A stretch of DNA of 61,500 bases from a virus (taxonomy: Duplodnaviria; Caudoviricetes): the IMG/VR virus record IMGVR_UViG_3300037484_001144, positions 1 to 61,500 of that record; one strand, written 5' to 3'. The position numbers and the translations under genes were made by a program. The notes beneath the pieces are model-generated. The model was not told the origin of the DNA and ran no database searches. It worked only from the letters and a program-made list of their open reading frames with translations. Shown piece by piece: positions 1 through 61,500 of this stretch. Numbering within the stretch: position 1 is the first letter of the stretch; the number at the start of each line of letters is the position of its first letter.

Positions 1-127
1 CAGCCAGAATAACTACGATCCGGGTTACTATGATGTTCTGCGGATAAATGCCGGTGCCGATGTTTCCATTACCGGGGTCACCAAAGGCAAAAAGGGGCGC
101 TTCCTGGAATTCTACAACGTCTCTGGT
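1..127. repeat. Terminal direct repeat (copy 1), circular-assembly overlap
   Basis: 1-127 identical to 61374-61500; 127 is a common assembler k-mer; an ORF reads in frame across the join. Confidence 0.95.
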
Positions 128-718
128 TTCAAGATTACTTTCCCAAACGAGAGCGCATCTTCTGTAGCAGCTAACAGAGTGATCAACTCAAGTGGAGAGG
201 ATATCATCCTCTTCCCCACCGGGCGCGTGCGGATGTATTATGATTCTACCCTATCGCGCTGGGTTATCCCTGACCCTCCGTCCTGGAAGGGCACTTACGG
301 AATGGCAACACGTGTCTCAACATCTACAGGTGAACAAAATATTGCAAGCGGATTTGGTGGGGATCAAATACTGCTAGACACGATTGACTCGGTGATCGGG
401 GATGAATATGGTTTTTTTGATGCTCCTAACAATAGAATTGTCATTCCGGTCGGCATGAGTGGCCTTTTTGTTTGCAGCTTTAGCGGATTATGGTGGTCTG
501 ATCCAACGGCTGGGACAAAACGGAAGATCCAAATTTTGCACAGTTCAGGAACTTTTTACCAGACAGCCATTCCCGCATTGGCAAACGAATTGATAGGCCA
601 AATAGTCACCGTGTCCGTGTTGTGTGCGCCGGGAGATACACTTGAATTTTACGCGGTGCAGGAATCTGGAAACCCCCTGGACTTCAAATTCATTCAAGTT
701 GATTTCGCGAAGATATGA
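2..718 (+). CDS. 3' part of an origin-spanning tail-associated protein (starts at 61228; 287 aa in total)
   Basis: Frame continuous from ATG 61228 through the repeat to the stop at 718; follows the tail-tip genes; beta-rich C-terminus. Confidence 0.7.
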   Translation, partial: SQNNYDPGYYDVLRINAGADVSITGVTKGKKGRFLEFYNVSGFKITFPNESASSVAANRVINSSGEDIILFPTGRVRMYYDSTLSRWVIPDPPSWKGTYGMATRVSTSTGEQNIASGFGGDQILLDTIDSVIGDEYGFFDAPNNRIVIPVGMSGLFVCSFSGLWWSDPTAGTKRKIQILHSSGTFYQTAIPALANELIGQIVTVSVLCAPGDTLEFYAVQESGNPLDFKFIQVDFAKI

Positions 719-725
719 GAATACT

Positions 726-1184
726 ATGAAAAAATTCACTGCTTTTCTGCTATTACTTCTATTACTTTACTTTCTTCTACCCGTGCACACCAGCAGGGAT
801 TATGGAGTTTATAATCCGCTTTCTGGTTTGATGTGGTGTAGATATACATGGGCGTGCATCCACGAAATAGGACATAAACTGGATGACAGGGGCGGGTGGA
901 TCAGTCATACGCAAAAGTTCAACGAGGCAATCTATATTTTTGTGGCCTCTGAGCTGATCGCCCATGATACAGGGAGTTACTCTTATATTTTAGCAAATAC
1001 AATATTGCGCGTGCCCGGTTCGATTGGAGGCAAGTTTTACTGGTGGGACAGGCAATCTGAGATTTATGCGACGATCTTCCAATCGTCTGATGGGAAGATA
1101 GAGAAAATGCCGGAGATTTTTCGCCCATTTTATAATTGGGAAGACGCGGAACGTTTGTTGAAGAAGTACAAAAAGTATCCATGA
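726..1184 (+). CDS. Membrane-anchored/secreted protein with HExxH zinc-metallopeptidase motif
   Basis: MKK plus poly-Leu hydrophobic N-terminus; HEIGH motif and a downstream E (SEIYA). Confidence 0.55.
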   Translation: MKKFTAFLLLLLLLYFLLPVHTSRDYGVYNPLSGLMWCRYTWACIHEIGHKLDDRGGWISHTQKFNEAIYIFVASELIAHDTGSYSYILANTILRVPGSIGGKFYWWDRQSEIYATIFQSSDGKIEKMPEIFRPFYNWEDAERLLKKYKKYP

Positions 1185-1195
1185 AGAGGTGAGAG

Positions 1196-2059
1196 ATGCC
1201 AAAAATTTCACAATATCCACTCAAAGCGTTGGCGGTCGGCGACTATTTTGTTACGATGAATGGCGGAAAGAATTACCAAGCACCGTTCGAGAACGCTATA
1301 CCTAGAGGGTATATATTCGGGTTGATCATGGATAACGGTGTAACAGATCCTGTCAACGATATAGATATTTCTGCCGGGGAGTGCAAGTCTACTGACAACG
1401 CCGTGGTTTTGAGTCTTTCTGCGGATCTGCGCAAGCGCCTGGACGCAACCTTTGTAGCTGGTACGAATCAGGGAATGCGTTCATCGTCCGTAGCTCTTGC
1501 CGATGCTACTTATCATATCTTTGCCATGCGGGCCGGGGGGGTAGACGATGTTGGAGCAGACACAAGCCCAACAGGGGCAAATTTGGTAATAGATCATAGT
1601 GCAACCAATCTTAGGCGAATTGGTTCTATTGTTCGAACCGGGGGGGCGATCAAGTCGTTTGTGCAGGATGGCGACAAATTTATGTGGATAACTCCTGTAA
1701 ATGATGTTAGCGCGGTCAACCCCGGAACGGCAGCAGTCACTCGAACACTGACTGTACCGACTGGTGTACGGGTCGAGGCACTCATCAGTGTAGCGGGAAC
1801 TGCCGCAGCAGCAGCAGACATGCCAGGAGGCATTCTCATATCCGATCTATCTCTAGACGATGTTGCGCCGGCGGTAAATCTCGCTTTTAGTGTCGAGATA
1901 TTTTCTACAAGCGCGATCAATCTCACACTGGGTGCAATAGACAGGGTTTTCACAAATACATCTGCACAGGTGAGGAGCAGGGTACAAATATCTACCGCCA
2001 ACACAACCCTAAGAATCAACACTCACGGATGGGTAGATACGCGCGGAAGATTATCATAA
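1196..2059 (+). CDS. Tail fibre/tail-associated structural protein
   Basis: 287 aa, A/T/G/V-rich; DIDISAGEC, RRIGSI and GWVD segments resemble tail-fibre C-terminal modules; last gene of the tail operon. Confidence 0.55.
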   Translation: MPKISQYPLKALAVGDYFVTMNGGKNYQAPFENAIPRGYIFGLIMDNGVTDPVNDIDISAGECKSTDNAVVLSLSADLRKRLDATFVAGTNQGMRSSSVALADATYHIFAMRAGGVDDVGADTSPTGANLVIDHSATNLRRIGSIVRTGGAIKSFVQDGDKFMWITPVNDVSAVNPGTAAVTRTLTVPTGVRVEALISVAGTAAAAADMPGGILISDLSLDDVAPAVNLAFSVEIFSTSAINLTLGAIDRVFTNTSAQVRSRVQISTANTTLRINTHGWVDTRGRLS

Positions 2060-2692
2060 GAAGGTTTGGTCTGCGCTAAAAACCTGAGAGATATATTTCC
2101 TTCGGATGCCTGGTTCAATCCAGCCACGACCCAGTAAAGCGATAGCATCCGCCTCTTCTGGCAGAACAAGAGTCTCTTCTCCGTGCACGATCTTTGTCTC
2201 ACCGCGAATGTACCTATATTCAGCAGGCAATAACCCTCTATAACTTTTTCCTGTCTCCCTGTCAAAGGCAGTCATTCCCTGATTGGTCACGAAGCAGTGG
2301 GAAAAAATCCTGGGCCCGGTTCGAATTACGTTCTGAATTCCCCAAGTCTCCGCACGGACGATGAAGAGATCCAAACAGAAGTCATTCAGCTCACTATATT
2401 TGCAGATCGCAAATTTCTTATACTTCTCCCCGTTCGCCTTCCTAATGGGCTGGCGCAACATTCGGGTCGCCTGCAAGCGTGCTAGAACTTGATCCAGGTG
2501 AGTAAGATAGACCGCCTTGGAACCAAACTCAGGGCGGGGATGCCCAGGCTTCGGGATCAGCAGAAGTTCAACGTCATGGCACTCTGGTTTATCGTTTCTC
2601 TTTACGGAGCCTACGATCTCAATTCGCTCAGAGACGGGGCGCAGGAGTTCCATGTACTGTTTGGCAACGTCCAGGGCCTGGTTATATTCCAT
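2054..2692 (-). CDS. Short family X DNA polymerase / Pol-beta nucleotidyltransferase
   Basis: VGSVKR...HDVELL (GS-R, DxD/E), LDLF and RTGP motifs of the PolX palm/thumb; no lyase or PHP domain. Confidence 0.8.
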   Translation of the reverse strand: MEYNQALDVAKQYMELLRPVSERIEIVGSVKRNDKPECHDVELLLIPKPGHPRPEFGSKAVYLTHLDQVLARLQATRMLRQPIRKANGEKYKKFAICKYSELNDFCLDLFIVRAETWGIQNVIRTGPRIFSHCFVTNQGMTAFDRETGKSYRGLLPAEYRYIRGETKIVHGEETLVLPEEADAIALLGRGWIEPGIRRKYISQVFSADQTFL

Positions 2693-3347
2693 CTTGCAGC
2701 CTCTTGAATTCGATCACCCAGACCCATGGATCGACATCCCAGCCAAAGCCGCGCTTGGCGTTCAATTCGTCCCACAGCACACTGTAATTAGCCACATACG
2801 GATTTAGCACGCCACGGGTGAAATGCTCGGGATGTTTTTTATATCGGTCTTTATTCCAATCCCAAACATGACTCATCCCTTCGGCTTTTGCGTCCTCCCG
2901 TGATATCTGTTGCACGCGTTCCACGCGGATGTTGACGACTTCCAAGGAGATCCGGCTTGCCCAACGCGGCATAAATATAGACGGGCGCCATTTATCGGGT
3001 TTATCGGATAGATAAGACTCCAACCACGCATCCGAGGCGGCAACAGTGTTTTCAATTTTGTGAAATGAATTATCTGCCGCAAACCTAACTCCATCCTGAC
3101 CCGACGCAAGCTCCTCGCAACGCCATGTCTCACGCACCCAAAGGTGATCACCAATCCTTCCATATCGACAACCAATGACCCCCCCGTGACTAGGATCGCG
3201 GGTTTCAAGTATTACCCACATATTTGGCACCTTCATTGGCAGGATATCGATCGGTTGTTTCTTCAACACTCGCCGAGTCTGGGTCTTCCGGTCTTCCAGA
3301 ATAGCTTTTACCATTTCTCCACTAAAAAGGATTGGATGTTCGTTCAT
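2682..3347 (-). CDS. ASCH/PUA-like phage protein
   Basis: MNEHPILFSGEMVKAILEDRKTQTRR, GDHLWVRETW, WRPSIFMPRWASRI, PWVWVIEF; start at 3347 has a GGAGG RBS. Confidence 0.8.
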   Translation of the reverse strand: MNEHPILFSGEMVKAILEDRKTQTRRVLKKQPIDILPMKVPNMWVILETRDPSHGGVIGCRYGRIGDHLWVRETWRCEELASGQDGVRFAADNSFHKIENTVAASDAWLESYLSDKPDKWRPSIFMPRWASRISLEVVNIRVERVQQISREDAKAEGMSHVWDWNKDRYKKHPEHFTRGVLNPYVANYSVLWDELNAKRGFGWDVDPWVWVIEFKRLQDGI

Positions 3348-3712
3348 GCTTCCTCCCAGTTGATCGAATCTGCCGTATCTGCGATCTTTTGAATATTTGC
3401 GCACTCCTCCCCTACCAGCTTGTCCACCATGGTGTAGCGTGCGTCGGCTTTCAATTCCTGCCAGTGCGTGCGGAGCAACTCCACGCGCTTGATAATACTG
3501 CCATAAGGCGGGACGGTGTTGTCGTCCTTGTACCACACCATGAACGCATCTGGGCCTTCTATGGCGATACAGGCTCGAATTGCCTCGTCTTCTTTTTGTA
3601 ACCATGCCTCATGGATTTTTTTGTTTTGCGCATCTTCAATTTCCTGCCTGATCTCCCGCCTGTACGTGGACGCCGCGCGCCCTGTTAGATTTCCGTTCAA
3701 AGTGTGTGCCAT
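3344..3712 (-). CDS. Hypothetical protein
   Basis: 122 aa; AAGGAG RBS; ATGA coupling to the next gene; directly downstream of the leftward promoter. Confidence 0.7.
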   Translation of the reverse strand: MAHTLNGNLTGRAASTYRREIRQEIEDAQNKKIHEAWLQKEDEAIRACIAIEGPDAFMVWYKDDNTVPPYGSIIKRVELLRTHWQELKADARYTMVDKLVGEECANIQKIADTADSINWEEA

Positions 3713-3733
3713 TTTTTCTCCTTAGCCAGGTGG

Positions 3734-3825
3734 ATATTACTATAAGTTGTACACCCTGTCAAGGAATTGAAAGGGGGGAGAAAATTGTGCAACCCTTTAC
3801 AAACTGTACAACCGCGTGGTAGACT
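3734..3825. promoter_or_regulatory. Divergent sigma70 promoters with three TGT(A/G)CAAC operator-like sites
   Basis: Minus: TTGACA(3762-3757)-17-TAATAT(3739-3734); plus: TTTACA(3796)-18-TAGACT(3820); repeats near 3746, 3785 and 3804. Confidence 0.7.
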
Positions 3826-3841
3826 TAGGTGTGAGGTAAAC

Positions 3842-4066
3842 ATGACCAGACTTTCAAACCAGGAAAAAAGTGCGCGGCGCTACGAATCTCTAACAAAGAT
3901 CGCCGAATTGTTCGCAGAGACCAACGAGCAATTCAAGGAAACCTGCTGGGAAGAGAAAGAGGATAAGTACATGGTGACCTGGCGCAAGCTGGAAACGTTC
4001 ATCAAGCGAAAATTCGAGGCGGGAGAGAAAATAAAAATCGTAGTAGAATCGGCGGGTGTTGACTAG
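3842..4066 (+). CDS. Small putative regulator
   Basis: 74 aa; GAGGT RBS; first gene from the rightward promoter; followed by a terminator. Confidence 0.55.
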   Translation: MTRLSNQEKSARRYESLTKIAELFAETNEQFKETCWEEKEDKYMVTWRKLETFIKRKFEAGEKIKIVVESAGVD

Positions 4067-4091
4067 CGATCACTCGTCGCTCCTAAGCCAT

Positions 4092-4131
4092 GATCCCCGA
4101 CCAGTCGTGAGCTGGCCGGGGATCAATTTTT
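4092..4131 (+). terminator. Intrinsic terminator
   Basis: gatccccgaccag...ctggccggggatc hairpin followed by aattttt. Confidence 0.65.
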
Positions 4132-4140
4132 CCAAAGGTA

Positions 4141-4168
4141 TTGACTCTTTCAATCTCTTGCTTATAAT
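4141..4168 (+). promoter_or_regulatory. Sigma70-like promoter
   Basis: TTGACT-16-TATAAT. Confidence 0.55.
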
Positions 4169-4368
4169 GGAATTGCGGGTGGCACCTGCACGAAAAAGGG
4201 CACAGGAACAGAATCCCTTATCGATTCTGAGGGTGGCCGGAGGTTTTTATTATCCTCCTAGCCAGAGATCATGGGAACCCCCAAAATGCGTTCCCTTTCA
4301 AAAGTGCCCTTTCCTCCGGCAACCCTCAAAGTCTGTAAGGGATTTTTTTTTGAGTTCATATCAGCCTA

Positions 4369-4396
4369 TTGACGGAAATAAAAATCTATGTATAAT
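4369..4396 (+). promoter_or_regulatory. Sigma70-like promoter for the HTH gene
   Basis: TTGACG-16-TATAAT about 20 bp before ATG 4417. Confidence 0.6.
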
Positions 4397-4416
4397 CTTC
4401 AACAGGAAATTTTCTT

Positions 4417-4659
4417 ATGAAAAACGGAAAGCACCATGGGAGCGGCCCAACTAACAGGCTGGTGGAACTAGCCCGGGCAAAGGGATACGAAAGTGCCTAT
4501 GAGTTTGCAACGGCCTGCAAGGAAAACAGAGTAACGTCCTACGGGCTGGCTTATGAGAAGTGGCAAACCGGCAAGGCTGGCAAGAGCCAGATCGATAACC
4601 TGCTTGCGATCACCAGGTTTCTGGGTGCAAGTAAAGTCGAGGAAGTGTTCGAGATGTAG
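4417..4659 (+). CDS. Cro/C1-type HTH regulator
   Basis: 80 aa; RLVELARAKGY...IDNLLAITRFLG...VEEVFE fits the XRE/Cro-C1 pattern; precedes the replication genes. Confidence 0.6.
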   Translation: MKNGKHHGSGPTNRLVELARAKGYESAYEFATACKENRVTSYGLAYEKWQTGKAGKSQIDNLLAITRFLGASKVEEVFEM

Positions 4660-4869
4660 AAATTAAAAAGCCTTCCGTCATGTGAACTGCCAGGTCCCAG
4701 ATGACGGAAGGATGCAAAGAGCCCATAAGGGCCCCAAATGCCTATATTTTCTTTTCCCCTCTCCCCTATTATATCAGAAAACCGCGCGAGCGGAAAATTA
4801 TTTATTCTTAGTATAACGACTTCCACCCTCTTTTTCAAGAGGGATTTTGCGCGCGCTTAGGAGACTCTC

Positions 4870-5145
4870 ATGAGTATTAGCCTTGAATGTATAGGATGCA
4901 GGTCTATAAAGGAATTCCCAGAATATGAGAAATACCCTGTTTGTGAAGATTGCAACGCGTGGGAGGAGGAACGTCACGAAAAGTTTCAACAAGAAGCGAG
5001 TGAATATAACACTTGTTCTTTATGTGGGTATGTTGGCCCAGCGATAGACAGTCACCACATTCACGGCAGAAAAGTTTCTAACCAAACGATCCGTGTATGT
5101 GCCAACTGCCACAGAGAGATCCATGCTGGGGTGAGGTTGATATGA
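4870..5145 (+). CDS. HNH endonuclease-like protein
   Basis: CxxC...SHHIHG...N...VCANCHREIH. Confidence 0.7.
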   Translation: MSISLECIGCRSIKEFPEYEKYPVCEDCNAWEEERHEKFQQEASEYNTCSLCGYVGPAIDSHHIHGRKVSNQTIRVCANCHREIHAGVRLI

Positions 5146-5891
5146 GCAACGCTCGTTTTAGTATCCTTCAAGCGCGCGCCGTCAAGGACAAACAGATCAG
5201 CGATGCGCAGTTCCGGACTCTTGCCGCCTTGGGAATGTATGCAGATGAAGACGGTTGGTGTTATCCGCTCCTATCGACTTTGGGTAAAGATTTAGGAAAA
5301 AGCAAGCAAGCAGTAGGGCGAGACACAATTGCTCTCCGAAAACTTGGATATCTTGAAGTCACTCCAAGATATGACAAAAATGGTTCTCGTCGATCTAGTT
5401 TATACCGTTTGAAATTTGATATACCCCGTCAACGTGAGGTTGACACCCCGTCAACATCTGAGGTTGACACCCCGTCAACATCTGAGGTTGACATTAACGT
5501 CCCAGTTAATGACCCAATGAAGAAAGACAAAGGGTTTGCCGAAATCATAAAACTTTACGAATCCAACGTTGAAGCCATCACTCCTCTGGTGGCTACAAAG
5601 TTGGGGTATGAATTCGACGCCTATTATAACGAACCAGATGGACCGAACTGGATTCCCTGGGCAATTGAAATAGCAGTTTCAAATAATGCCAGGAACTTCA
5701 ACTACATCAAAAAATGTCTATCAAACCGTAAAAAACACGGGAAGAACTGGAAACCTACAAACACGAACGGAGTGAACCATGAGAGCAGGAAAACAGACAA
5801 TCCACCAAGTCCTGAACAAGATGCCTCCAGTCGGGCTATCGCGGCAGCAATCCTCGCCGAGCGCGCGGCCAGACAGCAAGCCAGTGTGTGA
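5142..5891 (+). CDS. Replication initiator (N-terminal wHTH, C-terminal DnaD-like domain)
   Basis: YADEDGWCYPLLSTL wHTH; internal iterons; AIEIAVSNNARNFNYIKKCL DnaD-like motif; upstream of a DnaC-like gene. Confidence 0.8.
   Translation: MSNARFSILQARAVKDKQISDAQFRTLAALGMYADEDGWCYPLLSTLGKDLGKSKQAVGRDTIALRKLGYLEVTPRYDKNGSRRSSLYRLKFDIPRQREVDTPSTSEVDTPSTSEVDINVPVNDPMKKDKGFAEIIKLYESNVEAITPLVATKLGYEFDAYYNEPDGPNWIPWAIEIAVSNNARNFNYIKKCLSNRKKHGKNWKPTNTNGVNHESRKTDNPPSPEQDASSRAIAAAILAERAARQQASV
5423..5493. repeat. Iteron array, putative replication origin
   Basis: About three tandem 22-24 bp units ACCCCGTCAAC(ATC/G)TGAGGTTGAC with GTCAAC/GTTGAC dyads inside the initiator gene. Confidence 0.75.
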
Positions 5892-6561
5892 CATTTGCGG
5901 CGGTTCAAGTTGGGTTCGCCTGGATGTCCCATTCGGAGATCCGAGATTTGGGAAATTATCCCGCTGCACCTGCAAAGCGCGCGAGGATGCCGAGCGCCTG
6001 CAGAAACTTTCCGGACTGACGGAAGTAGAGCGGACCCTACGCCTCTCTGATATCAAGACAGAGGGGCGCCCTAAGACGAAGGACATGCTCGAGGCTTGCG
6101 CGCGCTTTCTGGATCATCCTGTTGGAACCCTGGTGATCCACGGCACCAGCGGGAACGCCAAAACAGTGGCACTCCAGGCGTGCGTGAATGCGTTGGTATC
6201 TGTTGGAATGGAGGCGGTCTACATCACAGCCTTTGACCTGATCTCCTACATTCGTGACGCCTTCACAGACACCACTGACATCAAAAACGAATCGTCCTAT
6301 GATCGCATTATCCGATTCGGAACCGTCCCGTTCCTGGCAATCGACGAGCTGGACAAGATCAAATGGACTCCCTGGGTCGAGGAGCAGGTGACTGACCTGA
6401 TTGATCGGCGCTATCGGCTCGCCCAGGACGAGCGGGCTGGGACTATGTTAGCAATGAACGGAGATCCGCGCGATCTGCCGATCTGGATTTATTCAAGGCT
6501 TTCCCAGGGTGAGATCATCAAAAACAACGACAGCGATCTCCGCCCGTTCATGAAAGGGTAA
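5779..6561 (+). CDS. DnaC/IstB-like helicase loader ATPase
   Basis: CxxC...CxC zinc site; Walker A variant GTSGNAKT; Walker B LAIDE; LIDRRY; SRL. Confidence 0.85.
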   Translation: MRAGKQTIHQVLNKMPPVGLSRQQSSPSARPDSKPVCDICGGSSWVRLDVPFGDPRFGKLSRCTCKAREDAERLQKLSGLTEVERTLRLSDIKTEGRPKTKDMLEACARFLDHPVGTLVIHGTSGNAKTVALQACVNALVSVGMEAVYITAFDLISYIRDAFTDTTDIKNESSYDRIIRFGTVPFLAIDELDKIKWTPWVEEQVTDLIDRRYRLAQDERAGTMLAMNGDPRDLPIWIYSRLSQGEIIKNNDSDLRPFMKG

Positions 6562-6563
6562 AA

Positions 6564-6785
6564 ATGGACACAGTGATAAGAGTTTCTCCCTTCAATCCAA
6601 AGCTGGTGACTGTCATAGAGCCAGCCGACCCTACCGTCCTGATGCGTATCAACGGGCACCCCATGCGCATTGTCGGGCTTCAAAAACTTAGTAATCCGCG
6701 CGGTGTGCATACAAAACAGGAAAGCGGCTGGACAAATAACCGCACCCAACCCCCGCCCCTCTATCTGGTGGAAAGGAAGGATTGA
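6564..6785 (+). CDS. Hypothetical protein
   Basis: Tightly packed in the operon. Confidence 0.5.
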   Translation: MDTVIRVSPFNPKLVTVIEPADPTVLMRINGHPMRIVGLQKLSNPRGVHTKQESGWTNNRTQPPPLYLVERKD

Positions 6786-7135
6786 TCATGATCCCAATTT
6801 TGACAGACGAAGAACTGTATCAGTATCTGCGCGGGGAACGGCATAATGCCGTGCGCGCTCGGGTTTTCGATGAGGCCTACGCCAAGTTCCCGATTTCCAG
6901 GAAAGCCTGGTGTGATCGGCAGATTGCAAAGCTCAAGGAAACGATTGGATTGAATGACCAGGAAGCCAAGGCGTTTCTGGCGGTGCTCCTGATCGTTTAC
7001 CATTCCAAGCCAGACGAGCATGACAACCGCTGCAGGGAAGGCGAGACAATTCGTTCCTTGATCGAGTGGGCCGATTCGGCCAAGAGACGACAATCAAAGG
7101 TGTGGCGATATGAGCAGCAAGTATCACAACCGTAA
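6782..7135 (+). CDS. Hypothetical protein
   Basis: AGGAAGGA RBS; coupled to its neighbours. Confidence 0.55.
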   Translation: MIMIPILTDEELYQYLRGERHNAVRARVFDEAYAKFPISRKAWCDRQIAKLKETIGLNDQEAKAFLAVLLIVYHSKPDEHDNRCREGETIRSLIEWADSAKRRQSKVWRYEQQVSQP

Positions 7136-7421
7136 GATCGATATCGATGGTGTGACATTCGACAGCAAGCGCGAAGCGAACCGTTACCTGGAATTGAAGT
7201 TCCTGCAGGCAGCCGGCGAGATCCAGGACCTGATCCTGCAACCATCCTTTGAGTTGCGTGTGGATGGCGGGAAGGTCGTCGGAAAATATTTTGCCGACTT
7301 CAAATACAGGGTCGGGATGAAGGTGGTCATTGAGGACGCCAAGGGCGTGCGCACGGATGTCTATCGGTTGAAGAAAAAGATCGTGGAAGCGGTGTATGGG
7401 ATAAAGATTGTGGAGGTGTAG
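7110..7421 (+). CDS. DUF1064-like PD-(D/E)xK nuclease
   Basis: SKYHNRKIDIDGVTFDSKRE...YFADF...IEDAKG...YRLKKK. Confidence 0.85.
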   Translation: MSSKYHNRKIDIDGVTFDSKREANRYLELKFLQAAGEIQDLILQPSFELRVDGGKVVGKYFADFKYRVGMKVVIEDAKGVRTDVYRLKKKIVEAVYGIKIVEV

Positions 7422-7705
7422 GATGGAGCTTATCTATGGTTTTGTTCTTAGCTTGTTGGTCAGCGCGGCGATCATCCTGGTAATTGCCGGCTTCCGCGCG
7501 CAGAGGAGGAAAGGATGAACTTCCTGCCCACTCTGGATTGCCTGAGCTGCCTGTTACTCATTGGGGCTATTCTTTGCCTTTGTGCAGCGTGGTTCGTTTG
7601 GATGATAAGGCAAACCGAGAACTTTCCGCCCGATCAGTAAATTACCTATTGCGTTTTGGGAGCAAGTGGGTATAATGTGATTACTCACTAAACAAGGAGA
7701 AGCAT

Positions 7706-7930
7706 ATGGATGTCAACAAGATCGTAGGGTCCCTAAAATATCTTGAAGGTAAATTAGGGAAGTCCCCTTCCACCAAGGATATCGCCGAGGAAGCCGGCTG
7801 CAGCGAAGCCACGGCGATCAAATACCTTCAGCGCGCGGTAGCACAAAACATCATCCTGCAACGGGGGGGAAAAGACGGCAAGTATATGACCCATGCCGTT
7901 GCGCGTGCGTTTGACGCACAGAGGGAATAA
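7706..7930 (+). CDS. Winged-helix DNA-binding protein
   Basis: SPSTKDIAEEAGCSEATAIKYL; AAGGAG RBS; TATAAT upstream. Confidence 0.7.
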   Translation: MDVNKIVGSLKYLEGKLGKSPSTKDIAEEAGCSEATAIKYLQRAVAQNIILQRGGKDGKYMTHAVARAFDAQRE

Positions 7931-7934
7931 CCCC

Positions 7935-8219
7935 ATGGATAACCTTATCGTCCGCACATCTTTTGACATGCTGGTGCCGAACGCACAGCACCAGACGATC
8001 GTGTGTACCGATCCCTGCCACTCACACAACTCCCCCATCCAGGATATGTACACGGGGCCGCTCAACGGCCATAAGGTTTCCCTCACTGTGGATGGGGATT
8101 TCTTCAGTGTACGCATTGACGATAACGGACTCACCGATCGTCACAACCTGAGTTTCAACGAAATGGACGCCTATATCAAAACTAAGACTGCAAAAAAAGG
8201 AAACTACTATCATGAATAA
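7935..8219 (+). CDS. Hypothetical protein
   Basis: Start chosen at ATG 7935 after GAGGG; in operon. Confidence 0.55.
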   Translation: MDNLIVRTSFDMLVPNAQHQTIVCTDPCHSHNSPIQDMYTGPLNGHKVSLTVDGDFFSVRIDDNGLTDRHNLSFNEMDAYIKTKTAKKGNYYHE

Positions 8220-9189
8220 TAAATTCGAAACGACCATCATGCAGGATATTCAAAAGTCCTGGAGCGATTTTGTAGCCCATTATGATCTTGGGGCACTCCC
8301 CGCCTTCCTGATCTTCCTGATCGTGGTAACGCTGGGGATGATCCTGAACTACCTCTCCATGCGCGCGGCGATCGGGCCGACCGCCGCTATGCTTGTCTCG
8401 GGTCTCTTTGAGTTCGGGATCCTGGGCTGGAAGTGGACATCCAGCCGGAAGCGCAACAATGACAAGCAGAACAGTCTGGTGAATGCTGCGACCTGGCTCT
8501 CCGTGCTTCTGGCGGTTGGGATGCTGGTGATCAACCTGTTCCGCACCACAATCGAGCAAAGCCTGAAGGCGGAACTTGCCCCTGGCGCCACCTTCAACGG
8601 CTGGCAGATCGCCGCTTACATCACAATCGGTTTTGCAGCCCTGGTCCATATCGTCTTCTATCTTCTGTTCGATCAAAACGATACAGACAAGGAATACGCC
8701 AGACAGAACAAACGTTCTCAAAACGAGATCTCCCAGCGCAGCCGGCAGGCGGACGATCTGATCGCCAACGCAGAGGCGGATCTGAATATTATTGAGAAGA
8801 TCACTGTGGAGCTTGAGAAGCTGCGGGTCAAATTCAAAAGCTTGCCTCACGCCCAGCTAGAGACGGTTCTGGAGAATGCGCGCCAGGCTCTGCTGGTTCA
8901 GTATAAAGCCAGTGCGTTGGTAGATGCAGCAACCGCAGCCTTGCCAGACATCGATCATAGTGGCTCGGTAGGCGACGATCCTGTCTCGCGACGTCCGGCT
9001 GTCTGGGTCCCTGATGAGGAAGAATTCCAGAGACTAAAAGAAAAGTATCCCGAGGTGCCTGGAACATTCGTCCCGGACGATGAAGATTTCAAGGATGCCA
9101 CCCCTCCAACCCAGGAACCATATTACCAACCGGTCCACCTGGAACCCGAGGTGGAATCCAACAACGGAAATAAGCCCCCTTTCAAATAG
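8212..9189 (+). CDS. Membrane protein (about 4 TM) with coiled coil and acidic tail
   Basis: Four hydrophobic segments, then a heptad-rich helix and a P/E/D-rich C-terminus. Confidence 0.75.
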   Translation: MNNKFETTIMQDIQKSWSDFVAHYDLGALPAFLIFLIVVTLGMILNYLSMRAAIGPTAAMLVSGLFEFGILGWKWTSSRKRNNDKQNSLVNAATWLSVLLAVGMLVINLFRTTIEQSLKAELAPGATFNGWQIAAYITIGFAALVHIVFYLLFDQNDTDKEYARQNKRSQNEISQRSRQADDLIANAEADLNIIEKITVELEKLRVKFKSLPHAQLETVLENARQALLVQYKASALVDAATAALPDIDHSGSVGDDPVSRRPAVWVPDEEEFQRLKEKYPEVPGTFVPDDEDFKDATPPTQEPYYQPVHLEPEVESNNGNKPPFK

Positions 9190-9197
9190 GGCCGCAA

Positions 9198-9925
9198 GTG
9201 TTGGAGAGTCTTGGCCTCTCCAACACTCGAAATGTGAGCGTTGGCAGTAGTGTTGGCACTGTTGGTAACCAACGCTTACCCCGCAGGGAGTGGCGGATCA
9301 ACACAAAGACTGGCGAGTTACGCGGCGTTTATCTCCTGTGGCCTGGCAAAGAACGGAAGCCTTTTCGGTATATTGGAAAGCGAGAGAAACCTGATGAGTT
9401 CAAAACCTACCTTACCGCCTTTGAAGAGTGGCGAAGAACCTTCCGAAGTCCTGAAGCTGTTGGCCTTCTCGTACATCCAAACTCTGTTGGAGCGCGGAGA
9501 GGTACAGATCAGGGAAGCGTTGGATAACGAAGGGAAACCGCTCAACCCTCCCATTACGATCGTGATTTTCTCCAACACTGATTACCAACACTTGACGGAT
9601 AAATTGGAACCGCATGAGAGTGTTGGTAATGAAGAAATGAGTGTTGGCAACCAAAGTAAGGAGCGTGTTGGAAATGAAGACGAACCCGAATCCGACACTG
9701 TTGGCAATTCTGATCCTAGTGTTGGCAAGCCTAGCTTGCTCGGTCTGGCTGGGTGACAAGAAAATTGTTGGAGAAAATCAGATTGCCAACACTCCAACAA
9801 AAGTGTTGGCAATCTCTACCAGGTTGCCAACACTCAGTCTCACTCCAACACTTTCCGCGCAAGTGACCGCCCTGCGATCGTTGAACGTCCGAAAGAGTGT
9901 TGGAGACGACCAGCCTGTTGTTGGA
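9198..9925. repeat. Dense array of (T/C)GTTGG / CCAAC(A/G) hexamers in both orientations
   Basis: More than 20 copies counted by eye in about 730 bp, spanning three overlapping ORFs. Confidence 0.8.
9394..9756 (+). CDS. Hypothetical protein with SVGN-repeat tail
   Basis: ORF within the TGTTGG array; start uncertain. Confidence 0.4.
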   Translation: MSSKPTLPPLKSGEEPSEVLKLLAFSYIQTLLERGEVQIREALDNEGKPLNPPITIVIFSNTDYQHLTDKLEPHESVGNEEMSVGNQSKERVGNEDEPESDTVGNSDPSVGKPSLLGLAG

Positions 9926-10063
9926 GCCCTATACAACGGTAATCCGGTGAAATTGACCGGAAATTGTCGTGAAGGCTGGGCGGAGATCCGCTGGAAAGTC
10001 GGAACTGCCTGGGTCAATGCCGATTATATAAGTAAGAACATCTGTTCGGAGAATAATAAATGA
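9674..10063 (+). CDS. SH3-domain lipoprotein
   Basis: Signal peptide with LASLAC lipobox; T/P linker; LNVRKSVG...GWAEI...AWVNADYI bacterial SH3. Confidence 0.75.
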   Translation: MKTNPNPTLLAILILVLASLACSVWLGDKKIVGENQIANTPTKVLAISTRLPTLSLTPTLSAQVTALRSLNVRKSVGDDQPVVGALYNGNPVKLTGNCREGWAEIRWKVGTAWVNADYISKNICSENNK

Positions 10064-10218
10064 GCAAACTTACCCGAGATCGGATTATTGTAATTGTTTG
10101 GATAGTGGTTTTCCTTGTTTTCATAATTGCCAAGGATTTTTTATCTGCCGAAATTACCGCTGGAATAGGAATTGCCTTGGCTGTGAAAGAATTATGTTTT
10201 CCAACGGATTATGAATAG

Positions 10219-10410
10219 ATGAACGACTGGTATATCTGCGAAGGCGGAAAGCGTTGGATTCTGTGCAGGGTGATCGGGAAGTCCCATGGATTGGACATGG
10301 TGGAACTGCACCTGACTGATCCTGCCACCGGGAAGCCGTACTGTGCATATGGGAAGGCACGCAAAGCCATCAAAGATTGGGGCTGGGGCTGGTTGGTAGA
10401 CGCTGTATAG
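10219..10410 (+). CDS. Hypothetical protein
   Basis: 63 aa ORF in operon orientation. Confidence 0.4.
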   Translation: MNDWYICEGGKRWILCRVIGKSHGLDMVELHLTDPATGKPYCAYGKARKAIKDWGWGWLVDAV

Positions 10411-10488
10411 AATATGCTTTTACGCCACGTAAAAGAGTTATGGTAAACGGGCGACATCTGAGTCGTCTGGTAGGTCGAAAGGGCAAAA

Positions 10489-10869
10489 ATGCAGTCATCT
10501 GACACGATTCGCTTGGCTAGGAGGATCCGCAAAAAACGGGAGAAGAAAAAGAGGGGAAAACTCACTCCCTGGCGGGTGGTTTGCGAGGAATTAAACATCC
10601 GCACCGAGAATGGGAATCTGGATACCGGTCTGGCGTTCAAGATTGGGTACCAGGAATACGACCCTTCCGACCGCGCCCTGCGCCACCGTCTGGGACTTCG
10701 GGACCTCTGCTCGAAATGCAAGCGCGTTTTTCGCGCGGTGAAGCTGCTTGCCCCGAAGCCGGCACTTTCCGCCGCGCGTGTCTGGTTCAATGGACTGAAG
10801 AGGGAGGAACAGGAAAAAGTCCTCGAGCTCTCATATAAACAATTTTTGAATTGGAAACAAAGGAGATAA
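10489..10869 (+). CDS. Hypothetical basic protein
   Basis: 126 aa; AAGGG RBS; CxxC. Confidence 0.6.
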   Translation: MQSSDTIRLARRIRKKREKKKRGKLTPWRVVCEELNIRTENGNLDTGLAFKIGYQEYDPSDRALRHRLGLRDLCSKCKRVFRAVKLLAPKPALSAARVWFNGLKREEQEKVLELSYKQFLNWKQRR

Positions 10870-10870
10870 C

Positions 10871-11104
10871 ATGCACACCGGGATGTTGTGGTTCGATAAC
10901 TCGCAAACGGCCCTGAACGTCAAGATCCAGAAGGTTGTGGATTACTACAAAAAGAAATACGGACGGTCCCCTGATCTGTGTCTGGTTCACCCAAGTATGC
11001 TGAATGCAAACCAGCGGCAATTTGAGATCGATAAACTCACCGTCCGGACCTATCGTCCTGCCCTTCCAGGGCATATATGGGTTGGAATAAGTGATAAGGA
11101 ATAA
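10871..11104 (+). CDS. Conserved-type hypothetical protein
   Basis: AAGGAG RBS; MHTGMLWFDN...YYKKKYGRSPDLCLVHP. Confidence 0.7.
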   Translation: MHTGMLWFDNSQTALNVKIQKVVDYYKKKYGRSPDLCLVHPSMLNANQRQFEIDKLTVRTYRPALPGHIWVGISDKE

Positions 11105-11108
11105 GACA

Positions 11109-11609
11109 ATGAGGCCTAATCCTGTGCTTTTCACAGCCGAAGACGTAAATTCCTGTTCTTGGGGTGCCAATTGCGGCCCGGGTGCACTGGCTGGCGTTTT
11201 GGGGATGACGTTGGAGCAAGTACGGCCACACATGGGGGACTTTGAGAGCAAGAATTATACAAATCCTCGTTTGATGCTCTCGGCGTTGAAATCGTTGGAG
11301 CAGAAATATTCGGTCAACAAAGTTCTTTGGCCGAAGCTCGGGTTAGTTCGGGTTCAGTGGTGCGGACCATGGACAAAAGATGGAGTAAGCCCCCGCGCGA
11401 AGTTGCGCCATACTCACTGGATCGGGGCGCAGGCGTTGCCGTATGATGATGTGTGGATCTTTGACATAAATTGTGTTTGTGTTGGAGGTTGGGTCTCTTA
11501 TTCCGAGTGGGCCAATAAAGTAGTGCCGTGGTTATTGCGAGAGGTTGAGCCCGAAGCGAATAGAAAATGGTACCCAACCCATATTTTGGAATTAGAACAA
11601 AGGAGATAA
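11109..11609 (+). CDS. Possible papain-fold (C39-like) peptidase
   Basis: NCGPGALA, HW and FD spacing fits a Cys-His-Asp triad. Confidence 0.4.
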   Translation: MRPNPVLFTAEDVNSCSWGANCGPGALAGVLGMTLEQVRPHMGDFESKNYTNPRLMLSALKSLEQKYSVNKVLWPKLGLVRVQWCGPWTKDGVSPRAKLRHTHWIGAQALPYDDVWIFDINCVCVGGWVSYSEWANKVVPWLLREVEPEANRKWYPTHILELEQRR

Positions 11610-11611
11610 CC

Positions 11612-12004
11612 ATGGAAGAGAATGTTTGGGCGATCGTTGAGTTGATGGGGCATAAGGTGGTAGCGGGTAAGGTTTCCAAGAGCGAACTGGTGGGCCCTCC
11701 GAAGCTCCGCGTGGACGTTCCGGCCACAAGTGCCTTCCCCGAGTTCACGCAGCTCTACGGAGATGCGGCTATTTACTGCGTAACGTTCGTGAGTGAAGAC
11801 GTGGCGCGCCGGACGGCTGAAGCAAACAAGACCAACCCCGTCAGTGTGTATGTCCCCGACCTGGTTACGCGCGAACAACTCGAGGAGACGATCAAAAAAT
11901 ATAAAGAGCAGATCACCTTCTTGCGCGCGTTGCCACAGGCTACTGTAGATCGGGATGCGTTCATGCGGGACGATGAAACCGACGAAGACAAGCCTCCTTT
12001 TTAG
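11612..12004 (+). CDS. Conserved phage hypothetical protein
   Basis: AAGGAG RBS; WAIVELMGH...LRVDVP...AIYC. Confidence 0.7.
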   Translation: MEENVWAIVELMGHKVVAGKVSKSELVGPPKLRVDVPATSAFPEFTQLYGDAAIYCVTFVSEDVARRTAEANKTNPVSVYVPDLVTREQLEETIKKYKEQITFLRALPQATVDRDAFMRDDETDEDKPPF

Positions 12005-12309
12005 AGACTTCGGATAGCCAATATATCGCACCTATTTCTGACAGGAGAGAATGAAAAAATCTTCCCGAGAAAAAGAAAACTGCGATCTGGTGGTGGAGCT
12101 GGGTCGGCAATACGATGCCCTCTGCATCCTTGCCGACCCGGACCCGAATGCCATGAACGACCTTGCGTTCCGCTACCGCCTGCTGGGAATGCCCGTGCGG
12201 GCAGGGGAGATTGACAGGAAAGTCAGGTTATTGACGGATCATAGAAAATCTGTTCCATCTGATGTTATAATTACCTCCGTTGATCCTAATCTGGCTAATG
12301 GAGGTTCTC

Positions 12310-12723
12310 ATGAAAAAGGCATTCCAACTCTGTCTGTTTGTACTGTTCGCCGCATTCTGTCTGACTGCCTGTGCGCCGGGGGCTGAGGCGATCGCCACAT
12401 CCCGGGCAGTGCAGATCTCACTCGAACTGAAGCTGGCGATCAACGCCGCGCTCCTGTTCGGGGTAACCTTCGGCTTGCAGTGGTTGTTTGAAACGGTCAA
12501 GATCGACCTGCGCGGCATCGGCGCCGTTCTCGCGGTGGGGGTAGCTGAATTCTTGATCCTGCAATTCCAGGGACTGATCGACGTGGTTCCCGCCCAATAC
12601 GACCTGTACATCACAATCGGACTGAATGTCATCCTGGCAATCCTGACCACGCTGGGCTACATCCGAATCTCTTTCCAACACTGGCGCGCGGCGGCCATGT
12701 TCGAAAAGACTGAAAAAAAATGA
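12310..12723 (+). CDS. Multi-pass membrane protein, holin-like
   Basis: GGAGG RBS; LTAC lipobox-like signal then three TM segments; first gene of a putative lysis block. Confidence 0.55.
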   Translation: MKKAFQLCLFVLFAAFCLTACAPGAEAIATSRAVQISLELKLAINAALLFGVTFGLQWLFETVKIDLRGIGAVLAVGVAEFLILQFQGLIDVVPAQYDLYITIGLNVILAILTTLGYIRISFQHWRAAAMFEKTEKK

Positions 12724-13067
12724 GCCCCGCGAGTGGAGGCAACGTTATGAGCTTCATCGAGATACTCCACGACTATGGCTGGGCTGGGGTGCTCCTGCTG
12801 ATGGTTACGGATAAGATCTTTCCGTTCATAGCCAGTTCGGTCTTCCCGCAGTTACAGAAGGAAAAGCTGGCGAAGATTGAAATGGCAAAGAATGAGCAGG
12901 AGCACCGCTTTGAAATGGACAACCGACAGGTGGAGGCTGTTGAAGGTATCCGGGATGTCTGTCAGAACATCGATAAATTTATGGTTTCGATGGACAGGCG
13001 CATGTCCAATGTTGAGCGTTCCCTGCAGATCAAGCCTGCTGGCAAAAAGAAACCGAGGTCGTCATGA
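12720..13067 (+). CDS. Single-TM coiled-coil protein, holin-like
   Basis: One N-terminal TM, a coiled coil and a basic tail. Confidence 0.5.
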   Translation: MSPASGGNVMSFIEILHDYGWAGVLLLMVTDKIFPFIASSVFPQLQKEKLAKIEMAKNEQEHRFEMDNRQVEAVEGIRDVCQNIDKFMVSMDRRMSNVERSLQIKPAGKKKPRSS

Positions 13068-13435
13068 GTGAGTTCTACCGTCTCAATACCAACGCAGCCA
13101 ATATCCGCTCGGGTCCCAGTGCCATGTACACAGACCTGGGCGACCTGGTAAAGAACGACGTGGTGGAGGTTGCGGAGAAATCTGGCAACTGGTCCAGGAT
13201 CGTGAATGCCCAGCACCTGAACGGTGCTCCCGTTCTGTTGTCTGGCAGCCGCGGCGCAGTCTCTGACTATACCGAGGCGATGTGGGTAACCAATGCCTAT
13301 TTCGTGGCAGTCTCCGGTCTTCCGAACCCTGATCCAGACCCGGACCCTGATCCGGATCCTGACCCCGGTCCTACCATCCACGTCCTGGAAGTGCTGATCG
13401 ACGGGGTTCTTGAATTCAGGAAAGAGTTTTCGTGA
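13064..13435 (+). CDS. SH3-domain protein with (PD)n linker
   Basis: ANIRSGPS...GNWSRI...WVTNAY; PNPDPDPDPDPDPDP. Confidence 0.75.
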   Translation: MSEFYRLNTNAANIRSGPSAMYTDLGDLVKNDVVEVAEKSGNWSRIVNAQHLNGAPVLLSGSRGAVSDYTEAMWVTNAYFVAVSGLPNPDPDPDPDPDPDPGPTIHVLEVLIDGVLEFRKEFS

Positions 13436-14178
13436 CCCACATCCAGGTCTCGCTTTCCAGGAAGTCCAAAGGGGGACTCACTTTCTTTACCCACAATGAA
13501 GACAAGAACACGAATATCTTTGACTGGGCCAACCGGGAATGCGCCGGCGGTGGCGACGGCTGCCCGGCCGTGATGCTGATCAAGGACGAGTCGGACACGT
13601 TCTTCACCAAAGAATGGCAGTTCTTCCTGTGGGCGATCAACCTGGGAATGTCAAAGAGCAACGTCTCTAATCTGATGAGCAAAGGGACGGCCCTGATGAA
13701 TCGCACTGGGGTAGGGGAGGACGGGCGCGCCAACTACATCACAGGCGAGAACCTCTCCGCCGACGATCCCCACCTGGACAAGTTTCGCACCTTTGCGCGC
13801 AACACGCACGCGGCGGTGTACGAGAATGGACTGTGGCGCCTGATCACCATGGACGGGAACAACCCGCCACCTCTAAACCCAGGATACACCACCCAGCCCC
13901 GAATTCTGAACGAAGTAAATCTACTCGCTTACAAGTACACTCCCCAGACTCATCCATACCTATTCCTGGTCTGCAACAACGTGCAGCTCAAGCAGGGCGG
14001 CGTGACCTCGGTCTTTCCCTTTGCGCACGGACTGGTGCGCCCCTGGCTGGACGAAGATCCTTATTCCTTCTTTCCCTTTGTATCTGTTCGCCCTCAATTT
14101 ATTGAACCCCAAAATATAAACAACTGGACTCGCCTGGAGGACGGGCAACCCTTCCCCAGTCCTTACAGACGAGTGTAG
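13432..14178 (+). CDS. Hypothetical protein (candidate lytic enzyme)
   Basis: 248 aa, coupled to the SH3 gene; no catalytic motif recognised. Confidence 0.55.
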   Translation: MTHIQVSLSRKSKGGLTFFTHNEDKNTNIFDWANRECAGGGDGCPAVMLIKDESDTFFTKEWQFFLWAINLGMSKSNVSNLMSKGTALMNRTGVGEDGRANYITGENLSADDPHLDKFRTFARNTHAAVYENGLWRLITMDGNNPPPLNPGYTTQPRILNEVNLLAYKYTPQTHPYLFLVCNNVQLKQGGVTSVFPFAHGLVRPWLDEDPYSFFPFVSVRPQFIEPQNINNWTRLEDGQPFPSPYRRV

Positions 14179-14228
14179 AATGGGCGGGGAGTCTTCCCAC
14201 TCCATGAGTTTCGTTATATAATCATCCC

Positions 14229-14492
14229 ATGCCGAAGCTCTCGATCGACTTCCCCGCCCAGCTCTCCGTCCAGGTGACCGACCTCATGAAGTGGCAACTG
14301 GTAACCATTGGATACCAGACCGGTCACGGCAAGGAGTACGCCGGACCGGTGCGCAACGGGCTGGAGCGGGCGATCCGTGACTACCTGGACAAGCTCTCGC
14401 CGCGTGAGCGCAAGGAGTACGACGAGATCCTGGAGAACGTGAAGATCATGTTTCCCAGCAAGACCGAGAATCAAAAAGCCCCCATCATATGA
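14229..14492 (+). CDS. Small DNA-binding protein (RHH-like)
   Basis: MPKLSIDFP beta-strand followed by helices; TATAAT immediately upstream. Confidence 0.5.
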   Translation: MPKLSIDFPAQLSVQVTDLMKWQLVTIGYQTGHGKEYAGPVRNGLERAIRDYLDKLSPRERKEYDEILENVKIMFPSKTENQKAPII

Positions 14493-14503
14493 TGGGGGCT
14501 TTT
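14474..14503. terminator. Bidirectional intrinsic terminator
   Basis: AAAAGCCCCCATC-ATAT-GATGGGGGCTTTT between convergent operons. Confidence 0.8.
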
Positions 14504-14642
14504 ATTTGTTAGAACGAACCAGGCGGAGGCGGTTTGTAGGGACGCGTCATTGCAAGTAACAAAATTAGTATGACGGGGATTAGAAATAACAAGTCAAATC
14601 TTGGTTCCATTATAAGGTTGCTCTTTCACTTCATCCATCGAA

Positions 14643-14969
14643 TTACTCCGGGTAGTTCTTGACTTCGAACCCATTCCCCTTCAATCCGCGCACCTTGAGT
14701 TCATTCTCCAGCAGGCGGAGTTTCATCTTCTGCTCTTCGATCTTCATGTCCTGCAGAACCAGCTCATTGGAGATCTTCGCCGCGCGCATGTCGGCCACGC
14801 GGGTATTGTTGCGGACCAGTTCCAGCTTGGCTTCCTGGACAACGGTTCGCTCCTGATCGATGTATGGGCGCATCATCCAGGACAGGATCAGGGTCAGGAA
14901 GTTGGCCCATGCCAGCATCTTGGTGCCGGCGCTTCTGCGCTTGCGTTGAATTTGTACTCTGGTAGTCAT
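14643..14969 (-). CDS. Single-TM coiled-coil protein
   Basis: GAGG RBS; ATGA coupling. Confidence 0.6.
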   Translation of the reverse strand: MTTRVQIQRKRRSAGTKMLAWANFLTLILSWMMRPYIDQERTVVQEAKLELVRNNTRVADMRAAKISNELVLQDMKIEEQKMKLRLLENELKVRGLKGNGFEVKNYPE

Positions 14970-15409
14970 AATAACCTCTTTTCTGCCTGTGCGTGATCGT
15001 AGATGATATTGCCGGAATAGGGGACGAATGAGGTAGAAACCTCGAGTCCCTCGTTATGAAAGAACGCTCGCAGCTTGTCCAGATAGCCCTCGGGGTGAGC
15101 AGAGAGAACGATCACGAACTGGTGTTCGTTCTCCCAGTGAGCCTTGAGGAGTACCTCGGGGGAGCGCAACCCCAGCGCGCGGCGGATACTGCCGTTCGTC
15201 CAGGCATCGCCCTTATGGTGGCGGGTCTCGGTCAGGTCGTGAATGGAGACCAGGGCCACGAACCGGGCTGCTTCGGCTTCGCGCCGCAGGAAGACCGGCA
15301 GAGCCTTGTACTCATAGACCCCCAGGGTCTTGTCAAGCGCAACTTCTGCCAGGTCGTGGGTGGTATTGCGCCACAAATTCAGGATGGCGTCATAGGATTG
15401 TCGGGGCAT
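14966..15409 (-). CDS. Hypothetical protein
   Basis: ATG immediately after the recombinase stop; GGAG RBS. Confidence 0.6.
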   Translation of the reverse strand: MPRQSYDAILNLWRNTTHDLAEVALDKTLGVYEYKALPVFLRREAEAARFVALVSIHDLTETRHHKGDAWTNGSIRRALGLRSPEVLLKAHWENEHQFVIVLSAHPEGYLDKLRAFFHNEGLEVSTSFVPYSGNIIYDHAQAEKRLL

Positions 15410-15410
15410 G

Positions 15411-16367
15411 TTATTCTCCAATCTCAAGGGAGGCAACCGCGGCGCGGCGGGTCTTCTCGTCGCGGATGTCATAAATGTTCGAGGTGGTGGCGGGGCTGGC
15501 GTGGCGGGCCAGTTTCTGGACGGTGGACAGGTCCTGCCCCTTATCCAGCAGAGTACAAATGAAAGTCTTCCGGAAGTCGTGCCAGGTGATGTGTTCGGAG
15601 ATAGACAAGCCCACCTGCCGGGCGTCCAGGATCTTCAGGAGGGCATACCCTCCCAGGGATCCGGCTGTGTTGATCTTGTCATTCTTGCGCACCTGACAAA
15701 AGACCCTGCCGGGATCGGAACCGCGGAGCATGAGCCAGGCGCGTAGCCTCTTGTATCCGCCATTGTACAGATACAGGGTGTCTACTCGGTTGCCTTTGCC
15801 GTGGATCACCAGGTCACACGAGTCGCCCGTGTGACCCTTGATGTCTTCCATCCGGAGGGTGGTCAGGTCATCGCGGCGCAGGCCACAGGAGAGCGCCACG
15901 GCGATCAGAGCTGCATCCCGCACACCTGCCGGGGATGTATCCGCGGCGCAGGCGTCCAGGAGTTCCTTGGTCTCTTCGGGGGATAGGTACCTGCCACGCG
16001 GCGGGCGTGCTCCTTTGACATTCCGGACCAGCAACACGCGCGAGGCGCGCTTGATATCGGCCTGTTTCTCGGGGCCGTCTTCCATCTGGTCTTCGGCGTG
16101 ATCGATCAGCTTGCGAGTCCACCAGCGTATGGCGGAGAGTTTCTGGCTGATCGAATCCGGGGCGTAGTTCTGCTTCTGCAGAGCCGCGGCGTATTCCTCT
16201 ACCAGGGTCTTGGTGAGAAGGCGCCCGTCCCGCCAGGTTTCGAATTCCAGCAGGGAGGAGCGGTACTGCCGGCGCGAGTGGCGCGAGATGAGCCGGGGGT
16301 CAGTCTCCACGGCCTGGGTGATCGCTTCAGCCATAGGGGAGGGGCTGGTAAGGGAGTTTTGAGTCAT
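15411..16367 (-). CDS. Tyrosine recombinase (phage integrase/XerCD-like)
   Basis: GLRRDD (R), HGKG (K), HDFRKT (HxxR), LARH and IYD (Y); N-terminal core-binding domain; no IntI-type insert. Confidence 0.9.
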   Translation of the reverse strand: MTQNSLTSPSPMAEAITQAVETDPRLISRHSRRQYRSSLLEFETWRDGRLLTKTLVEEYAAALQKQNYAPDSISQKLSAIRWWTRKLIDHAEDQMEDGPEKQADIKRASRVLLVRNVKGARPPRGRYLSPEETKELLDACAADTSPAGVRDAALIAVALSCGLRRDDLTTLRMEDIKGHTGDSCDLVIHGKGNRVDTLYLYNGGYKRLRAWLMLRGSDPGRVFCQVRKNDKINTAGSLGGYALLKILDARQVGLSISEHITWHDFRKTFICTLLDKGQDLSTVQKLARHASPATTSNIYDIRDEKTRRAAVASLEIGE

Positions 16368-16491
16368 AGATACCTGTTCTTATTATACAGATTTGGGGGA
16401 GTTGTACAATAGTCAATTGTCATGTGCTTGGGGTGATGTTTATCATATTGGCGGGGTTTTTTACTAGCGTCGCGGTGGGCAGAGGGGAGAA

Positions 16492-16809
16492 TCAGGCAGT
16501 GAAATAGTGTACGCCTGGATCACCGTAGTTCTCTCGCATGGACTCGGGGGTCTCGCGCTTGTCAGAGGAGATCCATTTGGCACACTTCGGACAGAGTCCG
16601 TACCCTGTATCGCGGTTGTACCATTGGCGGCCGTGGCATTCTGCACCACAGCAGCAGCACGTCAGGGATACAATCGGGGCGATTCGGACGGGTCCATATA
16701 CTGTGCCCTGTGTCTTCTCGTCCAGTTGCAACAAATAGGGCTTGCCGTCCACAATCCCGCGGTATTCGGCGGGTTGCTTGTTGTACTCTTCTTGGGTCAT
16801 GGTTTTCAT
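16492..16809 (-). CDS. Zn-finger hypothetical protein
   Basis: CCCC...GRQWYNRDTGYGLCPKC. Confidence 0.65.
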   Translation of the reverse strand: MKTMTQEEYNKQPAEYRGIVDGKPYLLQLDEKTQGTVYGPVRIAPIVSLTCCCCGAECHGRQWYNRDTGYGLCPKCAKWISSDKRETPESMRENYGDPGVHYFTA

Positions 16810-16949
16810 TGGTTTGGGTCCCTTATAGCGGGTTCTGGTTTCCTGGTGGGCCAGTTGTCCACTCTGATGGGAGTCTTCTTTGGTTTAGGTAGCTGGACGG
16901 GGATCAGGTCCGGGCGGATAACAATTTTTTTTGGCTTGCCGATTCTCAT
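16806..16949 (-). CDS. Small Pro/Lys-rich protein
   Basis: 47 aa, MRIGKPKK...; GGAGG RBS; overlaps the genes on both sides. Confidence 0.5.
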   Translation of the reverse strand: MRIGKPKKIVIRPDLIPVQLPKPKKTPIRVDNWPTRKPEPAIRDPNQ

Positions 16950-17269
16950 TTACTCACCTCCAGCAGGCGTCCAACTTCCCCGCGTGCGCCGTTTTCATGA
17001 ATGACCACGCGTCCAGATAAGATTACTTTGCAGAGGGTGCCTAAATACTTGCGGGCTTCCTTAGCCGAGAACGTGACATAGACGCCGGTGGTGTTGTCTT
17101 CTGTGGGGGGCTGGTGAGCTGCCAATATCCACGTAGGGCCGTCAAATTCCCACTTCGAAAGAGTCTGGGGCGATGTAACCCGGGCAATATTGCCCTGCCT
17201 ATCTTTTGCAATAAGCAGGGCTTTATACCCTATGCAGTTCTCACGTTCTGCGCGGGTAAGTTTTGGCAT
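16946..17269 (-). CDS. Hypothetical protein
   Basis: Start MPKL after AAGGG; C-terminal GRVVIHENGARG. Confidence 0.6.
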   Translation of the reverse strand: MPKLTRAERENCIGYKALLIAKDRQGNIARVTSPQTLSKWEFDGPTWILAAHQPPTEDNTTGVYVTFSAKEARKYLGTLCKVILSGRVVIHENGARGEVGRLLEVSK

Positions 17270-17273
17270 GGCT

Positions 17274-17792
17274 TTATTTCCCTTCGCTTTCCACCTCAGC
17301 ATACCCGGCCCGCATGGCACTATTCCAGATCGCCGCCTGTTCTTCACGGGTCTGGGCGGGTTCGTCTGTGCGCTTGCCGTTCTCATCGTACCCGGCCGCG
17401 TGGATTGTGACCTTGAGCATTTCGTTGGCTTTATTGGTCGCGCGGATGTACCGAATCGCGCCGCGTTCCCATTCACCGATTGCAGAGGCATGGCGGGATT
17501 CGAAATCCTGAATCTGTTCTTCCTTGCTCCAGCCGCCAGACTGCAGGGTTTCATAATGGACGTGGCCATTTGACTCGTCCAGGGTCATGATTGCAATGAC
17601 GTGGTAGGTAGAGGCCTTGGGGTGGTTCCATTTACCCGTTTTCGGGTTCAGAGTCTGACTGCAGAAGCGTTGGCCGTGACCTTTTTTAGTTTCGATCCAG
17701 TAGCGAATCTGGGTCCGCAGGCGGTACCCATAGGGGTAGTCGTCCACGACATAAGCGGTTTCTTGGGATGTGTGACCTGACAGGGTTTTCAT
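17274..17792 (-). CDS. Conserved phage early protein
   Basis: DDYPYGYRLRTQIRYWIET...QTLNPKTGKWN; CTCACGAAA motif plus AAAGGA RBS. Confidence 0.75.
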   Translation of the reverse strand: MKTLSGHTSQETAYVVDDYPYGYRLRTQIRYWIETKKGHGQRFCSQTLNPKTGKWNHPKASTYHVIAIMTLDESNGHVHYETLQSGGWSKEEQIQDFESRHASAIGEWERGAIRYIRATNKANEMLKVTIHAAGYDENGKRTDEPAQTREEQAAIWNSAMRAGYAEVESEGK

Positions 17793-17879
17793 GATATTTA
17801 TTCCTTTCGTTTCGTGAGTATATAGGGTCTGATGACCTTTCGCCCCGGTCCTACGGGGTAGGGCCGGAGAGGTAGATTA

Positions 17880-18200
17880 TCAGCAATCTGTTACAAGCTG
17901 AGGCAGTAGGCGTGCCCACCAATCGCCGAACGTGCGAGTCTGGGGGTCATAGTGACCGCCGCAGAAGAAGAGACCGGGGTCACCTTTCCACTCAATACCG
18001 CCCCAGTCCCAGACATAGCCGGTATTTTCGCCGCTGTAATAGTGTTCGTCGCACAGTTGCAAGTGGATGCAGCCGGTGAAGGACCCTAATCGAAAAGATC
18101 CGTCCTCATAGAGTGTGACCCTGCCAGACTGTAAAGCCAGCAGGCACGCGCCGAGGATCAGAACCAGCAGAAAGTACAAAAAGAGAGTCTTGGTGTTCAT
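17880..18200 (-). CDS. Membrane-anchored hypothetical protein
   Basis: N-terminal hydrophobic helix; ATGA coupling. Confidence 0.6.
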   Translation of the reverse strand: MNTKTLFLYFLLVLILGACLLALQSGRVTLYEDGSFRLGSFTGCIHLQLCDEHYYSGENTGYVWDWGGIEWKGDPGLFFCGGHYDPQTRTFGDWWARLLPQLVTDC

Positions 18201-18346
18201 AAGACCTTCTTTATTTCGGAGCGCAACCGATCAACTTCGCCCGCCCAGTATGGCAGGCCGTGAAAGTCAACGAGTCCGGCTTCGTGCTCAAGCAGCCAGC
18301 TCACAGCATTTTTAGCATATTGCAGCTTTTCAAAAAGCTCATTCAT
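18197..18346 (-). CDS. Small protein (49 aa)
   Basis: MNELFEKLQYAK...; AAAGGA RBS; ATGA overlap with the next gene. Confidence 0.6.
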   Translation of the reverse strand: MNELFEKLQYAKNAVSWLLEHEAGLVDFHGLPYWAGEVDRLRSEIKKVL

Positions 18347-18370
18347 GGTACTATCCTTTCAATTCGTGAG

Positions 18371-18437
18371 ATAGTGGTCAAGGCTTGTAACTTGACTGCA
18401 CATTTCAGCCCTTGCGGGCTGTACTCTGTGGCACTAT
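18371..18437 (-). ncRNA. Twister ribozyme, type P5 (copy 1)
   Basis: ATAGTG-CC-ACA-GAGTA-CAGCCC-GCAA-GGGCTG-AAA-TGT-GCA-GTCAAG-TTACAAGC-CTTGAC-CACTAT: P5, P2, P1, P4, T1 (TAC/GTA), T2 (GC/GC). Confidence 0.8.
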
Positions 18438-18440
18438 AAA

Positions 18441-18530
18441 TCACTGACAAACATGAAGCAGTAGCCTTCCATCTGTGTAGCACTCTCGCTTCTCGTAATC
18501 GTCATCATTTGTGCACTGTGTTTTATACAT
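18441..18530 (-). CDS. Small ORF (29 aa) between the ribozymes
   Basis: CTCACGAAAGGA RBS; MYKTQCTNDD... Confidence 0.45.
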   Translation of the reverse strand: MYKTQCTNDDDYEKRECYTDGRLLLHVCQ

Positions 18531-18549
18531 GCTAATATCCTTTCGTGAG

Positions 18550-18618
18550 ATAGTGGGCAGGGCTTAGAACCTGCCAGCACATTACAACCCCTTGCAGGGT
18601 TGTCTTCTGTGGCACTAT
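18550..18618 (-). ncRNA. Twister ribozyme, type P5 (copy 2)
   Basis: ATAGTG-CC-ACA-GAAGA-CAACCCT-GCAA-GGGGTTG-TAA-TGT-GCT-GGCAGG-TTCTAAGC-CCTGCC-CACTAT; T1 TCT/AGA covaries with copy 1. Confidence 0.85.
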
Positions 18619-18692
18619 AGGAACATGGTAACAGTGGTATAGAAAGCATAAGCAACGAGAACCAGAAAGCCGATAGTAATTATCTTTTCCAT
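18615..18692 (-). CDS. Small hydrophobic peptide (25 aa)
   Basis: MEKIITIGFLVLVAYAFYTTVTMFL; AAAGGA RBS; stop overlaps the ribozyme P5 stem. Confidence 0.5.
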   Translation of the reverse strand: MEKIITIGFLVLVAYAFYTTVTMFL

Positions 18693-18867
18693 GATATTTA
18701 TTCCTTTCATTTCGTGAGAATGAGAGACTCGCCGTCTCCATCGTGCCTGCTATGATTCCATAGTAGACACTAGCAGGGGCGAATATTGCGTTATTTCTTG
18801 GTGCTATCTCCACCGCCGTAGTCTGGTTCATAGGATGTAAGAGCGTTCATGTTGTTTGTTGTTTGCC

Positions 18868-19029
18868 TTATTTCATGGTGCTGATGAGTTCAACGATTAC
18901 ATACCAAGCCAGTCTCAAATCACCAGAGTGATAAGAGGCATCTTTTGTGTACAAGCCGCTCATTTTTGAACTGTAGTCAAAGACCCGATAAAAGCCATTC
19001 TGAAGTAATTCGATCCGTAGATTTTTCAT
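18868..19029 (-). CDS. Small protein (53 aa)
   Basis: MKNLRIELLQNGFYRVFDY...; CTCACGAAAGG RBS. Confidence 0.55.
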   Translation of the reverse strand: MKNLRIELLQNGFYRVFDYSSKMSGLYTKDASYHSGDLRLAWYVIVELISTMK

Positions 19030-19749
19030 TTCGTTTTACCTTTCGTGAGTGTTTGTAGAATTCTGTCGGCCGTGGATATCCAGCTAAATATCCATTAGCA
19101 ACCCTGCCTTGGTAGGCTATAGCTGATGGGCTCAGCCGACAGTATGCTATAAACTTTCAAAAAACCGGTCACTTGTTAGCTGGTGTATTGGATACCCGGG
19201 GTCTTTTGCTGCCCGCCCTTGCCGTATTTCCGTTACACTCGGTCAGGTTATTTAGGTGACTGGTTGCTATTTAGTTTGTAAGGTACTGTCTAACTGTCTA
19301 TAGTTTACTCCCATTGTACAACCATACATAGTGACAAATGTCATATATTCAACGTGCCGAAAGTCATAATACAAATGTTCTAATAATGGGTGGCTGGATC
19401 ACTGCCAGGCAGTAGTGTACCGATACTCTACACCGCCTTTCTTATTTCAGAAAAAATTTTTTGTAGAAAATTTTCTAATGGCTGATAATGCCCAGTGTGT
19501 GGCCACTATGCCACATATACGCATGATATTAGACTATATATTTACATTAGTAGCTATAACGTACATTGTCACTACTAATATATAGCCTATAAATAGAAAA
19601 TTTATTCTAAGAAAATTTGTTCTAAAAACGAATTTTTCTCTTGTTTTCTCTGTGATATATGCACACCCTGAGTCGCGCAATTTCCGGTTTTTCGATCCCC
19701 TCTATTCCTCCCCATGGATAATAACATTCGCCTCTCCCCTTCTGAAACC

Positions 19750-19778
19750 TTGACAGCCCGACTCTAAGGTTGTACAAT
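19750..19778 (+). promoter_or_regulatory. Sigma70 promoter for the methyltransferase operon
   Basis: TTGACA-17-TACAAT; the -10 overlaps GGTTGTACAA. Confidence 0.75.
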
Positions 19779-19805
19779 CTTGCTTATCTCTTTGGCTAGG
19801 AGCGA

Positions 19806-21182
19806 ATGTTGAAAACTTCAGGATCATTCTTTACAGGCGGAGCTCTATTTGATGTCGGCGCAGAGGTTGCTGGCTATAATACTATCTGGGGAATAGAAAA
19901 AGACGACAAGATCGCAAGTGTGGCAAGGTTGAATGGTTTCCCTGTCAGGACCGCAGATGTTCTGACCCTTGACCTGACTACACTGGAACGCCCCGATCAC
20001 TTTCATGCTTCTCCTCCGTGCCCCAACTTCTCGGTAGCAAATAACAAGAAAGGTGAAACAGAGCTGGATATTGCTATGGCGGATGCGGTCTGCCGCGCTC
20101 TGGCGTATTTCTGTTCAGACACCTTCACGTTAGAGAACGTGGTGGGATATCGCAAATCGGAGAGCTTCAAGCGGATCACAAAGAAACTGACAGACCTGGG
20201 GTACTGGTGGGATGCCACGAATTTGAACTCTGCAGACTTCGGCGTTCCCCAGACCCGCAACCGTTTATGGATCCGTGCCAGTCGCGGTCTCCTGCGTGGA
20301 TATCCACATCCTGAGCCGTGGAAAGGCTGGTACCAGGCAATTGAGGACCTGATCCCATCTCTCCCTGATTCGGAATTTGCACCCTGGCAGCTTGAGAGAC
20401 TGCCGGAGGAATACAGAAACTTTGTGATCGGGAACGGCACCTACTCGTCTGCTGTGGATGCAGACCAGCCCATCCAGGCAATCACGGCAAACAGTAACCA
20501 GGCGCACATCCGAGCCGTAGTCTCGGATGTGCAAGGAGAGAACTCCAAGGGATACAAGGAACCCGAGGAACCGATCTCAACGATCACGGGAAGCCACACT
20601 GCCGGGAAGTATCGTGCGCTCATTGTCGGCGACCAGAAAGGGCAAATGGCACACAGTGAACGCCGGGCGTTCACTGTGAGGGCGCAGGGAAAGGGCGGAA
20701 CATCGCCCAGAGCCTTTGTTGTTCCCGGTGGGAATGCCAGCTCCTTCAGTGTGCGGGAACACAACGAGCAAGCTCGTTGTGTGGAAAGTATCAACCGGAC
20801 GGGAAATAACCCAAGAGCATTTGTCTTTGACAACGGGAATACCAATCGGAACGGAGAATTTCTGCGCGGCGAAGATGAACCTGTCCACACGGTGATAGTC
20901 CGGCAGGATCAAACTCCTCTCCGAGCGTTCGTCCTGGACGGGCAATCCAATGAGGGTGAGAGAATTACGGTTCGCAATGAAGAAGAACCGATTTTCACAC
21001 AGTCGGCAAGCGCGAGCAGGCAGCCTGCTCGCGCTTGCATGGGCGGGCGGGTGGTCAAGCTTGACATCCGCTGTCTGGGTCGCTTTCAGACGGTCCCGGA
21101 CTGGTACAAGGGCCTGACTGTGAAGATCAATGGGAATGGCGTGCCGTGCCTGATGGCACAGAAGGTACTAGAGACATTATGA
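19806..21182 (+). CDS. DNA (cytosine-5)-methyltransferase with repeated variable region
   Basis: FTGG (I), SPPC (IV), ENV (VI), QTRNR (VIII), RFQ..PD and GNGV (IX/X); about 7 RAFV-bounded repeats. Confidence 0.9.
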   Translation: MLKTSGSFFTGGALFDVGAEVAGYNTIWGIEKDDKIASVARLNGFPVRTADVLTLDLTTLERPDHFHASPPCPNFSVANNKKGETELDIAMADAVCRALAYFCSDTFTLENVVGYRKSESFKRITKKLTDLGYWWDATNLNSADFGVPQTRNRLWIRASRGLLRGYPHPEPWKGWYQAIEDLIPSLPDSEFAPWQLERLPEEYRNFVIGNGTYSSAVDADQPIQAITANSNQAHIRAVVSDVQGENSKGYKEPEEPISTITGSHTAGKYRALIVGDQKGQMAHSERRAFTVRAQGKGGTSPRAFVVPGGNASSFSVREHNEQARCVESINRTGNNPRAFVFDNGNTNRNGEFLRGEDEPVHTVIVRQDQTPLRAFVLDGQSNEGERITVRNEEEPIFTQSASASRQPARACMGGRVVKLDIRCLGRFQTVPDWYKGLTVKINGNGVPCLMAQKVLETL

Positions 21183-23254
21183 AACACGCAATCGATCAAT
21201 GGGAAGGTTGTTATCCTTCGAACTGGAAGGGGCTCATCATCCAGGAAGCAATGGCACATCCGGCGAAATTCTCGAACAAACTGATCCGGCGTATCTATGA
21301 ACACCTGCAGGAAGAAGGCTGGGTAAAGCCTGGTGATCGTGTGATCGATCCTTTCGGCGGCGTTGCTCTGGGTGCCCTAGACGCCATGCGGCTGGGATTG
21401 AACTGGTACGGGATGGAATTGGAAGCAAAGTTCCACGAACTGGGATCGGCGCAATATCTCTGTAATGGTATCCAGCCTGACGAATGGAAGCGATGGTATT
21501 CTCGTCCCAAGATGCTTGCCTTCTTCCGTGAGCATCGCCTGCTCTGCCCGCCCTGTGAAGCTGCCTGGAACGACATCTCCAATCGCAAGATACCGTCCAG
21601 GGACGCCCATACCTTTCGGGGGAACATCCCGCTCTGGGAGAATAAGTTCAGGGATATGCCCAACTTCGGCACTGCCCATCTTCTGTATGGGGATAGTCGG
21701 CACCTTTTGGAATTGCTGAACGATTACGTGCAGGTATCTGTGTCTTCGCCTCCCTATGCTGATGGGTGCTCACACACTGGCGGGGACGATCCGCATCCTG
21801 AAAAAGCTCGCGGTGGACAACTTTACGGAGTTGGAATTGCGCTTGGGGTTTCCTCTCCTCCCTATGCCGAAACGGATCTCAACTACAAACGGAACGGGTT
21901 GGATTATCACCGGCCATACATGGATGGGCAGAGCGGAGTCGACAACTATGGAGCCACTCCTGGTCAACTGGGAGCACTAAAAGCGAAAGGTTTTGAGGCT
22001 GCAATCTCCTCACCTCCATTCCTGCAATCGGAAGGCGGAACACCGGAACTGAAACCGGGCGGATCGATCGACGCGGCTCTGTACAAGCGCCACGCTGCCG
22101 GCAATAAGTCTGCCGATGGGTATGGCTCCAGTGATGGGCAGTTGTCGTCCATGAAGGATGGGTCATTCGAAGCGGCTGTGAGCAGTCCGCCCTACAACCC
22201 GCCGATGAGTCAGGACCACAACGGCAAGCGCGGTGGGAAACGCGGTACGACTCCCAGTGAACCGGGCGCGTTTGTGAAGTATGGTAACTCCGATGGACAA
22301 TTGGAAGGCATGGACATGGATGGGTTCATGGCGGCGATTTCATCGCCGCCATACTCCGCCATGCAGGTCGAGAAGAATTCCACCAGCATTGACCGCACCA
22401 AGCAGTATGAGATCTACCGAAAATCGGGTGGCGGTCAGTCATTCGAGCAGTTCTGCCGCACCCAGGAATTGCACTCCCAGGGGTACGGTCATTCAGATGG
22501 ACAACTCTCAGACCTTCCTGCAGGTGACTTCAACGCCGCAGTCTCTTCCCCTCCGTTTCAGAAAGGCAGTGAAGGAGTCTTGCGCGCCGATAAGTTCAAA
22601 GAGCCGGAAGCCTTTGCGCGCGTGCAGATGCTCACAGGACACGGTGCCAGTTTTGAAGCCAAAATGCGTGCCATGAAGAAGGATAACGAGAGAGCGGAGT
22701 ATGGACAAACAGAGGGTCAACTCGGGAACATGACTGGCGACTTCGATGTCTCCGTTTCCTCTCCCCCGTATGAGGATAGTGATCAGAATTATAAAGCTGG
22801 TTGGGAAAGGTTCCATAAAACCCGAGAACCACTTCATGCGAACGACATTCAGAGAGAAGCCGAGTATGGATCATCTCAGGGGCAACTTTCAGTTAGTGAC
22901 GACTTCTGGCTGGCGGCCCGCGCAATCGTCGAGCAGGTCTATCTTGCGCTTGCGCCGGGAGGTCATGCAGTTTGGGTGGTCAAAGATTATGTGAAAGCAA
23001 AGAAAATCGTCCCGTTCTGTGATCAGTGGAGGCAACTCTGCGAAGCCGTGGGGTTTGTCACCCTGCACGAACACCACGCCATGCTGGTCCATCATAAAGG
23101 CACCCAGCACACCCTCGATGGCGGCACAGTGGAGAAGAAGACTGAGAGCAAGTCTTTCTTCCGGCGCCTGGCAGAGAAGAACGGAAGCCCCCGAATCGAC
23201 TGGGAGACTGTTTATTGTATGGAGAAACCATGTACGACGATTACGAACCCTTGA
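21179..23254 (+). CDS. Amino (N4-C/N6-A type) DNA methyltransferase-like protein with seven SPPY/F modules
   Basis: HPAKF, DPFGG, GMELE, GDSR, then 7 x SSPP(Y/F)...(YG)...GQL; LAPGG..VWVVKD. Confidence 0.8.
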   Translation: MKHAIDQWEGCYPSNWKGLIIQEAMAHPAKFSNKLIRRIYEHLQEEGWVKPGDRVIDPFGGVALGALDAMRLGLNWYGMELEAKFHELGSAQYLCNGIQPDEWKRWYSRPKMLAFFREHRLLCPPCEAAWNDISNRKIPSRDAHTFRGNIPLWENKFRDMPNFGTAHLLYGDSRHLLELLNDYVQVSVSSPPYADGCSHTGGDDPHPEKARGGQLYGVGIALGVSSPPYAETDLNYKRNGLDYHRPYMDGQSGVDNYGATPGQLGALKAKGFEAAISSPPFLQSEGGTPELKPGGSIDAALYKRHAAGNKSADGYGSSDGQLSSMKDGSFEAAVSSPPYNPPMSQDHNGKRGGKRGTTPSEPGAFVKYGNSDGQLEGMDMDGFMAAISSPPYSAMQVEKNSTSIDRTKQYEIYRKSGGGQSFEQFCRTQELHSQGYGHSDGQLSDLPAGDFNAAVSSPPFQKGSEGVLRADKFKEPEAFARVQMLTGHGASFEAKMRAMKKDNERAEYGQTEGQLGNMTGDFDVSVSSPPYEDSDQNYKAGWERFHKTREPLHANDIQREAEYGSSQGQLSVSDDFWLAARAIVEQVYLALAPGGHAVWVVKDYVKAKKIVPFCDQWRQLCEAVGFVTLHEHHAMLVHHKGTQHTLDGGTVEKKTESKSFFRRLAEKNGSPRIDWETVYCMEKPCTTITNP

Positions 23255-23373
23255 AACCACCCGGCCTTTTGGAGAAGATCACGATATTCCTGATGGTGAT
23301 CGTCTCTGCCATATTCTGGAGACGCAAGCCAGGGAAGTAACATTTGTCATGTATAATTAGGGCGGAGGCACGC

Positions 23374-23889
23374 ATGAAAGAGTACCTGGCTAGGGTCGCG
23401 GAAGCAGTCCTGCATTTGGACGTGGGGGAACTGGATAACGCTGTGAAGATTCTCGAGGAAGTACGCGCAAGCGGAAATATGGTCTGGATCGTGGGTAACG
23501 GCGGGTCGGCGGCCACTGCCGAGCACTTCGCCAACGACCTGACCAAAATGGCGCACGTGCGGGCGCTCGCCGTGCACGCCATGACCCCAACCGTCCTGGC
23601 GTATGGGAATGATGAAGGCTGGGAAACGTCCTACTTGAGCATCCTGAACGTCATGCGTAAGCCAGGGGATGCGCTGGTAGCGATCTCCTGTTCCGGGAAA
23701 TCTCCCAACGTGATATTCCCGGCTATGAAATTCCACCACGACCGCTTGATCGTCCTGACGGGGAATGACTTCGAAAGCCAGCTTGCCGGCATGGATGCCG
23801 ACGCCAAGATATTCGTGATCGACGAGGATATCCGGGTGCAGGAGGATGCGCACCTGGCGGTCTGTCACGCCATTGCAGGAGCGTTGTGA
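23374..23889 (+). CDS. gmhA: Phosphoheptose isomerase (SIS domain)
   Basis: GNGGSAATAEH, GND, ISCSGKSPNV, LTG, QEDAHL..CH. Confidence 0.85.
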   Translation: MKEYLARVAEAVLHLDVGELDNAVKILEEVRASGNMVWIVGNGGSAATAEHFANDLTKMAHVRALAVHAMTPTVLAYGNDEGWETSYLSILNVMRKPGDALVAISCSGKSPNVIFPAMKFHHDRLIVLTGNDFESQLAGMDADAKIFVIDEDIRVQEDAHLAVCHAIAGAL

Positions 23890-23983
23890 TGAAAAAGAGT
23901 AAGAAATGGAAGGGCAGTCAATGGAAAGCCCATCGGAGTCAGAACTACCGAAGAATTCGTCCCTGGTGGCCGCGGAGGAAGCG

Positions 23984-24316
23984 ATGAAAGTCTACATTGC
24001 CTGCCCGTACACCCTGGGGGACGTGGCGATAAACGTCCGGAACGCCCTGTTTGTGCAGGACTTCCTGGAGATCCACGGCTTCATGGTCTACAATCCCCTA
24101 CTGTCTCACTTCCAGCACCTGGTCTTCCCTCACCGGGAGGTGGAATACTGGTACGAGAAGGATATCAAGTGGTTGAAGGAATGTGACTGCGTTCTGCAGC
24201 TTCCAGGGGAAAGCCGGGGAGCTGATCGGGAAGTACAAATTGCTATGGATCTCAATTTGCCTGTCTACCATTCCGCCGAAGAAGTTCTGGAGGTGAACCG
24301 ATGGGAAAGAAGCTGA
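23984..24316 (+). CDS. DUF1937/nucleoside 2-deoxyribosyltransferase-like protein
   Basis: KVYIACPYT...NP...CD....PGESRGADRE. Confidence 0.7.
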   Translation: MKVYIACPYTLGDVAINVRNALFVQDFLEIHGFMVYNPLLSHFQHLVFPHREVEYWYEKDIKWLKECDCVLQLPGESRGADREVQIAMDLNLPVYHSAEEVLEVNRWERS

Positions 24317-24358
24317 TCGTCCTGATGGGGCTCCTGCTGGTGCTGTGTAACTACCTGA

Positions 24359-25183
24359 GTGTCCTGCACTGGTTCTACTTGGGAAAACTTGCCGTTCGAA
24401 GGATCAAAAATTGATGTGGCTGAGCGGTGCGCAGCTCTGCGCTTCAATTGTTCCTCCTGCAGGCGTCATTTCCGGTCTGCCGAGCGCGTCCCAGTCTGCC
24501 CGGGTTGCGGAGCCGACCTCCAATGTGGAAAGTGGGCAGTACCCGGGTACCGCTACTGTGAAGACCACGGCGGTCCGGCGCCCAGCCGGAACTTCTACGG
24601 GAAAGGCAGGGGTATCGTGAGCGGCGAGAATTCCCAGTTTGCCCTGACACGCCTGGCATCCAGGTACGTCGAGATGCAGAAGGATGGGCGCATCCTTTCC
24701 AATCGGGCTGGTATTGCCGTGCTGGATGACCGGATCGTGGAGTTGCTGGAACGAATGGGAAATCAGCAGTTCCCGGACCAGCTTGCCGCCCTGCGGGACC
24801 TGTGGGAAGAATATAAGACTGTGGAGGGTACTGTTGAGCAAATCAAAGTCAAAAGGAAACTCCAGGCGGCATTCGACGCCGTTTATCATGACTACATGGC
24901 TTTCCACCAGATCGAAGAATCTCTGGAACTTAGGAGCAAAATGGTGGAAAGGGAGGCAAAGATCGCGAAAGACCTGCACGCGATCCTGACCGCCGAGGAT
25001 GCTTACAAGCTTGTGGCAAAGGTCCAGGCGGCAATTATCACTTCCATCCAGCAGGAGCCGGAGATCCCGGACCACGTAAAGGCACATTTCTTGAAGAGGA
25101 TCGAATATGAGTTTACTCGAATCATTGGAGAGGGATCTGGTGAAAGGTCTGGGGGAAGCGTCGGAGAAATTATCGACGCCTGA
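24359..25183 (+). CDS. Putative terminase small subunit
   Basis: Cys-rich N-terminus ending CEDHGG, then a helical region; directly upstream of TerL; start uncertain. Confidence 0.5.
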   Translation: MSCTGSTWENLPFEGSKIDVAERCAALRFNCSSCRRHFRSAERVPVCPGCGADLQCGKWAVPGYRYCEDHGGPAPSRNFYGKGRGIVSGENSQFALTRLASRYVEMQKDGRILSNRAGIAVLDDRIVELLERMGNQQFPDQLAALRDLWEEYKTVEGTVEQIKVKRKLQAAFDAVYHDYMAFHQIEESLELRSKMVEREAKIAKDLHAILTAEDAYKLVAKVQAAIITSIQQEPEIPDHVKAHFLKRIEYEFTRIIGEGSGERSGGSVGEIIDA

Positions 25184-27713
25184 CCCGGTAGACTGGATCG
25201 AAAAGAACTTCTATATCCCCGAGACCAAAAACGATCCTATTTTGCGCGGCAGGATTGAGCTGGAACAATACCACCGGGATGTCATCCGGGAAGCTCTTTC
25301 CAAGGACGAGAAGGGGTTTTATAAGTATTCGATCATTATCTGGTCAGACATCAAGAAATCGATCAAATCGACGATCGCCGCAGCGGTCAACTTATTTATC
25401 ATGGAATATACCGAATGGGGCGAACAATATATCGTGGCGAACGATCTCAAACAGGCGGATTCCAGGGTGTCGATGTACCTGCGGAGATGTCTGGAAATCA
25501 ACCCAAAATTCAAGAAGAAATATGGGGTCAAGGGATATCGCACCACCCACCCCGCCAATGGCTCTTATGCCGAAGCCATCCCGATTGACCCCAGCGGGGA
25601 AGCCGGGTCGAATGCGGACATGATTACATTCTGTCTGGACGAGCAAACGGAAGTTTTGACAAAGGACGGCTGGAAGGGTTGGGAAACTCTTTCCATGAAT
25701 GATCTAATTGCCACGCGTTCCCGTGATGGTGTTTTTGAATGGCAGGAACCTGATGGTATATATTGTTCACGCTACACCGGGGAAATGTATAAGATCACAA
25801 ATCGTTCTCTGGACGCCCTGGTCACACCTGACCATAGAATGTATGGAAAGTTCATCGGCGGACGAGGTATTGCCCCGGGCATGAATCGGTGCTGGAAACA
25901 TGAATTTGTTGATAACTTGGAAAGCAGGTTCCTGGTAGCTTCAAGTGCTGCAAAAACCTTGGCTTACTACCCTGTACTGACCAGTTTATGGCCGGATGGC
26001 GACGCTGCTCCTTTTATTATTCCTCCAACATATAGCCAACAGGGAAAGGGAAATAATCTTATTTTCCCTATCAATCAAACTAAAAAAGTTGTCTCTGCGG
26101 AACTCTTTGCCGAATTTATGGGATGGTATTTGTCTGAGGGCTGTGTCATAAAGAAACGCGGTAGGCTGGAAGGGATTTCCATAGGGCAATCGAAGACGAA
26201 AAACCCGGAGAACTACAATCGTATTATTGAGCTTTTGAAGGAAATGGATCTCTCGCCGCGAACCTGGAGTGACGGGATGAGCGTTATCGTATATCACTCC
26301 AAACTGGCCGAGATGTTGTTGAAATACGGCCTTTCTGGTGATAAGTATGTTCCGACGGAAATCAAGGAGTTACCGCTTCATTACTTGATGATTTTTTTGA
26401 ATGCCTATATCAAGGGAGATGGTCATCGGAATGGAAAATATGGATGGACGATCGGATCAAAGTCGAGAGAAATGAGAGATGATCTGGTCGAGATTGCGCA
26501 GAAATGTGGTTTCTCGGTTTCATCCTACGAAACTCAGGATTTCCGGTGGATCGGCAACCCTAAGATGTACTGTTTATATCTTCGGTCAAAAGATTCATTC
26601 AAGCGTTGCAAGGTGGAAAGAAAGCAATGGAGCACGGTTTCCTATGACGGAGTAGTGTTCTGCCCCTCTACACCTAATGGAATCATCTATGTTAGGCGAA
26701 ATGGGACTTATTATTGGACTGGCAACTCGGAACTGTGGGGAGCGAACCAGCAGGCCCAGCAAAGGATGTGGGGAGAAATGACCCTCTCCCCCACTAAGGC
26801 AGGAAAAAGTTTCCGCTGGGTAGAAAGTTACGCGGGGTACACAGAAGAAAGCCTCTTACTATATTCACTATACGCACTGGGTACTCAGCAGGGAAAATTG
26901 CTCTGGCCAGACAAACTTTACCCCGTGACGGGTGGAGCGCCAACCCCTTTAGAGTTGTACGTCAACGAAGAAGCGAAGATGTTGTGTTTGTGGAATACGC
27001 AACCAAGATGTAAATGGCAGACCCCCGAGTATTATCGGTCTGAAGAGAAGATTCTGCTTCCCAGTGACTTCCGCAGGATGCACCGCAACCAGTGGGTTTC
27101 CTCCACGGAGACATTCCTTCCGATGGAATGGTTTGACGCGTGCAGACGGTCTAACGAGTCCTGGCCAGAGGTTGATAAAAAACATAACTCATTTATTATA
27201 GCACTGGATGCGGCCACTACGAATGATAACTTCGGTTTGTTCCTGGGATGCAGACATCCCAAGTGTCCAAATGACGTTCTGACGATCCTGGCGCAGAAGT
27301 GGGTACCTGTCAATGGGAAGATCGACTTCCAGGGCACGGAAGAGAAACCTGGTCCAGAACTGGTGTTGAGAAGACTTGTCAAGGAGTATAACGTGATTGA
27401 GGTGGCTTATGATCCCACCCAGCTCTACGATATGTGTAATCGGCTGTACAAGGAAGGTCTGGCGTGGTTCCGACCGTTCAATCAGGGACAAGCTCGTCTA
27501 ATCGCAGACAGCCAACTGCGAGACCTGGTGCGAGAGAAACACTTCTGGCACCGCGGCGAGTCTGATCTGCGGGAGCATTTCAATAATGCCAACGCCCAGA
27601 TCGACTCCGAGGAACACAAGATCAGGATTGTGAAGCGTGTGGAAAATCTAAAGATTGATCTGTGTGTGGCGGCGTCCATGTGTTGCCACGAATTGCTGAG
27701 ATTGAACCTGTAA
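25107..27713 (+). CDS. Terminase large subunit, intein-containing
   Basis: Deviant Walker A (IKKSIKST); ITF|SELWG Walker B split by an intein; nuclease ALDAA...D, YDP and KIDL motifs. Confidence 0.85.
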   Translation: MSLLESLERDLVKGLGEASEKLSTPDPVDWIEKNFYIPETKNDPILRGRIELEQYHRDVIREALSKDEKGFYKYSIIIWSDIKKSIKSTIAAAVNLFIMEYTEWGEQYIVANDLKQADSRVSMYLRRCLEINPKFKKKYGVKGYRTTHPANGSYAEAIPIDPSGEAGSNADMITFCLDEQTEVLTKDGWKGWETLSMNDLIATRSRDGVFEWQEPDGIYCSRYTGEMYKITNRSLDALVTPDHRMYGKFIGGRGIAPGMNRCWKHEFVDNLESRFLVASSAAKTLAYYPVLTSLWPDGDAAPFIIPPTYSQQGKGNNLIFPINQTKKVVSAELFAEFMGWYLSEGCVIKKRGRLEGISIGQSKTKNPENYNRIIELLKEMDLSPRTWSDGMSVIVYHSKLAEMLLKYGLSGDKYVPTEIKELPLHYLMIFLNAYIKGDGHRNGKYGWTIGSKSREMRDDLVEIAQKCGFSVSSYETQDFRWIGNPKMYCLYLRSKDSFKRCKVERKQWSTVSYDGVVFCPSTPNGIIYVRRNGTYYWTGNSELWGANQQAQQRMWGEMTLSPTKAGKSFRWVESYAGYTEESLLLYSLYALGTQQGKLLWPDKLYPVTGGAPTPLELYVNEEAKMLCLWNTQPRCKWQTPEYYRSEEKILLPSDFRRMHRNQWVSSTETFLPMEWFDACRRSNESWPEVDKKHNSFIIALDAATTNDNFGLFLGCRHPKCPNDVLTILAQKWVPVNGKIDFQGTEEKPGPELVLRRLVKEYNVIEVAYDPTQLYDMCNRLYKEGLAWFRPFNQGQARLIADSQLRDLVREKHFWHRGESDLREHFNNANAQIDSEEHKIRIVKRVENLKIDLCVAASMCCHELLRLNL
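25632..26726 (+). mobile_element. Intein with LAGLIDADG homing endonuclease (365 aa) in TerL
   Basis: CLDEQTEVLT, VTPDH, FMGWYLSEG, FLNAYIKGDG, WTGN|S. Confidence 0.92.
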
Positions 27714-27782
27714 AGTGATAAAATAAGGGCAGGTAGCTCTCCGCCTCCAGTCCTATTCTTTTTCTTCCATAAGGAGACTACC

Positions 27783-28112
27783 ATGACCAGAGACCTTTTA
27801 GAGAAATTTGTGCCACTGTCTTCCGCAAACGGGGGCGGACATAAGACTTACACCTGCGGTGCCGGTGCAGCGACCGTATATATTCCCGCCCAGGTGCGGG
27901 GTGTTTTAGTTCAGGCCCTGACTCAAAACATCCGCTTCACCCTGGACGGCACCAATCCCACGGCTTCCAAAGGTTTCCGCCTGACAGCCGGGAATGACCC
28001 CATTTACATTGAACTGGATCCAAAGATCTCCCTGAAGGTCGTTGCTGAGACAGCCGGGGCGATCCTTGAGTACGAGTTCTGTGATGTGAATAACAGAGGA
28101 ACGCTGGGATGA
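27783..28112 (+). CDS. Small virion-associated beta protein
   Basis: AAGGAG RBS; IRFTLDGTNPTASKG. Confidence 0.6.
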   Translation: MTRDLLEKFVPLSSANGGGHKTYTCGAGAATVYIPAQVRGVLVQALTQNIRFTLDGTNPTASKGFRLTAGNDPIYIELDPKISLKVVAETAGAILEYEFCDVNNRGTLG

Positions 28113-29155
28113 GAGGGTTTCGCAAACTGGGTGAACCATTATTTGGGGCAGGTCTCACGCGCCGATTCCGATTGGGAAGCAAGCGGGGGGGGCTTGATGG
28201 CGGCATATCCACCTACACCATCTCTGGGATTGTATACGACGCTGACGGCACTACGCCTGTTTCTGGTGCAACTGTCGCACTCGGATTATTGACCGCAACC
28301 AGCGGCGTGGATGGGACATACACAATCAGCAATGTTCCTGCGGGTACGAGTGGGTCGATGACCTGCACGAAAGGCGGGTACAACTGGGTTGCTATTGCGA
28401 TTGCGGCAATGGCGGCTAATTTGACCGCACAGAACTACACAGCCAACAATTACGCAGCTATTTTGAGAAGGGTGTACAGTGCGTCGGAGGTTTGGTCGCT
28501 GGTGGATATTGCCAGCGGGACAGCGATAAAAGCATATGTAAGCGCCGCCCACAACGGGACACTTACAGGATGGTTATTGCAAAACTCGGCTGGACCAGTG
28601 ACAAATACACTCGCTCCGTACTCTGATGGGTCTGGCGATTACGGAAACATCGGGGCATCTAGTGTTATTTTTAACGGCGCAATCGGGGCTGCGTTTGTTT
28701 TGGCAAAGGTTGCCAATGCGGGAGTGTGGACGGACGGAGTAGCTAGATCGTTGTTTGACTACAAGGTTGATGCAAATAACTGGTTGCAAATTTACAAAAG
28801 CTCCAGCAATAATATTATCCAATGTTATGCCGCTCTTGGTGGGGGAGCGAAGATCAGAAATATTACTGTGAGTACGACTGACTGGTTCCTGATAGGTATG
28901 ACGTGGAAGGATAGCGCGAACGGGAACTCGGTTGTCGCTTATCTAAACACTACGCCACAGACTGCGCTAACAACATTCGGAGCATGGAGTGGTGTCCCAA
29001 CAATTTTGACAATTGGATCAATTGACACTACTCCAAATCAGTCTTGGCATGGCTGGCTTGCGTACAAAGCGGTCAAATACGGATCGGTTTGGACTCCAAC
29101 AGATATAACAAATATATATAACGCCCTGGCAGGAGCGGGCCCCGAAAACCCTTAG
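28109..29155 (+). CDS. Carboxypeptidase-regulatory-like plus LamG/ConA-like domain protein
   Basis: TISGIVYDADG..VSGATV...DGTYTI; DWFLIGMTW...YLN...TIG...WTPTDITNIY. Confidence 0.7.
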   Translation: MRGFRKLGEPLFGAGLTRRFRLGSKRGGLDGGISTYTISGIVYDADGTTPVSGATVALGLLTATSGVDGTYTISNVPAGTSGSMTCTKGGYNWVAIAIAAMAANLTAQNYTANNYAAILRRVYSASEVWSLVDIASGTAIKAYVSAAHNGTLTGWLLQNSAGPVTNTLAPYSDGSGDYGNIGASSVIFNGAIGAAFVLAKVANAGVWTDGVARSLFDYKVDANNWLQIYKSSSNNIIQCYAALGGGAKIRNITVSTTDWFLIGMTWKDSANGNSVVAYLNTTPQTALTTFGAWSGVPTILTIGSIDTTPNQSWHGWLAYKAVKYGSVWTPTDITNIYNALAGAGPENP

Positions 29156-29235
29156 TTGGCGGCGGCCCTACGCTTTCGGATATTACGTCCAGTGTTGTAG
29201 CAACGGAGGCGACCCGCTGGTTCGGGCGCGCAACG

Positions 29236-30258
29236 ATGGAAACGTTATCTGACGGCAATACAATCTTGGTCTATGAGGAAAGTGAAGCGCATTATTTGAA
29301 TCTGGACGATGTAGTCCATGTTAGATTTTCGGATGACGGTGGCGCAACATGGTCTGATGAAGATAAATACCTTGACGATACTGCCGTGATTGGTTTTCCT
29401 GCATTTGCCGATGCAGGAGACGCTGACCCATTGGGGCCGGGAGATACCTATATTTTTCAGGCTCCAAACGGTGACATCTGGCTGCACATCTGGAATGCAC
29501 GATACAGCGGTGCGCTGTCTATGACCGGCACATATCATCTTAAATCTTCGGATGGTGGCAAGACATGGACTGCGCCCGCAAAAATTGAGGCTGTTGGACA
29601 AGACGAAGCAGAAAACAACTATATGGGTATGACAGAGCAACATTTTACACTTGGCAGCGTTATCTACATGGCTGGCAGGGTTTATGAGACCCTATATAGT
29701 TCAGTAAAAATGGCTCTTTATAAATCTGAGGACAATGGTGCAACCTGGACGTGGATCAGTGACATGGCAGCCTACGCAGATCACACTCACGAAGCGGCAA
29801 TGGAGTATTTGGGCAATGACGACATCCTTGTGCTCTGTCGAGATTCTGGAAACGCCAAAACGATGCGTATCACGTCAAGCGATCTTGGTGCTACATGGAG
29901 CCCGGTTTACCAGGTGCAAGCCGGTCCACTAAATATCATCGGGAGAAATAGGATGTTCACTGATGCGCACCTGAAAGGTCAAGCGAATTGGTGGACAGAT
30001 AACAAATTGATTATGTGTGGATTTGTTATTCAGACCCCGGGAGTGTCTGCGGGTAGACGTTTGGCGATATGGTTGTCAGAGGATGGCGGGTATGCGTGGA
30101 CAGAGCCTATCTATCTGGACGATGCTGACGACGATGGCGGCTATGGTGATTTGACGTATGACCCCAATACCGATACTTACAGGGTTGTTACCTACAAAGG
30201 AAACCAGGAAGCCGCCGATTTGAAACAATACAACTTCAAGGTGAATTGGACGACATAA
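29236..30258 (+). CDS. BNR/Asp-box sialidase-like beta-propeller (possibly a frameshift extension of the upstream gene)
   Basis: Five Asp-boxes: SDDGGATW, SSDGGKTW, SEDNGATW, SSDLGATW, SEDGGYAW; terminal GGYG. Confidence 0.8.
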   Translation: METLSDGNTILVYEESEAHYLNLDDVVHVRFSDDGGATWSDEDKYLDDTAVIGFPAFADAGDADPLGPGDTYIFQAPNGDIWLHIWNARYSGALSMTGTYHLKSSDGGKTWTAPAKIEAVGQDEAENNYMGMTEQHFTLGSVIYMAGRVYETLYSSVKMALYKSEDNGATWTWISDMAAYADHTHEAAMEYLGNDDILVLCRDSGNAKTMRITSSDLGATWSPVYQVQAGPLNIIGRNRMFTDAHLKGQANWWTDNKLIMCGFVIQTPGVSAGRRLAIWLSEDGGYAWTEPIYLDDADDDGGYGDLTYDPNTDTYRVVTYKGNQEAADLKQYNFKVNWTT

Positions 30259-30288
30259 AATGAACATTTTGTATAAAAGGAAGCAAAT

Positions 30289-30804
30289 ATGAAATCACGC
30301 AGTACATTTCGATCCCATCCAGGGAAGTCACAGAAGGCATTCAAGCCGCCGATCATCACACGCGAACTTCCGCCCAGGATGCTGCAGGCCCCCAAAGGGT
30401 TGCAGATCATGTGCCCGTTTTGCCGTCCTGCCCATCCTATCGTTCCGGGGCAAGCATCGCCTTGCGGGACAGAATTGAAAGTCACAGCCGTGCAGACAGT
30501 CATTCCGGCGCGCACTGCCAACGATCAAGGCTTGCGGTGCATGAAGTGCCACGAGGTTGGCAAGGGTCCTATGGTTCGTTCCGGGGGAGGCTACGTCCAC
30601 CAGGAAGATTGCGTACCGGGGACAACCGTCCTGACCCAGCCTCCGCCTAATTCAAAGACAGCCGAGCGCGTCTACCGCCTGAAGCCAGGCTGGTGGAAAA
30701 AGTTCATGGAGAAACGCTACGGCAAAGCCCGGTGCGTCAAAGAGATCGACGTGGATGGCAATGAGACCGGGAAGATACTGAGTTATTTCTTCCAGAAGGT
30801 ATAG
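30289..30804 (+). CDS. Zn-finger hypothetical protein
   Basis: CPFC and CMKC; AAGGA RBS. Confidence 0.6.
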   Translation: MKSRSTFRSHPGKSQKAFKPPIITRELPPRMLQAPKGLQIMCPFCRPAHPIVPGQASPCGTELKVTAVQTVIPARTANDQGLRCMKCHEVGKGPMVRSGGGYVHQEDCVPGTTVLTQPPPNSKTAERVYRLKPGWWKKFMEKRYGKARCVKEIDVDGNETGKILSYFFQKV

Positions 30805-30810
30805 GCAGTC

Positions 30811-32277
30811 ATGCTCAATATGGAAAAAGAGAACGTCTCGCAATTGACCCCGCAAAGCCAGTTCCCCGAGCAGGCTCTGACGGAAAGTGTCCAGAAGCCG
30901 CCCAAAGAGATCTTGGGCGGCGGCAATCTTATGTTTACCTGGACAATTGCCAGCGCCGCCGATTCTGTCGTACCCTGGGGCAGGAACGTAGTGCGGCGGG
31001 ACCAGCAACTCCGCGACTTCTGGCCCACAGAGAGCTTCCTGGCGGGGACAGTGGCAGAGGTTTCTCTAAGGAACGCCTCCTATGCCTGGGAGATCAAGGC
31101 TAAATCAGAGCGGGTGATCAACGCTCTTACAGATATGTTCCGCGTGGCGATCGCACGGGATACGGTAGGCTGGATTCAGTTCGTCAAGATGATCTCACAG
31201 GACATCTACACCCAGGATAACGGGTGTTTTATCGAGTTGATTCGTGATCCAGGGAACAGTGACCGCTTTCAGAACGAACGCGCGCCCGTGATCGGAATCG
31301 CCCACATGGACTCCAACCAGTGTATGCGCACGGGTGATCCGGAAATTCCGGTTATCTACACCGACCGGGATGGCAGACAACACAAGATGAAGTGGTACCA
31401 GGTCATCGCCATGTCTGACTTCCCATCCACGATCGAGAAAATGAACGGCGTGGGGCACTGTGCGGTGACACGTTCCCTGCGGATGGCGCAGATCATGCGG
31501 AGTATTTCCATCTTCAAGGATGAGAAGATCAGCGGGCGGCAGTATAAGACCATGCACTTTGTTTCAGGCGTATCCAGGCAGGATATCAAGGACGAGATGA
31601 AGCGCGGTCAGGAGGAAGCCAACAATCAGGGAACGATTCGCTTCATGCTCCCCGCCATTCTTGCTTCTCTGGATCCGGAAAAGCCTGTTTCCACTGCCAC
31701 GATCGATCTGGCGAACCTGCCTGATGGGTTTGACTACGACCAGGAAATGCGCTGGTATATCTCGGCGCTCTCCCTGGACTTCAATGTGGATTACCAGCAA
31801 TTGGCCCCACTGGCCAGCGGGAATATCGGTTCCAGTGCCCAGTCTACCATCCTGCACCGGAAATCCAGTGGGAAGTCCCCTGTGCGAGCCTTGTTCGAAG
31901 CCTTCAAGAACTATGGGGTTCTGCCGCGTGATACGGATATCATCCTGCAGGACCGGAACGAAGGCGAGGAACTGGAAAAGCAGGAGCTGCGCACGAAAGC
32001 CCTGGAAGAGGAGGCGATCGCTGTAAACGCCAGGATTGTGACCCCTGAAGCTGCGGCCAAGTCGCTGGTGCGGCGCGGGATCTATTCCCAGGAAGAGATC
32101 GACTTGATTCCCCAGAAGTTCTGGGATGACGCCATGAACCAGGACCCGGCTGGCAAGAATGTGACGCGCGGCGGGAATACCATTGCCGAGGATGCCGCCC
32201 GACAAGAGACCGGCAAGCCCAAACAACGCGTGGGAGACCGTCTCAGGAAGGTATTGGGATGGGAAAAATCGGAGTAA
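30811..32277 (+). CDS. Portal protein
   Basis: 488 aa between TerL and the head genes; DNGCFIELIR motif typical of portals. Confidence 0.7.
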   Translation: MLNMEKENVSQLTPQSQFPEQALTESVQKPPKEILGGGNLMFTWTIASAADSVVPWGRNVVRRDQQLRDFWPTESFLAGTVAEVSLRNASYAWEIKAKSERVINALTDMFRVAIARDTVGWIQFVKMISQDIYTQDNGCFIELIRDPGNSDRFQNERAPVIGIAHMDSNQCMRTGDPEIPVIYTDRDGRQHKMKWYQVIAMSDFPSTIEKMNGVGHCAVTRSLRMAQIMRSISIFKDEKISGRQYKTMHFVSGVSRQDIKDEMKRGQEEANNQGTIRFMLPAILASLDPEKPVSTATIDLANLPDGFDYDQEMRWYISALSLDFNVDYQQLAPLASGNIGSSAQSTILHRKSSGKSPVRALFEAFKNYGVLPRDTDIILQDRNEGEELEKQELRTKALEEEAIAVNARIVTPEAAAKSLVRRGIYSQEEIDLIPQKFWDDAMNQDPAGKNVTRGGNTIAEDAARQETGKPKQRVGDRLRKVLGWEKSE

Positions 32278-32759
32278 AGATACGGGTATTCGTTCCTAAA
32301 GAGGTCATGAACGTTGCGGCAGTCAACCGCGCCATCCAGCATACGATGATCACGAAGACGGGACCTGAGTTGCGCAAGGAATTCGATAAGACGGTGACCA
32401 CCTGGAGCGACCAGCCGAATTTCCAGACCGAGCATTATTTCGGGCAGAATGTCATGTGGGTGAAGGTCCTCACCTACTCCAAGACCTATCGGCTGGTGAA
32501 CGCGGGAGCAAAGCCTCACGAGATCCGACCGCGCCGCGCGAAGATGCTCAGGTTCCAAAACCAGTACCGCGCAAAGTCCCGCCCTAAATTGATCAGGAGT
32601 TTTGCGGGCGGAAAGTCTGGAGATTACATCTCTACGCCTGTTGTCAAGCACCCTGGGTTCGAGGCGCGCAAGTTCGACGAGACCATTGCCGAGGAATACA
32701 CAAAAACTTTCCATGATGATATCCAGGATGCGATCAAGGAAGGCATTATCCATACATAG
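32259..32759 (+). CDS. HK97 gp10-like/head-morphogenesis protein
   Basis: VNAGAKPHEIRP..AKMLRF...VKHPG. Confidence 0.55.
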   Translation: MGKIGVKIRVFVPKEVMNVAAVNRAIQHTMITKTGPELRKEFDKTVTTWSDQPNFQTEHYFGQNVMWVKVLTYSKTYRLVNAGAKPHEIRPRRAKMLRFQNQYRAKSRPKLIRSFAGGKSGDYISTPVVKHPGFEARKFDETIAEEYTKTFHDDIQDAIKEGIIHT

Positions 32760-32832
32760 CCTCTTTTTTTGACCAATAGTGTCATTTGTCATATATTCCA
32801 TGTTATAATTTTCCTGACCTGTGGAGGCTAGG

Positions 32833-34530
32833 ATGGCTGACAAGAAACAGAAAAGGGCAAAAATACGCGCCGCTCGCCTGGCTCAAAGGGATCATGTGAT
32901 GGCGAAGCAAAAGGCGGAGATCGAAGACCTTCAGGAAGAGGAACTTCCTGATGAAGTGATTCCTGAAGAAGAACCTCTTGAGAAGGATATGGGGATGGAT
33001 ATGTATATAGGTCCGACATCCTTTGGAGAACTTGACGAATTGAAAGCCGCGCAGGAACAGGCCGCGCAGGTTCGCCAGGTGACCTGGGATACACAGGATC
33101 TCGTCTGGAATATCCTCAGAAACCCCATGATCGAACCCTCCGAAAAAGCCCAAAAGATTCAGGCAGTGGGCAGCGAATTTGGCGCGCGCGTGTCCAAGGC
33201 GGCCAAGCCCATCAAAAAAGACCTGGACGTTCTTGTTATTGAATCTATCCTGGCAGCCGATAAACGCCACACAGGTGTTTTCGAGCGGGTCGGCGATATG
33301 GTCTCCAAGGCTGTGCTCACATCCATTGCCGAGAATTCTCTGGATGACAGCCAGTTCGCGCTGGTAAAAACCCTGGACGGGAAGAAGATTCGCGAGTACC
33401 TGATCCACGACAAAGCCCACGTCCGCAACGCCCTGGCGCGCGCCGCCCAGATGCTTGAAAAGGGTGGCGAAGTAGCCGCGGCCGCAAAGGCAGCTCTTCC
33501 GAATATTCGTGCAGCCGCCAAGAAGATGGGCATCGAGATGTCGATGGAGAAGGACAAAGACTCCATCATGATCGAGAAGGATGCGAATGGGGACTGGCGA
33601 TGGGTCGGCTGGGTCTCCAATAATTATATTGACTGGGACGGAGATATCCTCTCTAAAGAAGCCCATGAGGAGTATATTGCCTGGCTGGACGCCAATCCTG
33701 ATATGGCACCGGTTTCCACGACATGGCACATGCCCGAACTGGTGCGCAAGAACGTCACTGATTTCTGGGCTTACGAGAAAGGCTTTTTGATCATGAGCGG
33801 CAAGCTCACCGAAGAGGAAGCCGAAGGTCTCCTGAAAGCCAAGATATTGACAGGGCTCGGGATGTCTCACCAGTCACTGGCACTTGCGCGTGACGTGAAT
33901 GATAAGCGCATTGTGACCAAATACCGGATGTATGAAAACTCGGATCTTCCGCTGGAAAATGCAGCCAATCCGTTTACAAATTTTGAAGTCATCTCGAAGG
34001 AGGTTGACATGGATAAGTTGAAATATCTGGCTCAGTACATTGGAGAAGACAAGGCGAAAGCCTTCCTCGAGAAGGCTGGCTTGAAAAAGGAAGCTCTGGA
34101 TGCGGCTGGAATCGAGAGCAAGGAAAAGCAGGAAAAAACTCCTACTGTACCTGCCACTCCTGAATCCCCTGCCACGACAGTCGTGAATGTTGCGGCCCCT
34201 GCAGACGCCTCGGCGATCATCGAGAAACTCAAGAAAGAGCTCGGGATGGAAGAACTCAACGAGATGCTCACCGGACTCGTCGAGACTGCTGAGAAGGTTC
34301 CCTTGCTGGAAGGTTTGCTGAAGGAAGTCCTCAGTAAGCAGGAAGATAAGCTGGCGGAGATCCTGACCCCGCCTGCTGAACGCTACGTCTGGATGCAGAA
34401 GAATCGTGCATCCCAGTCCGATGCGACGGTCCTCAAAAAAGACGACGCAGAAGACAACAAGTTGAAGGAACGGAAGCCGAATGTTGGCTGGCTCTCGGAA
34501 GTCACCAACACAGAACCCGTTCAGGTCTAA
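32833..34530 (+). CDS. Prohead protease/scaffold
   Basis: DKAHVRNALAR domain; DWDGDIL, WH, GMS and ENS...AANP protease-like motifs; helical tail; upstream of the capsid gene. Confidence 0.65.
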   Translation: MADKKQKRAKIRAARLAQRDHVMAKQKAEIEDLQEEELPDEVIPEEEPLEKDMGMDMYIGPTSFGELDELKAAQEQAAQVRQVTWDTQDLVWNILRNPMIEPSEKAQKIQAVGSEFGARVSKAAKPIKKDLDVLVIESILAADKRHTGVFERVGDMVSKAVLTSIAENSLDDSQFALVKTLDGKKIREYLIHDKAHVRNALARAAQMLEKGGEVAAAAKAALPNIRAAAKKMGIEMSMEKDKDSIMIEKDANGDWRWVGWVSNNYIDWDGDILSKEAHEEYIAWLDANPDMAPVSTTWHMPELVRKNVTDFWAYEKGFLIMSGKLTEEEAEGLLKAKILTGLGMSHQSLALARDVNDKRIVTKYRMYENSDLPLENAANPFTNFEVISKEVDMDKLKYLAQYIGEDKAKAFLEKAGLKKEALDAAGIESKEKQEKTPTVPATPESPATTVVNVAAPADASAIIEKLKKELGMEELNEMLTGLVETAEKVPLLEGLLKEVLSKQEDKLAEILTPPAERYVWMQKNRASQSDATVLKKDDAEDNKLKERKPNVGWLSEVTNTEPVQV

Positions 34531-34561
34531 GCGTACTAAGCCCCTATTTGGAGGTGCTATC

Positions 34562-36076
34562 ATGAAACCCAATTTTATCGACGGTACAGTTGACCCCAAC
34601 CAGATCAAACAGGCTCTGATCGAGATCCTGACTGGCGGGGAAAACATCCAGAAGGCCCAAACCGTGGGAAACCCGGTGGGTCCTTATATCCACGGCCCGG
34701 GCGGTTTGTTCGGCATCCGTGGTCTGGAGCGCGATGTCATTTCAACCCATACCCAGTTCACCGGGTCCCTGGGCGAGATGATCCCCATCCAGGGCAGCAT
34801 CGACACATATCCCCTCTTCCCCTACATCACTGGCTATCTGCGCAGTGACCAGGTGGAGAAGAATTTGGTCTGTGACGATCCGCCTGAAGCCAACCATTTC
34901 AAGACTTGTATACAGACGACCCAGTGGGGTCGCAAGGAATTCAAGACCCGCCAGGCAGAGATCAACGCTATCGGGCACCGCATCAACCGCGGTGAATTCC
35001 TGGACCTGCGGCTGGTGAACAGCCCCCTGGTCCCGCAGATGGCAGGGTTGATGGGAAACATCTACGGCAGCGGTCTCAGCCAGCAAAACCAGATCCTGGC
35101 CGGACGCGAGATGGTTGCCCGCCTGGTAGAGGTGGTCGTGGCGTTCCAACGCTGGTTCTGCCCCCGCATCTACACCGGCAACCCTTCCAATAACTCGGCG
35201 GGCGGCGGCTATAAGGAATTCCCAGGCTTGCAACTCCTGATCGGGCGCAACAAGGTGGATGTGGAAACCGGACAGGCTTGCCCATCCCTGTACAGCGACG
35301 TGAAGGACTTTGCGTACAAGAATGTGACTTCGAACGCCGATCCTAATATCGTGCGCGTGATCACGACCATGTACCGCATCCTGACCCGCAAAGCCGAACA
35401 ACAGGGTATGGCGCCCGTGGACCTGCGGATTGTCATGCGCGAACCTCTGTTCTACGAACTCGCCGCGGTCTGGCCCTGCCAGTACAACACGGCCGGGTGC
35501 AATGTCGGCCAATCGACGACCCAGGAAGTGAATATGAGCGAGACCGTCCGCTTCCGGGACGATATGCGCAACAATCGCTATCTCCTGATCGATGGGCGGC
35601 GCGTTCCGGTCATCGTGGACGACTGCATTATGGAAGAGAACCATGACGATAACGCCGCGATCCCGATCGGCGGATTCTCCTCAGACATCTATTTCGTGCC
35701 GTTCTCTGTCCTGGGCGGGAACTACCGGACGCTCTACATGGAATATTACGACTACCGGAACGATGTCCTGCCGGCGGCTGGCGATGCCCATGCTCTGCCG
35801 ACCTTCTTCTGGTCCGACAATGGTGTCGCACTCTGGAGCCTAAAGGCACCTGACAACTGGTGTATCGAGGTAATCTCCAAGATCGAGCCACGCCTGATTC
35901 TGCGCACCCCGCAACTCGCGGGACGCCTGCAGAATGTGGTCTACATTCCGTTGCAGCACACGGATGATCCGCTGCCCAGCCAGGATTACTGGGTGAATGG
36001 TGGCGTAACCACCGGTCGTCCATTCCCAAGCCCCTATTCGGAATGGAACCTGAACGGTCCTGGAGTGAACGCATAG
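34562..36076 (+). CDS. Major capsid protein
   Basis: 504 aa after the protease; GGAGG RBS; strong codon bias; followed by a terminator. Confidence 0.7.
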   Translation: MKPNFIDGTVDPNQIKQALIEILTGGENIQKAQTVGNPVGPYIHGPGGLFGIRGLERDVISTHTQFTGSLGEMIPIQGSIDTYPLFPYITGYLRSDQVEKNLVCDDPPEANHFKTCIQTTQWGRKEFKTRQAEINAIGHRINRGEFLDLRLVNSPLVPQMAGLMGNIYGSGLSQQNQILAGREMVARLVEVVVAFQRWFCPRIYTGNPSNNSAGGGYKEFPGLQLLIGRNKVDVETGQACPSLYSDVKDFAYKNVTSNADPNIVRVITTMYRILTRKAEQQGMAPVDLRIVMREPLFYELAAVWPCQYNTAGCNVGQSTTQEVNMSETVRFRDDMRNNRYLLIDGRRVPVIVDDCIMEENHDDNAAIPIGGFSSDIYFVPFSVLGGNYRTLYMEYYDYRNDVLPAAGDAHALPTFFWSDNGVALWSLKAPDNWCIEVISKIEPRLILRTPQLAGRLQNVVYIPLQHTDDPLPSQDYWVNGGVTTGRPFPSPYSEWNLNGPGVNA

Positions 36077-36091
36077 TTGCGGTAGCATAAC

Positions 36092-36124
36092 AAAGGAGGG
36101 CGGGTACTCCGCCCTCTCTTTTTA
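36092..36124 (+). terminator. Intrinsic terminator after the capsid gene
   Basis: gagggcgg-gtact-ccgccctc followed by tcttttt. Confidence 0.7.
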
Positions 36125-36301
36125 TCTCACCTCTTTTGGGTGTACAATTGAGTTGCAGAGTAACCCGGCTAGGCCAACCTGGAAATGAGTGACGCTTCCC
36201 CACTTCTCTGCAACTCTACTGTGCGCCTGAGGGAGGTGAGTTTTCGAAACTGATAAGTACCTTTTTTCGGGGTACTACGTCTTGTAGGGAAGAGGCGCGT
36301 T

Positions 36302-36739
36302 ATGGCGGGACGCAAACCGGACGATGGGGATGATAACTATTTCTTGAAGGTAATTCTGGTGGGATTGTTTATTGTTCTTATGTTGATCGGGATCTATATT
36401 TTTTGGTGGAAAATTGGGTTGATGCCGTTCGAAACATTGATGTTGGTGCCGTGGCTTTTTCATTCACAGGAGGATACTATGCCAGGCGACGAAGTTGGAC
36501 CCGTAACACTGGGAAGAATGAAGTCCATCAAGTGTAGAATCGAAGAGGTAGGCCGCAAGCTCGGGGTCCCTGAAGATCACCCGGAGCTTGCGGCTATTAT
36601 TGTTCAGTGCGAGATCAAGGAACGGATGAACGACAAACTTGATGAGTTGATTCGAGACCAGAAGAATCAATTTGACTGGAATGACTTTTTGCGAAAATCC
36701 TTTGCATTCATGGCAGGCATATTGAAATCTGGAAAGTAG
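36302..36739 (+). CDS. Membrane hypothetical protein
   Basis: GAGG RBS; N-terminal TM; possible internal start at MPGDE. Confidence 0.45.
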   Translation: MAGRKPDDGDDNYFLKVILVGLFIVLMLIGIYIFWWKIGLMPFETLMLVPWLFHSQEDTMPGDEVGPVTLGRMKSIKCRIEEVGRKLGVPEDHPELAAIIVQCEIKERMNDKLDELIRDQKNQFDWNDFLRKSFAFMAGILKSGK

Positions 36740-36808
36740 CGGAGTATAATAAAGTACAACTTACGCTATTTGTGAGAGGTCACAGGTAGTATAGGCGATT
36801 GAGTGGTC

Positions 36809-36857
36809 AACCGCTTCCCACGTGGACACAAGTCCGCGGGAAGCGGTTTTTTGTTTT
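36809..36857 (+). terminator. Terminator-like hairpin in the leader of the glycosylation operon
   Basis: aaccgcttccc...gggaagcggtt followed by ttttgtttt, ending about 15 bp before ATG 36873. Confidence 0.65.
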
Positions 36858-36872
36858 CATCGGAGGAAGCAT

Positions 36873-38912
36873 ATGGACATAAGGGAAGGATCCCTGTTCG
36901 TGACTGGAGGCGCAGGCACGCTCGGGAAGGCAATTGCCGCGCGCAGACAAAAAGATGGGTGGAAAGGCAGGTTGACGGTTTACAGCAGACATACTCATAT
37001 TCTGGAACAGATGAAGCGGGAATTCCCGGACGTTACGATCGTCCAGGGAGATATCCGCGATCCACTCACCCTCTACAATGCCATGGCGGGACACGACATT
37101 GTGATCCACGCCGGAGCGGTCAAGGTGATACCAGTCAGTGAAGAACAACCTATTGACACGATCCAGGTCAACGTGATGGGTTCTCTGAATGTCTGTGATG
37201 CGGCTGTGCGCGCGGGCGTGCGGGACGTGATCGCCATCTCCACGGACAAAGCGTGTTTGGAATGGCACTCTCCCGTCTTGTTAGAAGATGGAACTACAAT
37301 GCCCATTGGGGCGTTGGTGAGTTCTAAGACGAAGTGCGGAGTTAAGTCTTATGTTCAGTTTCCATTTGAAACCAAAATAGAGAGTCGCCCAATAACCGGG
37401 TGGTTCAAAAATAAGGTTGATGGAAGGAAAATGTATTCAGTTTCTTACGAGGGCGCGCCCAGTACCGGAAATGTTGACTATCACGTTTTGGTTACAGAAG
37501 ACCATAAGTTTCTAACGCAATCAGAAAACGGCTATCTTCACTGGACGCAGGCTAGGGATTTGGATAAGAGTGACGATCGGTTGGTAACCGCAGAATGGGA
37601 ATTTAATTACCTCCAAGAATCTCTTCTAGTTGGGACCATGCTTGGAGACGCAAGTATATCAAAAAACGAAGGAAACACACGTCCCAGGCTAAGAATGGCG
37701 CAAGCCAAAGGGGAAAGTGAATGGCTTCTTGTCAAAGCTAAGGCACTCTCGATTGAAAATGAAAGAATTCATGAGTGCAAGGGGATCGGAGAAACGCACC
37801 AAGACACCATTACTGCGTCTTCATCCGTATCTGCTAGTCTCCTAAAATACTTTGAAGCCTTTTATAAGCAACATAAAAAGGTGATTCCTTTTGAGTTGGT
37901 AGAAAAGGCTTTACAGAGCGTACATCGAAGACCTGTTTTTTTGGCATCGTGGTATCTAGACGATGGATGTACAACAGACAATTTAGCCAGAATCGCCACG
38001 CATGGTTTCACTCAAGAAGAGGTTATGAAACTTGCCGAGAAACTAACAAGTTGCGGGTTTGAGAGCTATAGCTATAAAGTGACCGTGGCCGGAAAAACAT
38101 ACTACGAACTTCGCTTTAATAAAACAGGCTCAAAGAGACTGTACCAAGAGATTGCTAAGTATGTTCCAGAATCGATGACTAGAAAAATTCCAGCTATCTA
38201 CAAAAAGCGGTATGACCCCGAGTTATGGAATCTTGGTGATCCTATTCAGTACAAAGCTAAACCAATCGTAAGGCTGGTCGGAAAAAACAAAACTGGTGAC
38301 GTGTACTGCATTGCCGTTGAACAAAGCGAGAATTTTATTGTAAATAACATGATCCTTCATAATTGTCATCCTGCCAATGCCTACGGCGCTACCAAGTACC
38401 TGATGGAGAAGATTTTCCAGGAATACTCCCGGAACTGGAAATCCCCAAAGTTTCACCTGGTCCGCTATGGGAACGTTCTCGATTCCAATGGCAGTGTCGT
38501 TGAGGCATGGAAGAACTCGCTCAAGCATGGGGACACGATCAAGATGACCAACCCGAACATGACGCGCTTCTGGATATCTCCCGCTCAGGCAGTGAACTAT
38601 GTTATCGGTGCACTGGAACAGGAAAGTGGCTGTATTTACATCCCAAAGATGAAAGCCCTTTCTCTGGGAAGGCTGCAGGAGTACGCAGTGGGAGAATGCA
38701 AGGTGGAGCGCGTGCCATTGCGCGCTGGAGAGAAGATCCACGAAACCCTGTTGACCCTGGAAGAGTCTCCATTCGCGCTGGATATGGGGACCTATTACCT
38801 GCTCTATCCCACAACCCACAAACGATTTAGCGCGGTAATCTCGCCATATTCTTCCAATGTTGCATTGGAATTGACGCGCGAGGAACTGGCGGAGTTGTTG
38901 GAAAACAAATAA
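36873..38912 (+). CDS. UDP-GlcNAc 4,6-dehydratase-like (PseB/CapD family) SDR, intein-containing
   Basis: TGGAGTLG, GDIRD, STDKA|CHP, YGATK, RYGNV, MTRFW, GEKIHE. Confidence 0.88.
   Translation: MDIREGSLFVTGGAGTLGKAIAARRQKDGWKGRLTVYSRHTHILEQMKREFPDVTIVQGDIRDPLTLYNAMAGHDIVIHAGAVKVIPVSEEQPIDTIQVNVMGSLNVCDAAVRAGVRDVIAISTDKACLEWHSPVLLEDGTTMPIGALVSSKTKCGVKSYVQFPFETKIESRPITGWFKNKVDGRKMYSVSYEGAPSTGNVDYHVLVTEDHKFLTQSENGYLHWTQARDLDKSDDRLVTAEWEFNYLQESLLVGTMLGDASISKNEGNTRPRLRMAQAKGESEWLLVKAKALSIENERIHECKGIGETHQDTITASSSVSASLLKYFEAFYKQHKKVIPFELVEKALQSVHRRPVFLASWYLDDGCTTDNLARIATHGFTQEEVMKLAEKLTSCGFESYSYKVTVAGKTYYELRFNKTGSKRLYQEIAKYVPESMTRKIPAIYKKRYDPELWNLGDPIQYKAKPIVRLVGKNKTGDVYCIAVEQSENFIVNNMILHNCHPANAYGATKYLMEKIFQEYSRNWKSPKFHLVRYGNVLDSNGSVVEAWKNSLKHGDTIKMTNPNMTRFWISPAQAVNYVIGALEQESGCIYIPKMKALSLGRLQEYAVGECKVERVPLRAGEKIHETLLTLEESPFALDMGTYYLLYPTTHKRFSAVISPYSSNVALELTREELAELLENK
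37254..38363 (+). mobile_element. Intein with LAGLIDADG endonuclease (370 aa) in the sugar dehydratase
   Basis: CLEWHSPVLLEDG, VTEDH, LLVGTMLGDA, WYLDDG, ILHN|C. Confidence 0.92.
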
Positions 38913-38921
38913 GAGGTTGTA

Positions 38922-39119
38922 ATGAAATTATCGGAAGCCCTGAAACGCATCAAAGAGCTTGAGGCAGAACTGGAAGTTTCTGATAGGTTACTAAAAGACC
39001 GAACTCTTTTGCTTGAAGCTATTCCACAATGCCCTGTACATGGCGAATGTGTTCCTTACGCGCTTGAATGGATTGAGCAGGTGAAAACACTAGCCAGGAT
39101 TGTGAGCGGCAATGGATGA
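38922..39119 (+). CDS. Hypothetical protein
   Basis: GAGG RBS; CPVHGEC. Confidence 0.55.
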   Translation: MKLSEALKRIKELEAELEVSDRLLKDRTLLLEAIPQCPVHGECVPYALEWIEQVKTLARIVSGNG

Positions 39120-39798
39120 ATATCCGATTCTCGCCGCGGTAATGGTGACCTATAGGCGCACCGACCTGGCCTTGCGCACCGTTCGGGGATTGGGTAATTT
39201 CCTTGCCTATCCTCACGAAAAGGTTGCGTGGTATGTGGCCGACGATGGTAGTCCCAAGGAGCACGTCGATGCCATCCTAAAGGAAATTATCGAGAATGGC
39301 TTTACAGTGCTCGGCTACCACAACCAGAAGTTCGCACCTGGGACCTACAATGCCGGCAAGGGCTGGAACATCGGATTGAACGCAGCCCACACAAAATCAC
39401 CCTTTGTGCTCTGGATGGAAGACGACTGGGAACTGCGCCGCCCTCTGGCACTCTCGCCGTATTTGCAATTGCTCCACGATCGGGAAGATGTCGGCATGGT
39501 TCGTCTGGGGCACATGGCAGTAGGGTCACAGGTGGAGATCGTTGGTTATCGGGGGATTCATTACCTGAATTACCTGCGCACAACCTCCTATGCCTACTCG
39601 GGTAACCCTCACATCCGCCACATTCGTTTCTCTGAAGCAGTCGGGCCATTCGCCGAGGATCGTAATCCAGGGGAAATAGAGCTTGACCAGGACCACCGCT
39701 TCCGCGTCAATTCGAATGTGGCGGCTATCTGGAGACCGGCAGATATCCCCGGCTGGGGAATCTTTGGTCACTTGGGCACGGAGAAGTCGTTCCAATGA
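39112..39798 (+). CDS. Glycosyltransferase family 2
   Basis: VTYRR, VADDGS, MEDDW. Confidence 0.8.
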   Translation: MDEYPILAAVMVTYRRTDLALRTVRGLGNFLAYPHEKVAWYVADDGSPKEHVDAILKEIIENGFTVLGYHNQKFAPGTYNAGKGWNIGLNAAHTKSPFVLWMEDDWELRRPLALSPYLQLLHDREDVGMVRLGHMAVGSQVEIVGYRGIHYLNYLRTTSYAYSGNPHIRHIRFSEAVGPFAEDRNPGEIELDQDHRFRVNSNVAAIWRPADIPGWGIFGHLGTEKSFQ

Positions 39799-40325
39799 CA
39801 ACATTCCTTGGAATTCCAATGTCACAGGACTGGAACGATTTTCATATATGGGAAATGTTCTTTGAGAATTACCCCATACGCACATTTGTGGAACTCGGGA
39901 CAGGCAACGGAGGAATGTCCACTTATTTTGCTCTGCAGTGTGCGAAGCGGGGGATCGATTTTCATACCTACGATCACCAGCAGTGGTTTGATTATTTCAC
40001 CGATAGCGTCTCCAACTTTCTGCAATTACCTCAACGGTATCATCGCATAGATCTGTTCTCGGACGAAGGCACGCAGGAAATAGACCGCGTGATTCGCAAT
40101 TCCCCAAAACCTCTGGCAATATTTTTCGACGATGGGAACAAGCCGCGCGAATGGGCCCTTTTTGCTCCAGCAACGAGTCCGGGAGACTTTTGCATTGTCC
40201 ATGACTGGGAGGCGGAATTCTTCCCCAAGGACATCGGGGACGTAAAGGTGGAACGCATTCTGGCGGAACTTGCCGACGCACGCCCGAACGGGTGGAAAGC
40301 TCAGTGGTTCAAGAGAGTGGAATGA
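39795..40325 (+). CDS. SAM-dependent methyltransferase (CmcI/Methyltransf_24-like)
   Basis: FVELGTGNGG, FFDDG, IVHDW. Confidence 0.7.
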   Translation: MTTFLGIPMSQDWNDFHIWEMFFENYPIRTFVELGTGNGGMSTYFALQCAKRGIDFHTYDHQQWFDYFTDSVSNFLQLPQRYHRIDLFSDEGTQEIDRVIRNSPKPLAIFFDDGNKPREWALFAPATSPGDFCIVHDWEAEFFPKDIGDVKVERILAELADARPNGWKAQWFKRVE

Positions 40326-40904
40326 ATGACGACTTATGACGGAGTGCCACGCGAGACCTGGATCAACGGCTTGACAGAAACGGATAAATACAACGTCAAG
40401 CATACTCTGGCCCTCTTTGCCTTGCTGGGTGTTCCTGAAAGCTATATGGACGCCGGTTGTGGGACGGGCGCCATGGTAAAGACTGCCCAAAGACTAGGTG
40501 TACGCGCGTATGGGCTGGATCAACTGGTGGAACCGGAGTGGGGTGAGGGTTTCTATCACGTGAACCTTGTAGATCGTTTTCTGCTTCCCGAACCCGTGGA
40601 TGTTGTGACTTCCTTTGAAGTGGCCGAGCACCTGCACGAAAGTGCCCATTCCACATTTTGCGACACCCTTTGCGATAATCTAAAAATAGGAGCAGGGCAC
40701 CATCTGGTGTTCTCTGCAGCCAGACCAGGACAGGGTGGCACTGGGCACATCGCCTGCAAGCCCGCCGAATACTGGCACAACGAAATGATCCTGAGAGGTT
40801 TGACGTATAACGCATTTATGACCCTGCGCCTTGCGCATTTGTTTTCAAATATCGAGAGCCCCTTGAATTATCTTTGGGACAATCTCATTGTTTTTACGAG
40901 GTGA
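40326..40904 (+). CDS. SAM-dependent methyltransferase
   Basis: DAGCGTG, SFEVAEHL, FSAARPGQGGTGH. Confidence 0.8.
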   Translation: MTTYDGVPRETWINGLTETDKYNVKHTLALFALLGVPESYMDAGCGTGAMVKTAQRLGVRAYGLDQLVEPEWGEGFYHVNLVDRFLLPEPVDVVTSFEVAEHLHESAHSTFCDTLCDNLKIGAGHHLVFSAARPGQGGTGHIACKPAEYWHNEMILRGLTYNAFMTLRLAHLFSNIESPLNYLWDNLIVFTR

Positions 40905-41302
40905 ACGTGAGAATCGGAATTACCTTCGGCGCATTCGATCTATTCCATACCGGGCACGTCCTGATGCTCAAGGAAGCCAGGCAGAACTGCGACTTCCTAA
41001 TCGTATGTATCCAGGTTGATCCTTCTGTAGATCGCCCTGCCAAGCACAAACCCGTCCAGACCATCCTCGAGCGGGAAATCCAGGTGGCGGCTTGCCAATA
41101 CGTGGATCAGGTCCTAATCTATGAAACTGAAAAAGATCTGGAGAACATTCTGGTGTTCTTCCCCTGGCACGTCCGCTTTCTAGATGTGACCTATGCTCAA
41201 AAGCCTATTACCGCCGAATGGACGCGCGAATGGTGCCATTACACAAAGCGCGGGCATAACTATTCCACCAGTGAGTTGAGGGATAGGGTCAAGAAGTCAT
41301 GA
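40901..41302 (+). CDS. HIGH-family nucleotidyltransferase (TagD / RfaE domain II-like)
   Basis: GAFDLFHTGH, ERE....YVD, YSTS. Confidence 0.85.
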   Translation: MNVRIGITFGAFDLFHTGHVLMLKEARQNCDFLIVCIQVDPSVDRPAKHKPVQTILEREIQVAACQYVDQVLIYETEKDLENILVFFPWHVRFLDVTYAQKPITAEWTREWCHYTKRGHNYSTSELRDRVKKS

Positions 41303-42273
41303 TTATATCCAAAACCCCTCTCCGTCTTTCTCTCTTCGGGGGCGGCACAGATCTCCCTGAATTCTTCACCCAGTCCACTGGCGCGGTCGTTTCTTTCACG
41401 ATCAGCAAATATATCTATGTCTCGGTCAACGAGAAATTCGACGGGCGCACGCGCGTCTCTTATTCCAAGACCGAGATCGTGGACGAACCCTGGAAACTGG
41501 AACATGACCTGGTGCGGGAAACCCTGCAACGCTTCAACCTGAAGGGGCTGGAGATCACTTCTGTATCCGACATCCCAGGAGAAGGCAGTGGACTGGGAAG
41601 TTCGTCGGCTTTCATGGTGGGACTGGTGGCAGCCCTGAGTGCCCACAAGGGAGAAAATCAGAACGCTCATCCCTATGTCTTTGCGCAACTGGCTTACGAG
41701 ATTGAGCGCAACGACTGCGGTCATCCAGTTGGAAAACAGGACCACTACGCAGTCGCCCATGGTGGTCTGCGTTATTACCAGTTTGATCCAGACGGATGGG
41801 TGAGTACCGCACCTATCCCCCTCTCTCCGGATCTGCGTTGTTTTCTGGAAGAACACATCATGCTTTTCTGGACCGGGAAGACCAGAAGTGCGAATGGGAT
41901 ACTGCGGGAGCAGGCGCACAACATGACCGAGACCCGACCCTACGACAATGCTTTGTGCCTAGTTGACTTTGCCCAAGCCGCACGCCAGATGCTGGAAGAT
42001 GGATATTTCGACGAGCTGGGCGAAATGATGGACCGGTCCTGGTACTACAAGCAACAACTTGCGCAGGTCTCCACTGACGAGATTGATCTGATCTACCATA
42101 AAGCAAAACTGGCTGGCGCGCAGGGCGGAAAACTTTGCGGGGCAGGTGGCGGCGGATTCCTGATGCTGATCGCCGATCCGAAGGTTCAAAAAGAAGTCGA
42201 GGGAGCCGTAGGACTGCGGCGAGTTCCTTTCAAAGCGGAAGAACGCGGCAGTCATATTGTGTACAAGAGTTAG
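41299..42273 (+). CDS. hddA: GHMP kinase, D-glycero-alpha-D-manno-heptose-7-phosphate kinase-like
   Basis: PLRLSLFGGGTD, GSGLGSSS, GKQD, GGKLCGAGGGGF. Confidence 0.85.
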   Translation: MIISKTPLRLSLFGGGTDLPEFFTQSTGAVVSFTISKYIYVSVNEKFDGRTRVSYSKTEIVDEPWKLEHDLVRETLQRFNLKGLEITSVSDIPGEGSGLGSSSAFMVGLVAALSAHKGENQNAHPYVFAQLAYEIERNDCGHPVGKQDHYAVAHGGLRYYQFDPDGWVSTAPIPLSPDLRCFLEEHIMLFWTGKTRSANGILREQAHNMTETRPYDNALCLVDFAQAARQMLEDGYFDELGEMMDRSWYYKQQLAQVSTDEIDLIYHKAKLAGAQGGKLCGAGGGGFLMLIADPKVQKEVEGAVGLRRVPFKAEERGSHIVYKS

Positions 42274-42381
42274 GAGGAAGAAATGAACAACGATATGCTT
42301 GGCAAGCAAGCGCATTCACTTCCATGGAGTATTCTTGATTGCCCTCTCTTGCTGGTTTTCGAGAAGAAGGAAAAGAAGAAA

Positions 42382-42750
42382 ATGCTTTTCCTGGATGACC
42401 GTACTAACAGAATCCATTCAGCTCTCCGGCAGTTCTCGGAGAAGTGGGATGTGACCCTTGCCACAAATGTAAAGGAGTGCCTGCGCCGTCTGTCTGGAGA
42501 AGACTTCGACGAGGTGAGGCTGGATCATGACCTGGGCGGGGACGACTTTCAGGACCCGGATAGTCCCCTGGTGGGTATGGAGATAATCAGATATCTGGAG
42601 AAGACTGGCTGGCCGGAAGGGAAACACCGACCTCTCTTTCGTGTCCATTCCTCCAATATCTTTGCGGCCCATATGATGGTGAAGAGGTTGCAGGCAATGG
42701 GATTCTTTGCCTTCTGGGAACGGTTCGAATACGATGCGGAGGCAAAGTGA
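42382..42750 (+). CDS. Cyclic-phosphate-processing receiver-domain protein
   Basis: LFLDDR, LDHDLG, VHSSN. Confidence 0.7.
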   Translation: MLFLDDRTNRIHSALRQFSEKWDVTLATNVKECLRRLSGEDFDEVRLDHDLGGDDFQDPDSPLVGMEIIRYLEKTGWPEGKHRPLFRVHSSNIFAAHMMVKRLQAMGFFAFWERFEYDAEAK

Positions 42751-43733
42751 CCAATATTATGATCCTAGGTGGGTGCGGGTTCATTGGCAGTCATGTCCTG
42801 GACCTGCTCCACCCCACTGCTGGAAATAAGTTCTTTGTCTTCGACGACCTTTCCACTGGCCGCCATGAAAATGTTCGCCATCTGATCTCAGAGAAATTCA
42901 ATACTCGGATCAATTTCGATCAGTTGGACGTGAAGAACCGCGCTCATGTGGACGATGCTTTTTCCCGCTTCCGCCCGGAAGTGGTGATCCTGCTGGCAGC
43001 TCAGGCAGCGATCTCCAAAAGTGAAGCAGATCCACGGTTTGACATGGAGACCAATGCCGGGGGAATGTTGAACGTCATTTCTGCTTCCAGACAGTTCGGC
43101 GCGCGCAGGATCATCTTTTCTTCCACCAGTGCGGTATACCGGGAAAAACGCTGGGGAAAACTTCGGGAGACTGATTTCTGTGAACCAAAGTCGCCCTATG
43201 GGATCTCTAAGTTGTCGGCAGAGCATTACCTGCGGTCACAGTTTCGGGAAAGCGTTGTCCTTCGGTTCGGGAATGTATTTGGACCCCGGCAGGTCCCGAT
43301 CGGGGAGAACCAGGTCGTCCCGCGCATGATCAGGCATTTTCGGTTCGGGGATGACTTTCAGATATTCGGGGACGGAAACCAGACTCGCGATTACATCTAT
43401 GTCGAGGATGTGGCAGAAGCTGTGCGTTGTGCGATCACCGGAAAGCCGGGCGTGTACAACGTCGCCAGTGGCAGGCGGTTATCGGTGAACCAGGTCGCTT
43501 GCGCATTGGAAAAGATCTATGAATTGCCCAGGGGCTACCCGTGGACGTACCGCGCGGAAGAAGATCCCCGCGGGGATATCTGCCTGGATATTCGAGCGGC
43601 AACGGAACACCTGGACTGGAAACCGCGCATTCCTTTCACAGAAGGACTGAAGCGCACAGTGCAGTGGTGGGAGAAACCGCCTGAGATGTCGACGATGGTC
43701 AAGATGCCGATTGCTTATGAGGAGGTGAGGTAA
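42747..43733 (+). CDS. NAD-dependent epimerase/dehydratase (GalE-like)
   Basis: GGCGFIG, SSTSAVY, YGISK, GDGNQTRDYIYVEDV. Confidence 0.9.
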   Translation: MTNIMILGGCGFIGSHVLDLLHPTAGNKFFVFDDLSTGRHENVRHLISEKFNTRINFDQLDVKNRAHVDDAFSRFRPEVVILLAAQAAISKSEADPRFDMETNAGGMLNVISASRQFGARRIIFSSTSAVYREKRWGKLRETDFCEPKSPYGISKLSAEHYLRSQFRESVVLRFGNVFGPRQVPIGENQVVPRMIRHFRFGDDFQIFGDGNQTRDYIYVEDVAEAVRCAITGKPGVYNVASGRRLSVNQVACALEKIYELPRGYPWTYRAEEDPRGDICLDIRAATEHLDWKPRIPFTEGLKRTVQWWEKPPEMSTMVKMPIAYEEVR

Positions 43734-43736
43734 ATC

Positions 43737-43991
43737 ATGGAACCCAAAAACTTCAAGAATGCAAACGTTACCCTTGCCAAACCTGCAGATATAAACGACG
43801 AGGAATGTGGTAGTCTTCATGTTTTTACAGACGGCAAGGTGTGTATCTCTTTATGGAAAATGAGATGGAGTGAGCGTCTCTCTGCTTTGTTCTTTGGAAA
43901 CCTGTGGGTTTTCGTTCACAGCGGCTACACCCAGCCACCAGTCGCTGCAATGGTGTGCAGAGAGATTTTCGGTAAGAAGAAAAGACAATAA
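43737..43991 (+). CDS. Conserved phage hypothetical protein
   Basis: GAGG RBS; ISLWK....ER.......LW......QPP. Confidence 0.65.
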   Translation: MEPKNFKNANVTLAKPADINDEECGSLHVFTDGKVCISLWKMRWSERLSALFFGNLWVFVHSGYTQPPVAAMVCREIFGKKKRQ

Positions 43992-44033
43992 CATACTTGA
44001 CACACAAACACTAGATAACGAAAGGAAACCAAA

Positions 44034-44318
44034 ATGAACGTAAGAGCGAAATTCACATGTGTTGAAGTTAGAAAAGTAATGGGGGGAACATATGACAATA
44101 GGGGTAAGTATGTTCCTGGCGTTTTACATAGTTATCGGTTCAATCCAGTAACCGGTGATTCGGAAGAAAATAAACGTTTTTTCTCTTCCACGCCAAGCGG
44201 CCTTGTTGAACTTCAAGCTGTCCGCGACGATCTTTTTGAGCTTGGGAAAGAATACTATCTAGATTTCACTCCATTTGTTCCCATGCCTGCGCAAGACTCG
44301 GAAGTGGTCAAAGAGTAA
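44034..44318 (+). CDS. Conserved phage hypothetical protein
   Basis: VRAKF...EENKRFFSSTPSG...GKEYYLDFTP. Confidence 0.7.
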   Translation: MNVRAKFTCVEVRKVMGGTYDNRGKYVPGVLHSYRFNPVTGDSEENKRFFSSTPSGLVELQAVRDDLFELGKEYYLDFTPFVPMPAQDSEVVKE

Positions 44319-44332
44319 GGATAGACCTTTGT

Positions 44333-47149
44333 GTGTCAAGTATGTTGTCACCGAAAGGAACCATGATCAAAGTACACCTCTCTGATATTGGCACAGACGG
44401 CATACGCCGGGTGAGTGAGGCAATGATCAAACATCTGCCTCAGTTTGGCGTGGAGATCACGCGCCACCTGGGGGAAGCCGACATCATCGCCAACCACGCC
44501 GCCGCTACGGTCTGGCGCAAGGGCGTGCCGATGGTAGCGATCAATCACGGTCTGATGTGGAGCCGGCAGATGTGGGGCGACTCCTATCAGGAAGTGAATG
44601 AACAGGTCGTGGAAAGTATGTGCCGCGCGGTCGCTATTACAGCACCCTCCGAGTGGGTAGCGCGCGCAATTCGCAGAGGTGGATTTTTCTACCCGGAGGT
44701 GGTCTATCACGGGATAGACCACAACGAGTTCCAGCCAGGGACGAATGGCGGGTATGTGTTGTGGAACAAAGCGCGCGCCGACGCGGTCTCCAACCCCGAG
44801 GATGCCATGCGTGCCGCCCAGCTCCTGCCTGGTGTGCCTTTCTGGTCAACCTTCGGACGTGCGACCGGCAATGTCAAAGTGATCGACACCATGGATTATC
44901 TCAGCATGAAGAACGTGGTTGCCAATGCCGGGGTGTACCTATGTACCGCGCGTGAGACCTTTGGGATCGGCACGCTGGAAGCGATGGCCTGCGGGGTGCC
45001 GATTGCAGGATGGAATTGGGGCGGCCAGGCCGAGATCGTTCGGCAGGGCGAGACCGGATATCTGGCACATCCCGGTGATTTCAGAGCCCTGGCAGAGTGC
45101 ATCCAGCTATGCCTTGCGGAACGCGCCAGGCTTTCTGCCAACTGTCTGGAAGATGTGCGAAATCGCTGGAACTGGGAGCCGAGGATAGAGCAGTACGCAA
45201 ATATCTTCAAAAACGTTTACAGGGACTTTTACGAGACGGAAAGACCCAAAGTTTCAGTGATCCTGACCGCCTATAAATTAGATCAGTTCCTGCCCCTGGC
45301 GATCGAGAGTGTGCAGCGGCAAACCCTGACCGATTGGGAACTCCTGGTGATCGACGACGCCCCACTAGAATCCACCAAAAGCCTGGTGGAAACCTACGCA
45401 CGGGACGACAAGCGCATTGCCTACCGCCCGGTGGTCTCTAACCTGGGCTTGCCTGGCGCACGCAATTACGGATTCTATCTTGCGCGCGGTCGCTACATTC
45501 GCCACCTGGACGCCGATGATTTCCTGGCAGACAATGCGCTGGCCCTGGAAGCCGAAGCCCTGGATAACGACCCGAGCATTCATATTGCCTACGGTCATCT
45601 GGAAGTCGTTCGCGAGGATGGCAGCCGCGTGATGAAAGGGACGGAGCCTGTACGCAGTGACTGGCCGCCTACCCAGTTCCACTGGGAGGAACAGATGGCA
45701 CATCTGAACCAGCTCCCTTCCTGTGTCATGGCCCGCAGAGAGGTCTTCGAACTCTCTGGCGGGTACCGGGATCGGATGAAGCGGAACGAGGATGCCGAGT
45801 TCTGGTGCCGCGTGACGAGTGGAGGATTCCGAGCCAGGAAATTCACTCAGGCTGTAACGTATTTTCATAGGGAGCGCCCTGACAGCAAGGGAGCCATGGA
45901 ATGGAAGGAACAGGGCGGAGAGCCAGATTGGACCGCCTGGTTCCCCTGGCGTCTGGGGGCGGGGACCTATGGCGAGGCGCGTCACATCCTGCAGAAGCAA
46001 TCCGGGAAACATCCCCGCCCCCACCTGGTCCCCTTCGGGGCACAGGGGCGCCCGTGTGACAGGAAGTTCTGGTACATCCATGACTACAGCTACCCGGTGG
46101 TGTCCATCGTGGTCACGGTAGGACCCGGACATAAACCATTCCTGATCGATGCTCTGGATTCGCTTGTCGCTCAGACCTATCCTGACTGGGAATGTGTAGT
46201 TGTGAACGATACAGGTATTCCGTGGGAAAAGGATCTCCCGGGCGCGCCCTGGGCGGAAGTGGTGAACATGGAAGGCAATCAAGGGACATCCGCCGCGCGC
46301 AACGAAGGGTACAGGCACACCCGCGGGAGATTTATTGTCTGGATGGATGCGGACGACTTCTGGCTGCCCTGGTTCCTCGAAACGCTGGTGGCGCACGCCG
46401 AAAAGAACGACGGAGTGATCTTCTCTGATATGATCATGGATAAGGATGGCGAAAGAGAGAATTATCACTACCAGGGTTTCAATGCCGCCCGAATCCCAAA
46501 CACCATGCAGTATTCCGGATCTTCGATCCTAATCCCCCGCAAGATCGCGGAGGCAGTCATCGCCATGCAGGGGGGGTATGATGTGAATATCCCTGGGATG
46601 GAAGACTGGGATTACCAGATGGCAGTCCATCATCTGGGTTTCTGTGCTTACCATGTGGATGAACCCCTGTTTGTCTACCGTCTGCACACCTCCACCAAAC
46701 GCGAGAAAGATTATGCTAAAATTGACGCTATCCGTGAATACATGGATAAAAAGTGGAGTGATTACAGGCTAGGAAGGAAGGTACTGATGTGTGGTTGCAG
46801 TTCAACTCATAAGGTCAATAGTAAGCCCCAGAGCGCACTTTCCTCTTCGGGTTCGTTTGCCCCTCAGGAGGATGTGAACGCCGGGCAACTGGCTACTGAG
46901 ATGGTGCAGGTGGAGTATATGGGGCCGGATGAAGGAACATTCACGATCCTTTCACGCGTCGATCGCAGCGTTTCTTATCGTTTCGGAAACAACCCGGGGC
47001 ATAAAGTGCGCCCGGTCTTCCTGGGTGACGCCGAGCGGCTGGAAAGTCTGCGAGACTTGAACAACAAGCCTCTGTATATTCGGTTGACTTCTACTGCCCT
47101 GGACGCACGCGATGCCAACGCTTTCCTGGGCGTGCCGGTGGCGGGATGA
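44333..47149 (+). CDS. Multidomain glycosyltransferase (GT4 + GT2 + GT2 + C-terminal domain)
   Basis: ETFGIGTLEAMACG (GT4); two GT2 units with ARN and (L/M)DADD, and NEDAEFW / MEDWDY. Confidence 0.9.
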   Translation: MSSMLSPKGTMIKVHLSDIGTDGIRRVSEAMIKHLPQFGVEITRHLGEADIIANHAAATVWRKGVPMVAINHGLMWSRQMWGDSYQEVNEQVVESMCRAVAITAPSEWVARAIRRGGFFYPEVVYHGIDHNEFQPGTNGGYVLWNKARADAVSNPEDAMRAAQLLPGVPFWSTFGRATGNVKVIDTMDYLSMKNVVANAGVYLCTARETFGIGTLEAMACGVPIAGWNWGGQAEIVRQGETGYLAHPGDFRALAECIQLCLAERARLSANCLEDVRNRWNWEPRIEQYANIFKNVYRDFYETERPKVSVILTAYKLDQFLPLAIESVQRQTLTDWELLVIDDAPLESTKSLVETYARDDKRIAYRPVVSNLGLPGARNYGFYLARGRYIRHLDADDFLADNALALEAEALDNDPSIHIAYGHLEVVREDGSRVMKGTEPVRSDWPPTQFHWEEQMAHLNQLPSCVMARREVFELSGGYRDRMKRNEDAEFWCRVTSGGFRARKFTQAVTYFHRERPDSKGAMEWKEQGGEPDWTAWFPWRLGAGTYGEARHILQKQSGKHPRPHLVPFGAQGRPCDRKFWYIHDYSYPVVSIVVTVGPGHKPFLIDALDSLVAQTYPDWECVVVNDTGIPWEKDLPGAPWAEVVNMEGNQGTSAARNEGYRHTRGRFIVWMDADDFWLPWFLETLVAHAEKNDGVIFSDMIMDKDGERENYHYQGFNAARIPNTMQYSGSSILIPRKIAEAVIAMQGGYDVNIPGMEDWDYQMAVHHLGFCAYHVDEPLFVYRLHTSTKREKDYAKIDAIREYMDKKWSDYRLGRKVLMCGCSSTHKVNSKPQSALSSSGSFAPQEDVNAGQLATEMVQVEYMGPDEGTFTILSRVDRSVSYRFGNNPGHKVRPVFLGDAERLESLRDLNNKPLYIRLTSTALDARDANAFLGVPVAG

Positions 47150-47415
47150 GTATGAATACAATTACTGATCTTCCCACCAAAGAACAGATTCATGCCGCTG
47201 CAGAAATTGGAAGGAAGTTGTCTGAAATTTATGGCAGCGTTTCGGTTGCTTTTGAGAATTTCGGAAGAGCGTTTATGGGAGGGTTTTTTAAAGGTCTACA
47301 AAACTCGTTATCTGTTTCAGATCTCGAAAAACTATCAGTGAAATACAAGCGCAGGCAGAGATACCAGCGTAGATATGAACGAATTGGAAGGCAAATAAAA
47401 AAGGCAAGGCAATAA
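47146..47415 (+). CDS. Hypothetical protein
   Basis: ATGA coupling; lower GC. Confidence 0.5.
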   Translation: MSMNTITDLPTKEQIHAAAEIGRKLSEIYGSVSVAFENFGRAFMGGFFKGLQNSLSVSDLEKLSVKYKRRQRYQRRYERIGRQIKKARQ

Positions 47416-47726
47416 TGAATCCTATTGTTACCGAGAGAACAAACAAAACCAACGTGATAGCTTATGTGCAGGGAAATAAAGATGGTTATGAGATGGGTGA
47501 AACCGAATCAATTGCCATATGCAAGTTATTGATTCGGTTACAAGGAAAGATGATACGCACGTGGAGCGGTGCGTTCATCCTGGCTACATTTGCATGGTTG
47601 AGTGTTTTTGTTGAAATGTGGCGTATGCTAAATGGACTTCTCCAGAGCAGCCCAATGGCGTGGGCTTTCCTGGTGTTTTTCTTTCTGGTGGCGTTGTTTT
47701 CCAGCAGCCTGGCAATGAGGAAGTAA
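47415..47726 (+). CDS. Membrane hypothetical protein
   Basis: TAATG coupling; two TM segments. Confidence 0.5.
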   Translation: MNPIVTERTNKTNVIAYVQGNKDGYEMGETESIAICKLLIRLQGKMIRTWSGAFILATFAWLSVFVEMWRMLNGLLQSSPMAWAFLVFFFLVALFSSSLAMRK

Positions 47727-48046
47727 TGACTTTTATCGTCTTCTCTCTCTTTGCTCTTGCAACCTGGCGCCTGGCTTCCATGCTGGTGCGCGAGAAGGGA
47801 CCGTGGGGTCTGTTTGTGCGTATCCGCGCGTTGGTTGGGATTGAGCACGATGACCAGGGCGTTCCGGTCCAGATTCCTGATAATGTTCTGGCAGGAATTT
47901 TGTCGTGTCTGTTTTGTTGTTCCATGTGGGTAGGTTTTGGGTGGTTCCTGTTCTTCCTGGGCACTCCCCTGCTGGCAGAAAAAATCGCCACGGTCTTTGC
48001 GTTCTCAGCCGGGGCGATTCTACTGGATCGATGGATGGGAAATTAG
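47726..48046 (+). CDS. DUF1360-like membrane protein
   Basis: LATWRL....EKGP....IR...LSCLFCCSMW. Confidence 0.7.
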   Translation: MTFIVFSLFALATWRLASMLVREKGPWGLFVRIRALVGIEHDDQGVPVQIPDNVLAGILSCLFCCSMWVGFGWFLFFLGTPLLAEKIATVFAFSAGAILLDRWMGN

Positions 48047-48072
48047 AGATTTTTTGGGGAGTATAATTATCC

Positions 48073-48354
48073 TTGAATGAACTCCCGTGGCGGTGCCATG
48101 CCTGCGGAAACGAGCAGATGGTGAATCTGGATCAATTGGAGAGCTGGCCCCTTGACAAATTGACTACCGCGCGGGGATTTACGTGTGAGAAGTGCCGACA
48201 TCGGGAAGCCATTTCTTACTCCACGCCTCTGCTCAAAGAGGCATTACAGCGATTGACCCAGATGCGCCCGGGGCACCGGAAGTTTCCTTATTACTTCCGA
48301 AAGGCACTCTTGCGCGCGGAGTCGATCAATCGGAGGAACAATGGCACGCGCTGA
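48073..48354 (+). CDS. Zn-ribbon protein
   Basis: CHAC...CEKC. Confidence 0.55.
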   Translation: MNELPWRCHACGNEQMVNLDQLESWPLDKLTTARGFTCEKCRHREAISYSTPLLKEALQRLTQMRPGHRKFPYYFRKALLRAESINRRNNGTR

Positions 48355-49564
48355 CACTTATACATGGTTACCGTTGGATGAGTGGGCGATGATCATGGGA
48401 ATTAATCCCGTCCACTGGAATCAACTGTCGTCCCCAATTTTCAATAACAACGTATGCGGAGAGATCTTCTTCCAGCAAGATTGGCACCATTCTGACCGGA
48501 TCGGTCGGGACACCGTTGCGCGCGCCATCCGTGAAGCTGAACTGGAAATGGCGCTCGAGGCGGGATTCAATCTCCTTCCCGACTGGACCTCCGACGAACG
48601 GCTCTACTACGCTCAACCCGCAGTCCCTGGTTCTTACCATCTAACCGGTGCCAACCCGCGCGGGATGCTCAATTCCATAGAGTTGCGCAAAGGTCATATT
48701 ATTTCAGGCGGCCAGCGTGCCAAGGTTCTGATTCAATCTGGCGCGGTCGTTGTGCGTTCGGACGTGGATGGGGATACATTCCAGGAAACCGCCACCGTGA
48801 CAGTACCTGTCACGTTCACGGATACCAATCAGATCCGGATCTACTACCCCACCAAGAGCGGCGCAGACACATGGGAAGTCCGTCCCATTACCGTGGCAAT
48901 CTCCGGTGGATTCGCAACGATCCAGTTCAAGATCTGGCAACTGGTTGCAGCCAGTCAAATGGATCGCCTGGACGCCCAGCCCCTGGATGCCGACCTCGCT
49001 GCTTCCTATGAGACGACTGTGGATGTCTATCAGGTCTACAACGACCCGAGTGTACAGGTATCTTTCGTATGGGAGAATAACGGTCCTCTGGGTGACTGCT
49101 GTGGTTCCTGTATGGCCTGCACGCTTGGAACTCAGACAGGATGTTTCCATAACCGAGAGGATAGGCTAGGAATTATCGTCCCTGCTCCTGCCGCATGGGA
49201 CGCTCAGAACAGTGAATTCACTGCACAGGAATGGAGTGCCTGCCGCGCGCCAGATCAATTGTATGTAAATTACTATTCAGGCTGGAGAGACTGGTCAGTC
49301 GCACGTCCCTATGTGGAACTCTCCCCCTATTGGAAAACGGCGATCGCTTACTATGCAGCTTCCAAATTGGACCGCCCGGTCTGTGGGTGCTCAAACATTT
49401 CTCAATTCGTAGACAAATGGCGCAGGGATGCCGCGTTCAGTAGTCAGGAGGAAGGTGGCTGGACTATGACCCCCGAGATGGCATCCAATCGTTTGGGGAC
49501 GACTATGGGGGCTCTGTATGCCTACCGTGCAATCCACAAGGCCGGAATCAGGGTGACAAAATAA
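48341..49564 (+). CDS. Head-tail adaptor/neck structural protein
   Basis: GGAGG RBS; AIREAE, YYSG and AIAYYA resemble gp6/gp15-like adaptors; lies between head and tail genes. Confidence 0.55.
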   Translation: MARADTYTWLPLDEWAMIMGINPVHWNQLSSPIFNNNVCGEIFFQQDWHHSDRIGRDTVARAIREAELEMALEAGFNLLPDWTSDERLYYAQPAVPGSYHLTGANPRGMLNSIELRKGHIISGGQRAKVLIQSGAVVVRSDVDGDTFQETATVTVPVTFTDTNQIRIYYPTKSGADTWEVRPITVAISGGFATIQFKIWQLVAASQMDRLDAQPLDADLAASYETTVDVYQVYNDPSVQVSFVWENNGPLGDCCGSCMACTLGTQTGCFHNREDRLGIIVPAPAAWDAQNSEFTAQEWSACRAPDQLYVNYYSGWRDWSVARPYVELSPYWKTAIAYYAASKLDRPVCGCSNISQFVDKWRRDAAFSSQEEGGWTMTPEMASNRLGTTMGALYAYRAIHKAGIRVTK

Positions 49565-49795
49565 TCAAGAACTGATTGCGAACTTGCAAACTGGACAGAA
49601 GCGCAGATCATTCTCGATAACAAGATCGCCGTGCCCTTCTGGGAATTGAGTGGGTAATTCTATCTCAACACTTTGTTGGGCGGCTTCATGGAGCGCGGCT
49701 GTAACATTGACAAACAATATAGATATTTCTACCAATGAGCCGCCATGCTTGGATTGATATATTTTTATCGCCTCTAATAGTTCTTCATTTTCCAT
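49565..49795 (-). CDS. Last cassette ORF (hypothetical, C-terminal CxxC)
   Basis: GAGGAG RBS after the core site GTTAGGC; contains a decayed attC left end at 49675-49684. Confidence 0.6.
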   Translation of the reverse strand: MENEELLEAIKIYQSKHGGSLVEISILFVNVTAALHEAAQQSVEIELPTQFPEGHGDLVIENDLRFCPVCKFAISS

Positions 49796-49823
49796 TTGCA
49801 ATTCTCCTCGTTGAGCGATAGCC

Positions 49824-49951
49824 GCCTAACGGCTTACATTACTGGCGGGTGGGTTTTCCGCAGAGACGGCAATACTCACCCATACGATCATTGGCAGGCT
49901 CTGGAATTTTGCAGGTGCATACCCACCCGTCCGGTGCATGTTTTGTTAGGC
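49824..49951 (-). repeat. attC site 1
   Basis: GCCTAAC-AAAAC-ATGCACCGGAC...GCCAGTAATGT-AAGCC-GTTAGGC. Confidence 0.85.
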
Positions 49952-50060
49952 GTTTACCGCATTTTGGACAATTGCCCTTGATGGCTTTGTAATACCTTGA
50001 TTGGCAGCGCGGACAAACGCTCAGGTTTTTGGGCAGGGTGTGATTGTGTGGATTTAGCAT
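49839..50060 (-). CDS. Cassette ORF, Cys-rich Zn-ribbon protein
   Basis: AAGGAG RBS; CxxC pairs; reads through attC1. Confidence 0.6.
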   Translation of the reverse strand: MLNPHNHTLPKNLSVCPRCQSRYYKAIKGNCPKCGKRLTKHAPDGWVCTCKIPEPANDRMGEYCRLCGKPTRQ

Positions 50061-50075
50061 TTAGCTCCTTCAAGC

Positions 50076-50201
50076 GCCTAACGGTTTGCGTTACCCGCCG
50101 CCGAATGTAGCGGACAGGTCATCTGCAAAAAGCGATAATTGCAGGGGATAAGACGCGGGCGGCTGAACGCCGAAGGCGGTCGGGTGCACGCGTTGTTGGG
50201 C
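50076..50201 (-). repeat. attC site 2
   Basis: GCCCAAC-AACGC-GTGCACCCGAC...GCGGGTAACGC-AAACC-GTTAGGC. Confidence 0.88.
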
Positions 50202-50477
50202 AGCCCACATGGACACGCGCGGCGCATAATTTTTAGAATATGATTCAACGCGCTTTAGAGCTTCGGTAACAGCTTCTTGCCGCGTTGTATACATGCGCCC
50301 CTTTGACAATGGTTCAGCCATTCCGCCGCCTGCATACTGGACACTAGCTGATTGCACCCAGGCATTATCGCCAATCTGTAACAATCGGATGATGACGCAC
50401 GCTTTGCCTGATGTGTACTCAATGTGCTCTGCGTGCGTCTCTGGATATGACCCGTGTTTATTTGGCTTTGGAAACAT
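50091..50477 (-). CDS. Cassette ORF, hypothetical
   Basis: AAGGAG RBS, start MFPKP; reads through attC2. Confidence 0.65.
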   Translation of the reverse strand: MFPKPNKHGSYPETHAEHIEYTSGKACVIIRLLQIGDNAWVQSASVQYAGGGMAEPLSKGRMYTTRQEAVTEALKRVESYSKNYAPRVSMWAAQQRVHPTAFGVQPPASYPLQLSLFADDLSATFGGG

Positions 50478-50491
50478 TGCGCTCCTTGGCT

Positions 50492-50582
50492 GCCCAACGG
50501 CTTGCGTTACCCGCTTGGGGGTTGCTCGCCATTGCCTGATTTCGCCACCGTACCCCCAAGTCGGGTGCACGCTGTGTTAGGT
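50492..50582 (-). repeat. attC site 3
   Basis: ACCTAAC-ACAGC-GTGCACCCGAC...GCGGGTAACGC-AAGCC-GTTGGGC. Confidence 0.9.
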
Positions 50583-50725
50583 GCGCTCAATGGATGCGCT
50601 TCTACACCTGGGGGGAGATGATCGTTACATACATTGCGAATCATCAAGCCGCCCCATGAGACAGCCATCCAGCGCGCCTTTTTGCGACACTGTGTATTTG
50701 CGTGGACAAAGACTTCACATCTCAT
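50507..50725 (-). CDS. Cassette ORF, small Cys/His protein
   Basis: ATG 5 nt after the core site GTTAGGT; reads through attC3. Confidence 0.55.
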   Translation of the reverse strand: MRCEVFVHANTQCRKKARWMAVSWGGLMIRNVCNDHLPPGVEAHPLSAPNTACTRLGGTVAKSGNGEQPPSG

Positions 50726-50730
50726 ATAGC

Positions 50731-50820
50731 ACCTAACGGCTTGCGTTACCCGCGTGGGGCACGCGAACCCGTCCAAAAATTACACAGCCTGCCCCACGTC
50801 GGGTGCACGCTGTGTTAGCC
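50731..50820 (-). repeat. attC site 4
   Basis: GGCTAAC-ACAGC-GTGCACCCGAC...GCGGGTAACGC-AAGCC-GTTAGGT. Confidence 0.9.
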
Positions 50821-51094
50821 GCGTTCTATAGTGCTCGAAACGGCTTTGATGACCAACGCGCCAAAACTTCAACGCGGCTTCGGCTGACTTCCAGCGACAT
50901 CGTTTATAAAATGCGCTGGTTCTACTGGATGGGATAGGCTCAATTTCCCATTCGCCTTGTTTATTGAGACAGCAACCTTTTTCACGGATAGCCCATAAAT
51001 CAGAGCCATCAATTTGCTTGACACATTCAAGGCGGACATCAATCAAATCTTTCCAGCCATCTAACTCGTAGACCAACACTTTCAGATTTTCCAT
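50780..51094 (-). CDS. Cassette ORF, conserved phage-type hypothetical
   Basis: AAGGAG RBS; WAIR...CLNKQGEWEIEPIPSSR...FYKRCRW. Confidence 0.7.
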   Translation of the reverse strand: MENLKVLVYELDGWKDLIDVRLECVKQIDGSDLWAIREKGCCLNKQGEWEIEPIPSSRTSAFYKRCRWKSAEAALKFWRVGHQSRFEHYRTRLTQRAPDVGQAV

Positions 51095-51116
51095 GACACT
51101 CCTTTTGCAAGTAAGC

Positions 51117-51282
51117 GGCTAACGGGGCGCGAAATGAGCAGCGAGCGGGGCGTTTAGCATTGCCCCGCCAAAGTTATGGCACAGTCCCTTGCGTGGAGTT
51201 CGGGCATAATGGCATCACCCTCACCGCATGTGCACAAGGGGCGATGCTGCCCCGCTTCGTCTGCTCCAATTCGCAGTTGTGC
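51117..51282 (-). repeat. attC site 5
   Basis: GCACAAC-TGCGA-ATTGGAGCAGAC...GCTGCTCATTTCGCGCCCC-GTTAGCC. Confidence 0.75.
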
Positions 51283-51468
51283 GTCGCGGGTCAAGCAAGT
51301 CATCAAGAAATATAATTCAGCATTGCAGTCTGGACACCTGAGGGCGTAATCTGGTTTATTAGCACAGCAGAAGTCCAGCACAGTTACACGGTTTACAGCG
51401 TCACACTGCGGGCAATTGAAGATTATTCTTTCACCGTCAAGAGTATTTTCCTGGGCAATCAATAGCAT
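51154..51468 (-). CDS. Cassette ORF, Zn-ribbon protein
   Basis: AAAGGA RBS; CPQC and CPDC; reads into attC5. Confidence 0.6.
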   Translation of the reverse strand: MLLIAQENTLDGERIIFNCPQCDAVNRVTVLDFCCANKPDYALRCPDCNAELYFLMTCLTRDAQLRIGADEAGQHRPLCTCGEGDAIMPELHARDCAITLAGQC

Positions 51469-51565
51469 CTCGTTTTTCCTTTCGTTGAGCACGATTGCGA
51501 ATTGCATTTCGCGCCCCGTTGTGCGTCCAGCGAGTGGGGCGGCGTACTCGCCGTCTCCGAGCGAC

Positions 51566-51685
51566 GCACAACGGTGGGCTTTACCAGCGGCGGGCTGGAT
51601 GTAGATCATTTGCCAGCAAAGCCCAACCATAACTAATGATTTTTCGCGGGCGCGTACCCGCCGTCTGGTGCAAGCAGTGTTGGGC
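51566..51685 (-). repeat. attC site 6
   Basis: GCCCAAC-ACTGC-TTGCACCAGAC...GCTGGTAAAGC-CCACC-GTTGTGC. Confidence 0.85.
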
Positions 51686-51827
51686 AGAAATGTTCCTGCG
51701 TAACACAGAGCCATTGCCCGACTTTACCCCGCATGGCGTTTTCGGATGCTTCATCGAGCGATTGTGCTTCGACAATTTCAACGGAGTGCTTGCCTTCTGG
51801 GGAAATTAACCTTACAGAGATTTGCAT
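51633..51827 (-). CDS. Cassette ORF, hypothetical
   Basis: AAAGG RBS, start MQISVRL; ends inside attC6. Confidence 0.55.
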   Translation of the reverse strand: MQISVRLISPEGKHSVEIVEAQSLDEASENAMRGKVGQWLCVTQEHFCPTLLAPDGGYAPAKNH

Positions 51828-51839
51828 ATTTGCCTTTCT

Positions 51840-51969
51840 GCCCAACGGATTACATTAGCGGCAGTTGGGCGGGAACAGTGTCCGCTTCTGCGGTGGATAA
51901 GATTTCAGGCTGTGGTAACGCCTGCGGCGTGGGAGAATCCCCAACTGTCCGCTGCATGTGGTGTTCGGC
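51840..51969 (-). repeat. attC site 7
   Basis: GCCGAAC-ACCAC-ATGCAGCGGAC...GCCGCTAATGT-AATCC-GTTGGGC. Confidence 0.85.
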
Positions 51970-52302
51970 GGCGTTTGCTTTACGGCAATCCCATCCCGCC
52001 GCTTCTGCTTCCGCCTTTGCTTCAAGAACCCAGGCAAATAATTTCTTGTTCGAGAAATTATCACCCATCAATTTCATGTACTTGGTTCCCAAAAATGCTT
52101 TGATGTAAGCATCCCAGAGTAGATACAAATGTTGTTTTACTTCGTCGGTTGGGTATCCAGCCAACCCAGCGCCATCTACGCGGGCAAAATATCGAACCAT
52201 CCATAGCAATCGCTCAGGGTCATCTGCTCCATCGGTTGCATGGTGCGGAGGATTGGCGCGCCATGCGGATGCACATTGTTTGATATAGGCTTCGCAGTCC
52301 AT
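51850..52302 (-). CDS. First ORF of the cassette array, hypothetical
   Basis: GGGAG RBS; reads through attC7. Confidence 0.65.
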   Translation of the reverse strand: MDCEAYIKQCASAWRANPPHHATDGADDPERLLWMVRYFARVDGAGLAGYPTDEVKQHLYLLWDAYIKAFLGTKYMKLMGDNFSNKKLFAWVLEAKAEAEAAGWDCRKANAAEHHMQRTVGDSPTPQALPQPEILSTAEADTVPAQLPLM

Positions 52303-52376
52303 TTTTCTCCCATCAACAAGCCGCGTAAGGGAGGTAGTCGGTCAAATCTGGGCGGTAAATATAATTCATGTAATTG

Positions 52377-52405
52377 ATTGTACAACCATACACATAAACA
52401 GTCAA
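52377..52405 (-). promoter_or_regulatory. Pc-like sigma70 promoter facing the cassette array
   Basis: TTGACT-17-TACAAT; the -10 overlaps GGTTGTACAA. Confidence 0.75.
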
Positions 52406-52460
52406 GGGGAAAATAATAGTATAATTAGCAATAGTGTCATTTGTCATATATAGGAGAAGC

Positions 52461-52745
52461 ATGGAAATTTGCGAGCAGGTGATCGGTGGCAGGAAGTATG
52501 TGGGGTATTCAGACGGGAACGGCAACGTCATTCTCAAAGGCCCGCCTGAGGGACTGGTGGATGACTTGAAGCTACCTGAACCCCTCGCCACCACCCTGCA
52601 CAATGTCTTATACGCGCGTGGGTTACTCACCTACGACGATGTGATGAAGAGATCGAAAGAACTGATCGGCGCGCTCCAGGAGGCTCTGAATCTGGACGTG
52701 CAAAGATTGCAAGAAGCGTATTTCAAGTACGCCCAGGAGGTCTAA
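52461..52745 (+). CDS. Hypothetical tail-operon protein
   Basis: AGGAG RBS; abuts the next gene. Confidence 0.65.
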   Translation: MEICEQVIGGRKYVGYSDGNGNVILKGPPEGLVDDLKLPEPLATTLHNVLYARGLLTYDDVMKRSKELIGALQEALNLDVQRLQEAYFKYAQEV

Positions 52746-52746
52746 G

Positions 52747-54252
52747 ATGACGAGCCAAAACATAGCGTTGAATGCCATCAACTCGCGGGTCTGGTATGTG
52801 GAAGGTGGAGTCCACCCCACTCGCTCGCCCCAGTTCCTGGCGTTGGGAAAGTTCTCCACCGACCCCAGCAAGCCTTTCGGTGAATCCACCAAAGTTACCG
52901 CCCCGGACCCCAACAGTTTCAACCGGGATATGCAGGTAGGGACAGTGGAAGGCGCCGACGAGCGCGCAACACTCGGGATCGGTATTCGATCCACTGCCCA
53001 GAAGTCCATCGTCCTGGACTTGGCTCTCAAGCAGTGCCGAGTGGATGTCTTCGCCTTGCTCGGGAAATGCGGCAATCCCCAGGACTTCGACGAAGGCGGA
53101 GAGAAATGGGTATATTTCCCGGATGGCAAGATCAGCCAGCACGCCTATGAAAATTTCGGCGCGTATGGTCGGGATGAAAACAACCCGATGAACGAGAACC
53201 TGGACATGACATCAGAGAGCTACTGGGAGTATCTGTACATGAGCCAGGAAGCGGTGGGCGGAGCCTACACCACGCGCCAGATCTACACCGTGGATATCTA
53301 CACAGGCAACGAGTGCGAGAATTGTCCAGACCCATGCGACCGAGTTCTTGCGACCATGGCGGGCGTAGGGACAACCCCTGGAACCAAACCGGTTCTGCTC
53401 TACTCCGGGGACGGCGCAGAGACTTTCTCCACAAATATTATCGCAACCCTGCACTCCAACGAAGATGTGGCGGATGGAGTTGTAGTGGGCGACGATATTG
53501 TTTACATCTCCTACACGTCAAATTCCCTGCACTGGACCGACATCGAACTTCTGTACGATGGAACAAACACCTGGTCAGAGGTGATCAGTGGGTTTGTGGC
53601 TGGTAAGGGGCCGCACGCGATCACAGCCCCGGATGCCCGTCATATCTGGATCGTTGGAGATGGCGGCTACATCTACTTCTCCTCGAACCACAAGATCGGG
53701 GTGAATGTGCAGGATGCCGGCGTAGCAACCACACAGCACCTGCGGGCTGTCCATGGTCTGGATACCAAGAATGTTCTAACGGTGGGTGATTCCAATGCAG
53801 TTGTGTTCACCAAGAATGGCGGAGTGAGCTGGCAGAGTGTGACCGGACCGGCAGTGGGTATCAACCTGGGTGCCTGCTGGATGTGGGACGAAACCACCTG
53901 GTTTGTGGGTGAAGGCGCAGGCGGAACTGGGAAACTGTGGTTGACAACCAACCGCGGCAATTCCTGGACACAGGTCGGGCTGCCTTCTTCCTACGTCCGC
54001 ATCTACAAGATCCAATTTGTATCCGACGCCGAAGGGTATTTGCTGGCTTCGGATGGTTCCAGGACCTATGTTTTGCGAACGATCACAGCCGGGAACGGCT
54101 GGCAGGTAATGCCGCAGGGCAAGAAAGCCGTGGCAGTGAATAATACCTTCCTGACTGACCTGGCGGTTTGTTCGAAGACAGCCAACACGGCCTATGCGGG
54201 CGGGTTGGCTGCAAATGGCACAGCCGGAGTCATCCTGAAGATGGCTGGATAA
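52747..54252 (+). CDS. Putative major tail protein with C-terminal Ycf48/BNR-like propeller
   Basis: Upstream of the chaperones and tape measure; TKNGGVSW, TTNRGNSW and TITAGNGW repeats. Confidence 0.6.
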   Translation: MTSQNIALNAINSRVWYVEGGVHPTRSPQFLALGKFSTDPSKPFGESTKVTAPDPNSFNRDMQVGTVEGADERATLGIGIRSTAQKSIVLDLALKQCRVDVFALLGKCGNPQDFDEGGEKWVYFPDGKISQHAYENFGAYGRDENNPMNENLDMTSESYWEYLYMSQEAVGGAYTTRQIYTVDIYTGNECENCPDPCDRVLATMAGVGTTPGTKPVLLYSGDGAETFSTNIIATLHSNEDVADGVVVGDDIVYISYTSNSLHWTDIELLYDGTNTWSEVISGFVAGKGPHAITAPDARHIWIVGDGGYIYFSSNHKIGVNVQDAGVATTQHLRAVHGLDTKNVLTVGDSNAVVFTKNGGVSWQSVTGPAVGINLGACWMWDETTWFVGEGAGGTGKLWLTTNRGNSWTQVGLPSSYVRIYKIQFVSDAEGYLLASDGSRTYVLRTITAGNGWQVMPQGKKAVAVNNTFLTDLAVCSKTANTAYAGGLAANGTAGVILKMAG

Positions 54253-54273
54253 CTTAGATAGGAGGAAGCAACA

Positions 54274-54834
54274 ATGGCACGTAAAGGGAAAGTAGATAGT
54301 GACTTTCAAACCGCGCAGGCGATCGACCGTGCGCTTGTCTCACAGGATGACACCATAACTTTATCTACGGGTGTCGTCCTGCGCGGCAGGAAGACCAACC
54401 CGGTCATTCTGGTGCAGGTCATGGCAGCCTTTCCGCGCCCTGACCCCCCCATGGTCTTCATGCCTGCTTACGGGCGCGAGATGGAAAACCCAGACGACCC
54501 GAACTATGTGGAAAAGCTCCAGTCCTGGAAGCTGGAATCCGCCAACCACGTGGTAACTGCCATGATCAGCCTGGGGACAGAACTGGTTTCTTCTCCAAAA
54601 GGCTTGAGCCACCCAGATAAGGATGACTGGCTGGCGGATTACGCCCTTCTGGACATGCCCATGCACCCCCAACATAAGCAGTGGCGCTACTTGATCTGGG
54701 TCAAGTTTCGGGCGATCGGGAACGAAAACGACATGCAACTCATTCAGGAAGTGGTGGGCAGGCTGAACGGTGTGCGCGAGAGCACCGTGAAGTCTGCCGA
54801 GAATTTTCCTGGGAGCGACCCAGAAGCAGGGTGA
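54274..54834 (+). CDS. Tail assembly chaperone (gpG-like)
   Basis: Position between the tail protein and TMP; AATTTTC near the 3' end. Confidence 0.6.
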   Translation: MARKGKVDSDFQTAQAIDRALVSQDDTITLSTGVVLRGRKTNPVILVQVMAAFPRPDPPMVFMPAYGREMENPDDPNYVEKLQSWKLESANHVVTAMISLGTELVSSPKGLSHPDKDDWLADYALLDMPMHPQHKQWRYLIWVKFRAIGNENDMQLIQEVVGRLNGVRESTVKSAENFPGSDPEAG

Positions 54835-55108
54835 CCGGGAAGTCATCGTCACTGATGTAGAGCTGGAGAACGGGATTTCAGCGGGAATCAATCTGCGGAA
54901 GCTGGGAGTGGACCTGGTGCCCGTCTTTGAAGAACATAGCGTGCGCCTCGAGCGCGGGGTTTCGATCAAGGACTGGATGGATATGGACGAAACGGAGAAA
55001 GCCCTGATCGTTGCCAGGCGGCGCATCGCCACTCAAATGCGAAACCTCCAGACGGAGGCGGAAATCCGCAAGGCAAAACAGGACGCGAATAAACATGGGC
55101 GCAAATGA
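54806..55108 (+). CDS. Tail assembly chaperone extension (gpT-like frame)
   Basis: Frame open from 54791, overlapping the end of the upstream gene; W..M...E motif. Confidence 0.5.
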   Translation, partial: FLGATQKQGDREVIVTDVELENGISAGINLRKLGVDLVPVFEEHSVRLERGVSIKDWMDMDETEKALIVARRRIATQMRNLQTEAEIRKAKQDANKHGRK

Positions 55109-57404
55109 TCTGCCGCTCGCCGGCGTAGAAGCAATCGTCGAAGGTTTGAGTCCCTTCCAGGGAGCCATGAGGAAGATGAACTCAAGCCTTAGCGCGCTGA
55201 TTCCGGGCACTACCCTGCTCCAGCGCGCCTTCACTTCCGTCTGGGATACTGTGGCAGGCTTCGGGCGCGAGGTTCTGAACGTGGCAGAGGTTGCGCTCGG
55301 GAAGATTCTGGGGGACGCCATCGAGTGGGTGGTTGGAAAAATTGGGGAGTTGATCTCTGCAACCATTGACGCGGGTTCGGAGTTCCAAACCCTGGAACTC
55401 CGCTTGCAGCGTCTGAACTTCAATACACTGATCGAATCAGGGGAAGATGCTACCAAGGCTGGGGCGGAAGCACTCAAGATGACCAAGGAGCAACTGGACT
55501 GGCTGCAGAAGCTGGCCGCCCAGACTCCGTATGACAATGCGGATATTTCAAAAACGTACACCCTGGCACGTTCCTATGGATTCGTGGATCAGAAAGCCAA
55601 AGTGTTGACGGAAGATATCGTCAACTTTGCCTCGGGTATGGGGCTGGGGAACACCGAGATTGAGAGAATCATCATCAACTTCGGGCAGATGGTGCAGCAG
55701 GGCAAGGTCACCCAGCGGGAAATGAACGATCTGGCGCGCGGTGCGTTTGTGCCAGTCAATGACATTCTCAAGCGCATGTCCGAGAATACCGGAGTCGCCG
55801 CAGACGAGATGGACGACTTCCGCAAGACTGCTGAGAGTGTTCCTGCATTCATGCAGGCTTTCTCGGATGTGGTGAAGGAGCGGTTCTCCGGGGCAGCCGA
55901 GCAGATGGCTAAGACCTTCAAAGCTGCCTCTGATAATGCCCAGGATGTGGTGAAGTCCATCGGCGGGCTGAACGTTGTCAAGCCGATCCTGGACGTGATC
56001 GGTGCTCGGGTAGCTGCCTTTACTGCTTCCTTTACGGATAATCCCGAACGCTGGGACCGGATGGTGAATGCCGCGAAGAGGGTAGGCACGGCTCTTTCAG
56101 GAATTGTAGATGGTCTCTTTGACCTGCTCCCTACTTCCGAATCGCTGGCGGACAGCGCAGTGAGGGCAATTGAAGGGATTGCTACCTGGCTGGAAGAACG
56201 CGGACCAGGGATCAAAACGTTCTTCAAGGAACTTGGAGAGATCGTAGGCGGAGTAGCAGACAGGATCAAGCTGGCCCTCTCTGGGGGACAGGAAAAACCA
56301 GCCGGACAACCGACGAACTCATGGGACTTCCTGCCTGGTGGTTCCAAGGCTGGAAAACAAGAGGATGCTCCGTTCGGAGAAGACTTTCTGGGCGCCGTGC
56401 AGAAGGTTGCTGATTTTATCAACAACACCCTAATCCCTGCGTTTGTAAAAGTTCAGGTCTGGTTCGAGGTGAACAAACCCCTGATCGACGAGTTTTGGAA
56501 GTCGGTCGGAGATATTATCTCGGAAGTGTTCCAGGACATTACCAGCCAACCTGGGAAGGAAGGGGGTGGCGGCGGGATTCTGGATACGATCACAAGGTTC
56601 ATGAAGTTCGTGATCGACAACAAGGATGAAATCGCAAAATGGGTGGAGATCCTGTGGAGTGTCTTTGTCGTCTGGCAGGTACTTTCGACCCTATGGTCGA
56701 TTTTGTTGGGTATTCTGATTCCGATCGCGGCGTTCTTTATCGGGTTGTCTGGTATTCTAGCCGTATTTGGAATTACGATCTCTGGCCCGGTTCTGCTTGC
56801 AATTGGCGCCCTGATTTTGGCGGTGGGCGGACTGTTCCTGGCTTTCCAGACAAACTTCATGGGAATTCGAGATTGGGCGACCAATCTGTGGACACAACTC
56901 GTAACAACCTTTACCAATATCACTACCCGAATCGAGCAATTTGGAAGGGATACATCTGCAAGTTTACAGAAACTCGTTACCGCCGTACAAGGAATCGACT
57001 GGAAAAAACTTGGACTCTGGATTATGCAGGGTCTCGCCAATGGCATTACCGCTGGTGGAAGTATTCTAATTAGCACCATGGTGTCTGCGGCCATGAAGGC
57101 ATACAAGGCAGCTAAAGACTCCCTCGGAATCAAGTCCCCTTCCAAGCTCTTCGAAGGGATCGGTATGTGGACCATGGAGGGTTTCGCTCAGGGCATCGAG
57201 AAGGCGGCTGGGCTGGCGGTGGGAGCCATGCAAAGTGCCGTGGGCCAGGTAGCGGCTCCGGCAATCTCGTCCATGTCTGCGGCGCAGGCTGGAGGCAACA
57301 CTATTACCAACAACCGGACTGCCAATTTGACAGTGAACACCAGCGCACCAGTGGAACCCATCCTGCAGGATTTCAATATGATGGAAAGCCTGATGGGAGC
57401 ATAA
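55095..57404 (+). CDS. Tape measure protein
   Basis: 769 aa helical; LAAQTPY, GQM...GKV...E, TM segment, LGIKSPSK.F..IG. Confidence 0.9.
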   Translation: MGANDLPLAGVEAIVEGLSPFQGAMRKMNSSLSALIPGTTLLQRAFTSVWDTVAGFGREVLNVAEVALGKILGDAIEWVVGKIGELISATIDAGSEFQTLELRLQRLNFNTLIESGEDATKAGAEALKMTKEQLDWLQKLAAQTPYDNADISKTYTLARSYGFVDQKAKVLTEDIVNFASGMGLGNTEIERIIINFGQMVQQGKVTQREMNDLARGAFVPVNDILKRMSENTGVAADEMDDFRKTAESVPAFMQAFSDVVKERFSGAAEQMAKTFKAASDNAQDVVKSIGGLNVVKPILDVIGARVAAFTASFTDNPERWDRMVNAAKRVGTALSGIVDGLFDLLPTSESLADSAVRAIEGIATWLEERGPGIKTFFKELGEIVGGVADRIKLALSGGQEKPAGQPTNSWDFLPGGSKAGKQEDAPFGEDFLGAVQKVADFINNTLIPAFVKVQVWFEVNKPLIDEFWKSVGDIISEVFQDITSQPGKEGGGGGILDTITRFMKFVIDNKDEIAKWVEILWSVFVVWQVLSTLWSILLGILIPIAAFFIGLSGILAVFGITISGPVLLAIGALILAVGGLFLAFQTNFMGIRDWATNLWTQLVTTFTNITTRIEQFGRDTSASLQKLVTAVQGIDWKKLGLWIMQGLANGITAGGSILISTMVSAAMKAYKAAKDSLGIKSPSKLFEGIGMWTMEGFAQGIEKAAGLAVGAMQSAVGQVAAPAISSMSAAQAGGNTITNNRTANLTVNTSAPVEPILQDFNMMESLMGA

Positions 57405-59843
57405 ATGGCAACCCTGCGTTTTCTATCGCCAGAAGGCACGACCAATTATGTGAAGAACCCCAGTGCGCGGTACGACACCACGGGCTGGGTCGCGAACGGC
57501 TCTACCCTGACTCGTTCACTGGTGTTCGCGCGCTTCGGGATCGCCTCCCTGAAAGTTGCGACCAATGGTTCGGCTATCAATGAAGGTATCTATTATCGAG
57601 TTACTGCTCTGGCAGGGATCTCAGACCCCATCACGGTCAGTGTTTATCTGCGCGGGACGGGATCGGTGCGCATCCGTTTAATCGATTACCCGGTCGGGCA
57701 GGAATTCGCCAGCCAGCCCGTGACCCTGCGCACCGACCGCTGGACGCGCCTGAGCGTGACGGGCAGGATTACGGGCAGTAATGATGTGCGTCTGATCGTT
57801 GAAACCACATCCGCACGGGCAGTCACCTTTTATGTGGACGGCGCGCAGCTGGAACGAAAAGCCTATGTCACTACCTACTGCGACGGAGAGCAGGAGGGGT
57901 GCCGCTGGAACATCATGGATCACAACAGCGTTTCCATTCGGGAAGACCACAACCGTGCCGGGGGGCGCTGGGTGGAACTGGCTGGCGAGGAGCAAATAGA
58001 GAAAAATCTGTATATGACCGTGGTGGGCGGGCTGGGACTGCCTCCGATCACGAACAATCTGCAATCCTATGCCGACGCTCCCGGTAGTTACTACCAGAAT
58101 ACCAAGGTGTTGGCCAGACCTCTGACATTCACTTTCCACGCCAAACACGAAAATCTGCGGACAAGTTGTGAGAATACCAATAGCCTGGAGTTCCTACACC
58201 AGCTCCGGCAGATGCTGATCGATCTGATCAAGCCAGATAAGACCCACGGGGGGCAGGAATTCCTGATGGAGTATTTGGACGGAGAAACTCCGCTCTACCT
58301 GAGGGTTCGCTATGATGGCGGACTGGAAGGGGACTGGGATGTTAGGAATAGCTGGATCAATTCCTTTCCTCTGCGCCTGCTGGCGGTTTCGCCCTACTGG
58401 TTTGAGGATAACCAGCAGGTAGATACCCTGGATTTTCAGGACTGGAACACAACCAACTTCATTGCCACCCGCCTGGATGGGCAGTGGGGCAACATGAATT
58501 TTGGCGTCAATAATACCGTGAACGACCTGGCGTTCGGTTCGCGCGGGGAAGTCATCGCCGTTGGATTGTTCACACGCGCCAATTCGGACGTGAGTGCCAT
58601 CGATCCGTCGATCCCGGTAAACTTTATTGCCTATTGGGACGGAACGCAATGGCACCAGTATGGGATTGGGGCGAACGGAGAAATCCGCGCGGTGGCCGTG
58701 GCACCTAATGGCTACGTGTACGTGACAGGTTCCTTCACGTCCATCGGCGGTGTAGCGGCCAACCGGGTTGCTTACTGGGATGGCAGCACCTGGCACGCCA
58801 TGGGCCCGGGTTTCAACAACACCGGGCACGCCATCGCTGTAATGCCAGACGGGACGGTCTACGCGGGCGGAGAGTTCACTACTGCCGGGGTGGTTGCCGC
58901 GCAGAAGATTGCCTACTGGGACGGGGCGAACTGGCAAACAGTTGGAGCCTATAACGGATTGAATGATACCGTGCGTACTATCGCTATTACCGCCGACGGG
59001 ATCACGGTCTTTGTGGGGGGAGATTTTACAGACGAAGCCACAACCCCAGGCGGGACATTGACGCGCGTTGCGGAATACAGTTCGATCACTGATCTATTTA
59101 CCGAATTGGGAGATGGCTTCGCCTCCACAGTCTACAAGTTGCGCCTCTCCCCCTCTGGTGCCCTGTATGCAGGCGGTGCATTCGCATTCTCGGGGACACA
59201 GGACATCAATCGGATTGCCCGCTGGAATGGCTCTGCCTGGGTGGCGCTCGGGGCAGGAACGAACGGAACGGTCTACAGCCTGGATGTACTTTCCAACGGG
59301 GAACTTGTGGCGGTGGGAGATTTCGATGATGCTGGCGGTGTGGATGCGTCCGGGATCGCCATGTGGAACGGTTCCACCTGGTCGAACCTGGACATCGTGC
59401 AACCCGATGTCATCTACGCAGTCTTGTTCGATGAAGACAAGAATATCTATCTAGGTGCAGACAGCCCCGTGCACATTGCAGGTGTGACTACCGTCAACAA
59501 CACGGGCAGCGCGGAGACCAACCCAAAACTATATGTTTCCGGACCGGCTCTCTTGAAGTTCATCGAGAACCAGGCCAACCACAAACGGGTGTATCTGGAC
59601 CTGGACATTTTGAGCGGCGAAGATGTATTTTTTGACTTCGGACGCGGGAAGGTGTTCAGCAGTGTACGCGGGGACCTTTCCTACTCCGTGTTGCCTGGTT
59701 CGGATATGCGCGCCTTTACTCTCCTGCCGGGCGAGAACCGGATCGCGGCCCTGATGGTGGATGATATCAACGCCGTGCTGCAGATGAGTTACACTCCGAA
59801 ACATTGGAGCGTGGACGCTACAGCGCGCGGGGAGGAGTTTTAG
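57405..59843 (+). CDS. Distal tail (Dit-like) protein with CBM-like and beta-propeller insertions
   Basis: NYVKNPS...FYVDGAQLE; PYW; repeated IAYWDG..W blades; LLPGENRI. Confidence 0.7.
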   Translation: MATLRFLSPEGTTNYVKNPSARYDTTGWVANGSTLTRSLVFARFGIASLKVATNGSAINEGIYYRVTALAGISDPITVSVYLRGTGSVRIRLIDYPVGQEFASQPVTLRTDRWTRLSVTGRITGSNDVRLIVETTSARAVTFYVDGAQLERKAYVTTYCDGEQEGCRWNIMDHNSVSIREDHNRAGGRWVELAGEEQIEKNLYMTVVGGLGLPPITNNLQSYADAPGSYYQNTKVLARPLTFTFHAKHENLRTSCENTNSLEFLHQLRQMLIDLIKPDKTHGGQEFLMEYLDGETPLYLRVRYDGGLEGDWDVRNSWINSFPLRLLAVSPYWFEDNQQVDTLDFQDWNTTNFIATRLDGQWGNMNFGVNNTVNDLAFGSRGEVIAVGLFTRANSDVSAIDPSIPVNFIAYWDGTQWHQYGIGANGEIRAVAVAPNGYVYVTGSFTSIGGVAANRVAYWDGSTWHAMGPGFNNTGHAIAVMPDGTVYAGGEFTTAGVVAAQKIAYWDGANWQTVGAYNGLNDTVRTIAITADGITVFVGGDFTDEATTPGGTLTRVAEYSSITDLFTELGDGFASTVYKLRLSPSGALYAGGAFAFSGTQDINRIARWNGSAWVALGAGTNGTVYSLDVLSNGELVAVGDFDDAGGVDASGIAMWNGSTWSNLDIVQPDVIYAVLFDEDKNIYLGADSPVHIAGVTTVNNTGSAETNPKLYVSGPALLKFIENQANHKRVYLDLDILSGEDVFFDFGRGKVFSSVRGDLSYSVLPGSDMRAFTLLPGENRIAALMVDDINAVLQMSYTPKHWSVDATARGEEF

Positions 59844-59896
59844 AAATTAGTTTTAGCGAATTCGCCAAAAAGTTTTCTAGCAAATTTATCGTATGT

Positions 59897-59938
59897 ATGA
59901 GCGGCATCTATCGGATTACCATAGGAAGGTATAATTAG
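59897..59938 (+). pseudogene. Possible GIY-YIG endonuclease N-terminal relic
   Basis: MSGIYRITIGRYN* in an AT-rich gap. Confidence 0.35.
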
Positions 59939-59941
59939 GGA

Positions 59942-61231
59942 ATGACTTCAAGATACGAACTAATCCTCACTGATGAACGCGGAAAACGCATTACCCTACT
60001 GAATAAAACAGATGAGGGTGCGGCATTCTTTTCCTATTCGCGCGTGATCAACGGTTTCGGGACAGTTCAGATTGGACTCCCCTACCGGCAATTCAAGGAA
60101 CGAGTCCATCCTGTTTTCGAGCCTGACCGCAGGATCGAAGTGTGGCGCTCCCCCGACGACGATCATCCCCTGCGACTTGAAGGCATCTATCTCCTCAGGC
60201 AACCCAAAATCTACACGCGCGAAGAAGACGCCGTGGACATAATCGAATTCTTCGGCAGAAGCCCTCTGGACCTGCTGGCGCGCCGCTGGATTATCCAGGC
60301 AGCTGGCACCAGTTACACAGCCAAGACCGCCGCGATCGACGATATGATGAAAGCTATTGTACGCGAGCAGATGTTGTGGTTAAATTCTGTGGATAAGAAT
60401 GGTGCCCAGGATAATACCCGAGCCTATCCGGATCTGGAATTTAGTGTGCAGGCAGACTACGGCCTGGGAACCACCATCTCGCGCCGTTTTGCTGATCGAA
60501 ACGTTCTGGATGTCCTGAAGGAGCTGATGGACACATCGTTTCAATTATTTGACGATGACCCGGCAAACAACCGCAAGATCTATTTTGATTTGGTGCCGCG
60601 CGATTTGCGCGGGTTCGAGATCTACATTCAGGACGAAGAGACCGGGCAACCCATCCAAGACGAAGACGGACTGCCTCTTCTGGACGAGCAATCTGGAAGC
60701 ATGAACGCAATCGGGTTCCAATTTCAGACTTTTGCAGACCTGCGCGGCGTAGATCGAACCGAACAACTCCTATTCAGTGTGGCGAATTCCAACCTGAAGG
60801 GACCATTCTACTCCAAGAATCACTTTGAAGAAAAAAATTCAATTATTGTGAAGGGTTCGGGACGGGGAGAGAGTCGGGAGATTGTTGTGGTGAATGACGC
60901 TGCGCGCGTGAACTCCTCGCGCTGGAATCGCTGTGAAACGATCTTCGAAGCCAATTACGAGGTAGATGACACAGAGCTGCAAAATGTGGGAGCCGCGCAA
61001 CTCAAGGAAGGGAAACCAGTGGAAGAACTCTTCGCCACCTTCCTGAACCTGCCCGGCAACGAGAGTGTTCCCAGCAGCCTGTATGGGATCGACTGGGATC
61101 TGGGTGACCTGGTTCCGGTCTGGTATGCCGAGCAATTATTCAGGTGTGAGATTGTGGTGGTTTATGTGGGCGTGGACCAGAATGGTGTGGAAACCATTAC
61201 CGGGCGCAATACGATTGGAGCTGCAGAATGA
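59942..61231 (+). CDS. Tail-tip/minor tail protein (Gp37-like)
   Basis: Follows Dit; GSGRGESR, RWNRCE, YGIDWDLGDLV. Confidence 0.7.
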   Translation: MTSRYELILTDERGKRITLLNKTDEGAAFFSYSRVINGFGTVQIGLPYRQFKERVHPVFEPDRRIEVWRSPDDDHPLRLEGIYLLRQPKIYTREEDAVDIIEFFGRSPLDLLARRWIIQAAGTSYTAKTAAIDDMMKAIVREQMLWLNSVDKNGAQDNTRAYPDLEFSVQADYGLGTTISRRFADRNVLDVLKELMDTSFQLFDDDPANNRKIYFDLVPRDLRGFEIYIQDEETGQPIQDEDGLPLLDEQSGSMNAIGFQFQTFADLRGVDRTEQLLFSVANSNLKGPFYSKNHFEEKNSIIVKGSGRGESREIVVVNDAARVNSSRWNRCETIFEANYEVDDTELQNVGAAQLKEGKPVEELFATFLNLPGNESVPSSLYGIDWDLGDLVPVWYAEQLFRCEIVVVYVGVDQNGVETITGRNTIGAAE

Positions 61232-61500
61232 ACAAGCTGGAAGCCCAGTACAAGAGTGTGATCCACCAACTCGTCCAAGAGATCTTGGGTTTGAAGAAGT
61301 GGCGCCGGGACGTGACCGGTGATTCACCGCTCTTCGATATTGCCAACGAGCACACGCCCGCCACTCTGGCGACCAGCCAGAATAACTACGATCCGGGTTA
61401 CTATGATGTTCTGCGGATAAATGCCGGTGCCGATGTTTCCATTACCGGGGTCACCAAAGGCAAAAAGGGGCGCTTCCTGGAATTCTACAACGTCTCTGGT
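61228..61500 (+). CDS. 5' part of the origin-spanning tail-associated protein
   Basis: ATGA coupling at 61228; MNKLEAQYK... continues to 718. Confidence 0.7.
   Translation, partial: MNKLEAQYKSVIHQLVQEILGLKKWRRDVTGDSPLFDIANEHTPATLATSQNNYDPGYYDVLRINAGADVSITGVTKGKKGRFLEFYNVSG
61374..61500. repeat. Terminal direct repeat (copy 2)
   Basis: Identical to 1-127. Confidence 0.95.

Follow-up and report, generated by a model that had tools for sequence, protein, structure and literature searches.

Roth et al. 2014 and Weinberg 2015 are the primary discovery papers, and RiboJ is in use as a ribozyme insulator. In the early genes of phage T7, RNase III sites between cistrons give rise to defined mRNAs ending in hairpins. 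Twisters and hammerheads have been described near phage genes and near each other, and a part in the processing of polycistrons was suggested for them, their function being treated as unresolved (PMC6765202, PMC4604425, PMC8782182, PMC5408937). In 2011, clustered hammerheads were reported which flank single prophage genes and cut polycistronic constructs of ~2 kb in vitro, and one phage hammerhead was placed 13 nt before a start codon (PMC3088659). An engineered arrangement is pRAP, in which a twister before each ribosome site leads to monocistronic mRNAs with an identical 5′ UTR for each cistron; a stem-loop had to be added 5′ of the cut for stability of the upstream cistron (PMC9872166). Ribozyme processing of phage polycistrons is already published as a general idea.

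The window analyzed here, i.e., the whole stretch of DNA with its length of 61.5 kb, is the complete genome of an uncultured temperate siphovirus-like phage; it comprises a whole IMG/VR virus record and has direct terminal repeats. Two elements on its minus strand, in the following copy A and copy B, are very probably type-P5 twister ribozymes. They share with this family (RF02684, clan CL00120) P1, P2 and P4, the pseudoknots T1 and T2 and the conserved L1/L4 core, and, following the definition in PMC5408937, also the N-A scissile dinucleotide beside P1, a looped P1 and termini in P5. In the elements studied here and their relatives, however, T1 is A/U-rich (GUA/UAC, AGA/UCU, AUG/CAU, UGG/CCA) compared to G/C in the Rfam consensus of RF02684, P2 has 3 pairs instead of 4, P1 is short, and the P5 strands, which directly adjoin a stop codon and a ribosome site, are AGUG/CACU in every copy. 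The first three of these features have the consequence that most members score at or below the RF02684 cut-off. We conclude that the copies form a recognizable twister-P5 subfamily with A/U-rich T1, invariant P5 strands and stop-codon/ribosome-site coupling.

As at the T7 RNase III sites, an early-type phage polycistron would be cut between cistrons, but the T7 sites depend on a host enzyme, whereas twisters are autonomous. The prophage hammerhead clusters (Perreault et al. 2011, PMC3088659) correspond to the locus in that several ribozymes occur in one co-oriented small-gene phage block, near an integrase, and flank single genes of varying identity. In contrast to those clusters, the ribozyme class is a different one, and a translation-initiation motif that occurs repeatedly is joined to the ribozyme. 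Besides the twisters, no hammerhead or other Rfam ribozyme was detected in the operon (window positions 17780-19320 and L004). With pRAP, the locus shares the order of stem-loop, predicted twister cut, ribosome site and ORF, repeated along the transcript (PMC9872166), and a related phage fragment (G001) carries an identical leader on three cistrons, like the uniform 5′ UTR of pRAP. The engineers of pRAP came to this layout independently. Unlike pRAP, the system is a natural one, the protective 3′ hairpin would be the ribozyme’s own P1, and its function is one we infer. A targeted literature search, which had primary discovery papers and supplements outside its scope, found neither a report of twisters joined to a recurring leader with a ribosome site nor an argument on the hairpins created by the P5 permutation.

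The annotated genes of the window include an integrase (15411-16367, minus strand), two DNA methylases, a terminase large subunit, a tape-measure protein and tail proteins. These genes therefore identify a temperate tailed phage. Both ribozymes are located within a run of small minus-strand ORFs, which extends from ~19040 to 16490 upstream of the integrase and is divergent from a rightward unit opening with a methylase gene at 19806. At its opening (19806-23254, plus strand), this rightward unit encodes two methylases, one a C5-cytosine DNA methylase and the other of N6/N4 type. Among the late genes, a 938-aa protein (44333-47149, plus strand) has glycosyltransferase matches. The terminase large subunit contains a LAGLIDADG_3 domain, and a Polysacc_synt_2/epimerase-type enzyme contains Intein_splicing and LAGLIDADG_2 domains; these appear to be inteins or homing-endonuclease inserts in the two genes (25107-27713 and 36822-38912, both plus strand). 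A tRNA scan of the window found none.

Upstream of copy A, a small hydrophobic ORF is found at 18615-18692 (minus strand), which has 25 aa when read from the ATG after a Shine-Dalgarno sequence and 31 aa if translation starts at 18710, where its first ATG is located; no family match was obtained for it. A 29-aa Cys-containing candidate ORF (18441-18530, minus strand), also without family match and absent from the related phage fragment, lies between the two ribozymes. Downstream of copy B follows a 49-aa gene (18197-18346, minus strand). This is a real, conserved gene, as 41/49 residues (84%) are identical in its L004 homolog (E 2e-30). The subsequent 106-aa gene (17880-18200, minus strand) shares its first 4 bases (18197-18200) with the end of the 49-aa gene, and its product is 78% identical to a homolog in the related phage fragment. 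Since both genes are conserved in that fragment, the coding strand is fixed as minus. Judged by eye, the 106-aa protein has a hydrophobic N-terminal stretch. Searching with this protein yielded one related viral contig and a 19-residue match in a bacterial MAG, which is too short for naming a host.

Promoter-like and terminator-like sites are no more common in this region than in shuffled sequences, no promoter being above chance, and the “early” timing assigned to the small-gene operon is a guess. Among sequencing runs, a single one was listed for this sequence, consisting of DNA contigs with a small share of its words, and no RNA run. The sequence CACTAT... after P5 was considered as a promoter of a single-subunit RNA polymerase; this candidate was dropped, as no RNA polymerase was found among ten large ORFs scanned against PHROGs. 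By eye, a palindrome TTGTACAA was seen upstream of both the small-gene operon (~19300-19345) and the integrase gene (16385-16425) on the minus strand, as well as at the matching places in the sister phage (L004 ~3040-3070 and 395-425, minus strand). This palindrome might act as an operator or belong to a promoter.

Copy A (18551-18617, minus strand) is 67 nt long. It consists of P5 (TAGTG/CACTA; 18613-18617/18551-18555), P2 (18608-18610/18579-18581), P1 with a GCAA loop (CAACCCT/GGGGTTG; 18596-18602/18585-18591) and P4 (GGCAGG/CCTGCC; 18570-18575/18556-18561), to which the pseudoknots T1 (AGA/TCT; 18603-18605/18566-18568) and T2 (18577-18578/18562-18563) are added. The cut is predicted at 18584/18583, between U and A. 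Copy B (18372-18436, minus strand; 65 nt) has P5 at 18432-18436/18372-18376, P1, again with a GCAA loop, at 18416-18421/18406-18411 (CAGCCC/GGGCTG), P4 at 18391-18396/18377-18382 (GTCAAG/CTTGAC) and T1 at 18422-18424/18387-18389 (GTA/TAC). Here, the predicted cut (18405/18404) falls between A and A instead of U and A; the base 5′ of the scissile bond is less conserved than the adenine 3′ of the cut, as stated in PMC5408937. The outer helix TAGTG/CACTA occurs in both copies and has 6 bp if the flanking A-U is counted. Further, both copies have a P4 hairpin with an 8-nt loop and AAGC at the loop end, and the string NAAUGUGC is common to them. Over ungapped blocks, a repeat search found 82-87% identity. 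For copy A, minimum-energy folding reproduces the twister secondary structure (z = −2.3); for copy B, it yields P1, P2 and P4 without P5 (z = −3.1). All elements described in the earlier note, i.e., two diverged copies, compensatory differences in P1, P4 and T1, and the core motifs, are present in the sequence.

In local searches of 401 bases, the Rfam model RF02684 matched copy B with 37.6 bits (E 2e-6, aligned part 18379-18430) and copy A with 37.3 bits (E 2.3e-6, aligned part 18558-18611). The gathering threshold of this family is 37.6 bits, so that copy B just meets it and copy A falls 0.3 bit short. When 1.5 kb were searched, the E-values of the two copies were 7.6e-6 and 8.9e-6. Both alignments are full-length (model positions 1-58), and the upper-case consensus core positions (CAGA, AAUG, GC, AAGCC) are all matched in both copies. 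Within the twister clan, type P5 is the best-scoring model for these elements. The expected Rfam match to twister-P5 was thus obtained locally, at the cut-off, but not in a default run of the whole window at the gathering threshold, which gave 0 matches. A 14-kb run (12000-26000) listed copy A alone and nothing else credible, and a search of the phage’s own genome gave one match, 0/1 being over the cut-off. The consensus UAA after P1 comes to lie on U18584-A18583 in copy A and on A18405-A18404 in copy B, which therefore puts the cuts where they had first been proposed; as predictions, both positions are confirmed by the alignment to the Rfam consensus.

A covariance model of our own (R1), comprising the stems P5, P2, P1 and P4, was built from the two window copies and three related-phage copies. 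In the window, it scored 82.9 bits for copy A and 80.7 bits for copy B, besides one noise match of 13.5 bits. A metagenome pattern scan in which only ACAGA, AATGTGC, AAGCC and CACTA were fixed returned 16 loci, 9/16 of which contain R1 matches. The remaining 7/16 (L038, L039, L041, L045-L048) are unrelated sequence without model match and were rejected. For the test against RF02684, L036 (same contig as L004) and L042 (ribozyme identical to that of L033) were left out; all seven metagenome loci tested matched with 28.5-43.0 bits, and two of them (L040 and L043, 43.0 bits) exceed the cut-off.

The combined alignment contains 13 copies, 10 of them distinct, with two copies from the window and 11 from the related phage fragment and metagenome contigs; T1 and T2 were added by hand. 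Across the 10 distinct sequences, pairing is found in 98.7% of 235 cells, compared to 27-38% when the 3′ partners are slid by 1-3 columns, and in P1, P2 and P4 100% of the cells are paired. Double changes occur in 13/24 pairs, distributed over P1 (5/5), P4 (5/6) and T1 (3/3). Among 500 shuffles, none reached the observed pairing or covariation score. T1, which is 100% paired with its four complementary triplet pairs, represents the cleanest test because it is outside the R1 model and was left unconstrained by the search pattern. P2, T2 and P5 are invariant and therefore without covariation support, and the search pattern had fixed one or both strands of each. T2 (GC with GC) is complementary in its invariant form, a pairing read from sequence. 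The pattern did not constrain the 5′ strand of P5, and AGUG is present there in 10/10 distinct copies. Covariation is stronger evidence of identity than the Rfam score. Accordingly, the assignment to twister-P5 made in the earlier note holds, based on matches at the family cut-off, a full set of core nucleotides and independent covariation in P1, P4 and T1.

The position of the ribozymes relative to the genes is precise. In copy A, the TAG of P5 is the stop codon of the upstream small hydrophobic ORF, and copy B starts 4 nt past the TGA of the 29-aa ORF. The next ATG, behind an AAGGA Shine-Dalgarno sequence, follows 20 nt (copy A) and 25 nt (copy B) past the ribozyme. In the window, two ribozymes flank the 29-aa ORF; in G001, three copies flank two ORFs. 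An ATG with preceding Shine-Dalgarno sequence is located 17-25 nt downstream of the ribozyme in 13/13 copies. On the upstream side, 12/13 copies have a stop codon that terminates a longer open frame and whose last base falls in the interval from 7 nt ahead of the ribozyme to 3 nt inside it; the 13th copy is located 63 nt from the end of its contig. Taken together, the 13 copies represent approximately seven genomic contexts (window, G001, L034, the L033/L042/L037 group, L040/L043, L044 and L035). Thus, the placement from stop codon to ribosome site, which had been pointed out for the two window copies, is real and recurs in all 13 copies and about seven genomic contexts.

Directly 3′ of each window ribozyme, a translation-initiation motif (CTCACGAA..AAGGA) was found on the minus strand, which holds the Shine-Dalgarno sequence of the 29-aa ORF after ribozyme A (18536-18550) and that of the 49-aa gene after ribozyme B (18357-18371). 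Other copies of this motif are at 17805-17819, 18705-18719 and 19036-19050 (minus strand), so that the repeat search counts five copies ahead of five operon cistrons. Two of the leaders (17786-17821 and 18686-18721) agree at 92% of 36 nt, start codon included. The five motif copies are repeated, standardized translation-initiation regions.

IMG/VR was scanned with a ribozyme pattern for relatives of the locus. Five loci were found, of which only L004 contains twisters; L002, L003, L005 and L006 had no covariance-model match and were rejected. The related phage fragment G001 is 20.8 kb long (34% complete) and has three ribozyme copies within ~750 nt, each followed by an identical 20-nt leader up to the ATG and then by a different ORF. 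GenBank phages gave no match to 17800-19800 or 18340-18640. Relatives of a neighboring 172-aa protein were examined at 24 IMG/VR loci; a twister is present in 0/24, hence the gene of this protein is not linked to the ribozymes, and the upstream regions have no common motif. Two long metagenome contigs (L034 and L043) likewise contain arrays of co-oriented small ORFs. PHROGs has no family for 10 neighbor proteins of L034, L043 and L044. On the 12-kb contig L043, which has a single twister copy, an int-alpA RNA (RF02996, 40.6 bits, above cut-off) was noticed at 2370-2439 (minus strand); its presence fits a mobile-element or prophage setting.

Other intercistronic regions of the operon contain structured modules as well, which we designate E0, E1 and E4 (all minus strand). 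E0 (window 19050-19154; L004 2756-2866) is located in the operon leader. It forms a three-way junction whose closing stem of 10 bp (CTGTCGGC.G/CGGCCGACAG) is conserved, while 6 pairs of the inner hairpins differ in a compensatory way (z = −4.2 and −6.9). E1 (window 18716-18776; L004 1535-1598) consists of two adjacent hairpins (z = −3.2 in both phages), the first with an extended tip and compensatory differences between the phages, the second with an invariant GAGAC/GTCTC stem; the shared ribosome-site motif comes next, and the neighboring genes differ between the two phages. E4 (window 17822-17884; L004 946-1005) is a rod-like hairpin of ~60 nt, which reaches from within the TGATAA stop codons of the 106-aa gene to a point just short of the shared ribosome-site motif. 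Its lower stem and internal loops are conserved; its top stem of 10-11 bp has a wholly different sequence in the sister phage, where it nevertheless pairs (z = −3.5 and −4.0). All three modules end with the same leader motif and fold much better than shuffled sequences, and in G001 their architecture is retained with compensatory changes.

No Rfam family was detected for E0, E1 or E4 at E ≤ 10 (L004; window 17780-19320), and pattern scans of IMG/VR for them returned the L004 contig only, plus the unrelated L049 and L050. Based on two sequences each, the modules may be RNase III-type sites or unknown ribozymes. E4, rather than the twisters, resembles an RNase III-type hairpin; it may represent an RNase III-type site or a processing element of an unknown sort. 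The ribozymes pistol, hatchet and twister-sister were found by guilt-by-association logic. By the same logic, one could propose that the operon is a modular array, in which nearly all cistrons have in front of them a structured RNA module fused to the same translation-initiation motif, the modules being interchangeable and of at least four types, with the twisters as one type, and that at least one of E0, E1 and E4 belongs to a new self-cleaving ribozyme class; we regard this proposal as quite unlikely.

For the two twisters, we consider it probable that both are functional type-P5 ribozymes which cut the leftward polycistronic RNA into single-gene messages with standardized 5′ UTRs. Given twister identity, processing or insulation is, on balance, the most likely function. 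Sequence, fold, covariation and placement are what the analysis shows, while cleavage in vivo, the end chemistry and a physiological benefit are what we infer. The ribozymes would be transcribed within the leftward (minus-strand) polycistronic RNA of the small genes, and each copy would fold co-transcriptionally and cut itself directly after the P1 hairpin, at 18584/18583 and 18405/18404. Twister cleavage is an internal transesterification at the N-A step beside P1, leaving a 2′,3′-cyclic phosphate and a 5′-OH (PMC8782182 and PMC5408937). If this established mechanism applies here, the upstream product would end with the GNRA-capped P1 hairpin and a 2′,3′-cyclic phosphate. The downstream product would begin with 5′-OH-AAUGUGC, followed by the P4 hairpin, the 3′ strand of P5 and the ribosome site, i.e., a fixed leader of ~50 nt. 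It is due to the P5 permutation that the cut falls between P1 and the rest of the ribozyme and the upstream product would receive a hairpin on its 3′ end. Both cuts together would release a 179-nt RNA (18583..18405) carrying the 29-aa ORF. In this way, single-gene messages would gain context-insulated 5′ UTRs and hairpin-protected ends, and stability and translation of adjacent cistrons would be uncoupled.

Alternatively, the ribozymes might cut in the service of regulation instead of simple processing. Cleavage or folding would then be conditional, being controlled, for instance, by Mg2+, by a factor or by the termination of ribosomes within P5, and would thereby tune expression or decay of particular small genes. 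The UAG of P5 doubles as stop codon of the upstream ORF in 4/10 distinct copies, so that a terminating ribosome would cover P5, P2 and T1; in the other copies, however, the stop is 4-7 nt upstream of P5, thus the overlap is not conserved. A conditional activity was also proposed for phage hammerheads (PMC3088659), and P5 of copy B is marginal, being absent from the minimum-energy fold. On the other hand, P1 and P4 are short capped hairpins, and no aptamer-like insertion is present. Overall, conditional activity appears unlikely.

Another explanation would be that the copies are mainly repeats at the DNA level, either relics or recombination points for small-gene cassettes, with an RNA activity that is incidental or lost. 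The three G001 copies are near identical (differences at 3 columns) and flank unrelated ORFs, the gene order around the modules differs between the window phage and the related phage, and the translation-initiation motif is included in the repeat unit. Nevertheless, P1, P4 and the long-range T1 remain paired in diverged copies by changes on both sides, which indicates selection on the RNA fold and not on DNA identity, and both window copies retain every catalytic-core position of Rfam intact. A role mainly as DNA repeats is improbable.

The tandem pair could also excise the 179-nt piece with the 29-aa ORF, whose 5′-OH and cyclic-phosphate ends would then be joined into a small circular RNA. 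In other systems, ribozyme pairs 186-399 nt apart are tied to small circular RNAs (PMC13725137), and in the excised RNA the 3′ half of A could join the 5′ half of B by way of P5 and P2. The resulting hybrid T1 would be defective, however, with one Watson-Crick pair, one wobble and one mismatch, as the T1 strands match within each copy and not across copies. In addition, 8/13 copies occur singly on their contigs, a length of 179 nt is not divisible by three, and for the tandem prophage hammerheads circular or spliced products were sought and none was seen (PMC3088659). Circularization is thus very improbable. A chance resemblance, in which ordinary intergenic hairpins happen to score near the twister model, can hardly be believed: the scores are at or just under the Rfam cut-off, the default run had no match and RF02684 gives sub-cut-off matches in 7/14 control genomes, but two adjacent full-length matches have E ~2e-6 each, relatives score above the cut-off, and the covariation, unmatched by any shuffle, includes a pseudoknot.

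The preferred reading, processing of the polycistron into single-gene messages, bears on a wider question, since the roles of twisters and hammerheads in bacteria and phages are still called speculative (PMC6765202 and PMC5408937). With its A/U-rich T1, the subfamily scores at or under the Rfam threshold and is, therefore, missed by routine annotation. The locus is an unusually clean natural case, a complete phage genome with ribozymes exactly between stop codon and ribosome site, and in the sister phage this design recurs around other genes. It suggests a testable reason for the P5 permutation, namely that cleavage would place a hairpin on both new ends and give each cistron a uniform leader.

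Follow-up and report, generated by a model that had tools for sequence, protein, structure and literature searches.

A cluster of attC sites without an integron integrase in the genome of a tailed phage, with differing cassettes in a related phage

Organization of the array

The window analyzed here, the whole stretch of 61.5 kb, is a complete tailed-phage genome by its terminal repeats, CheckV value of 100, terminase, and tape measure. On its minus strand, between positions 52405 and 49565, a promoter is followed by eight co-oriented open reading frames (ORFs) of 64 to 150 amino acids that alternate with attC sites. As anticipated when an array was proposed antisense within the neck-tail region, it lies in antisense orientation between genes of the structural module, and these genes keep their synteny in relatives. 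Its variable region (49553 to 52376) was bounded by homology with the relative L206, whose flanks align with the window by blastn at 72% and 70% nucleotide identity; between these limits, only attC arms match. The original prediction of seven palindromes alternating with co-oriented ORFs was correct as far as it went, but it missed an eighth cassette, C7 (49795 to 49565), the site of which we regard as a decayed attC because it retains only an R'' box (GCCCAAC, 49681 to 49675) and has no match to the covariance model described below. The stop codon of C7 adjoins the stop codon of a 407-amino-acid phage gene.

All eight ORFs are on the minus strand. For the first, O0 (150 amino acids, 51850 to 52302), Pfam, PHROGs, NCBIfam, and PADLOC gave no family. 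The final 40 codons of this ORF pass through attC0, and the attC-encoded ends MQRTVG...PAQLPLM are common to its homologues P0002 and P0003. O0 is followed by C1 (64 amino acids, 51633 to 51827) and by C2 (104 amino acids, 51154 to 51468), for which weak zinc-ribbon matches fell below Pfam cutoffs and a 41% identical homologue sits directly after an attC in an array of a Chloroflexi metagenome-assembled genome. C3 (104 amino acids, 50780 to 51094) is the cassette with a match in the viral contig L051, and C4 (72 amino acids, 50507 to 50725) is an ORF call. The tail of C5 (128 amino acids, 50091 to 50477) is encoded by attC5, and tblastn matches of this protein are confined to that tail. C6 (73 amino acids, 49839 to 50060) has weak double zinc-ribbon matches below Pfam cutoffs, and in the homologues of C7 (76 amino acids, 49565 to 49795), P0007 and P0008, conservation stops at the R''-encoded EAAQQ. 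Shine-Dalgarno-like motifs were judged, from upstream bases read by eye, to precede seven of the eight ORFs. With no known family among them, these cargo genes are candidates for functions in phage-host conflict.

Each cassette had been predicted to have ends complementary to each other over 8 to 12 nucleotides, and this holds for all six cassettes compared (12, 12, 9, 9, 11, and 8 nucleotides, with C1 among those reaching 12). By comparison, R'' and R' of the same site were complementary over a mean of 4.1 nucleotides and other pairs over a mean of 3.9, and the real pairing of ends was the single best of the 720 possible permutations. Read by eye, the 5' end of O0 (GTTGATGGG) shows no complementarity to the R'' of the same cassette, and the start of cassette C7, GTTAGGCGGC, matches its own R'' at 9 of 10 positions.

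Structure of the attC sites

Measured from the first base of R'' to the last base of R', the sites occupy 51840 to 51969 (attC0, 130 nucleotides), 51566 to 51685 (attC1, 120), 51117 to 51282 (attC2, 166), 50731 to 50820 (attC3, 90), 50492 to 50582 (attC4, 91), 50076 to 50201 (attC5, 126), and 49824 to 49951 (attC6, 128), all on the minus strand. All seven proved to be imperfect palindromes of 90 to 166 nucleotides with the claimed R''-L''...L'-R' layout and with ...AAC and GTT... cores. Six have a left arm of the form ...AAC, 5 nucleotides, nTGCAnCnGAC and a right arm of the form GCnnGTAAnGC, 5 nucleotides, GTT; the divergent attC2 shares this layout but differs in its L boxes. R' is GTTRGGY-like in five sites and reads GTTGTGC and GTTAGCC in the other two. 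Single-strand folds scored z values of -1.9 to -4.6 against shuffles (-3.5 for attC2). The two extra bases noted earlier in the left arm appear, in the folds and in the consensus structure, as a GC-versus-A bulge plus a single unpaired top-strand A, together with unpaired spacers of 3 versus 5 nucleotides. We take the bulge and the unpaired A to be the canonical extrahelical G and T of attC.

A covariance model, R1, was built from 28 attC sites only, all taken from the neighborhood of true integron integrases in two genomes of Anaerolineales (G001 and G003). This model, which provides a check of the kind called for at the outset, finds six of the seven sites in the 61.5-kb window, all on the minus strand: attC0 (77 bits, E = 2.7e-21), attC1 (63.4 bits, 3.7e-17), attC3 (80.2 bits, 3.1e-22), attC4 (75.3 bits, 9.2e-21), attC5 (58 bits, 1.5e-15), and attC6 (60.5 bits, 2.6e-16). 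Nothing else in the window reaches an E value below 0.01, the next best match (0.016) being the reverse strand of attC4. R1 misses attC2, and no sibling of the attC2 arms was present in the fetched loci; the ends of its cassette are complementary over 12 nucleotides and the GTT of its R' is the exact start of similarity to L051. Because a model made from integrase-adjacent host sites alone recovers six of the seven, the identification of these palindromes as true attC sites is supported at the level of sequence and predicted structure.

In an alignment of 16 attC sites, drawn from the window and from four relatives, pairing reached 94.9% of cells, against 26 to 38% for slid controls; pairing percentages are inflated here, as one structure served to fit both R1 and the pair-count alignment. 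Compensatory changes occurred in 16 of 24 pairs, and none of 500 shuffles reached the pairing, the count of compensatory changes, or the covariation score of these 16 sites.

Two further features of the second cassette can be recorded here. Positions 51505 to 51528 (minus strand) hold 24 nucleotides that repeat, in inverted orientation and without mismatch, the L'-spacer-R' junction expected of a circular cassette 2, and a weak plus-strand R1 match (E = 0.11) lies at 51398 to 51524.

Integrase and cassette pool

The phage was predicted to have no integron integrase of its own, and none was found in the 61.5-kb record: the best TIGR02249 score was 25.1 bits (31.2 bits when scored as protein), against a cutoff of 265, and came from a Xer-like tyrosine recombinase (15411 to 16367) that scores 74.9 bits with PF00589 and 91.5 bits to XerC. 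A search of the whole record thus found no intI next to the array, as a complete integron would have. With seven attC sites within 2.15 kb, the array is a CALIN, a cluster of attC sites without an integron integrase, under a definition of at least two sites close together without a nearby integrase, which follows section 2.1 of a survey of phage genomes (PMC9892861). We put the probability that the minus-strand segment from 49565 to 52405 is a CALIN inside a complete tailed-phage genome at roughly 85%.

Integron integrases with matching attC sites had been suggested as something to seek in the predicted host, and both are present in Anaerolineales. The 19-nucleotide right arm of attC3 to attC5 occurs in at least 120 genome stretches; among the matches listed, 91 are Chloroflexota by record title, mostly Anaerolineales, and 19 are labeled as other phyla. 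Four of five genomes with this arm encode an integrase above the TIGR02249 cutoff (353 to 447 bits), as do 99 of 301 sampled genomes of the same order as G001. In G001 and G003, the arm matches lie only upstream of intI (19 to 20 and 9 to 10, respectively, with none on the other side). The likely host order is therefore Anaerolineales, an assignment that derives from attC type; a 501-amino-acid phage protein had one weak match in the 301 genomes.

Fifty-eight IMG/VR stretches hold the one exact 19-nucleotide arm, and a search of 59 loci with R1 gave 244 matches. Among 50 viral records that have the attC type of the phage array, 5 encode an IntI and 11 have terminal repeats. With sites defined by regular expression in loci chosen by one 19-nucleotide pattern, 94% of 235 host sites were 127 to 132 nucleotides long, versus 25% of 71 sites in viral loci. 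A fragment of a sedentary chromosomal integron would have uniform attC sites; since those in the window span 90 to 166 nucleotides, the array does not appear to be a block copy of one chromosomal array.

Promoter and relatives

The predicted promoter facing the array, TTGACT-17-TACAAT, is an exact match at 52405 to 52377 on the minus strand, is of the sigma-70 type, and carries the clade motif GGTTGTACAATC. With one mismatch allowed, this pattern occurs twice in the window, against 0.21 matches expected by chance; the promoter 12-mer recurs at 19768 to 19779, and the motif is common to the array and the phage methyltransferase operon. Homologous promoters head the arrays of the relatives L206, L193, and L194. 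Homology with L206 stops at 52377, just ahead of an 18-codon leader ORF (52313 to 52369, minus strand) whose start aligns with that of a small zinc-ribbon gene following the promoter in L206 and L193; the first ORFs of those two relatives are 73% identical over 33 amino acids. No attI-like site was seen at the left end of the array, attI sites being a class with no general model, and the promoter-to-first-cassette junctions of the window, L206, L193, and L194 have no conserved sequence in common.

Comparison of relatives at this locus, proposed earlier as a way of recognizing a platform with shufflable cassettes, gave the result expected of one. L206, with 80% amino acid identity to the window phage in the 407-amino-acid gene, has the same locus, flanks, and promoter but three different cassettes, with end complementarity of 11, 10, and 11 nucleotides as read from the printed sequence. 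Its outer junctions fit insertion at GTT within a native small gene, the downstream frame of which stays open for only 19 more codons past the split codon, an outcome we estimate at about 40% by accident. Arrays with homologous promoters lie between other genes in L193 and L194, L198 has an array at a third location, and L002, L195, and L196 lack one at the locus of the window array. In L051, a viral contig otherwise unrelated to the window phage, C3 plus attC3 recurs at positions 6847 to 7249 with 95% nucleotide identity over 403 bp (97% amino acid identity for the C3 protein), in a match that starts exactly at GTT. Comparison with relatives thus supports the view that cassette content at the locus is shufflable, although the differences between the window and L206 could also have arisen by whole-array exchange through homologous recombination in the shared flanks, with no IntI acting on phage DNA.

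Discussion

The arrangement that would account for these observations is a row of eight promoterless cassettes (O0 and C1 to C7), head to tail, with seven intact attC sites and a decayed last one, occupying a variable spot of the tail-gene region in antisense. The phage-lineage promoter at 52405 to 52377 would read all eight genes. Each cassette would once have been a circle, most likely one from the pool that circulates in integrons of Anaerolineales (Chloroflexota), and an integron integrase would have joined it at G|TT. As the phage lacks IntI, any later gain, loss, or reordering would have to use an integrase acting in trans, from the host chromosome or a co-resident element. We infer that recombination happened on phage DNA and continues, and that the cargo benefits the phage; given the decayed attC at the right end, the array in its present state could be partly frozen. 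A broader proposal, that a phage lineage probably infecting Anaerolineales keeps an integrase-less platform of conserved promoter and leader, at which cassettes are gained, lost, and exchanged, is one we hold tentatively and at somewhat less than even odds. Under that proposal, the pool would circulate mainly in phages, its attC sites being shorter and more varied than those of host chromosomal arrays, and IntI would be borrowed in trans from hosts or IntI-carrying elements.

The most serious competitor, though an unlikely one, is that a single capture event, through illegitimate recombination or flank-mediated homologous recombination, brought in part of a cassette array, from a host or another source, that is now ordinary phage DNA on which no integrase acts, with relatives differing by swaps of whole modules. 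A phage without IntI, a left junction without an attI-like site, a decayed last attC, and platform-to-first-cassette junctions that differ among the window, L206, L193, and L194 are all compatible with such a relic, and a module with a homologous promoter at different loci is what module transfer would give. Such a relic fits poorly, however, with attC lengths that are heterogeneous relative to the sampled chromosomal arrays and with a single cassette, bounded at GTT, in common with L051. Six attC sites also remain intact, with bulges kept and compensatory changes, a persistence not expected without selection on structure.

That the phage's own Xer-like recombinase works these sites, making the system self-contained, is much less probable still. 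The enzyme is a recognizable tyrosine recombinase with homologues in the array-bearing relatives G030 and G051, but it lies 33 kb from the array and it scores 25 to 31 bits on the IntI model against the cutoff of 265. The complete, terminally repeated relative G055, moreover, has attC sites and no homologue of the enzyme, and the sites of the window form one family with the bacterial ones that adjoin true IntI. We give almost no weight to the idea that the hairpins are REP-like elements, terminators, MITEs, or another repeat class resembling attC. The repeat is indeed very abundant in Anaerolineales, where the exact pattern matches just once in many of the 8-kb stretches retrieved; yet the arrays adjoining intI in G001 and G003 are one-sided, the model matches fall in co-oriented arrays alternating with ORFs, and the cassette-end signature is present.

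The array can be compared with two kinds of bacterial integron. It shares with the Anaerolineales integrons of G001 and G003 the order of ORF then attC, and their arms, AAC-ACAGC-GTGCACCCGAC ... GCGGGTAACGC-AAGCC-GTT, are identical to those of attC3 and attC4. Those chromosomal arrays, however, lie beside intI with about 20 uniform sites of about 130 nucleotides in 20 kb, whereas the phage array has no intI, sites of 90 to 166 nucleotides, and a phage promoter. Mobile integrons of the class 1 type consist of a short array whose attC sites vary in length and sequence and whose promoterless cassettes are read from a single promoter upstream. The phage array resembles them in all of these respects, but it has no intI, no recognizable attI, and no transposon backbone, its carrier is a phage, and its promoter is a phage-lineage motif that is also found in the phage methyltransferase operon.

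Phage CALINs have already been published. The survey of Qi et al. (2023, Front Microbiol, PMC9892861) covered 10,705 phage genomes, cultured or from NCBI, reported 17 CALINs, each with two or more attC sites, called the association of CALINs with phages infrequent, and found that IntI1 recombined five of six phage attC sites tried, so phage sites can serve a bacterial integrase. Like ours, the CALINs described there are clusters of attC sites without IntI; their cassettes are co-oriented, and most of their cargo has no known function. What appears to be added here is relatives whose cassettes differ at a shared locus headed by a conserved phage promoter, along with seven intact sites and an attC type traced to IntI-adjacent arrays of the likely host order; the main text of that survey contains neither "Chloroflex," "closely related," nor "in trans," and "metagenom" appears in its reference list only. 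According to a preprint (bioRxiv 10.1101/2022.09.11.507474), IntI also catalyzes cassette insertion outside att sites, a possible entry route into a genome without attI, such as that of a phage.

The scale of the phenomenon may exceed that covered by the published survey of cultured phages, as one strict 19-nucleotide motif already yields 58 viral stretches. Through its attC type, an uncultured phage is connected here with a likely host order, and attC typing may therefore be usable as a marker for host prediction. Relatives of the window phage point to cassette turnover behind a common promoter, and if a lineage-wide platform of this kind exists, integron cassettes would serve the phages of a nonproteobacterial phylum as a regular accessory-gene system rather than being a rare accident.

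An integron cassette array in a tailed phage

The window spans an entire IMG/VR virus record, which ends in direct terminal repeats and whose CheckV completeness is 100. Genes for a large terminase, a Dit-like distal tail protein and a tape measure protein (55011-57404), present alongside DNA methyltransferase genes, identify it as a tailed phage. The array lies on the minus strand at 49565-52405, directly upstream of the tail genes; a 407-aa gene (48341-49564) borders it on one side and a 103-aa/501-aa gene pair (52434-54252) on the other. A megablast search with window positions 46000-56000 against 50,697 phage records found no cultured-phage relative. An assembly chimera was rejected, since seven related loci show synteny on either flank and since L206, a related viral locus, comes from a separate contig and has its array in the same position. 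Elsewhere in the genome, the terminase profile matched an 868-aa terminase (25107-27713) only at residues 652-862, the extra region having a weak thymidylate-synthase-family match, and a 696-aa epimerase-like protein (36822-38912) matched a LAGLIDADG homing endonuclease at residues 266-449, which suggests that both proteins may hold inteins.

As the original prediction described, attC-like palindromes alternate here with short co-oriented ORFs. Direct reading and motif location gave seven imperfect palindromes on the minus strand (attC0 to attC6; 130, 120, 166, 90, 91, 126 and 128 nt) and eight ORFs of 64 to 150 aa (O0 and C1 to C7), seven with Shine-Dalgarno-like motifs as judged by eye from the upstream bases. 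Six of the seven sites share the layout (R'')...AAC, 5 nt, nTGCAnCnGAC ... GCnnGTAAnGC, 5 nt, GTT...(R'), in which the left arm exceeds the right by two bases, and the folds have a GC-versus-A bulge and a single unpaired A. Four ORFs (O0, C4, C5 and C6) read through most of their own attC, because their stop codon is the TAA within the conserved L' box (GGTAACGC or GCTAATGT; examples at 50507-50509, 50091-50093, 49839-49841 and 51850-51852).

In the six internal cassettes, one end complements the other over 12, 12, 9, 9, 11 and 8 nt, in agreement with the 8 to 12 nt claimed at the outset. Control pairings averaged 4.1 nt for R'' against R' of the same site and 3.9 nt for all other combinations, and the observed pairing was the single best among 720 permutations. 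Circles that were joined at G|TT leave this signature, each R' box being a hybrid of two cassettes; the original observation was confirmed.

The outermost ORFs show how the array ends. Homologues of O0 (P0002 and P0003) retain MQRTVG and PAQLPLM, the translated L'' and L' arms, marking O0 as a cassette gene, and its 5' end lacks complementarity to its own R''; a viral scan with P0002 found no relative. At the other end, C7 starts with the cassette-type GTTAGGCGGC and contains the matching R'' GCCCAAC at 49681-49675, and conservation among its homologues stops at the R''-encoded EAAQQ. No attC follows C7, and its stop codon abuts that of the 407-aa gene. The array therefore consists of eight cassettes and is worn at both ends. 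None of the eight ORFs scored above cut-offs in Pfam, PHROGs, NCBIfam or PADLOC, zinc-ribbon matches for C2 and C6 being weak and below cut-offs, and ESM Atlas matches for O0 and C3 all scored below 0.9 and fell in unnamed clusters.

Relationship to Anaerolineales integrons

No Rfam family reached its gathering score in the window, which says only that none of the families in the library passed its threshold. A 19-letter pattern taken from the phage right arm matched 58 viral stretches and at least 120 genome stretches. Among the 120 genome matches listed, record titles placed 91 in Chloroflexota (mostly Anaerolineales) and 19 in other taxa, the latter mostly short MAG contigs, with 10 unlabelled. 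An integron integrase (IntI) scored above the curated TIGR02249 cut-off in four of five pattern-bearing genomes (353-447 bits versus 265). In the Anaerolineales genome G001, 19-20 arm matches occupy the 20 kb upstream of intI, on the strand opposite intI, with none in the 17 kb downstream; in a second such genome, G003, 9-10 matches lie in the 10.5 kb upstream and none on the other side. One-sided attC arrays beside intI are integron architecture.

A covariance model (R1) built solely from 28 host sites of the G001 and G003 arrays was run on the window with filters off. It returned six sites, all on the minus strand, with E values of 3.1e-22 to 1.5e-15 and ends at the coordinates assigned by hand; the next match, at E 0.016, was the reverse strand of attC4. 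The covariance-model check thus came out in favor of six of the seven sites. When 16 R1 matches from the window and four relatives were aligned, 94.9% of cells paired and 16 of 24 pairs had compensatory changes in an alignment that, being fitted to the model, favors structure; none of 500 shuffles attained the pairing, compensatory or covariation score, and slid controls paired at 26-38%. The phage sites belong to the attC family of Anaerolineales integrons.

The seventh site, attC2, was not recovered by R1; it has the same architecture with other L boxes, and a search of some 1.4 Mb of retrieved loci that permitted as many as three substitutions found no siblings of its arms. We retain it as an attC because of its fold z score of -3.5, its 12-nt end complementarity and the start at its GTT of the similarity between cassette 3 and L051, an unrelated viral contig. 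Within cassette 2, a perfect 24-nt inverted copy of that cassette's circle junction (51505-51528, minus strand) provides a second, bulge-free left arm enclosing the whole ORF, and a weak plus-strand R1 match lies nearby at 51398-51524.

The likely host was expected to carry intI with matching attC sites, and such genomes exist: besides the four of five pattern-bearing genomes, 99 of the 301 genomes sampled from the order of G001 had IntI above the cut-off. A search for prophage relatives among 301 genomes of this order found one weak match, and therefore provides no independent host link.

Sites of this family are widespread in both settings. Run on 59 viral loci totalling 514 kb, R1 found 244 sites (E <= 1e-5); the loci were the 58 pattern loci plus the relative L002, which had none. 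A simple expression found at least two co-oriented right arms in 43 of the 58. In host DNA, 100 of the 120 loci listed held 314 R1 sites. Among expression-defined sites from one-pattern loci, a biased sample, 94% of 235 host attCs measured 127-132 nt; under the same biased sampling, 25% of 71 viral attCs fell in that range (median 111, range 59-195).

Cassette turnover behind a phage promoter

Searches with the flanking proteins yielded eleven related loci (L002, L193-L198 and L206-L209), across which the junction of the 407-aa and 103-aa genes (49565-52433 in the window) is a variable spot. A promoter and array occupy it in L206 and in the window; L002 and L198 have a small plus-strand ORF there, and L193-L196 a hairpin (L193/L194) or nothing. 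The array is absent between the 407-aa and 103-aa homologues of L002, L195 and L196. L206, the closest relative (80% amino acid identity in the 407-aa gene), aligns with the window in both flanks at 72% and 70% nucleotide identity, as far as the -10 box at 52377. Between these flanks lie three attCs, with E values of 1e-15 to 3e-22. The three cassettes there bear no relation to those of the window, and their ends are complementary over 11, 10 and 11 nt as read from the printed sequence. In L193 and L194, a homologous promoter, TTGACA-17-TACAAT with GTTGTACAAT, precedes attC arrays that sit between 142-aa and 93-aa genes, and the small first gene is that of L206 (73% over 33 aa). In L198, two attCs occupy a third position and lie on the opposite strand. 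No match to any of the eight ORFs of the window was found in these related loci. The expectation that relatives would hold different cassettes at the same locus is thus borne out by L206 and the shared promoter, and diverged relatives do not share content and order, because they carry other cassettes or none.

Two further observations concern these relatives. The records of L193 and L194, the two closest complete relatives, contain a second attC array elsewhere in the genome (L027 and L057), whereas there is a single array in the window. In L206, whose outer array junctions are at 2274 and 1393, the first cassette begins at a GTT inside the small native gene behind the promoter. As evidence for insertion into a native gene this was rejected: beyond the split codon that follows the G of the last attC, the frame stays open for 19 codons, which by our estimate would happen by accident about 40% of the time; the junctions are compatible with IntI insertion at a secondary site, at a level not beyond chance.

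The predicted TTGACT-17-TACAAT promoter was found as an exact match facing the array (52405-52377, minus strand). It is a phage-lineage element, as its 12-mer GGTTGTACAATC recurs upstream of the methyltransferase operon (19768-19779). The two promoters (19750-19779 and 52376-52405) share TTGAC-17-TACAAT and an identical copy of this 12-mer, possibly a common operator, and looser copies occur at 3783-3813, 16400, 16614, 19312 and 36138.

Source of the integrase and origin of the array

The phage was predicted to lack an integron integrase, and its one tyrosine recombinase (15411-16367) is indeed Xer-like, scoring 91.5 bits to XerC and 25-31 bits on the IntI model. G055, a complete, terminally repeated relative with attCs, has no homologue of this recombinase. 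IntI exceeded the cut-off in 5 of 50 viral records with this attC type, all five "linear" (G028, G009, G036, G039 and G042), and in none of the 11 records with terminal repeats. In G028 (the record of L024), terminase, portal, major head and tape measure genes occupy positions 0.5-15 kb, and IntI (27869-28816) lies beside an array (~29000-31700), an arrangement that may be a complete integron carried by a phage or else a host integron with a prophage next to it.

The main rival to active cassette exchange is a frozen relic, an array that phages have passed on as one block. Worn array ends and the lack of an attI favor this explanation, but the attC sites are intact and heterogeneous, and a single cassette is shared with an otherwise dissimilar viral contig. 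Over 403 bp, C3 with attC3 shows 95% identity (97% in protein) to L051, a viral contig of 8.8 kb that bears an array of its own and has no other similarity to the window; the identity begins at the CC-GTT recombination point and ends past attC3, about 12 nt into the R'-derived start of the next cassette. A 41% homologue of C2 immediately follows an attC in the array of a Chloroflexi MAG. Each internal cassette bears the circle signature, and relatives differ by the cassettes behind a common promoter. The original interpretation, a shufflable platform, is supported by the sites, the circle signature, the missing IntI and the relatives; the borrowed host IntI that would serve it is putative in both source and activity.

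Phage CALINs, attC clusters without an integron integrase, are already known as a kind, because they are reported in the main text of Qi et al. 2023 (PMC9892861), where a screen of 10,705 NCBI phage genomes yielded 17 CALINs, with integron parts in 21 phages, IntI1 recombined five of the six phage attCs, and the phage-integron association was viewed as infrequent. That main text includes no Chloroflexota, close relatives or trans supply, and metagenomes appear in its reference list alone. In the literature we found neither a study of attC arrays from Chloroflexota or uncultured phages nor one that carries the work of Qi et al. over to uncultured phages. The window array is a clear, unusually well-supported phage CALIN, with added comparative evidence. 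We propose that IntI supplied in trans, from a host chromosome or a co-resident element, would have put cassettes into replicating phage DNA and could still swap them there. The phage promoter would transcribe these promoterless cassettes, and their cargo may be retained because it is helpful to the phage.

Follow-up and report, generated by a model that had tools for sequence, protein, structure and literature searches.

Cassette reading frames of a phage-borne array continue into their attC sites

On the minus strand of a phage genome, seven cassette open reading frames (ORFs) all continue past the R'' core of the attC site that follows them, by 38-127 nt; four of the seven (ORF1, ORF2, ORF3 and ORF7) stop in the L' arm. 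The window, by which we mean the whole 61,500-nucleotide (61.5-kb) stretch that was analysed, is an entire virus record with direct terminal repeats, i.e. a complete phage genome. With somewhat better than even confidence, we read the locus as an integrase-less cassette array (CALIN) in which read-through of attC would keep the downstream cassettes expressed, most of the attC-encoded tails being by-products and a zinc-ribbon minority being dual-coding. The usual picture of an integron cassette is a gene with an untranslated recombination hairpin behind it, and the expression of distal cassettes is an active question.

Results

The 61.5-kb genome gave matches to terminase, tape-measure and Dit proteins. 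Judged by its sequence, the array is a minus-strand insertion, placed between structural genes in what is a complete tailed-phage genome (Table 1); in the related phage L178 the same two genes enclose a single plus-strand gene instead of the block. The phage host is probably an Anaerolineales (Chloroflexota) bacterium. A CALIN is defined by at least two attC sites with no intI nearby, and this describes the seven sites at positions 49824-51969; with neither IntI nor a recognisable attI, the array is not a complete integron. IntI was absent from the whole 61.5-kb genome, where the best TIGR02249 score was 25.1 bits against a cut-off of 265. The promoter matches upstream of ORF7 are to the sigma-70 consensus only, which may not be that of the host, and internal promoters may also exist. 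An Rfam scan of the genome at gathering thresholds gave no match, and no tRNAs were found in it. No RNA run with the array stretch was found: all 12 listed runs match only small shares of the stretch, and the matches in four of the 12 are mainly to the conserved arms and cassette 4.

Table 1. Sites, reading frames and neighbouring features of the array. Array coordinates follow plus-strand numbering; the attC sites and cassette ORFs sit on the minus strand.
Feature	Length	Position	Strand	Remarks
tyrosine recombinase		15411-16367		generic phage integrase; sole tyrosine recombinase of the phage genome
terminal ORF	76-78 aa	49565..49801	(-)	after attC1, without an attC of its own; end of inserted block
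attC1	128 nt	49824..49951	(-)	model 110.7 bits; DNA fold z -3.79; loop encodes CTC...CRLC
ORF1	73 aa	49839..50060	(-)	zinc ribbon in body, second Cys motif in attC1 loop; stops 110/128 nt in, L' arm
attC2	126 nt	50076..50201	(-)	covariance-model match; DNA fold z -3.65; loop yields tail ...HPTAFGVQPPASYPLQLSLFADDLSATFGGG
ORF2	128 aa	50091..50477	(-)	stops 108/126 nt into attC2, at conserved L' TAA
attC3	91 nt	50492..50582	(-)	model 86.6 bits; DNA fold z -2.31
ORF3	72 aa from ATG	50507..50725	(-)	AGGTG Shine-Dalgarno overlaps attC4 R'; stops 73/91 nt into attC3
attC4	90 nt	50731..50820	(-)	model 80 bits; DNA fold z -3.03
ORF4	104 aa	50780..51094	(-)	stops 38/90 nt into attC4
attC5	167 nt	51117..51283	(-)	atypical; cores GCACAAC and GTTAGCC; placed by eye
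ORF5	104 aa from ATG	51154..51468	(-)	AGGA Shine-Dalgarno; zinc ribbon in body; stops 127/167 nt into attC5
attC6	120 nt	51566..51685	(-)	model 108.3 bits (training site); DNA fold z -1.31
ORF6	64 aa from ATG	51633..51827	(-)	GAAAGG Shine-Dalgarno; stops 50/120 nt into attC6
attC7	130 nt	51840..51969	(-)	R'' GCCGAAC at 51969-51963, R' GTTGGGC ending 51840; model 100 bits (training site)
ORF7	150 aa	51850..52302	(-)	enters attC7 in phase 0; TAA stop 117 nt into 130-nt site
sigma-70-like promoter matches, n=3		52377..52447	(-)	upstream of ORF7; candidate single promoter for array

RYYYAAC-type and GTTRRRY-type cores are present at all seven sites, with one-base departures at attC4, attC5, attC6 and attC7. 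The plus strand, folded as single-stranded DNA, gave long, imperfectly paired hairpins whose 3' arm is interrupted by bulges, namely a T bulge and a 2x1 internal loop (GC against T), which we take to be the canonical extrahelical bases of attC. Two sites, attC6 and attC7, are weak by the fold measure, since their DNA fold z is only -1.31 and -1.57. The DNA fold of attC5 reached -44.5 kcal/mol (z -3.32), and covariance model R1 did not recover this site even at E<=10. The model was trained on the six other attC sites of the array and recovers those six, a recovery that is circular for this genome. RNA folds came to -50.4, -51.0 and -49.8 kcal/mol (attC3, -51 kcal/mol with z -2.61; attC7 with flanks, -49.8 kcal/mol); the z-scores are modest, with -0.92 for attC2. 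Predicted stem bases reach the next Shine-Dalgarno sequence in two of the three, that of attC3 pairing into the Shine-Dalgarno region.

A survey of this one attC family, in which 'viral' follows the IMG/VR classification of the records, returned 233 model matches in 50 IMG/VR loci (48 records), on one strand within each locus, and 187 bounded cassettes; none of 51 sources had matches on both strands. AAC and GTT were invariant in 148/148 distinct viral sites. In an alignment that was itself fitted to the model, structure cells were paired in 92.2% of cases, versus 72.9% in shuffles and 30-35% when slid, and double-sided changes numbered 682 versus 208; compensatory changes were found in 19/25 pairs. 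By sequence and predicted fold the sites are integron-type attC sites: they have the cores, an imperfect hairpin whose structure is conserved above its sequence, and an array of single orientation. The same family occurs in Anaerolineales genomes encoding IntI, which scored above the curated cut-off in 3/4 host genomes and 5/48 viral records. It adjoins intI in 3/3 host intI loci and lies directly downstream of intI in one viral record (G023), which indicates that the association with IntI holds for the attC family, not in the phage genome itself.

The preliminary description of this DNA had claimed that every cassette ORF extends past R'', several stopping only in the right arm, and both points stood. 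ORF4, ORF5 and ORF6 stop short of the L' arm, within the loop, and ORF2 and ORF3 end precisely at a conserved TAA that precedes the end of R' by 17 nt. All seven peptides quoted there are present and represent the R''-L'' arm read in three phases. Its background statement that classical cassettes stop at or before R'' agrees with the host arrays, where 80/85 cassette ORFs stop before R'' and 5/85 at or after it (best 150 of 237 host matches), and with the overlap of at most 15 bp given in the accessible text on the ACID database (PMC2674596). In the viral arrays, 133/158 cassette ORFs on the top strand end at R'' or beyond it. The cassette ORF was chosen by its length up to R'' only, so that read-in does not favour the choice.

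Several of the seven cassettes have relatives elsewhere. Fifteen homologues were found for ORF2. Among the homologues of ORF7, three of 101-102 aa lack the tail and two others have different attC-type tails. A near-identical ORF4 cassette is present in L043 and again in contigs from three further metagenome runs; in these contigs the likeness ends at R' of attC4, beyond which the flanks differ, an indirect sign of possible IntI recombination at G|TT of R'. The search with ORF5 matched only the phage's own record. Pfam gave only weak zinc-ribbon-type matches for ORF1 and ORF5 and nothing for the other cassette ORFs at E<=0.001. In the ORF2 model, block-mean pLDDT is 81-93 up to residue 100 and below 50 for residues 103-128. 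A fold search with the model found no PDB match at E<=0.001 and one BFVD match, an uncharacterised phage protein (E 6.3e-5, TM 0.60) that gives no function. The AlphaFold single-sequence model of ORF1 (pLDDT 56) was uninformative.

Viral cassettes are compact: the median space between attC sites is 261 nt versus 661 nt in host arrays (best 150 of 237 matches). ORFs cover a median 94% of this space in the viral arrays, on one strand, under a longest-ORF choice that favours ORFs extending into attC. Four methylase families of DNA methyltransferases gave 10, 9, 3 and 2 matches among 143 viral cassettes, and clear DNA methyltransferase cassettes also lack a stop codon of their own. Viral cassette bodies matched 1/80 host loci, the short contig L052, whose ORF also abuts R''. 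As far as sequence matching goes, the viral and host cassette pools are separate, and the viral one abounds in DNA methyltransferases; this does not establish the earlier suggestion that the cassettes were made from phage genes.

Across 177 viral attCs, stop location differed between the ORF frame and the two other frames (chi-square p = 1.4e-18). The 177 ORFs stopped in R'' (20), the L'' arm (9), the loop (42), L'/R' (97) or beyond the site (9), against 89, 42, 97, 60 and 66, respectively, for the 354 alternative frames; L'' arm and loop stops together account for 51/177 ORFs family-wide. Only sequence upstream determined the choice of the used frame, and yet downstream that frame departs strongly from the other two. 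The TAA that lies 17 nt before the end of R' terminates 79/177 ORFs versus 23/354 alternative frames (p = 1.2e-24), and 103/177 ORFs are in register with it, where one third is expected. Frame use and stop location are strongly non-random and bear signs of selection.

The distance from the end of R' to the next cassette ATG has a median of 20 nt. A Shine-Dalgarno-like word occurs in the 15 nt before the chosen start in 86/106 cases, a count that is inflated because the start-picking script preferred Shine-Dalgarno-bearing starts. From stop to next start the median gap is 42 nt, and the gap exceeds 60 nt in 41/106 cases. The 42-nt median is longer than in classical overlapping coupling.

A zinc-ribbon four-Cys motif, defined as two CxxC-type knuckles 6-25 residues apart, is encoded in 16/177 used frames versus 1/354 other frames of the viral attCs; it occurs in 0/720 viral bottom-strand frames and in 2/450 and 0/450 frames of the host attCs (best 150 of 237 matches). 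Its Cys codons are mixed (TGC 52, TGT 43), only 2 core pairs are alike in DNA, and the loop motif retains its Cys positions in spite of dissimilar underlying DNA. The Pfam DnaJ CXXCXGXG zinc finger is matched by one loop. The attC1 loop peptide recurs at 90% identity in another contig, behind an unrelated N-terminal body (P0001) that enters R'' in another phase than ORF1 and yet uses the same loop frame. Zinc-ribbon loops, about 1 in 10 sites and attC1 included, appear to be kept as protein, and in such cases the site would be truly dual-coding.

The preliminary description had proposed Cys/His-rich mini-domains in the loops of attC1 and attC5 and, more generally, use of the loop as coding space. 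The attC1 domain is strengthened by its recurrence; the CTC...H..C motif of attC5 is present and has no outside match. The general proposal survives for the zinc-ribbon subclass and not for the other tails, which vary. In the main, the tails encoded by attC seem to be disordered by-products that are tolerated. Homologous cassettes have different tails, in different phases, and related loops are read in different frames in 17/55 pairs. Difference rates by codon position in related loops were 0.183, 0.133 and 0.199 (p = 0.064, based on no more than 23 ungapped pairs), and loop GC1 exceeds GC3 in the used frame (0.569 vs 0.502). Retained in 15 homologues, the ORF2 tail is found on three other body types as well. 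A Q..[LM]F motif is encoded in 8/177 used-frame tails versus 1/354 and is absent from the host loops (best 150 of 237 matches). In the ORF2 tail this motif takes the form QLSLF, which presumably resembles the sliding-clamp-binding consensus. A predicted complex of Anaerolineales DnaN with the ORF2 tail scored 0.26 against a mark of 0.32, which speaks neither for nor against clamp binding. In QLSLF, the codons for Q and F fall within an apical stem (CTGCAA/TTGCAG), and conservation at the DNA level could therefore explain the motif.

Discussion

A mechanism is proposed for the phage-borne attC lineage, whose cassette genes lack stop codons of their own: ribosomes would cross R'' and L'', usually the whole loop as well, ending most often at the conserved TAA of L'. 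Translation of attC could keep an RNA hairpin of about -50 kcal/mol melted, and the melted hairpin would let the downstream cassettes of a single operon be translated, through translational coupling or through relief of a hairpin block. We infer this melting and coupling from the geometry of the array, with which it fits; experiments published for other integrons are compatible with it as well. Jacquier et al. 2009, as cited in the accessible part of a review, found that attC hairpins hinder translation of downstream cassettes and that small ORFs inside attC relieve this effect (PMC8876359). The accessible text of Carvalho et al. 2024 reports that attC overlaps the stop codon in most resistance cassettes, and that extending translation up to attC doubled downstream expression (PMC11511950). 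Against the proposal stand the stop-to-start gaps, 41/106 of them longer than 60 nt, the loop stops of ORF4, ORF5 and ORF6, and the modest RNA fold z-scores.

The read-in could instead be a by-product of how cassettes originate or shrink: attC would have been joined or trimmed onto the end of a gene, the first stop in the arm would be used, and selection would act only against fusions to the next gene, with no role in expression. Homologous bodies that reach R'' without spare sequence, followed by unrelated tails in all three phases, fit such an origin, as do the tailed and tailless relatives of ORF7 and the very compact viral cassettes (median 261 nt vs 661 nt in the host, best 150 of 237 matches). 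The strongest signal, moreover, is avoidance of the frame that runs beyond attC (97:9 vs 60:66), for which selection against fusions alone could suffice. Such selection predicts neither of two further biases: stops in R'' are avoided too (19/61 among phase-0 ORFs vs 83/116 where phase 0 is unused), and so are stops in the loop (open 106:42 vs 126:97, p = 0.004). Host cassettes whose attCs belong to the same family retain stops of their own (80/85, best 150 of 237 matches), which indicates that attC itself does not force read-in. We consider a pure by-product unlikely, if still the most serious competitor of the expression role.

Reading the tails as the purpose of the arrangement would turn attC into a portable 3' coding module that adds a functional C-terminal peptide, in the form of a zinc ribbon or of a short binding motif (QLSLF, for example), with read-through selected for protein function. 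Zinc-ribbon motifs are indeed enriched only in the used frame, the attC1 loop peptide keeps its loop frame behind an unrelated body whose entry into R'' is in a different phase (90% identity), and the ORF2 tail accompanies 15 homologues and three other kinds of body; the Q..[LM]F counts (8/177 vs 1/354) and the excess of loop GC1 (0.569) over GC3 (0.502) point the same way. Most tails nevertheless differ between homologues, 17/55 loop pairs are frame-switched, the codon-position bias is not significant (p = 0.064), and the ORF2 tail is predicted to be disordered. The QLSLF codons for Q and F sit in the apical stem, where conservation of the DNA could account for them, and conserved tails could stem from homogenisation of attC rather than from selection on the peptide. 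As a general account, selection for tail function is distinctly improbable. Far less credible still is that the extensions are untranslated in vivo, with ribosomes stalling or dropping off at the hairpin, or that the small ORFs are not genes and reflect an ORF-calling artefact of G+C-rich palindromic DNA. The lack of a Pfam match for 6/7 phage cassette ORFs and of a PHROGs match for all seven (E<=0.001) would suit an artefact; clear DNA methyltransferase cassettes that likewise lack their own stops, the conserved families of ORF2 and ORF7, the confident fold of ORF2, the median 94% occupancy of inter-attC space on one strand, and a frame that is chosen upstream and differs strongly from the others downstream all argue against one.

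The closest known systems are the phage CALINs of Qi, Rajabal, Ghaly, Tetu and Gillings 2023, which according to the accessible text form the same one-way array on genomes without IntI (PMC9892861). That text also covers complete integrons in phage and lists 5 DNA methyltransferases among the cargo, a cargo type shared with the present family. It counts 17 CALINs from sequenced phages, whereas one family here comprises 233 sites in 50 viral loci. Its accessible part does not describe ORF read-through of attC, the lone mention of a 'stop codon' concerning a prophage integrase (PMC9892861).

Class 1 resistance cassettes share the R''-L''-loop-L'-R' architecture and a single promoterless ORF with attC downstream, and they often stop close to where attC starts or just inside it. 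They differ in extent: the accessible ACID text allows an overlap of at most 15 bp (PMC2674596), whereas all seven ORF/attC overlaps here, at 38-127 nt, fall outside its definition of a classical cassette, and 97/177 family members stop in L'/R'. In other integrons, as far as the accessible sources describe them, the effect on translation was found through mutation or in occasional small ORFs, whereas in-frame fusion of gene and attC is usual here, with a shared built-in stop (PMC8876359, PMC11511950). The sedentary chromosomal integrons of Anaerolineales have the same arm sequences, including the TAA of L', and an adjacent IntI; their attCs are uniform, at about 130 nt, with longer cassettes that have their own stops before R'' (best 150 of 237 matches). 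A literature search of openly accessible main texts found no earlier account of attC sites that are read through or dual-coding, nor of metagenomic viral contigs with integrons.

In the phage-borne lineage the gene runs through the hairpin to the site's own stop, which it does not do in host arrays with the same site family. This provides a natural test case of whether translation controls polarity in cassette arrays, and it furnishes evidence that protein code under selection can reside in the 'variable' loop of attC. Annotation is affected as well, because tools that forbid an overlap of ORF and attC will miscall these genes. The family also amounts to a substantial collection of DNA-methyltransferase-rich phage integrons, which extends the recognised role of integrons beyond bacteria. 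A broader proposal, which we put forward tentatively as possible but short of probable, is that Anaerolineales-phage attCs are translated dual-function elements that serve as recombination hairpin and gene 3' end at once, with a built-in L' stop and, in some, a portable zinc ribbon. Phage integrons, some with IntI, would then act as banks from which small genes and orphan DNA methyltransferases are exchanged, counter-defence being their probable use, with a cassette pool apart from that of the host. If this is true, phage integrons would mirror the defence-gene integrons of bacteria.

Genomic context and attC family

The 61,500-nt window spans a whole IMG/VR record, which bears direct terminal repeats and is estimated to be 100% complete. 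Matches of its large plus-strand ORFs are to DNA methyltransferases, a large terminase subunit, glycosyltransferases, a tape-measure protein and a Dit-like tail protein; Rfam and tRNA scans of the window returned no match and no tRNA, respectively. Seven cassette ORFs (ORF1–ORF7), each followed by an integron-type recombination site (attC1–attC7), occupy a block of minus-strand ORFs, the last of which has no attC behind it. A related phage contig without the array (L178) carries homologues of both genes that flank the block, including a 407-aa protein that is 57% identical, with a single small plus-strand gene between them, thus indicating that the block is an accessory insert. An integron integrase (IntI) search of the window genome gave a best score of 25.1 bits against a cut-off of 265, and the sole tyrosine recombinase is a generic phage integrase. 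With attC sites in a genome lacking IntI, the array is therefore a CALIN, a cluster of attC sites without an integrase. No core site was recognisable upstream of ORF7, and the block may have entered the phage genome at, for example, a non-classical site. Repeats between the start of ORF5 and attC6 may represent a remnant or rearranged site, and the terminase and epimerase ORFs may contain inteins or fusions.

Features of the window and of a related viral locus
Feature	Positions	Strand	Remarks
Minus-strand ORF block with array	49565–52302	−	2.7 kb; flanked by two plus-strand structural genes
Last ORF of block	49565–49801		No attC behind
attC2-encoded tail of ORF2	50091–50201		Contains QLSLF
Cassette 4 (ORF4 + attC4)	50735–51125		
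Region between ORF5 start and attC6	51469–51579		Contains repeats
Inverted repeat, 17 nt	51511–51527 with 51563–51579		Includes GTTGTGC and GCACAAC, order opposite to attC
Direct repeat, 15 nt	51542–51556 and 51652–51666		Second copy is part of attC6 arm
Region upstream of ORF7	52303–52433		No recognisable core site
Terminase ORF, 868 aa	25107–27713		Terminase match confined to residues 652–862; thymidylate-synthase-family match at 175–250
Epimerase ORF, 696 aa	36822–38912		Nucleotide-sugar epimerase matches; LAGLIDADG homing-endonuclease match at 266–449
L179, locus of viral record G023	9861–13664		Nine attCs downstream of intI, same strand

All seven sites have RYYYAAC-type and GTTRRRY-type cores on the plus strand, which folds as ssDNA into long imperfect hairpins (z-scores −1.3 to −3.8). 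The 3′ arm of these hairpins features a T bulge and a 2×1 (GC against T) internal loop, presumably the canonical extrahelical bases of attC, which identifies the plus strand as the bottom strand and places the minus-strand ORFs upstream of their sites, as in integrons. A covariance model trained on six of the seven sites (the atypical attC5 was located by eye) recovered its training sites and no further place in the window. A 20-nt arm motif matched 50 stretches of IMG/VR contigs and at least 120 genome-contig stretches, the great majority of the latter titled Anaerolineales, Anaerolineae or Chloroflexota, and the model found 233 sites in 50 viral loci, with only one strand used within a locus, and 237 sites in 80 host loci. 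AAC/GTT is invariant across the 148 distinct viral sites; in their alignment, which was fitted to the model, 92.2% of structure cells pair (72.9% when shuffled, 30–35% when slid) and 19 of 25 pairs have double-sided changes. Host attCs (loci L052–L131) are very uniform, with quartiles of 129–130 nt and a conserved loop; viral attCs span about 60 to 195 nt (quartiles 94, 117 and 126) with diverse loops.

IntI scored above the curated cut-off in three of four host genomes examined (438–467 bits), and in all three intI loci the 1.5-kb flank includes a site of the present attC family, located on the opposite strand. The cut-off was also exceeded in five (G023, G007, G033, G037 and G041) of the 48 viral records that carry these sites; one further record scored 257 bits. 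In the 56-kb record G023, which is estimated to be complete, 36 nt separate intI from the start of the first cassette ORF, so that there is little space for a classical attI; this ORF ends 17 nt before the end of R′ (the −17 position).

Cassette ORFs read into attC in viral arrays

The preliminary description held that every cassette ORF extends past R′′ into its attC (R′′-L′′-loop-L′-R′). This was confirmed for all seven window ORFs, and the seven peptides quoted there are all present as the R′′-L′′ arm in three reading phases. Read-in, the number of nucleotides past R′′, is 110/128 for ORF1 and 117/130 for ORF7, which stop in the L′ arm, and 108/126 for ORF2 and 73/91 for ORF3, which share a conserved L′ TAA at the −17 position; ORF4 (38/90), ORF5 (127/167) and ORF6 (50/120) stop in the loop. 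Good Shine–Dalgarno sequences lie directly beyond the preceding R′, and that of ORF3 (AGGTG) overlaps it.

For the comparison of viral with host arrays, the main ORF of a cassette was picked by its length counted no further than R′′. Of the top-strand ORFs, 133 of 158 in viral cassettes end in R′′ or later, versus 5 of 85 in host cassettes (host: best 150 of 237 sites). Every size class of viral ORF shows read-in, and so do 38 of the 41 whose body is at least 150 codons long. The viral and host cassette pools barely overlap. The host pattern agrees with the published norm: the ACID cassette database permits an ORF/attC overlap of up to 15 bp (PMC2674596), and attC overlaps the stop codon in most resistance cassettes (PMC11511950).

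Cassettes bounded by two sites in viral arrays (all 240 sites: 233 from 50 loci and seven from the window) and host arrays (best 150 of 237 sites)
Property	Viral	Host
Cassettes	187	91
Median inter-attC space	261 nt	661 nt
Median ORF length	86 codons	191 codons
Stop before R′′	25	80 (46 of them ≤30 nt away)
Stop in R′′	16	4
Stop in L′′/loop	36	0
Stop in L′/R′ arm	73	1
Stop beyond attC	8	0
Bottom-strand ORF longer	27	6
No ORF	2	0

Read-in in viral arrays is not random. At 177 of the 240 viral sites, a single frame carries an ORF (≥40 codons) that extends to R′′; this frame was chosen from upstream sequence only, and its stop was compared with those of the two other frames. The distributions differ (chi-square p = 1.4e-18). 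A phase-0 stop in R′′ occurs in 19 of 61 cases as the ORF frame versus 83 of 116 as an unused frame. Once reached, the loop is more often open in used frames (106:42 versus 126:97, p = 0.004), and among frames that get as far as the 3′ arm, stops within it outnumber those beyond it in used frames (97:9 versus 60:66, p = 1.5e-13). The −17 stop, which sits in the conserved GGTAAC of L′, ends 79 of 177 ORFs (76 TAA, 3 TAG) versus 23 of 354 other frames (p = 1.2e-24), and the ORF is in register with this TAA at 103 of 177 sites, where one third is expected. Host attCs have the same L′ TAA, unused there.

Stop positions in used and other frames of viral attC sites
Stop	ORF frame (177)	Other frames (354)
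R′′	20	89
L′′ arm	9	42
Loop	42	97
L′/R′	97	60
Beyond	9	66

Coding content of the attC-encoded tails

Most attC-encoded tails look like by-products. Thirteen clusters of homologous cassette bodies, two of them DNA methyltransferases, have differing entry phases, differing site lengths and unrelated tails. Among eight relatives of ORF7, three of 101–102 aa have no tail and end near ORF7 residue 100, and two others have attC-type tails in other phases. Related loops are read in differing frames in 17 of 55 pairs, and when loop differences are split by codon position (0.183, 0.133, 0.199), the unevenness is not significant (p = 0.064). In the used loop frame GC1 modestly exceeds GC3 (0.569 versus 0.502), a skew not seen in the averaged other frames (0.519 and 0.548). 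The ORF2 model (16-row alignment) is confident to residue 100 (pLDDT block means 81–93), and residues 103–128 score below 50.

The QLSLF in the ORF2 tail resembles the bacterial sliding-clamp-binding motif. In proteins P0004–P0022, this tail is preserved in 15 homologues and is attached to three kinds of body that are unrelated. The motif Q..[LM]F is present in 8 of 177 used-frame tails, 1 of 354 other frames and 0 of 450 host attC frames; the Q and F codons of QLSLF sit in the apical DNA stem.

A subclass of loops appears to be truly coding. A zinc-ribbon-like pattern, defined as two Cys/His knuckles 6–25 residues apart with no stop, was found in 16 loops among the 177 used frames versus 1 among the 354 others (p = 1.7e-7). 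Counted over the frames of all viral sites, it is present in 23 of 720 on the top strand and 0 of 720 on the bottom strand; the corresponding host counts are 2 of 450 (both poor matches) and 0 of 450. Both Cys codons are used in the 23 tails (TGC 52, TGT 43) and their cores are alike in DNA in only two pairs, thus indicating that the Cys pattern is kept despite DNA divergence; one loop matches the Pfam DnaJ CXXCXGXG zinc finger. Cys/His-rich mini-domains had been described in the loops of both attC1 and attC5. The attC1 loop belongs to this subclass, and its peptide recurs at 90% identity (27/30) as the final segment of a 76-aa protein whose N-terminal body is unrelated. In that protein R′′ is read in a different phase, and the shift is offset by an arm one base longer (as deduced from the protein sequence), so that the loop frame is preserved. 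The attC5 mini-domain has no such support.

Proposed translation through the attC hairpin

Read-in most likely reflects selection for translation through the attC hairpin, a reading favoured because the geometry and experiments on other integrons point the same way. Minus-strand transcripts with flanks fold at −50.4 (attC2), −51.0 (attC3) and −49.8 kcal/mol (attC7), and in two of the three the stem base extends to the next Shine–Dalgarno sequence. Over 106 pairs of successive cassettes, the median distance to the next start is 20 nt from R′ and 42 nt from the upstream stop, and 86 of the 106 chosen starts have a Shine–Dalgarno-like word, starts with such a word having been preferred in selection. 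Upstream of ORF7 there are three sigma-70-like promoter matches; a search inside the block found no terminator-like sites. A ribosome stopping at the L′ TAA would by then have unwound the whole hairpin and would be positioned immediately upstream of the next initiation region. In experiments on other integrons, attC hairpins impede downstream translation and small ORFs within attC relieve this (review PMC8876359), and extending translation to attC doubled downstream expression (PMC11511950). Three of seven window ORFs, however, end within the loop, and in many cassette pairs a long gap separates the upstream stop from the next start. Read-in could instead be a by-product of compaction or cassette birth combined with selection against fusions, which we consider less likely than selection for translation through the hairpin.

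Novelty, mobility and cargo

CALINs in phages, overlap of the stop codon with attC and translational effects of attC hairpins are already known. A search of the literature, supplementary files being outside its reach, returned no account of systematic in-frame fusion of cassette genes to attC, of a shared stop codon in L′, of a viral/host contrast within one site family or of attC loops encoding zinc ribbons.

Contigs from three further metagenome runs, two of soil and one of wastewater, contain cassette 4 at ~97% identity; their likeness to the window ends at R′ of attC4, as it would for a mobile cassette. The 143 viral cassette proteins scanned (loci L002–L051) include 10 matches to N6_N4_Mtase, 9 to C5 DNA_methylase, 3 to MT-A70 and 2 to Dam, with single matches including RNA ligase, FtsK gamma, ASCH and HTH domains, and PHROGs gave the same methyltransferase-rich picture. 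This agrees with the phage CALINs of Qi et al. 2023 (PMC9892861), which carry methyltransferases too. Judged by its sequence matches, this methyltransferase-rich cargo suggests a counter-defence role for phage arrays.
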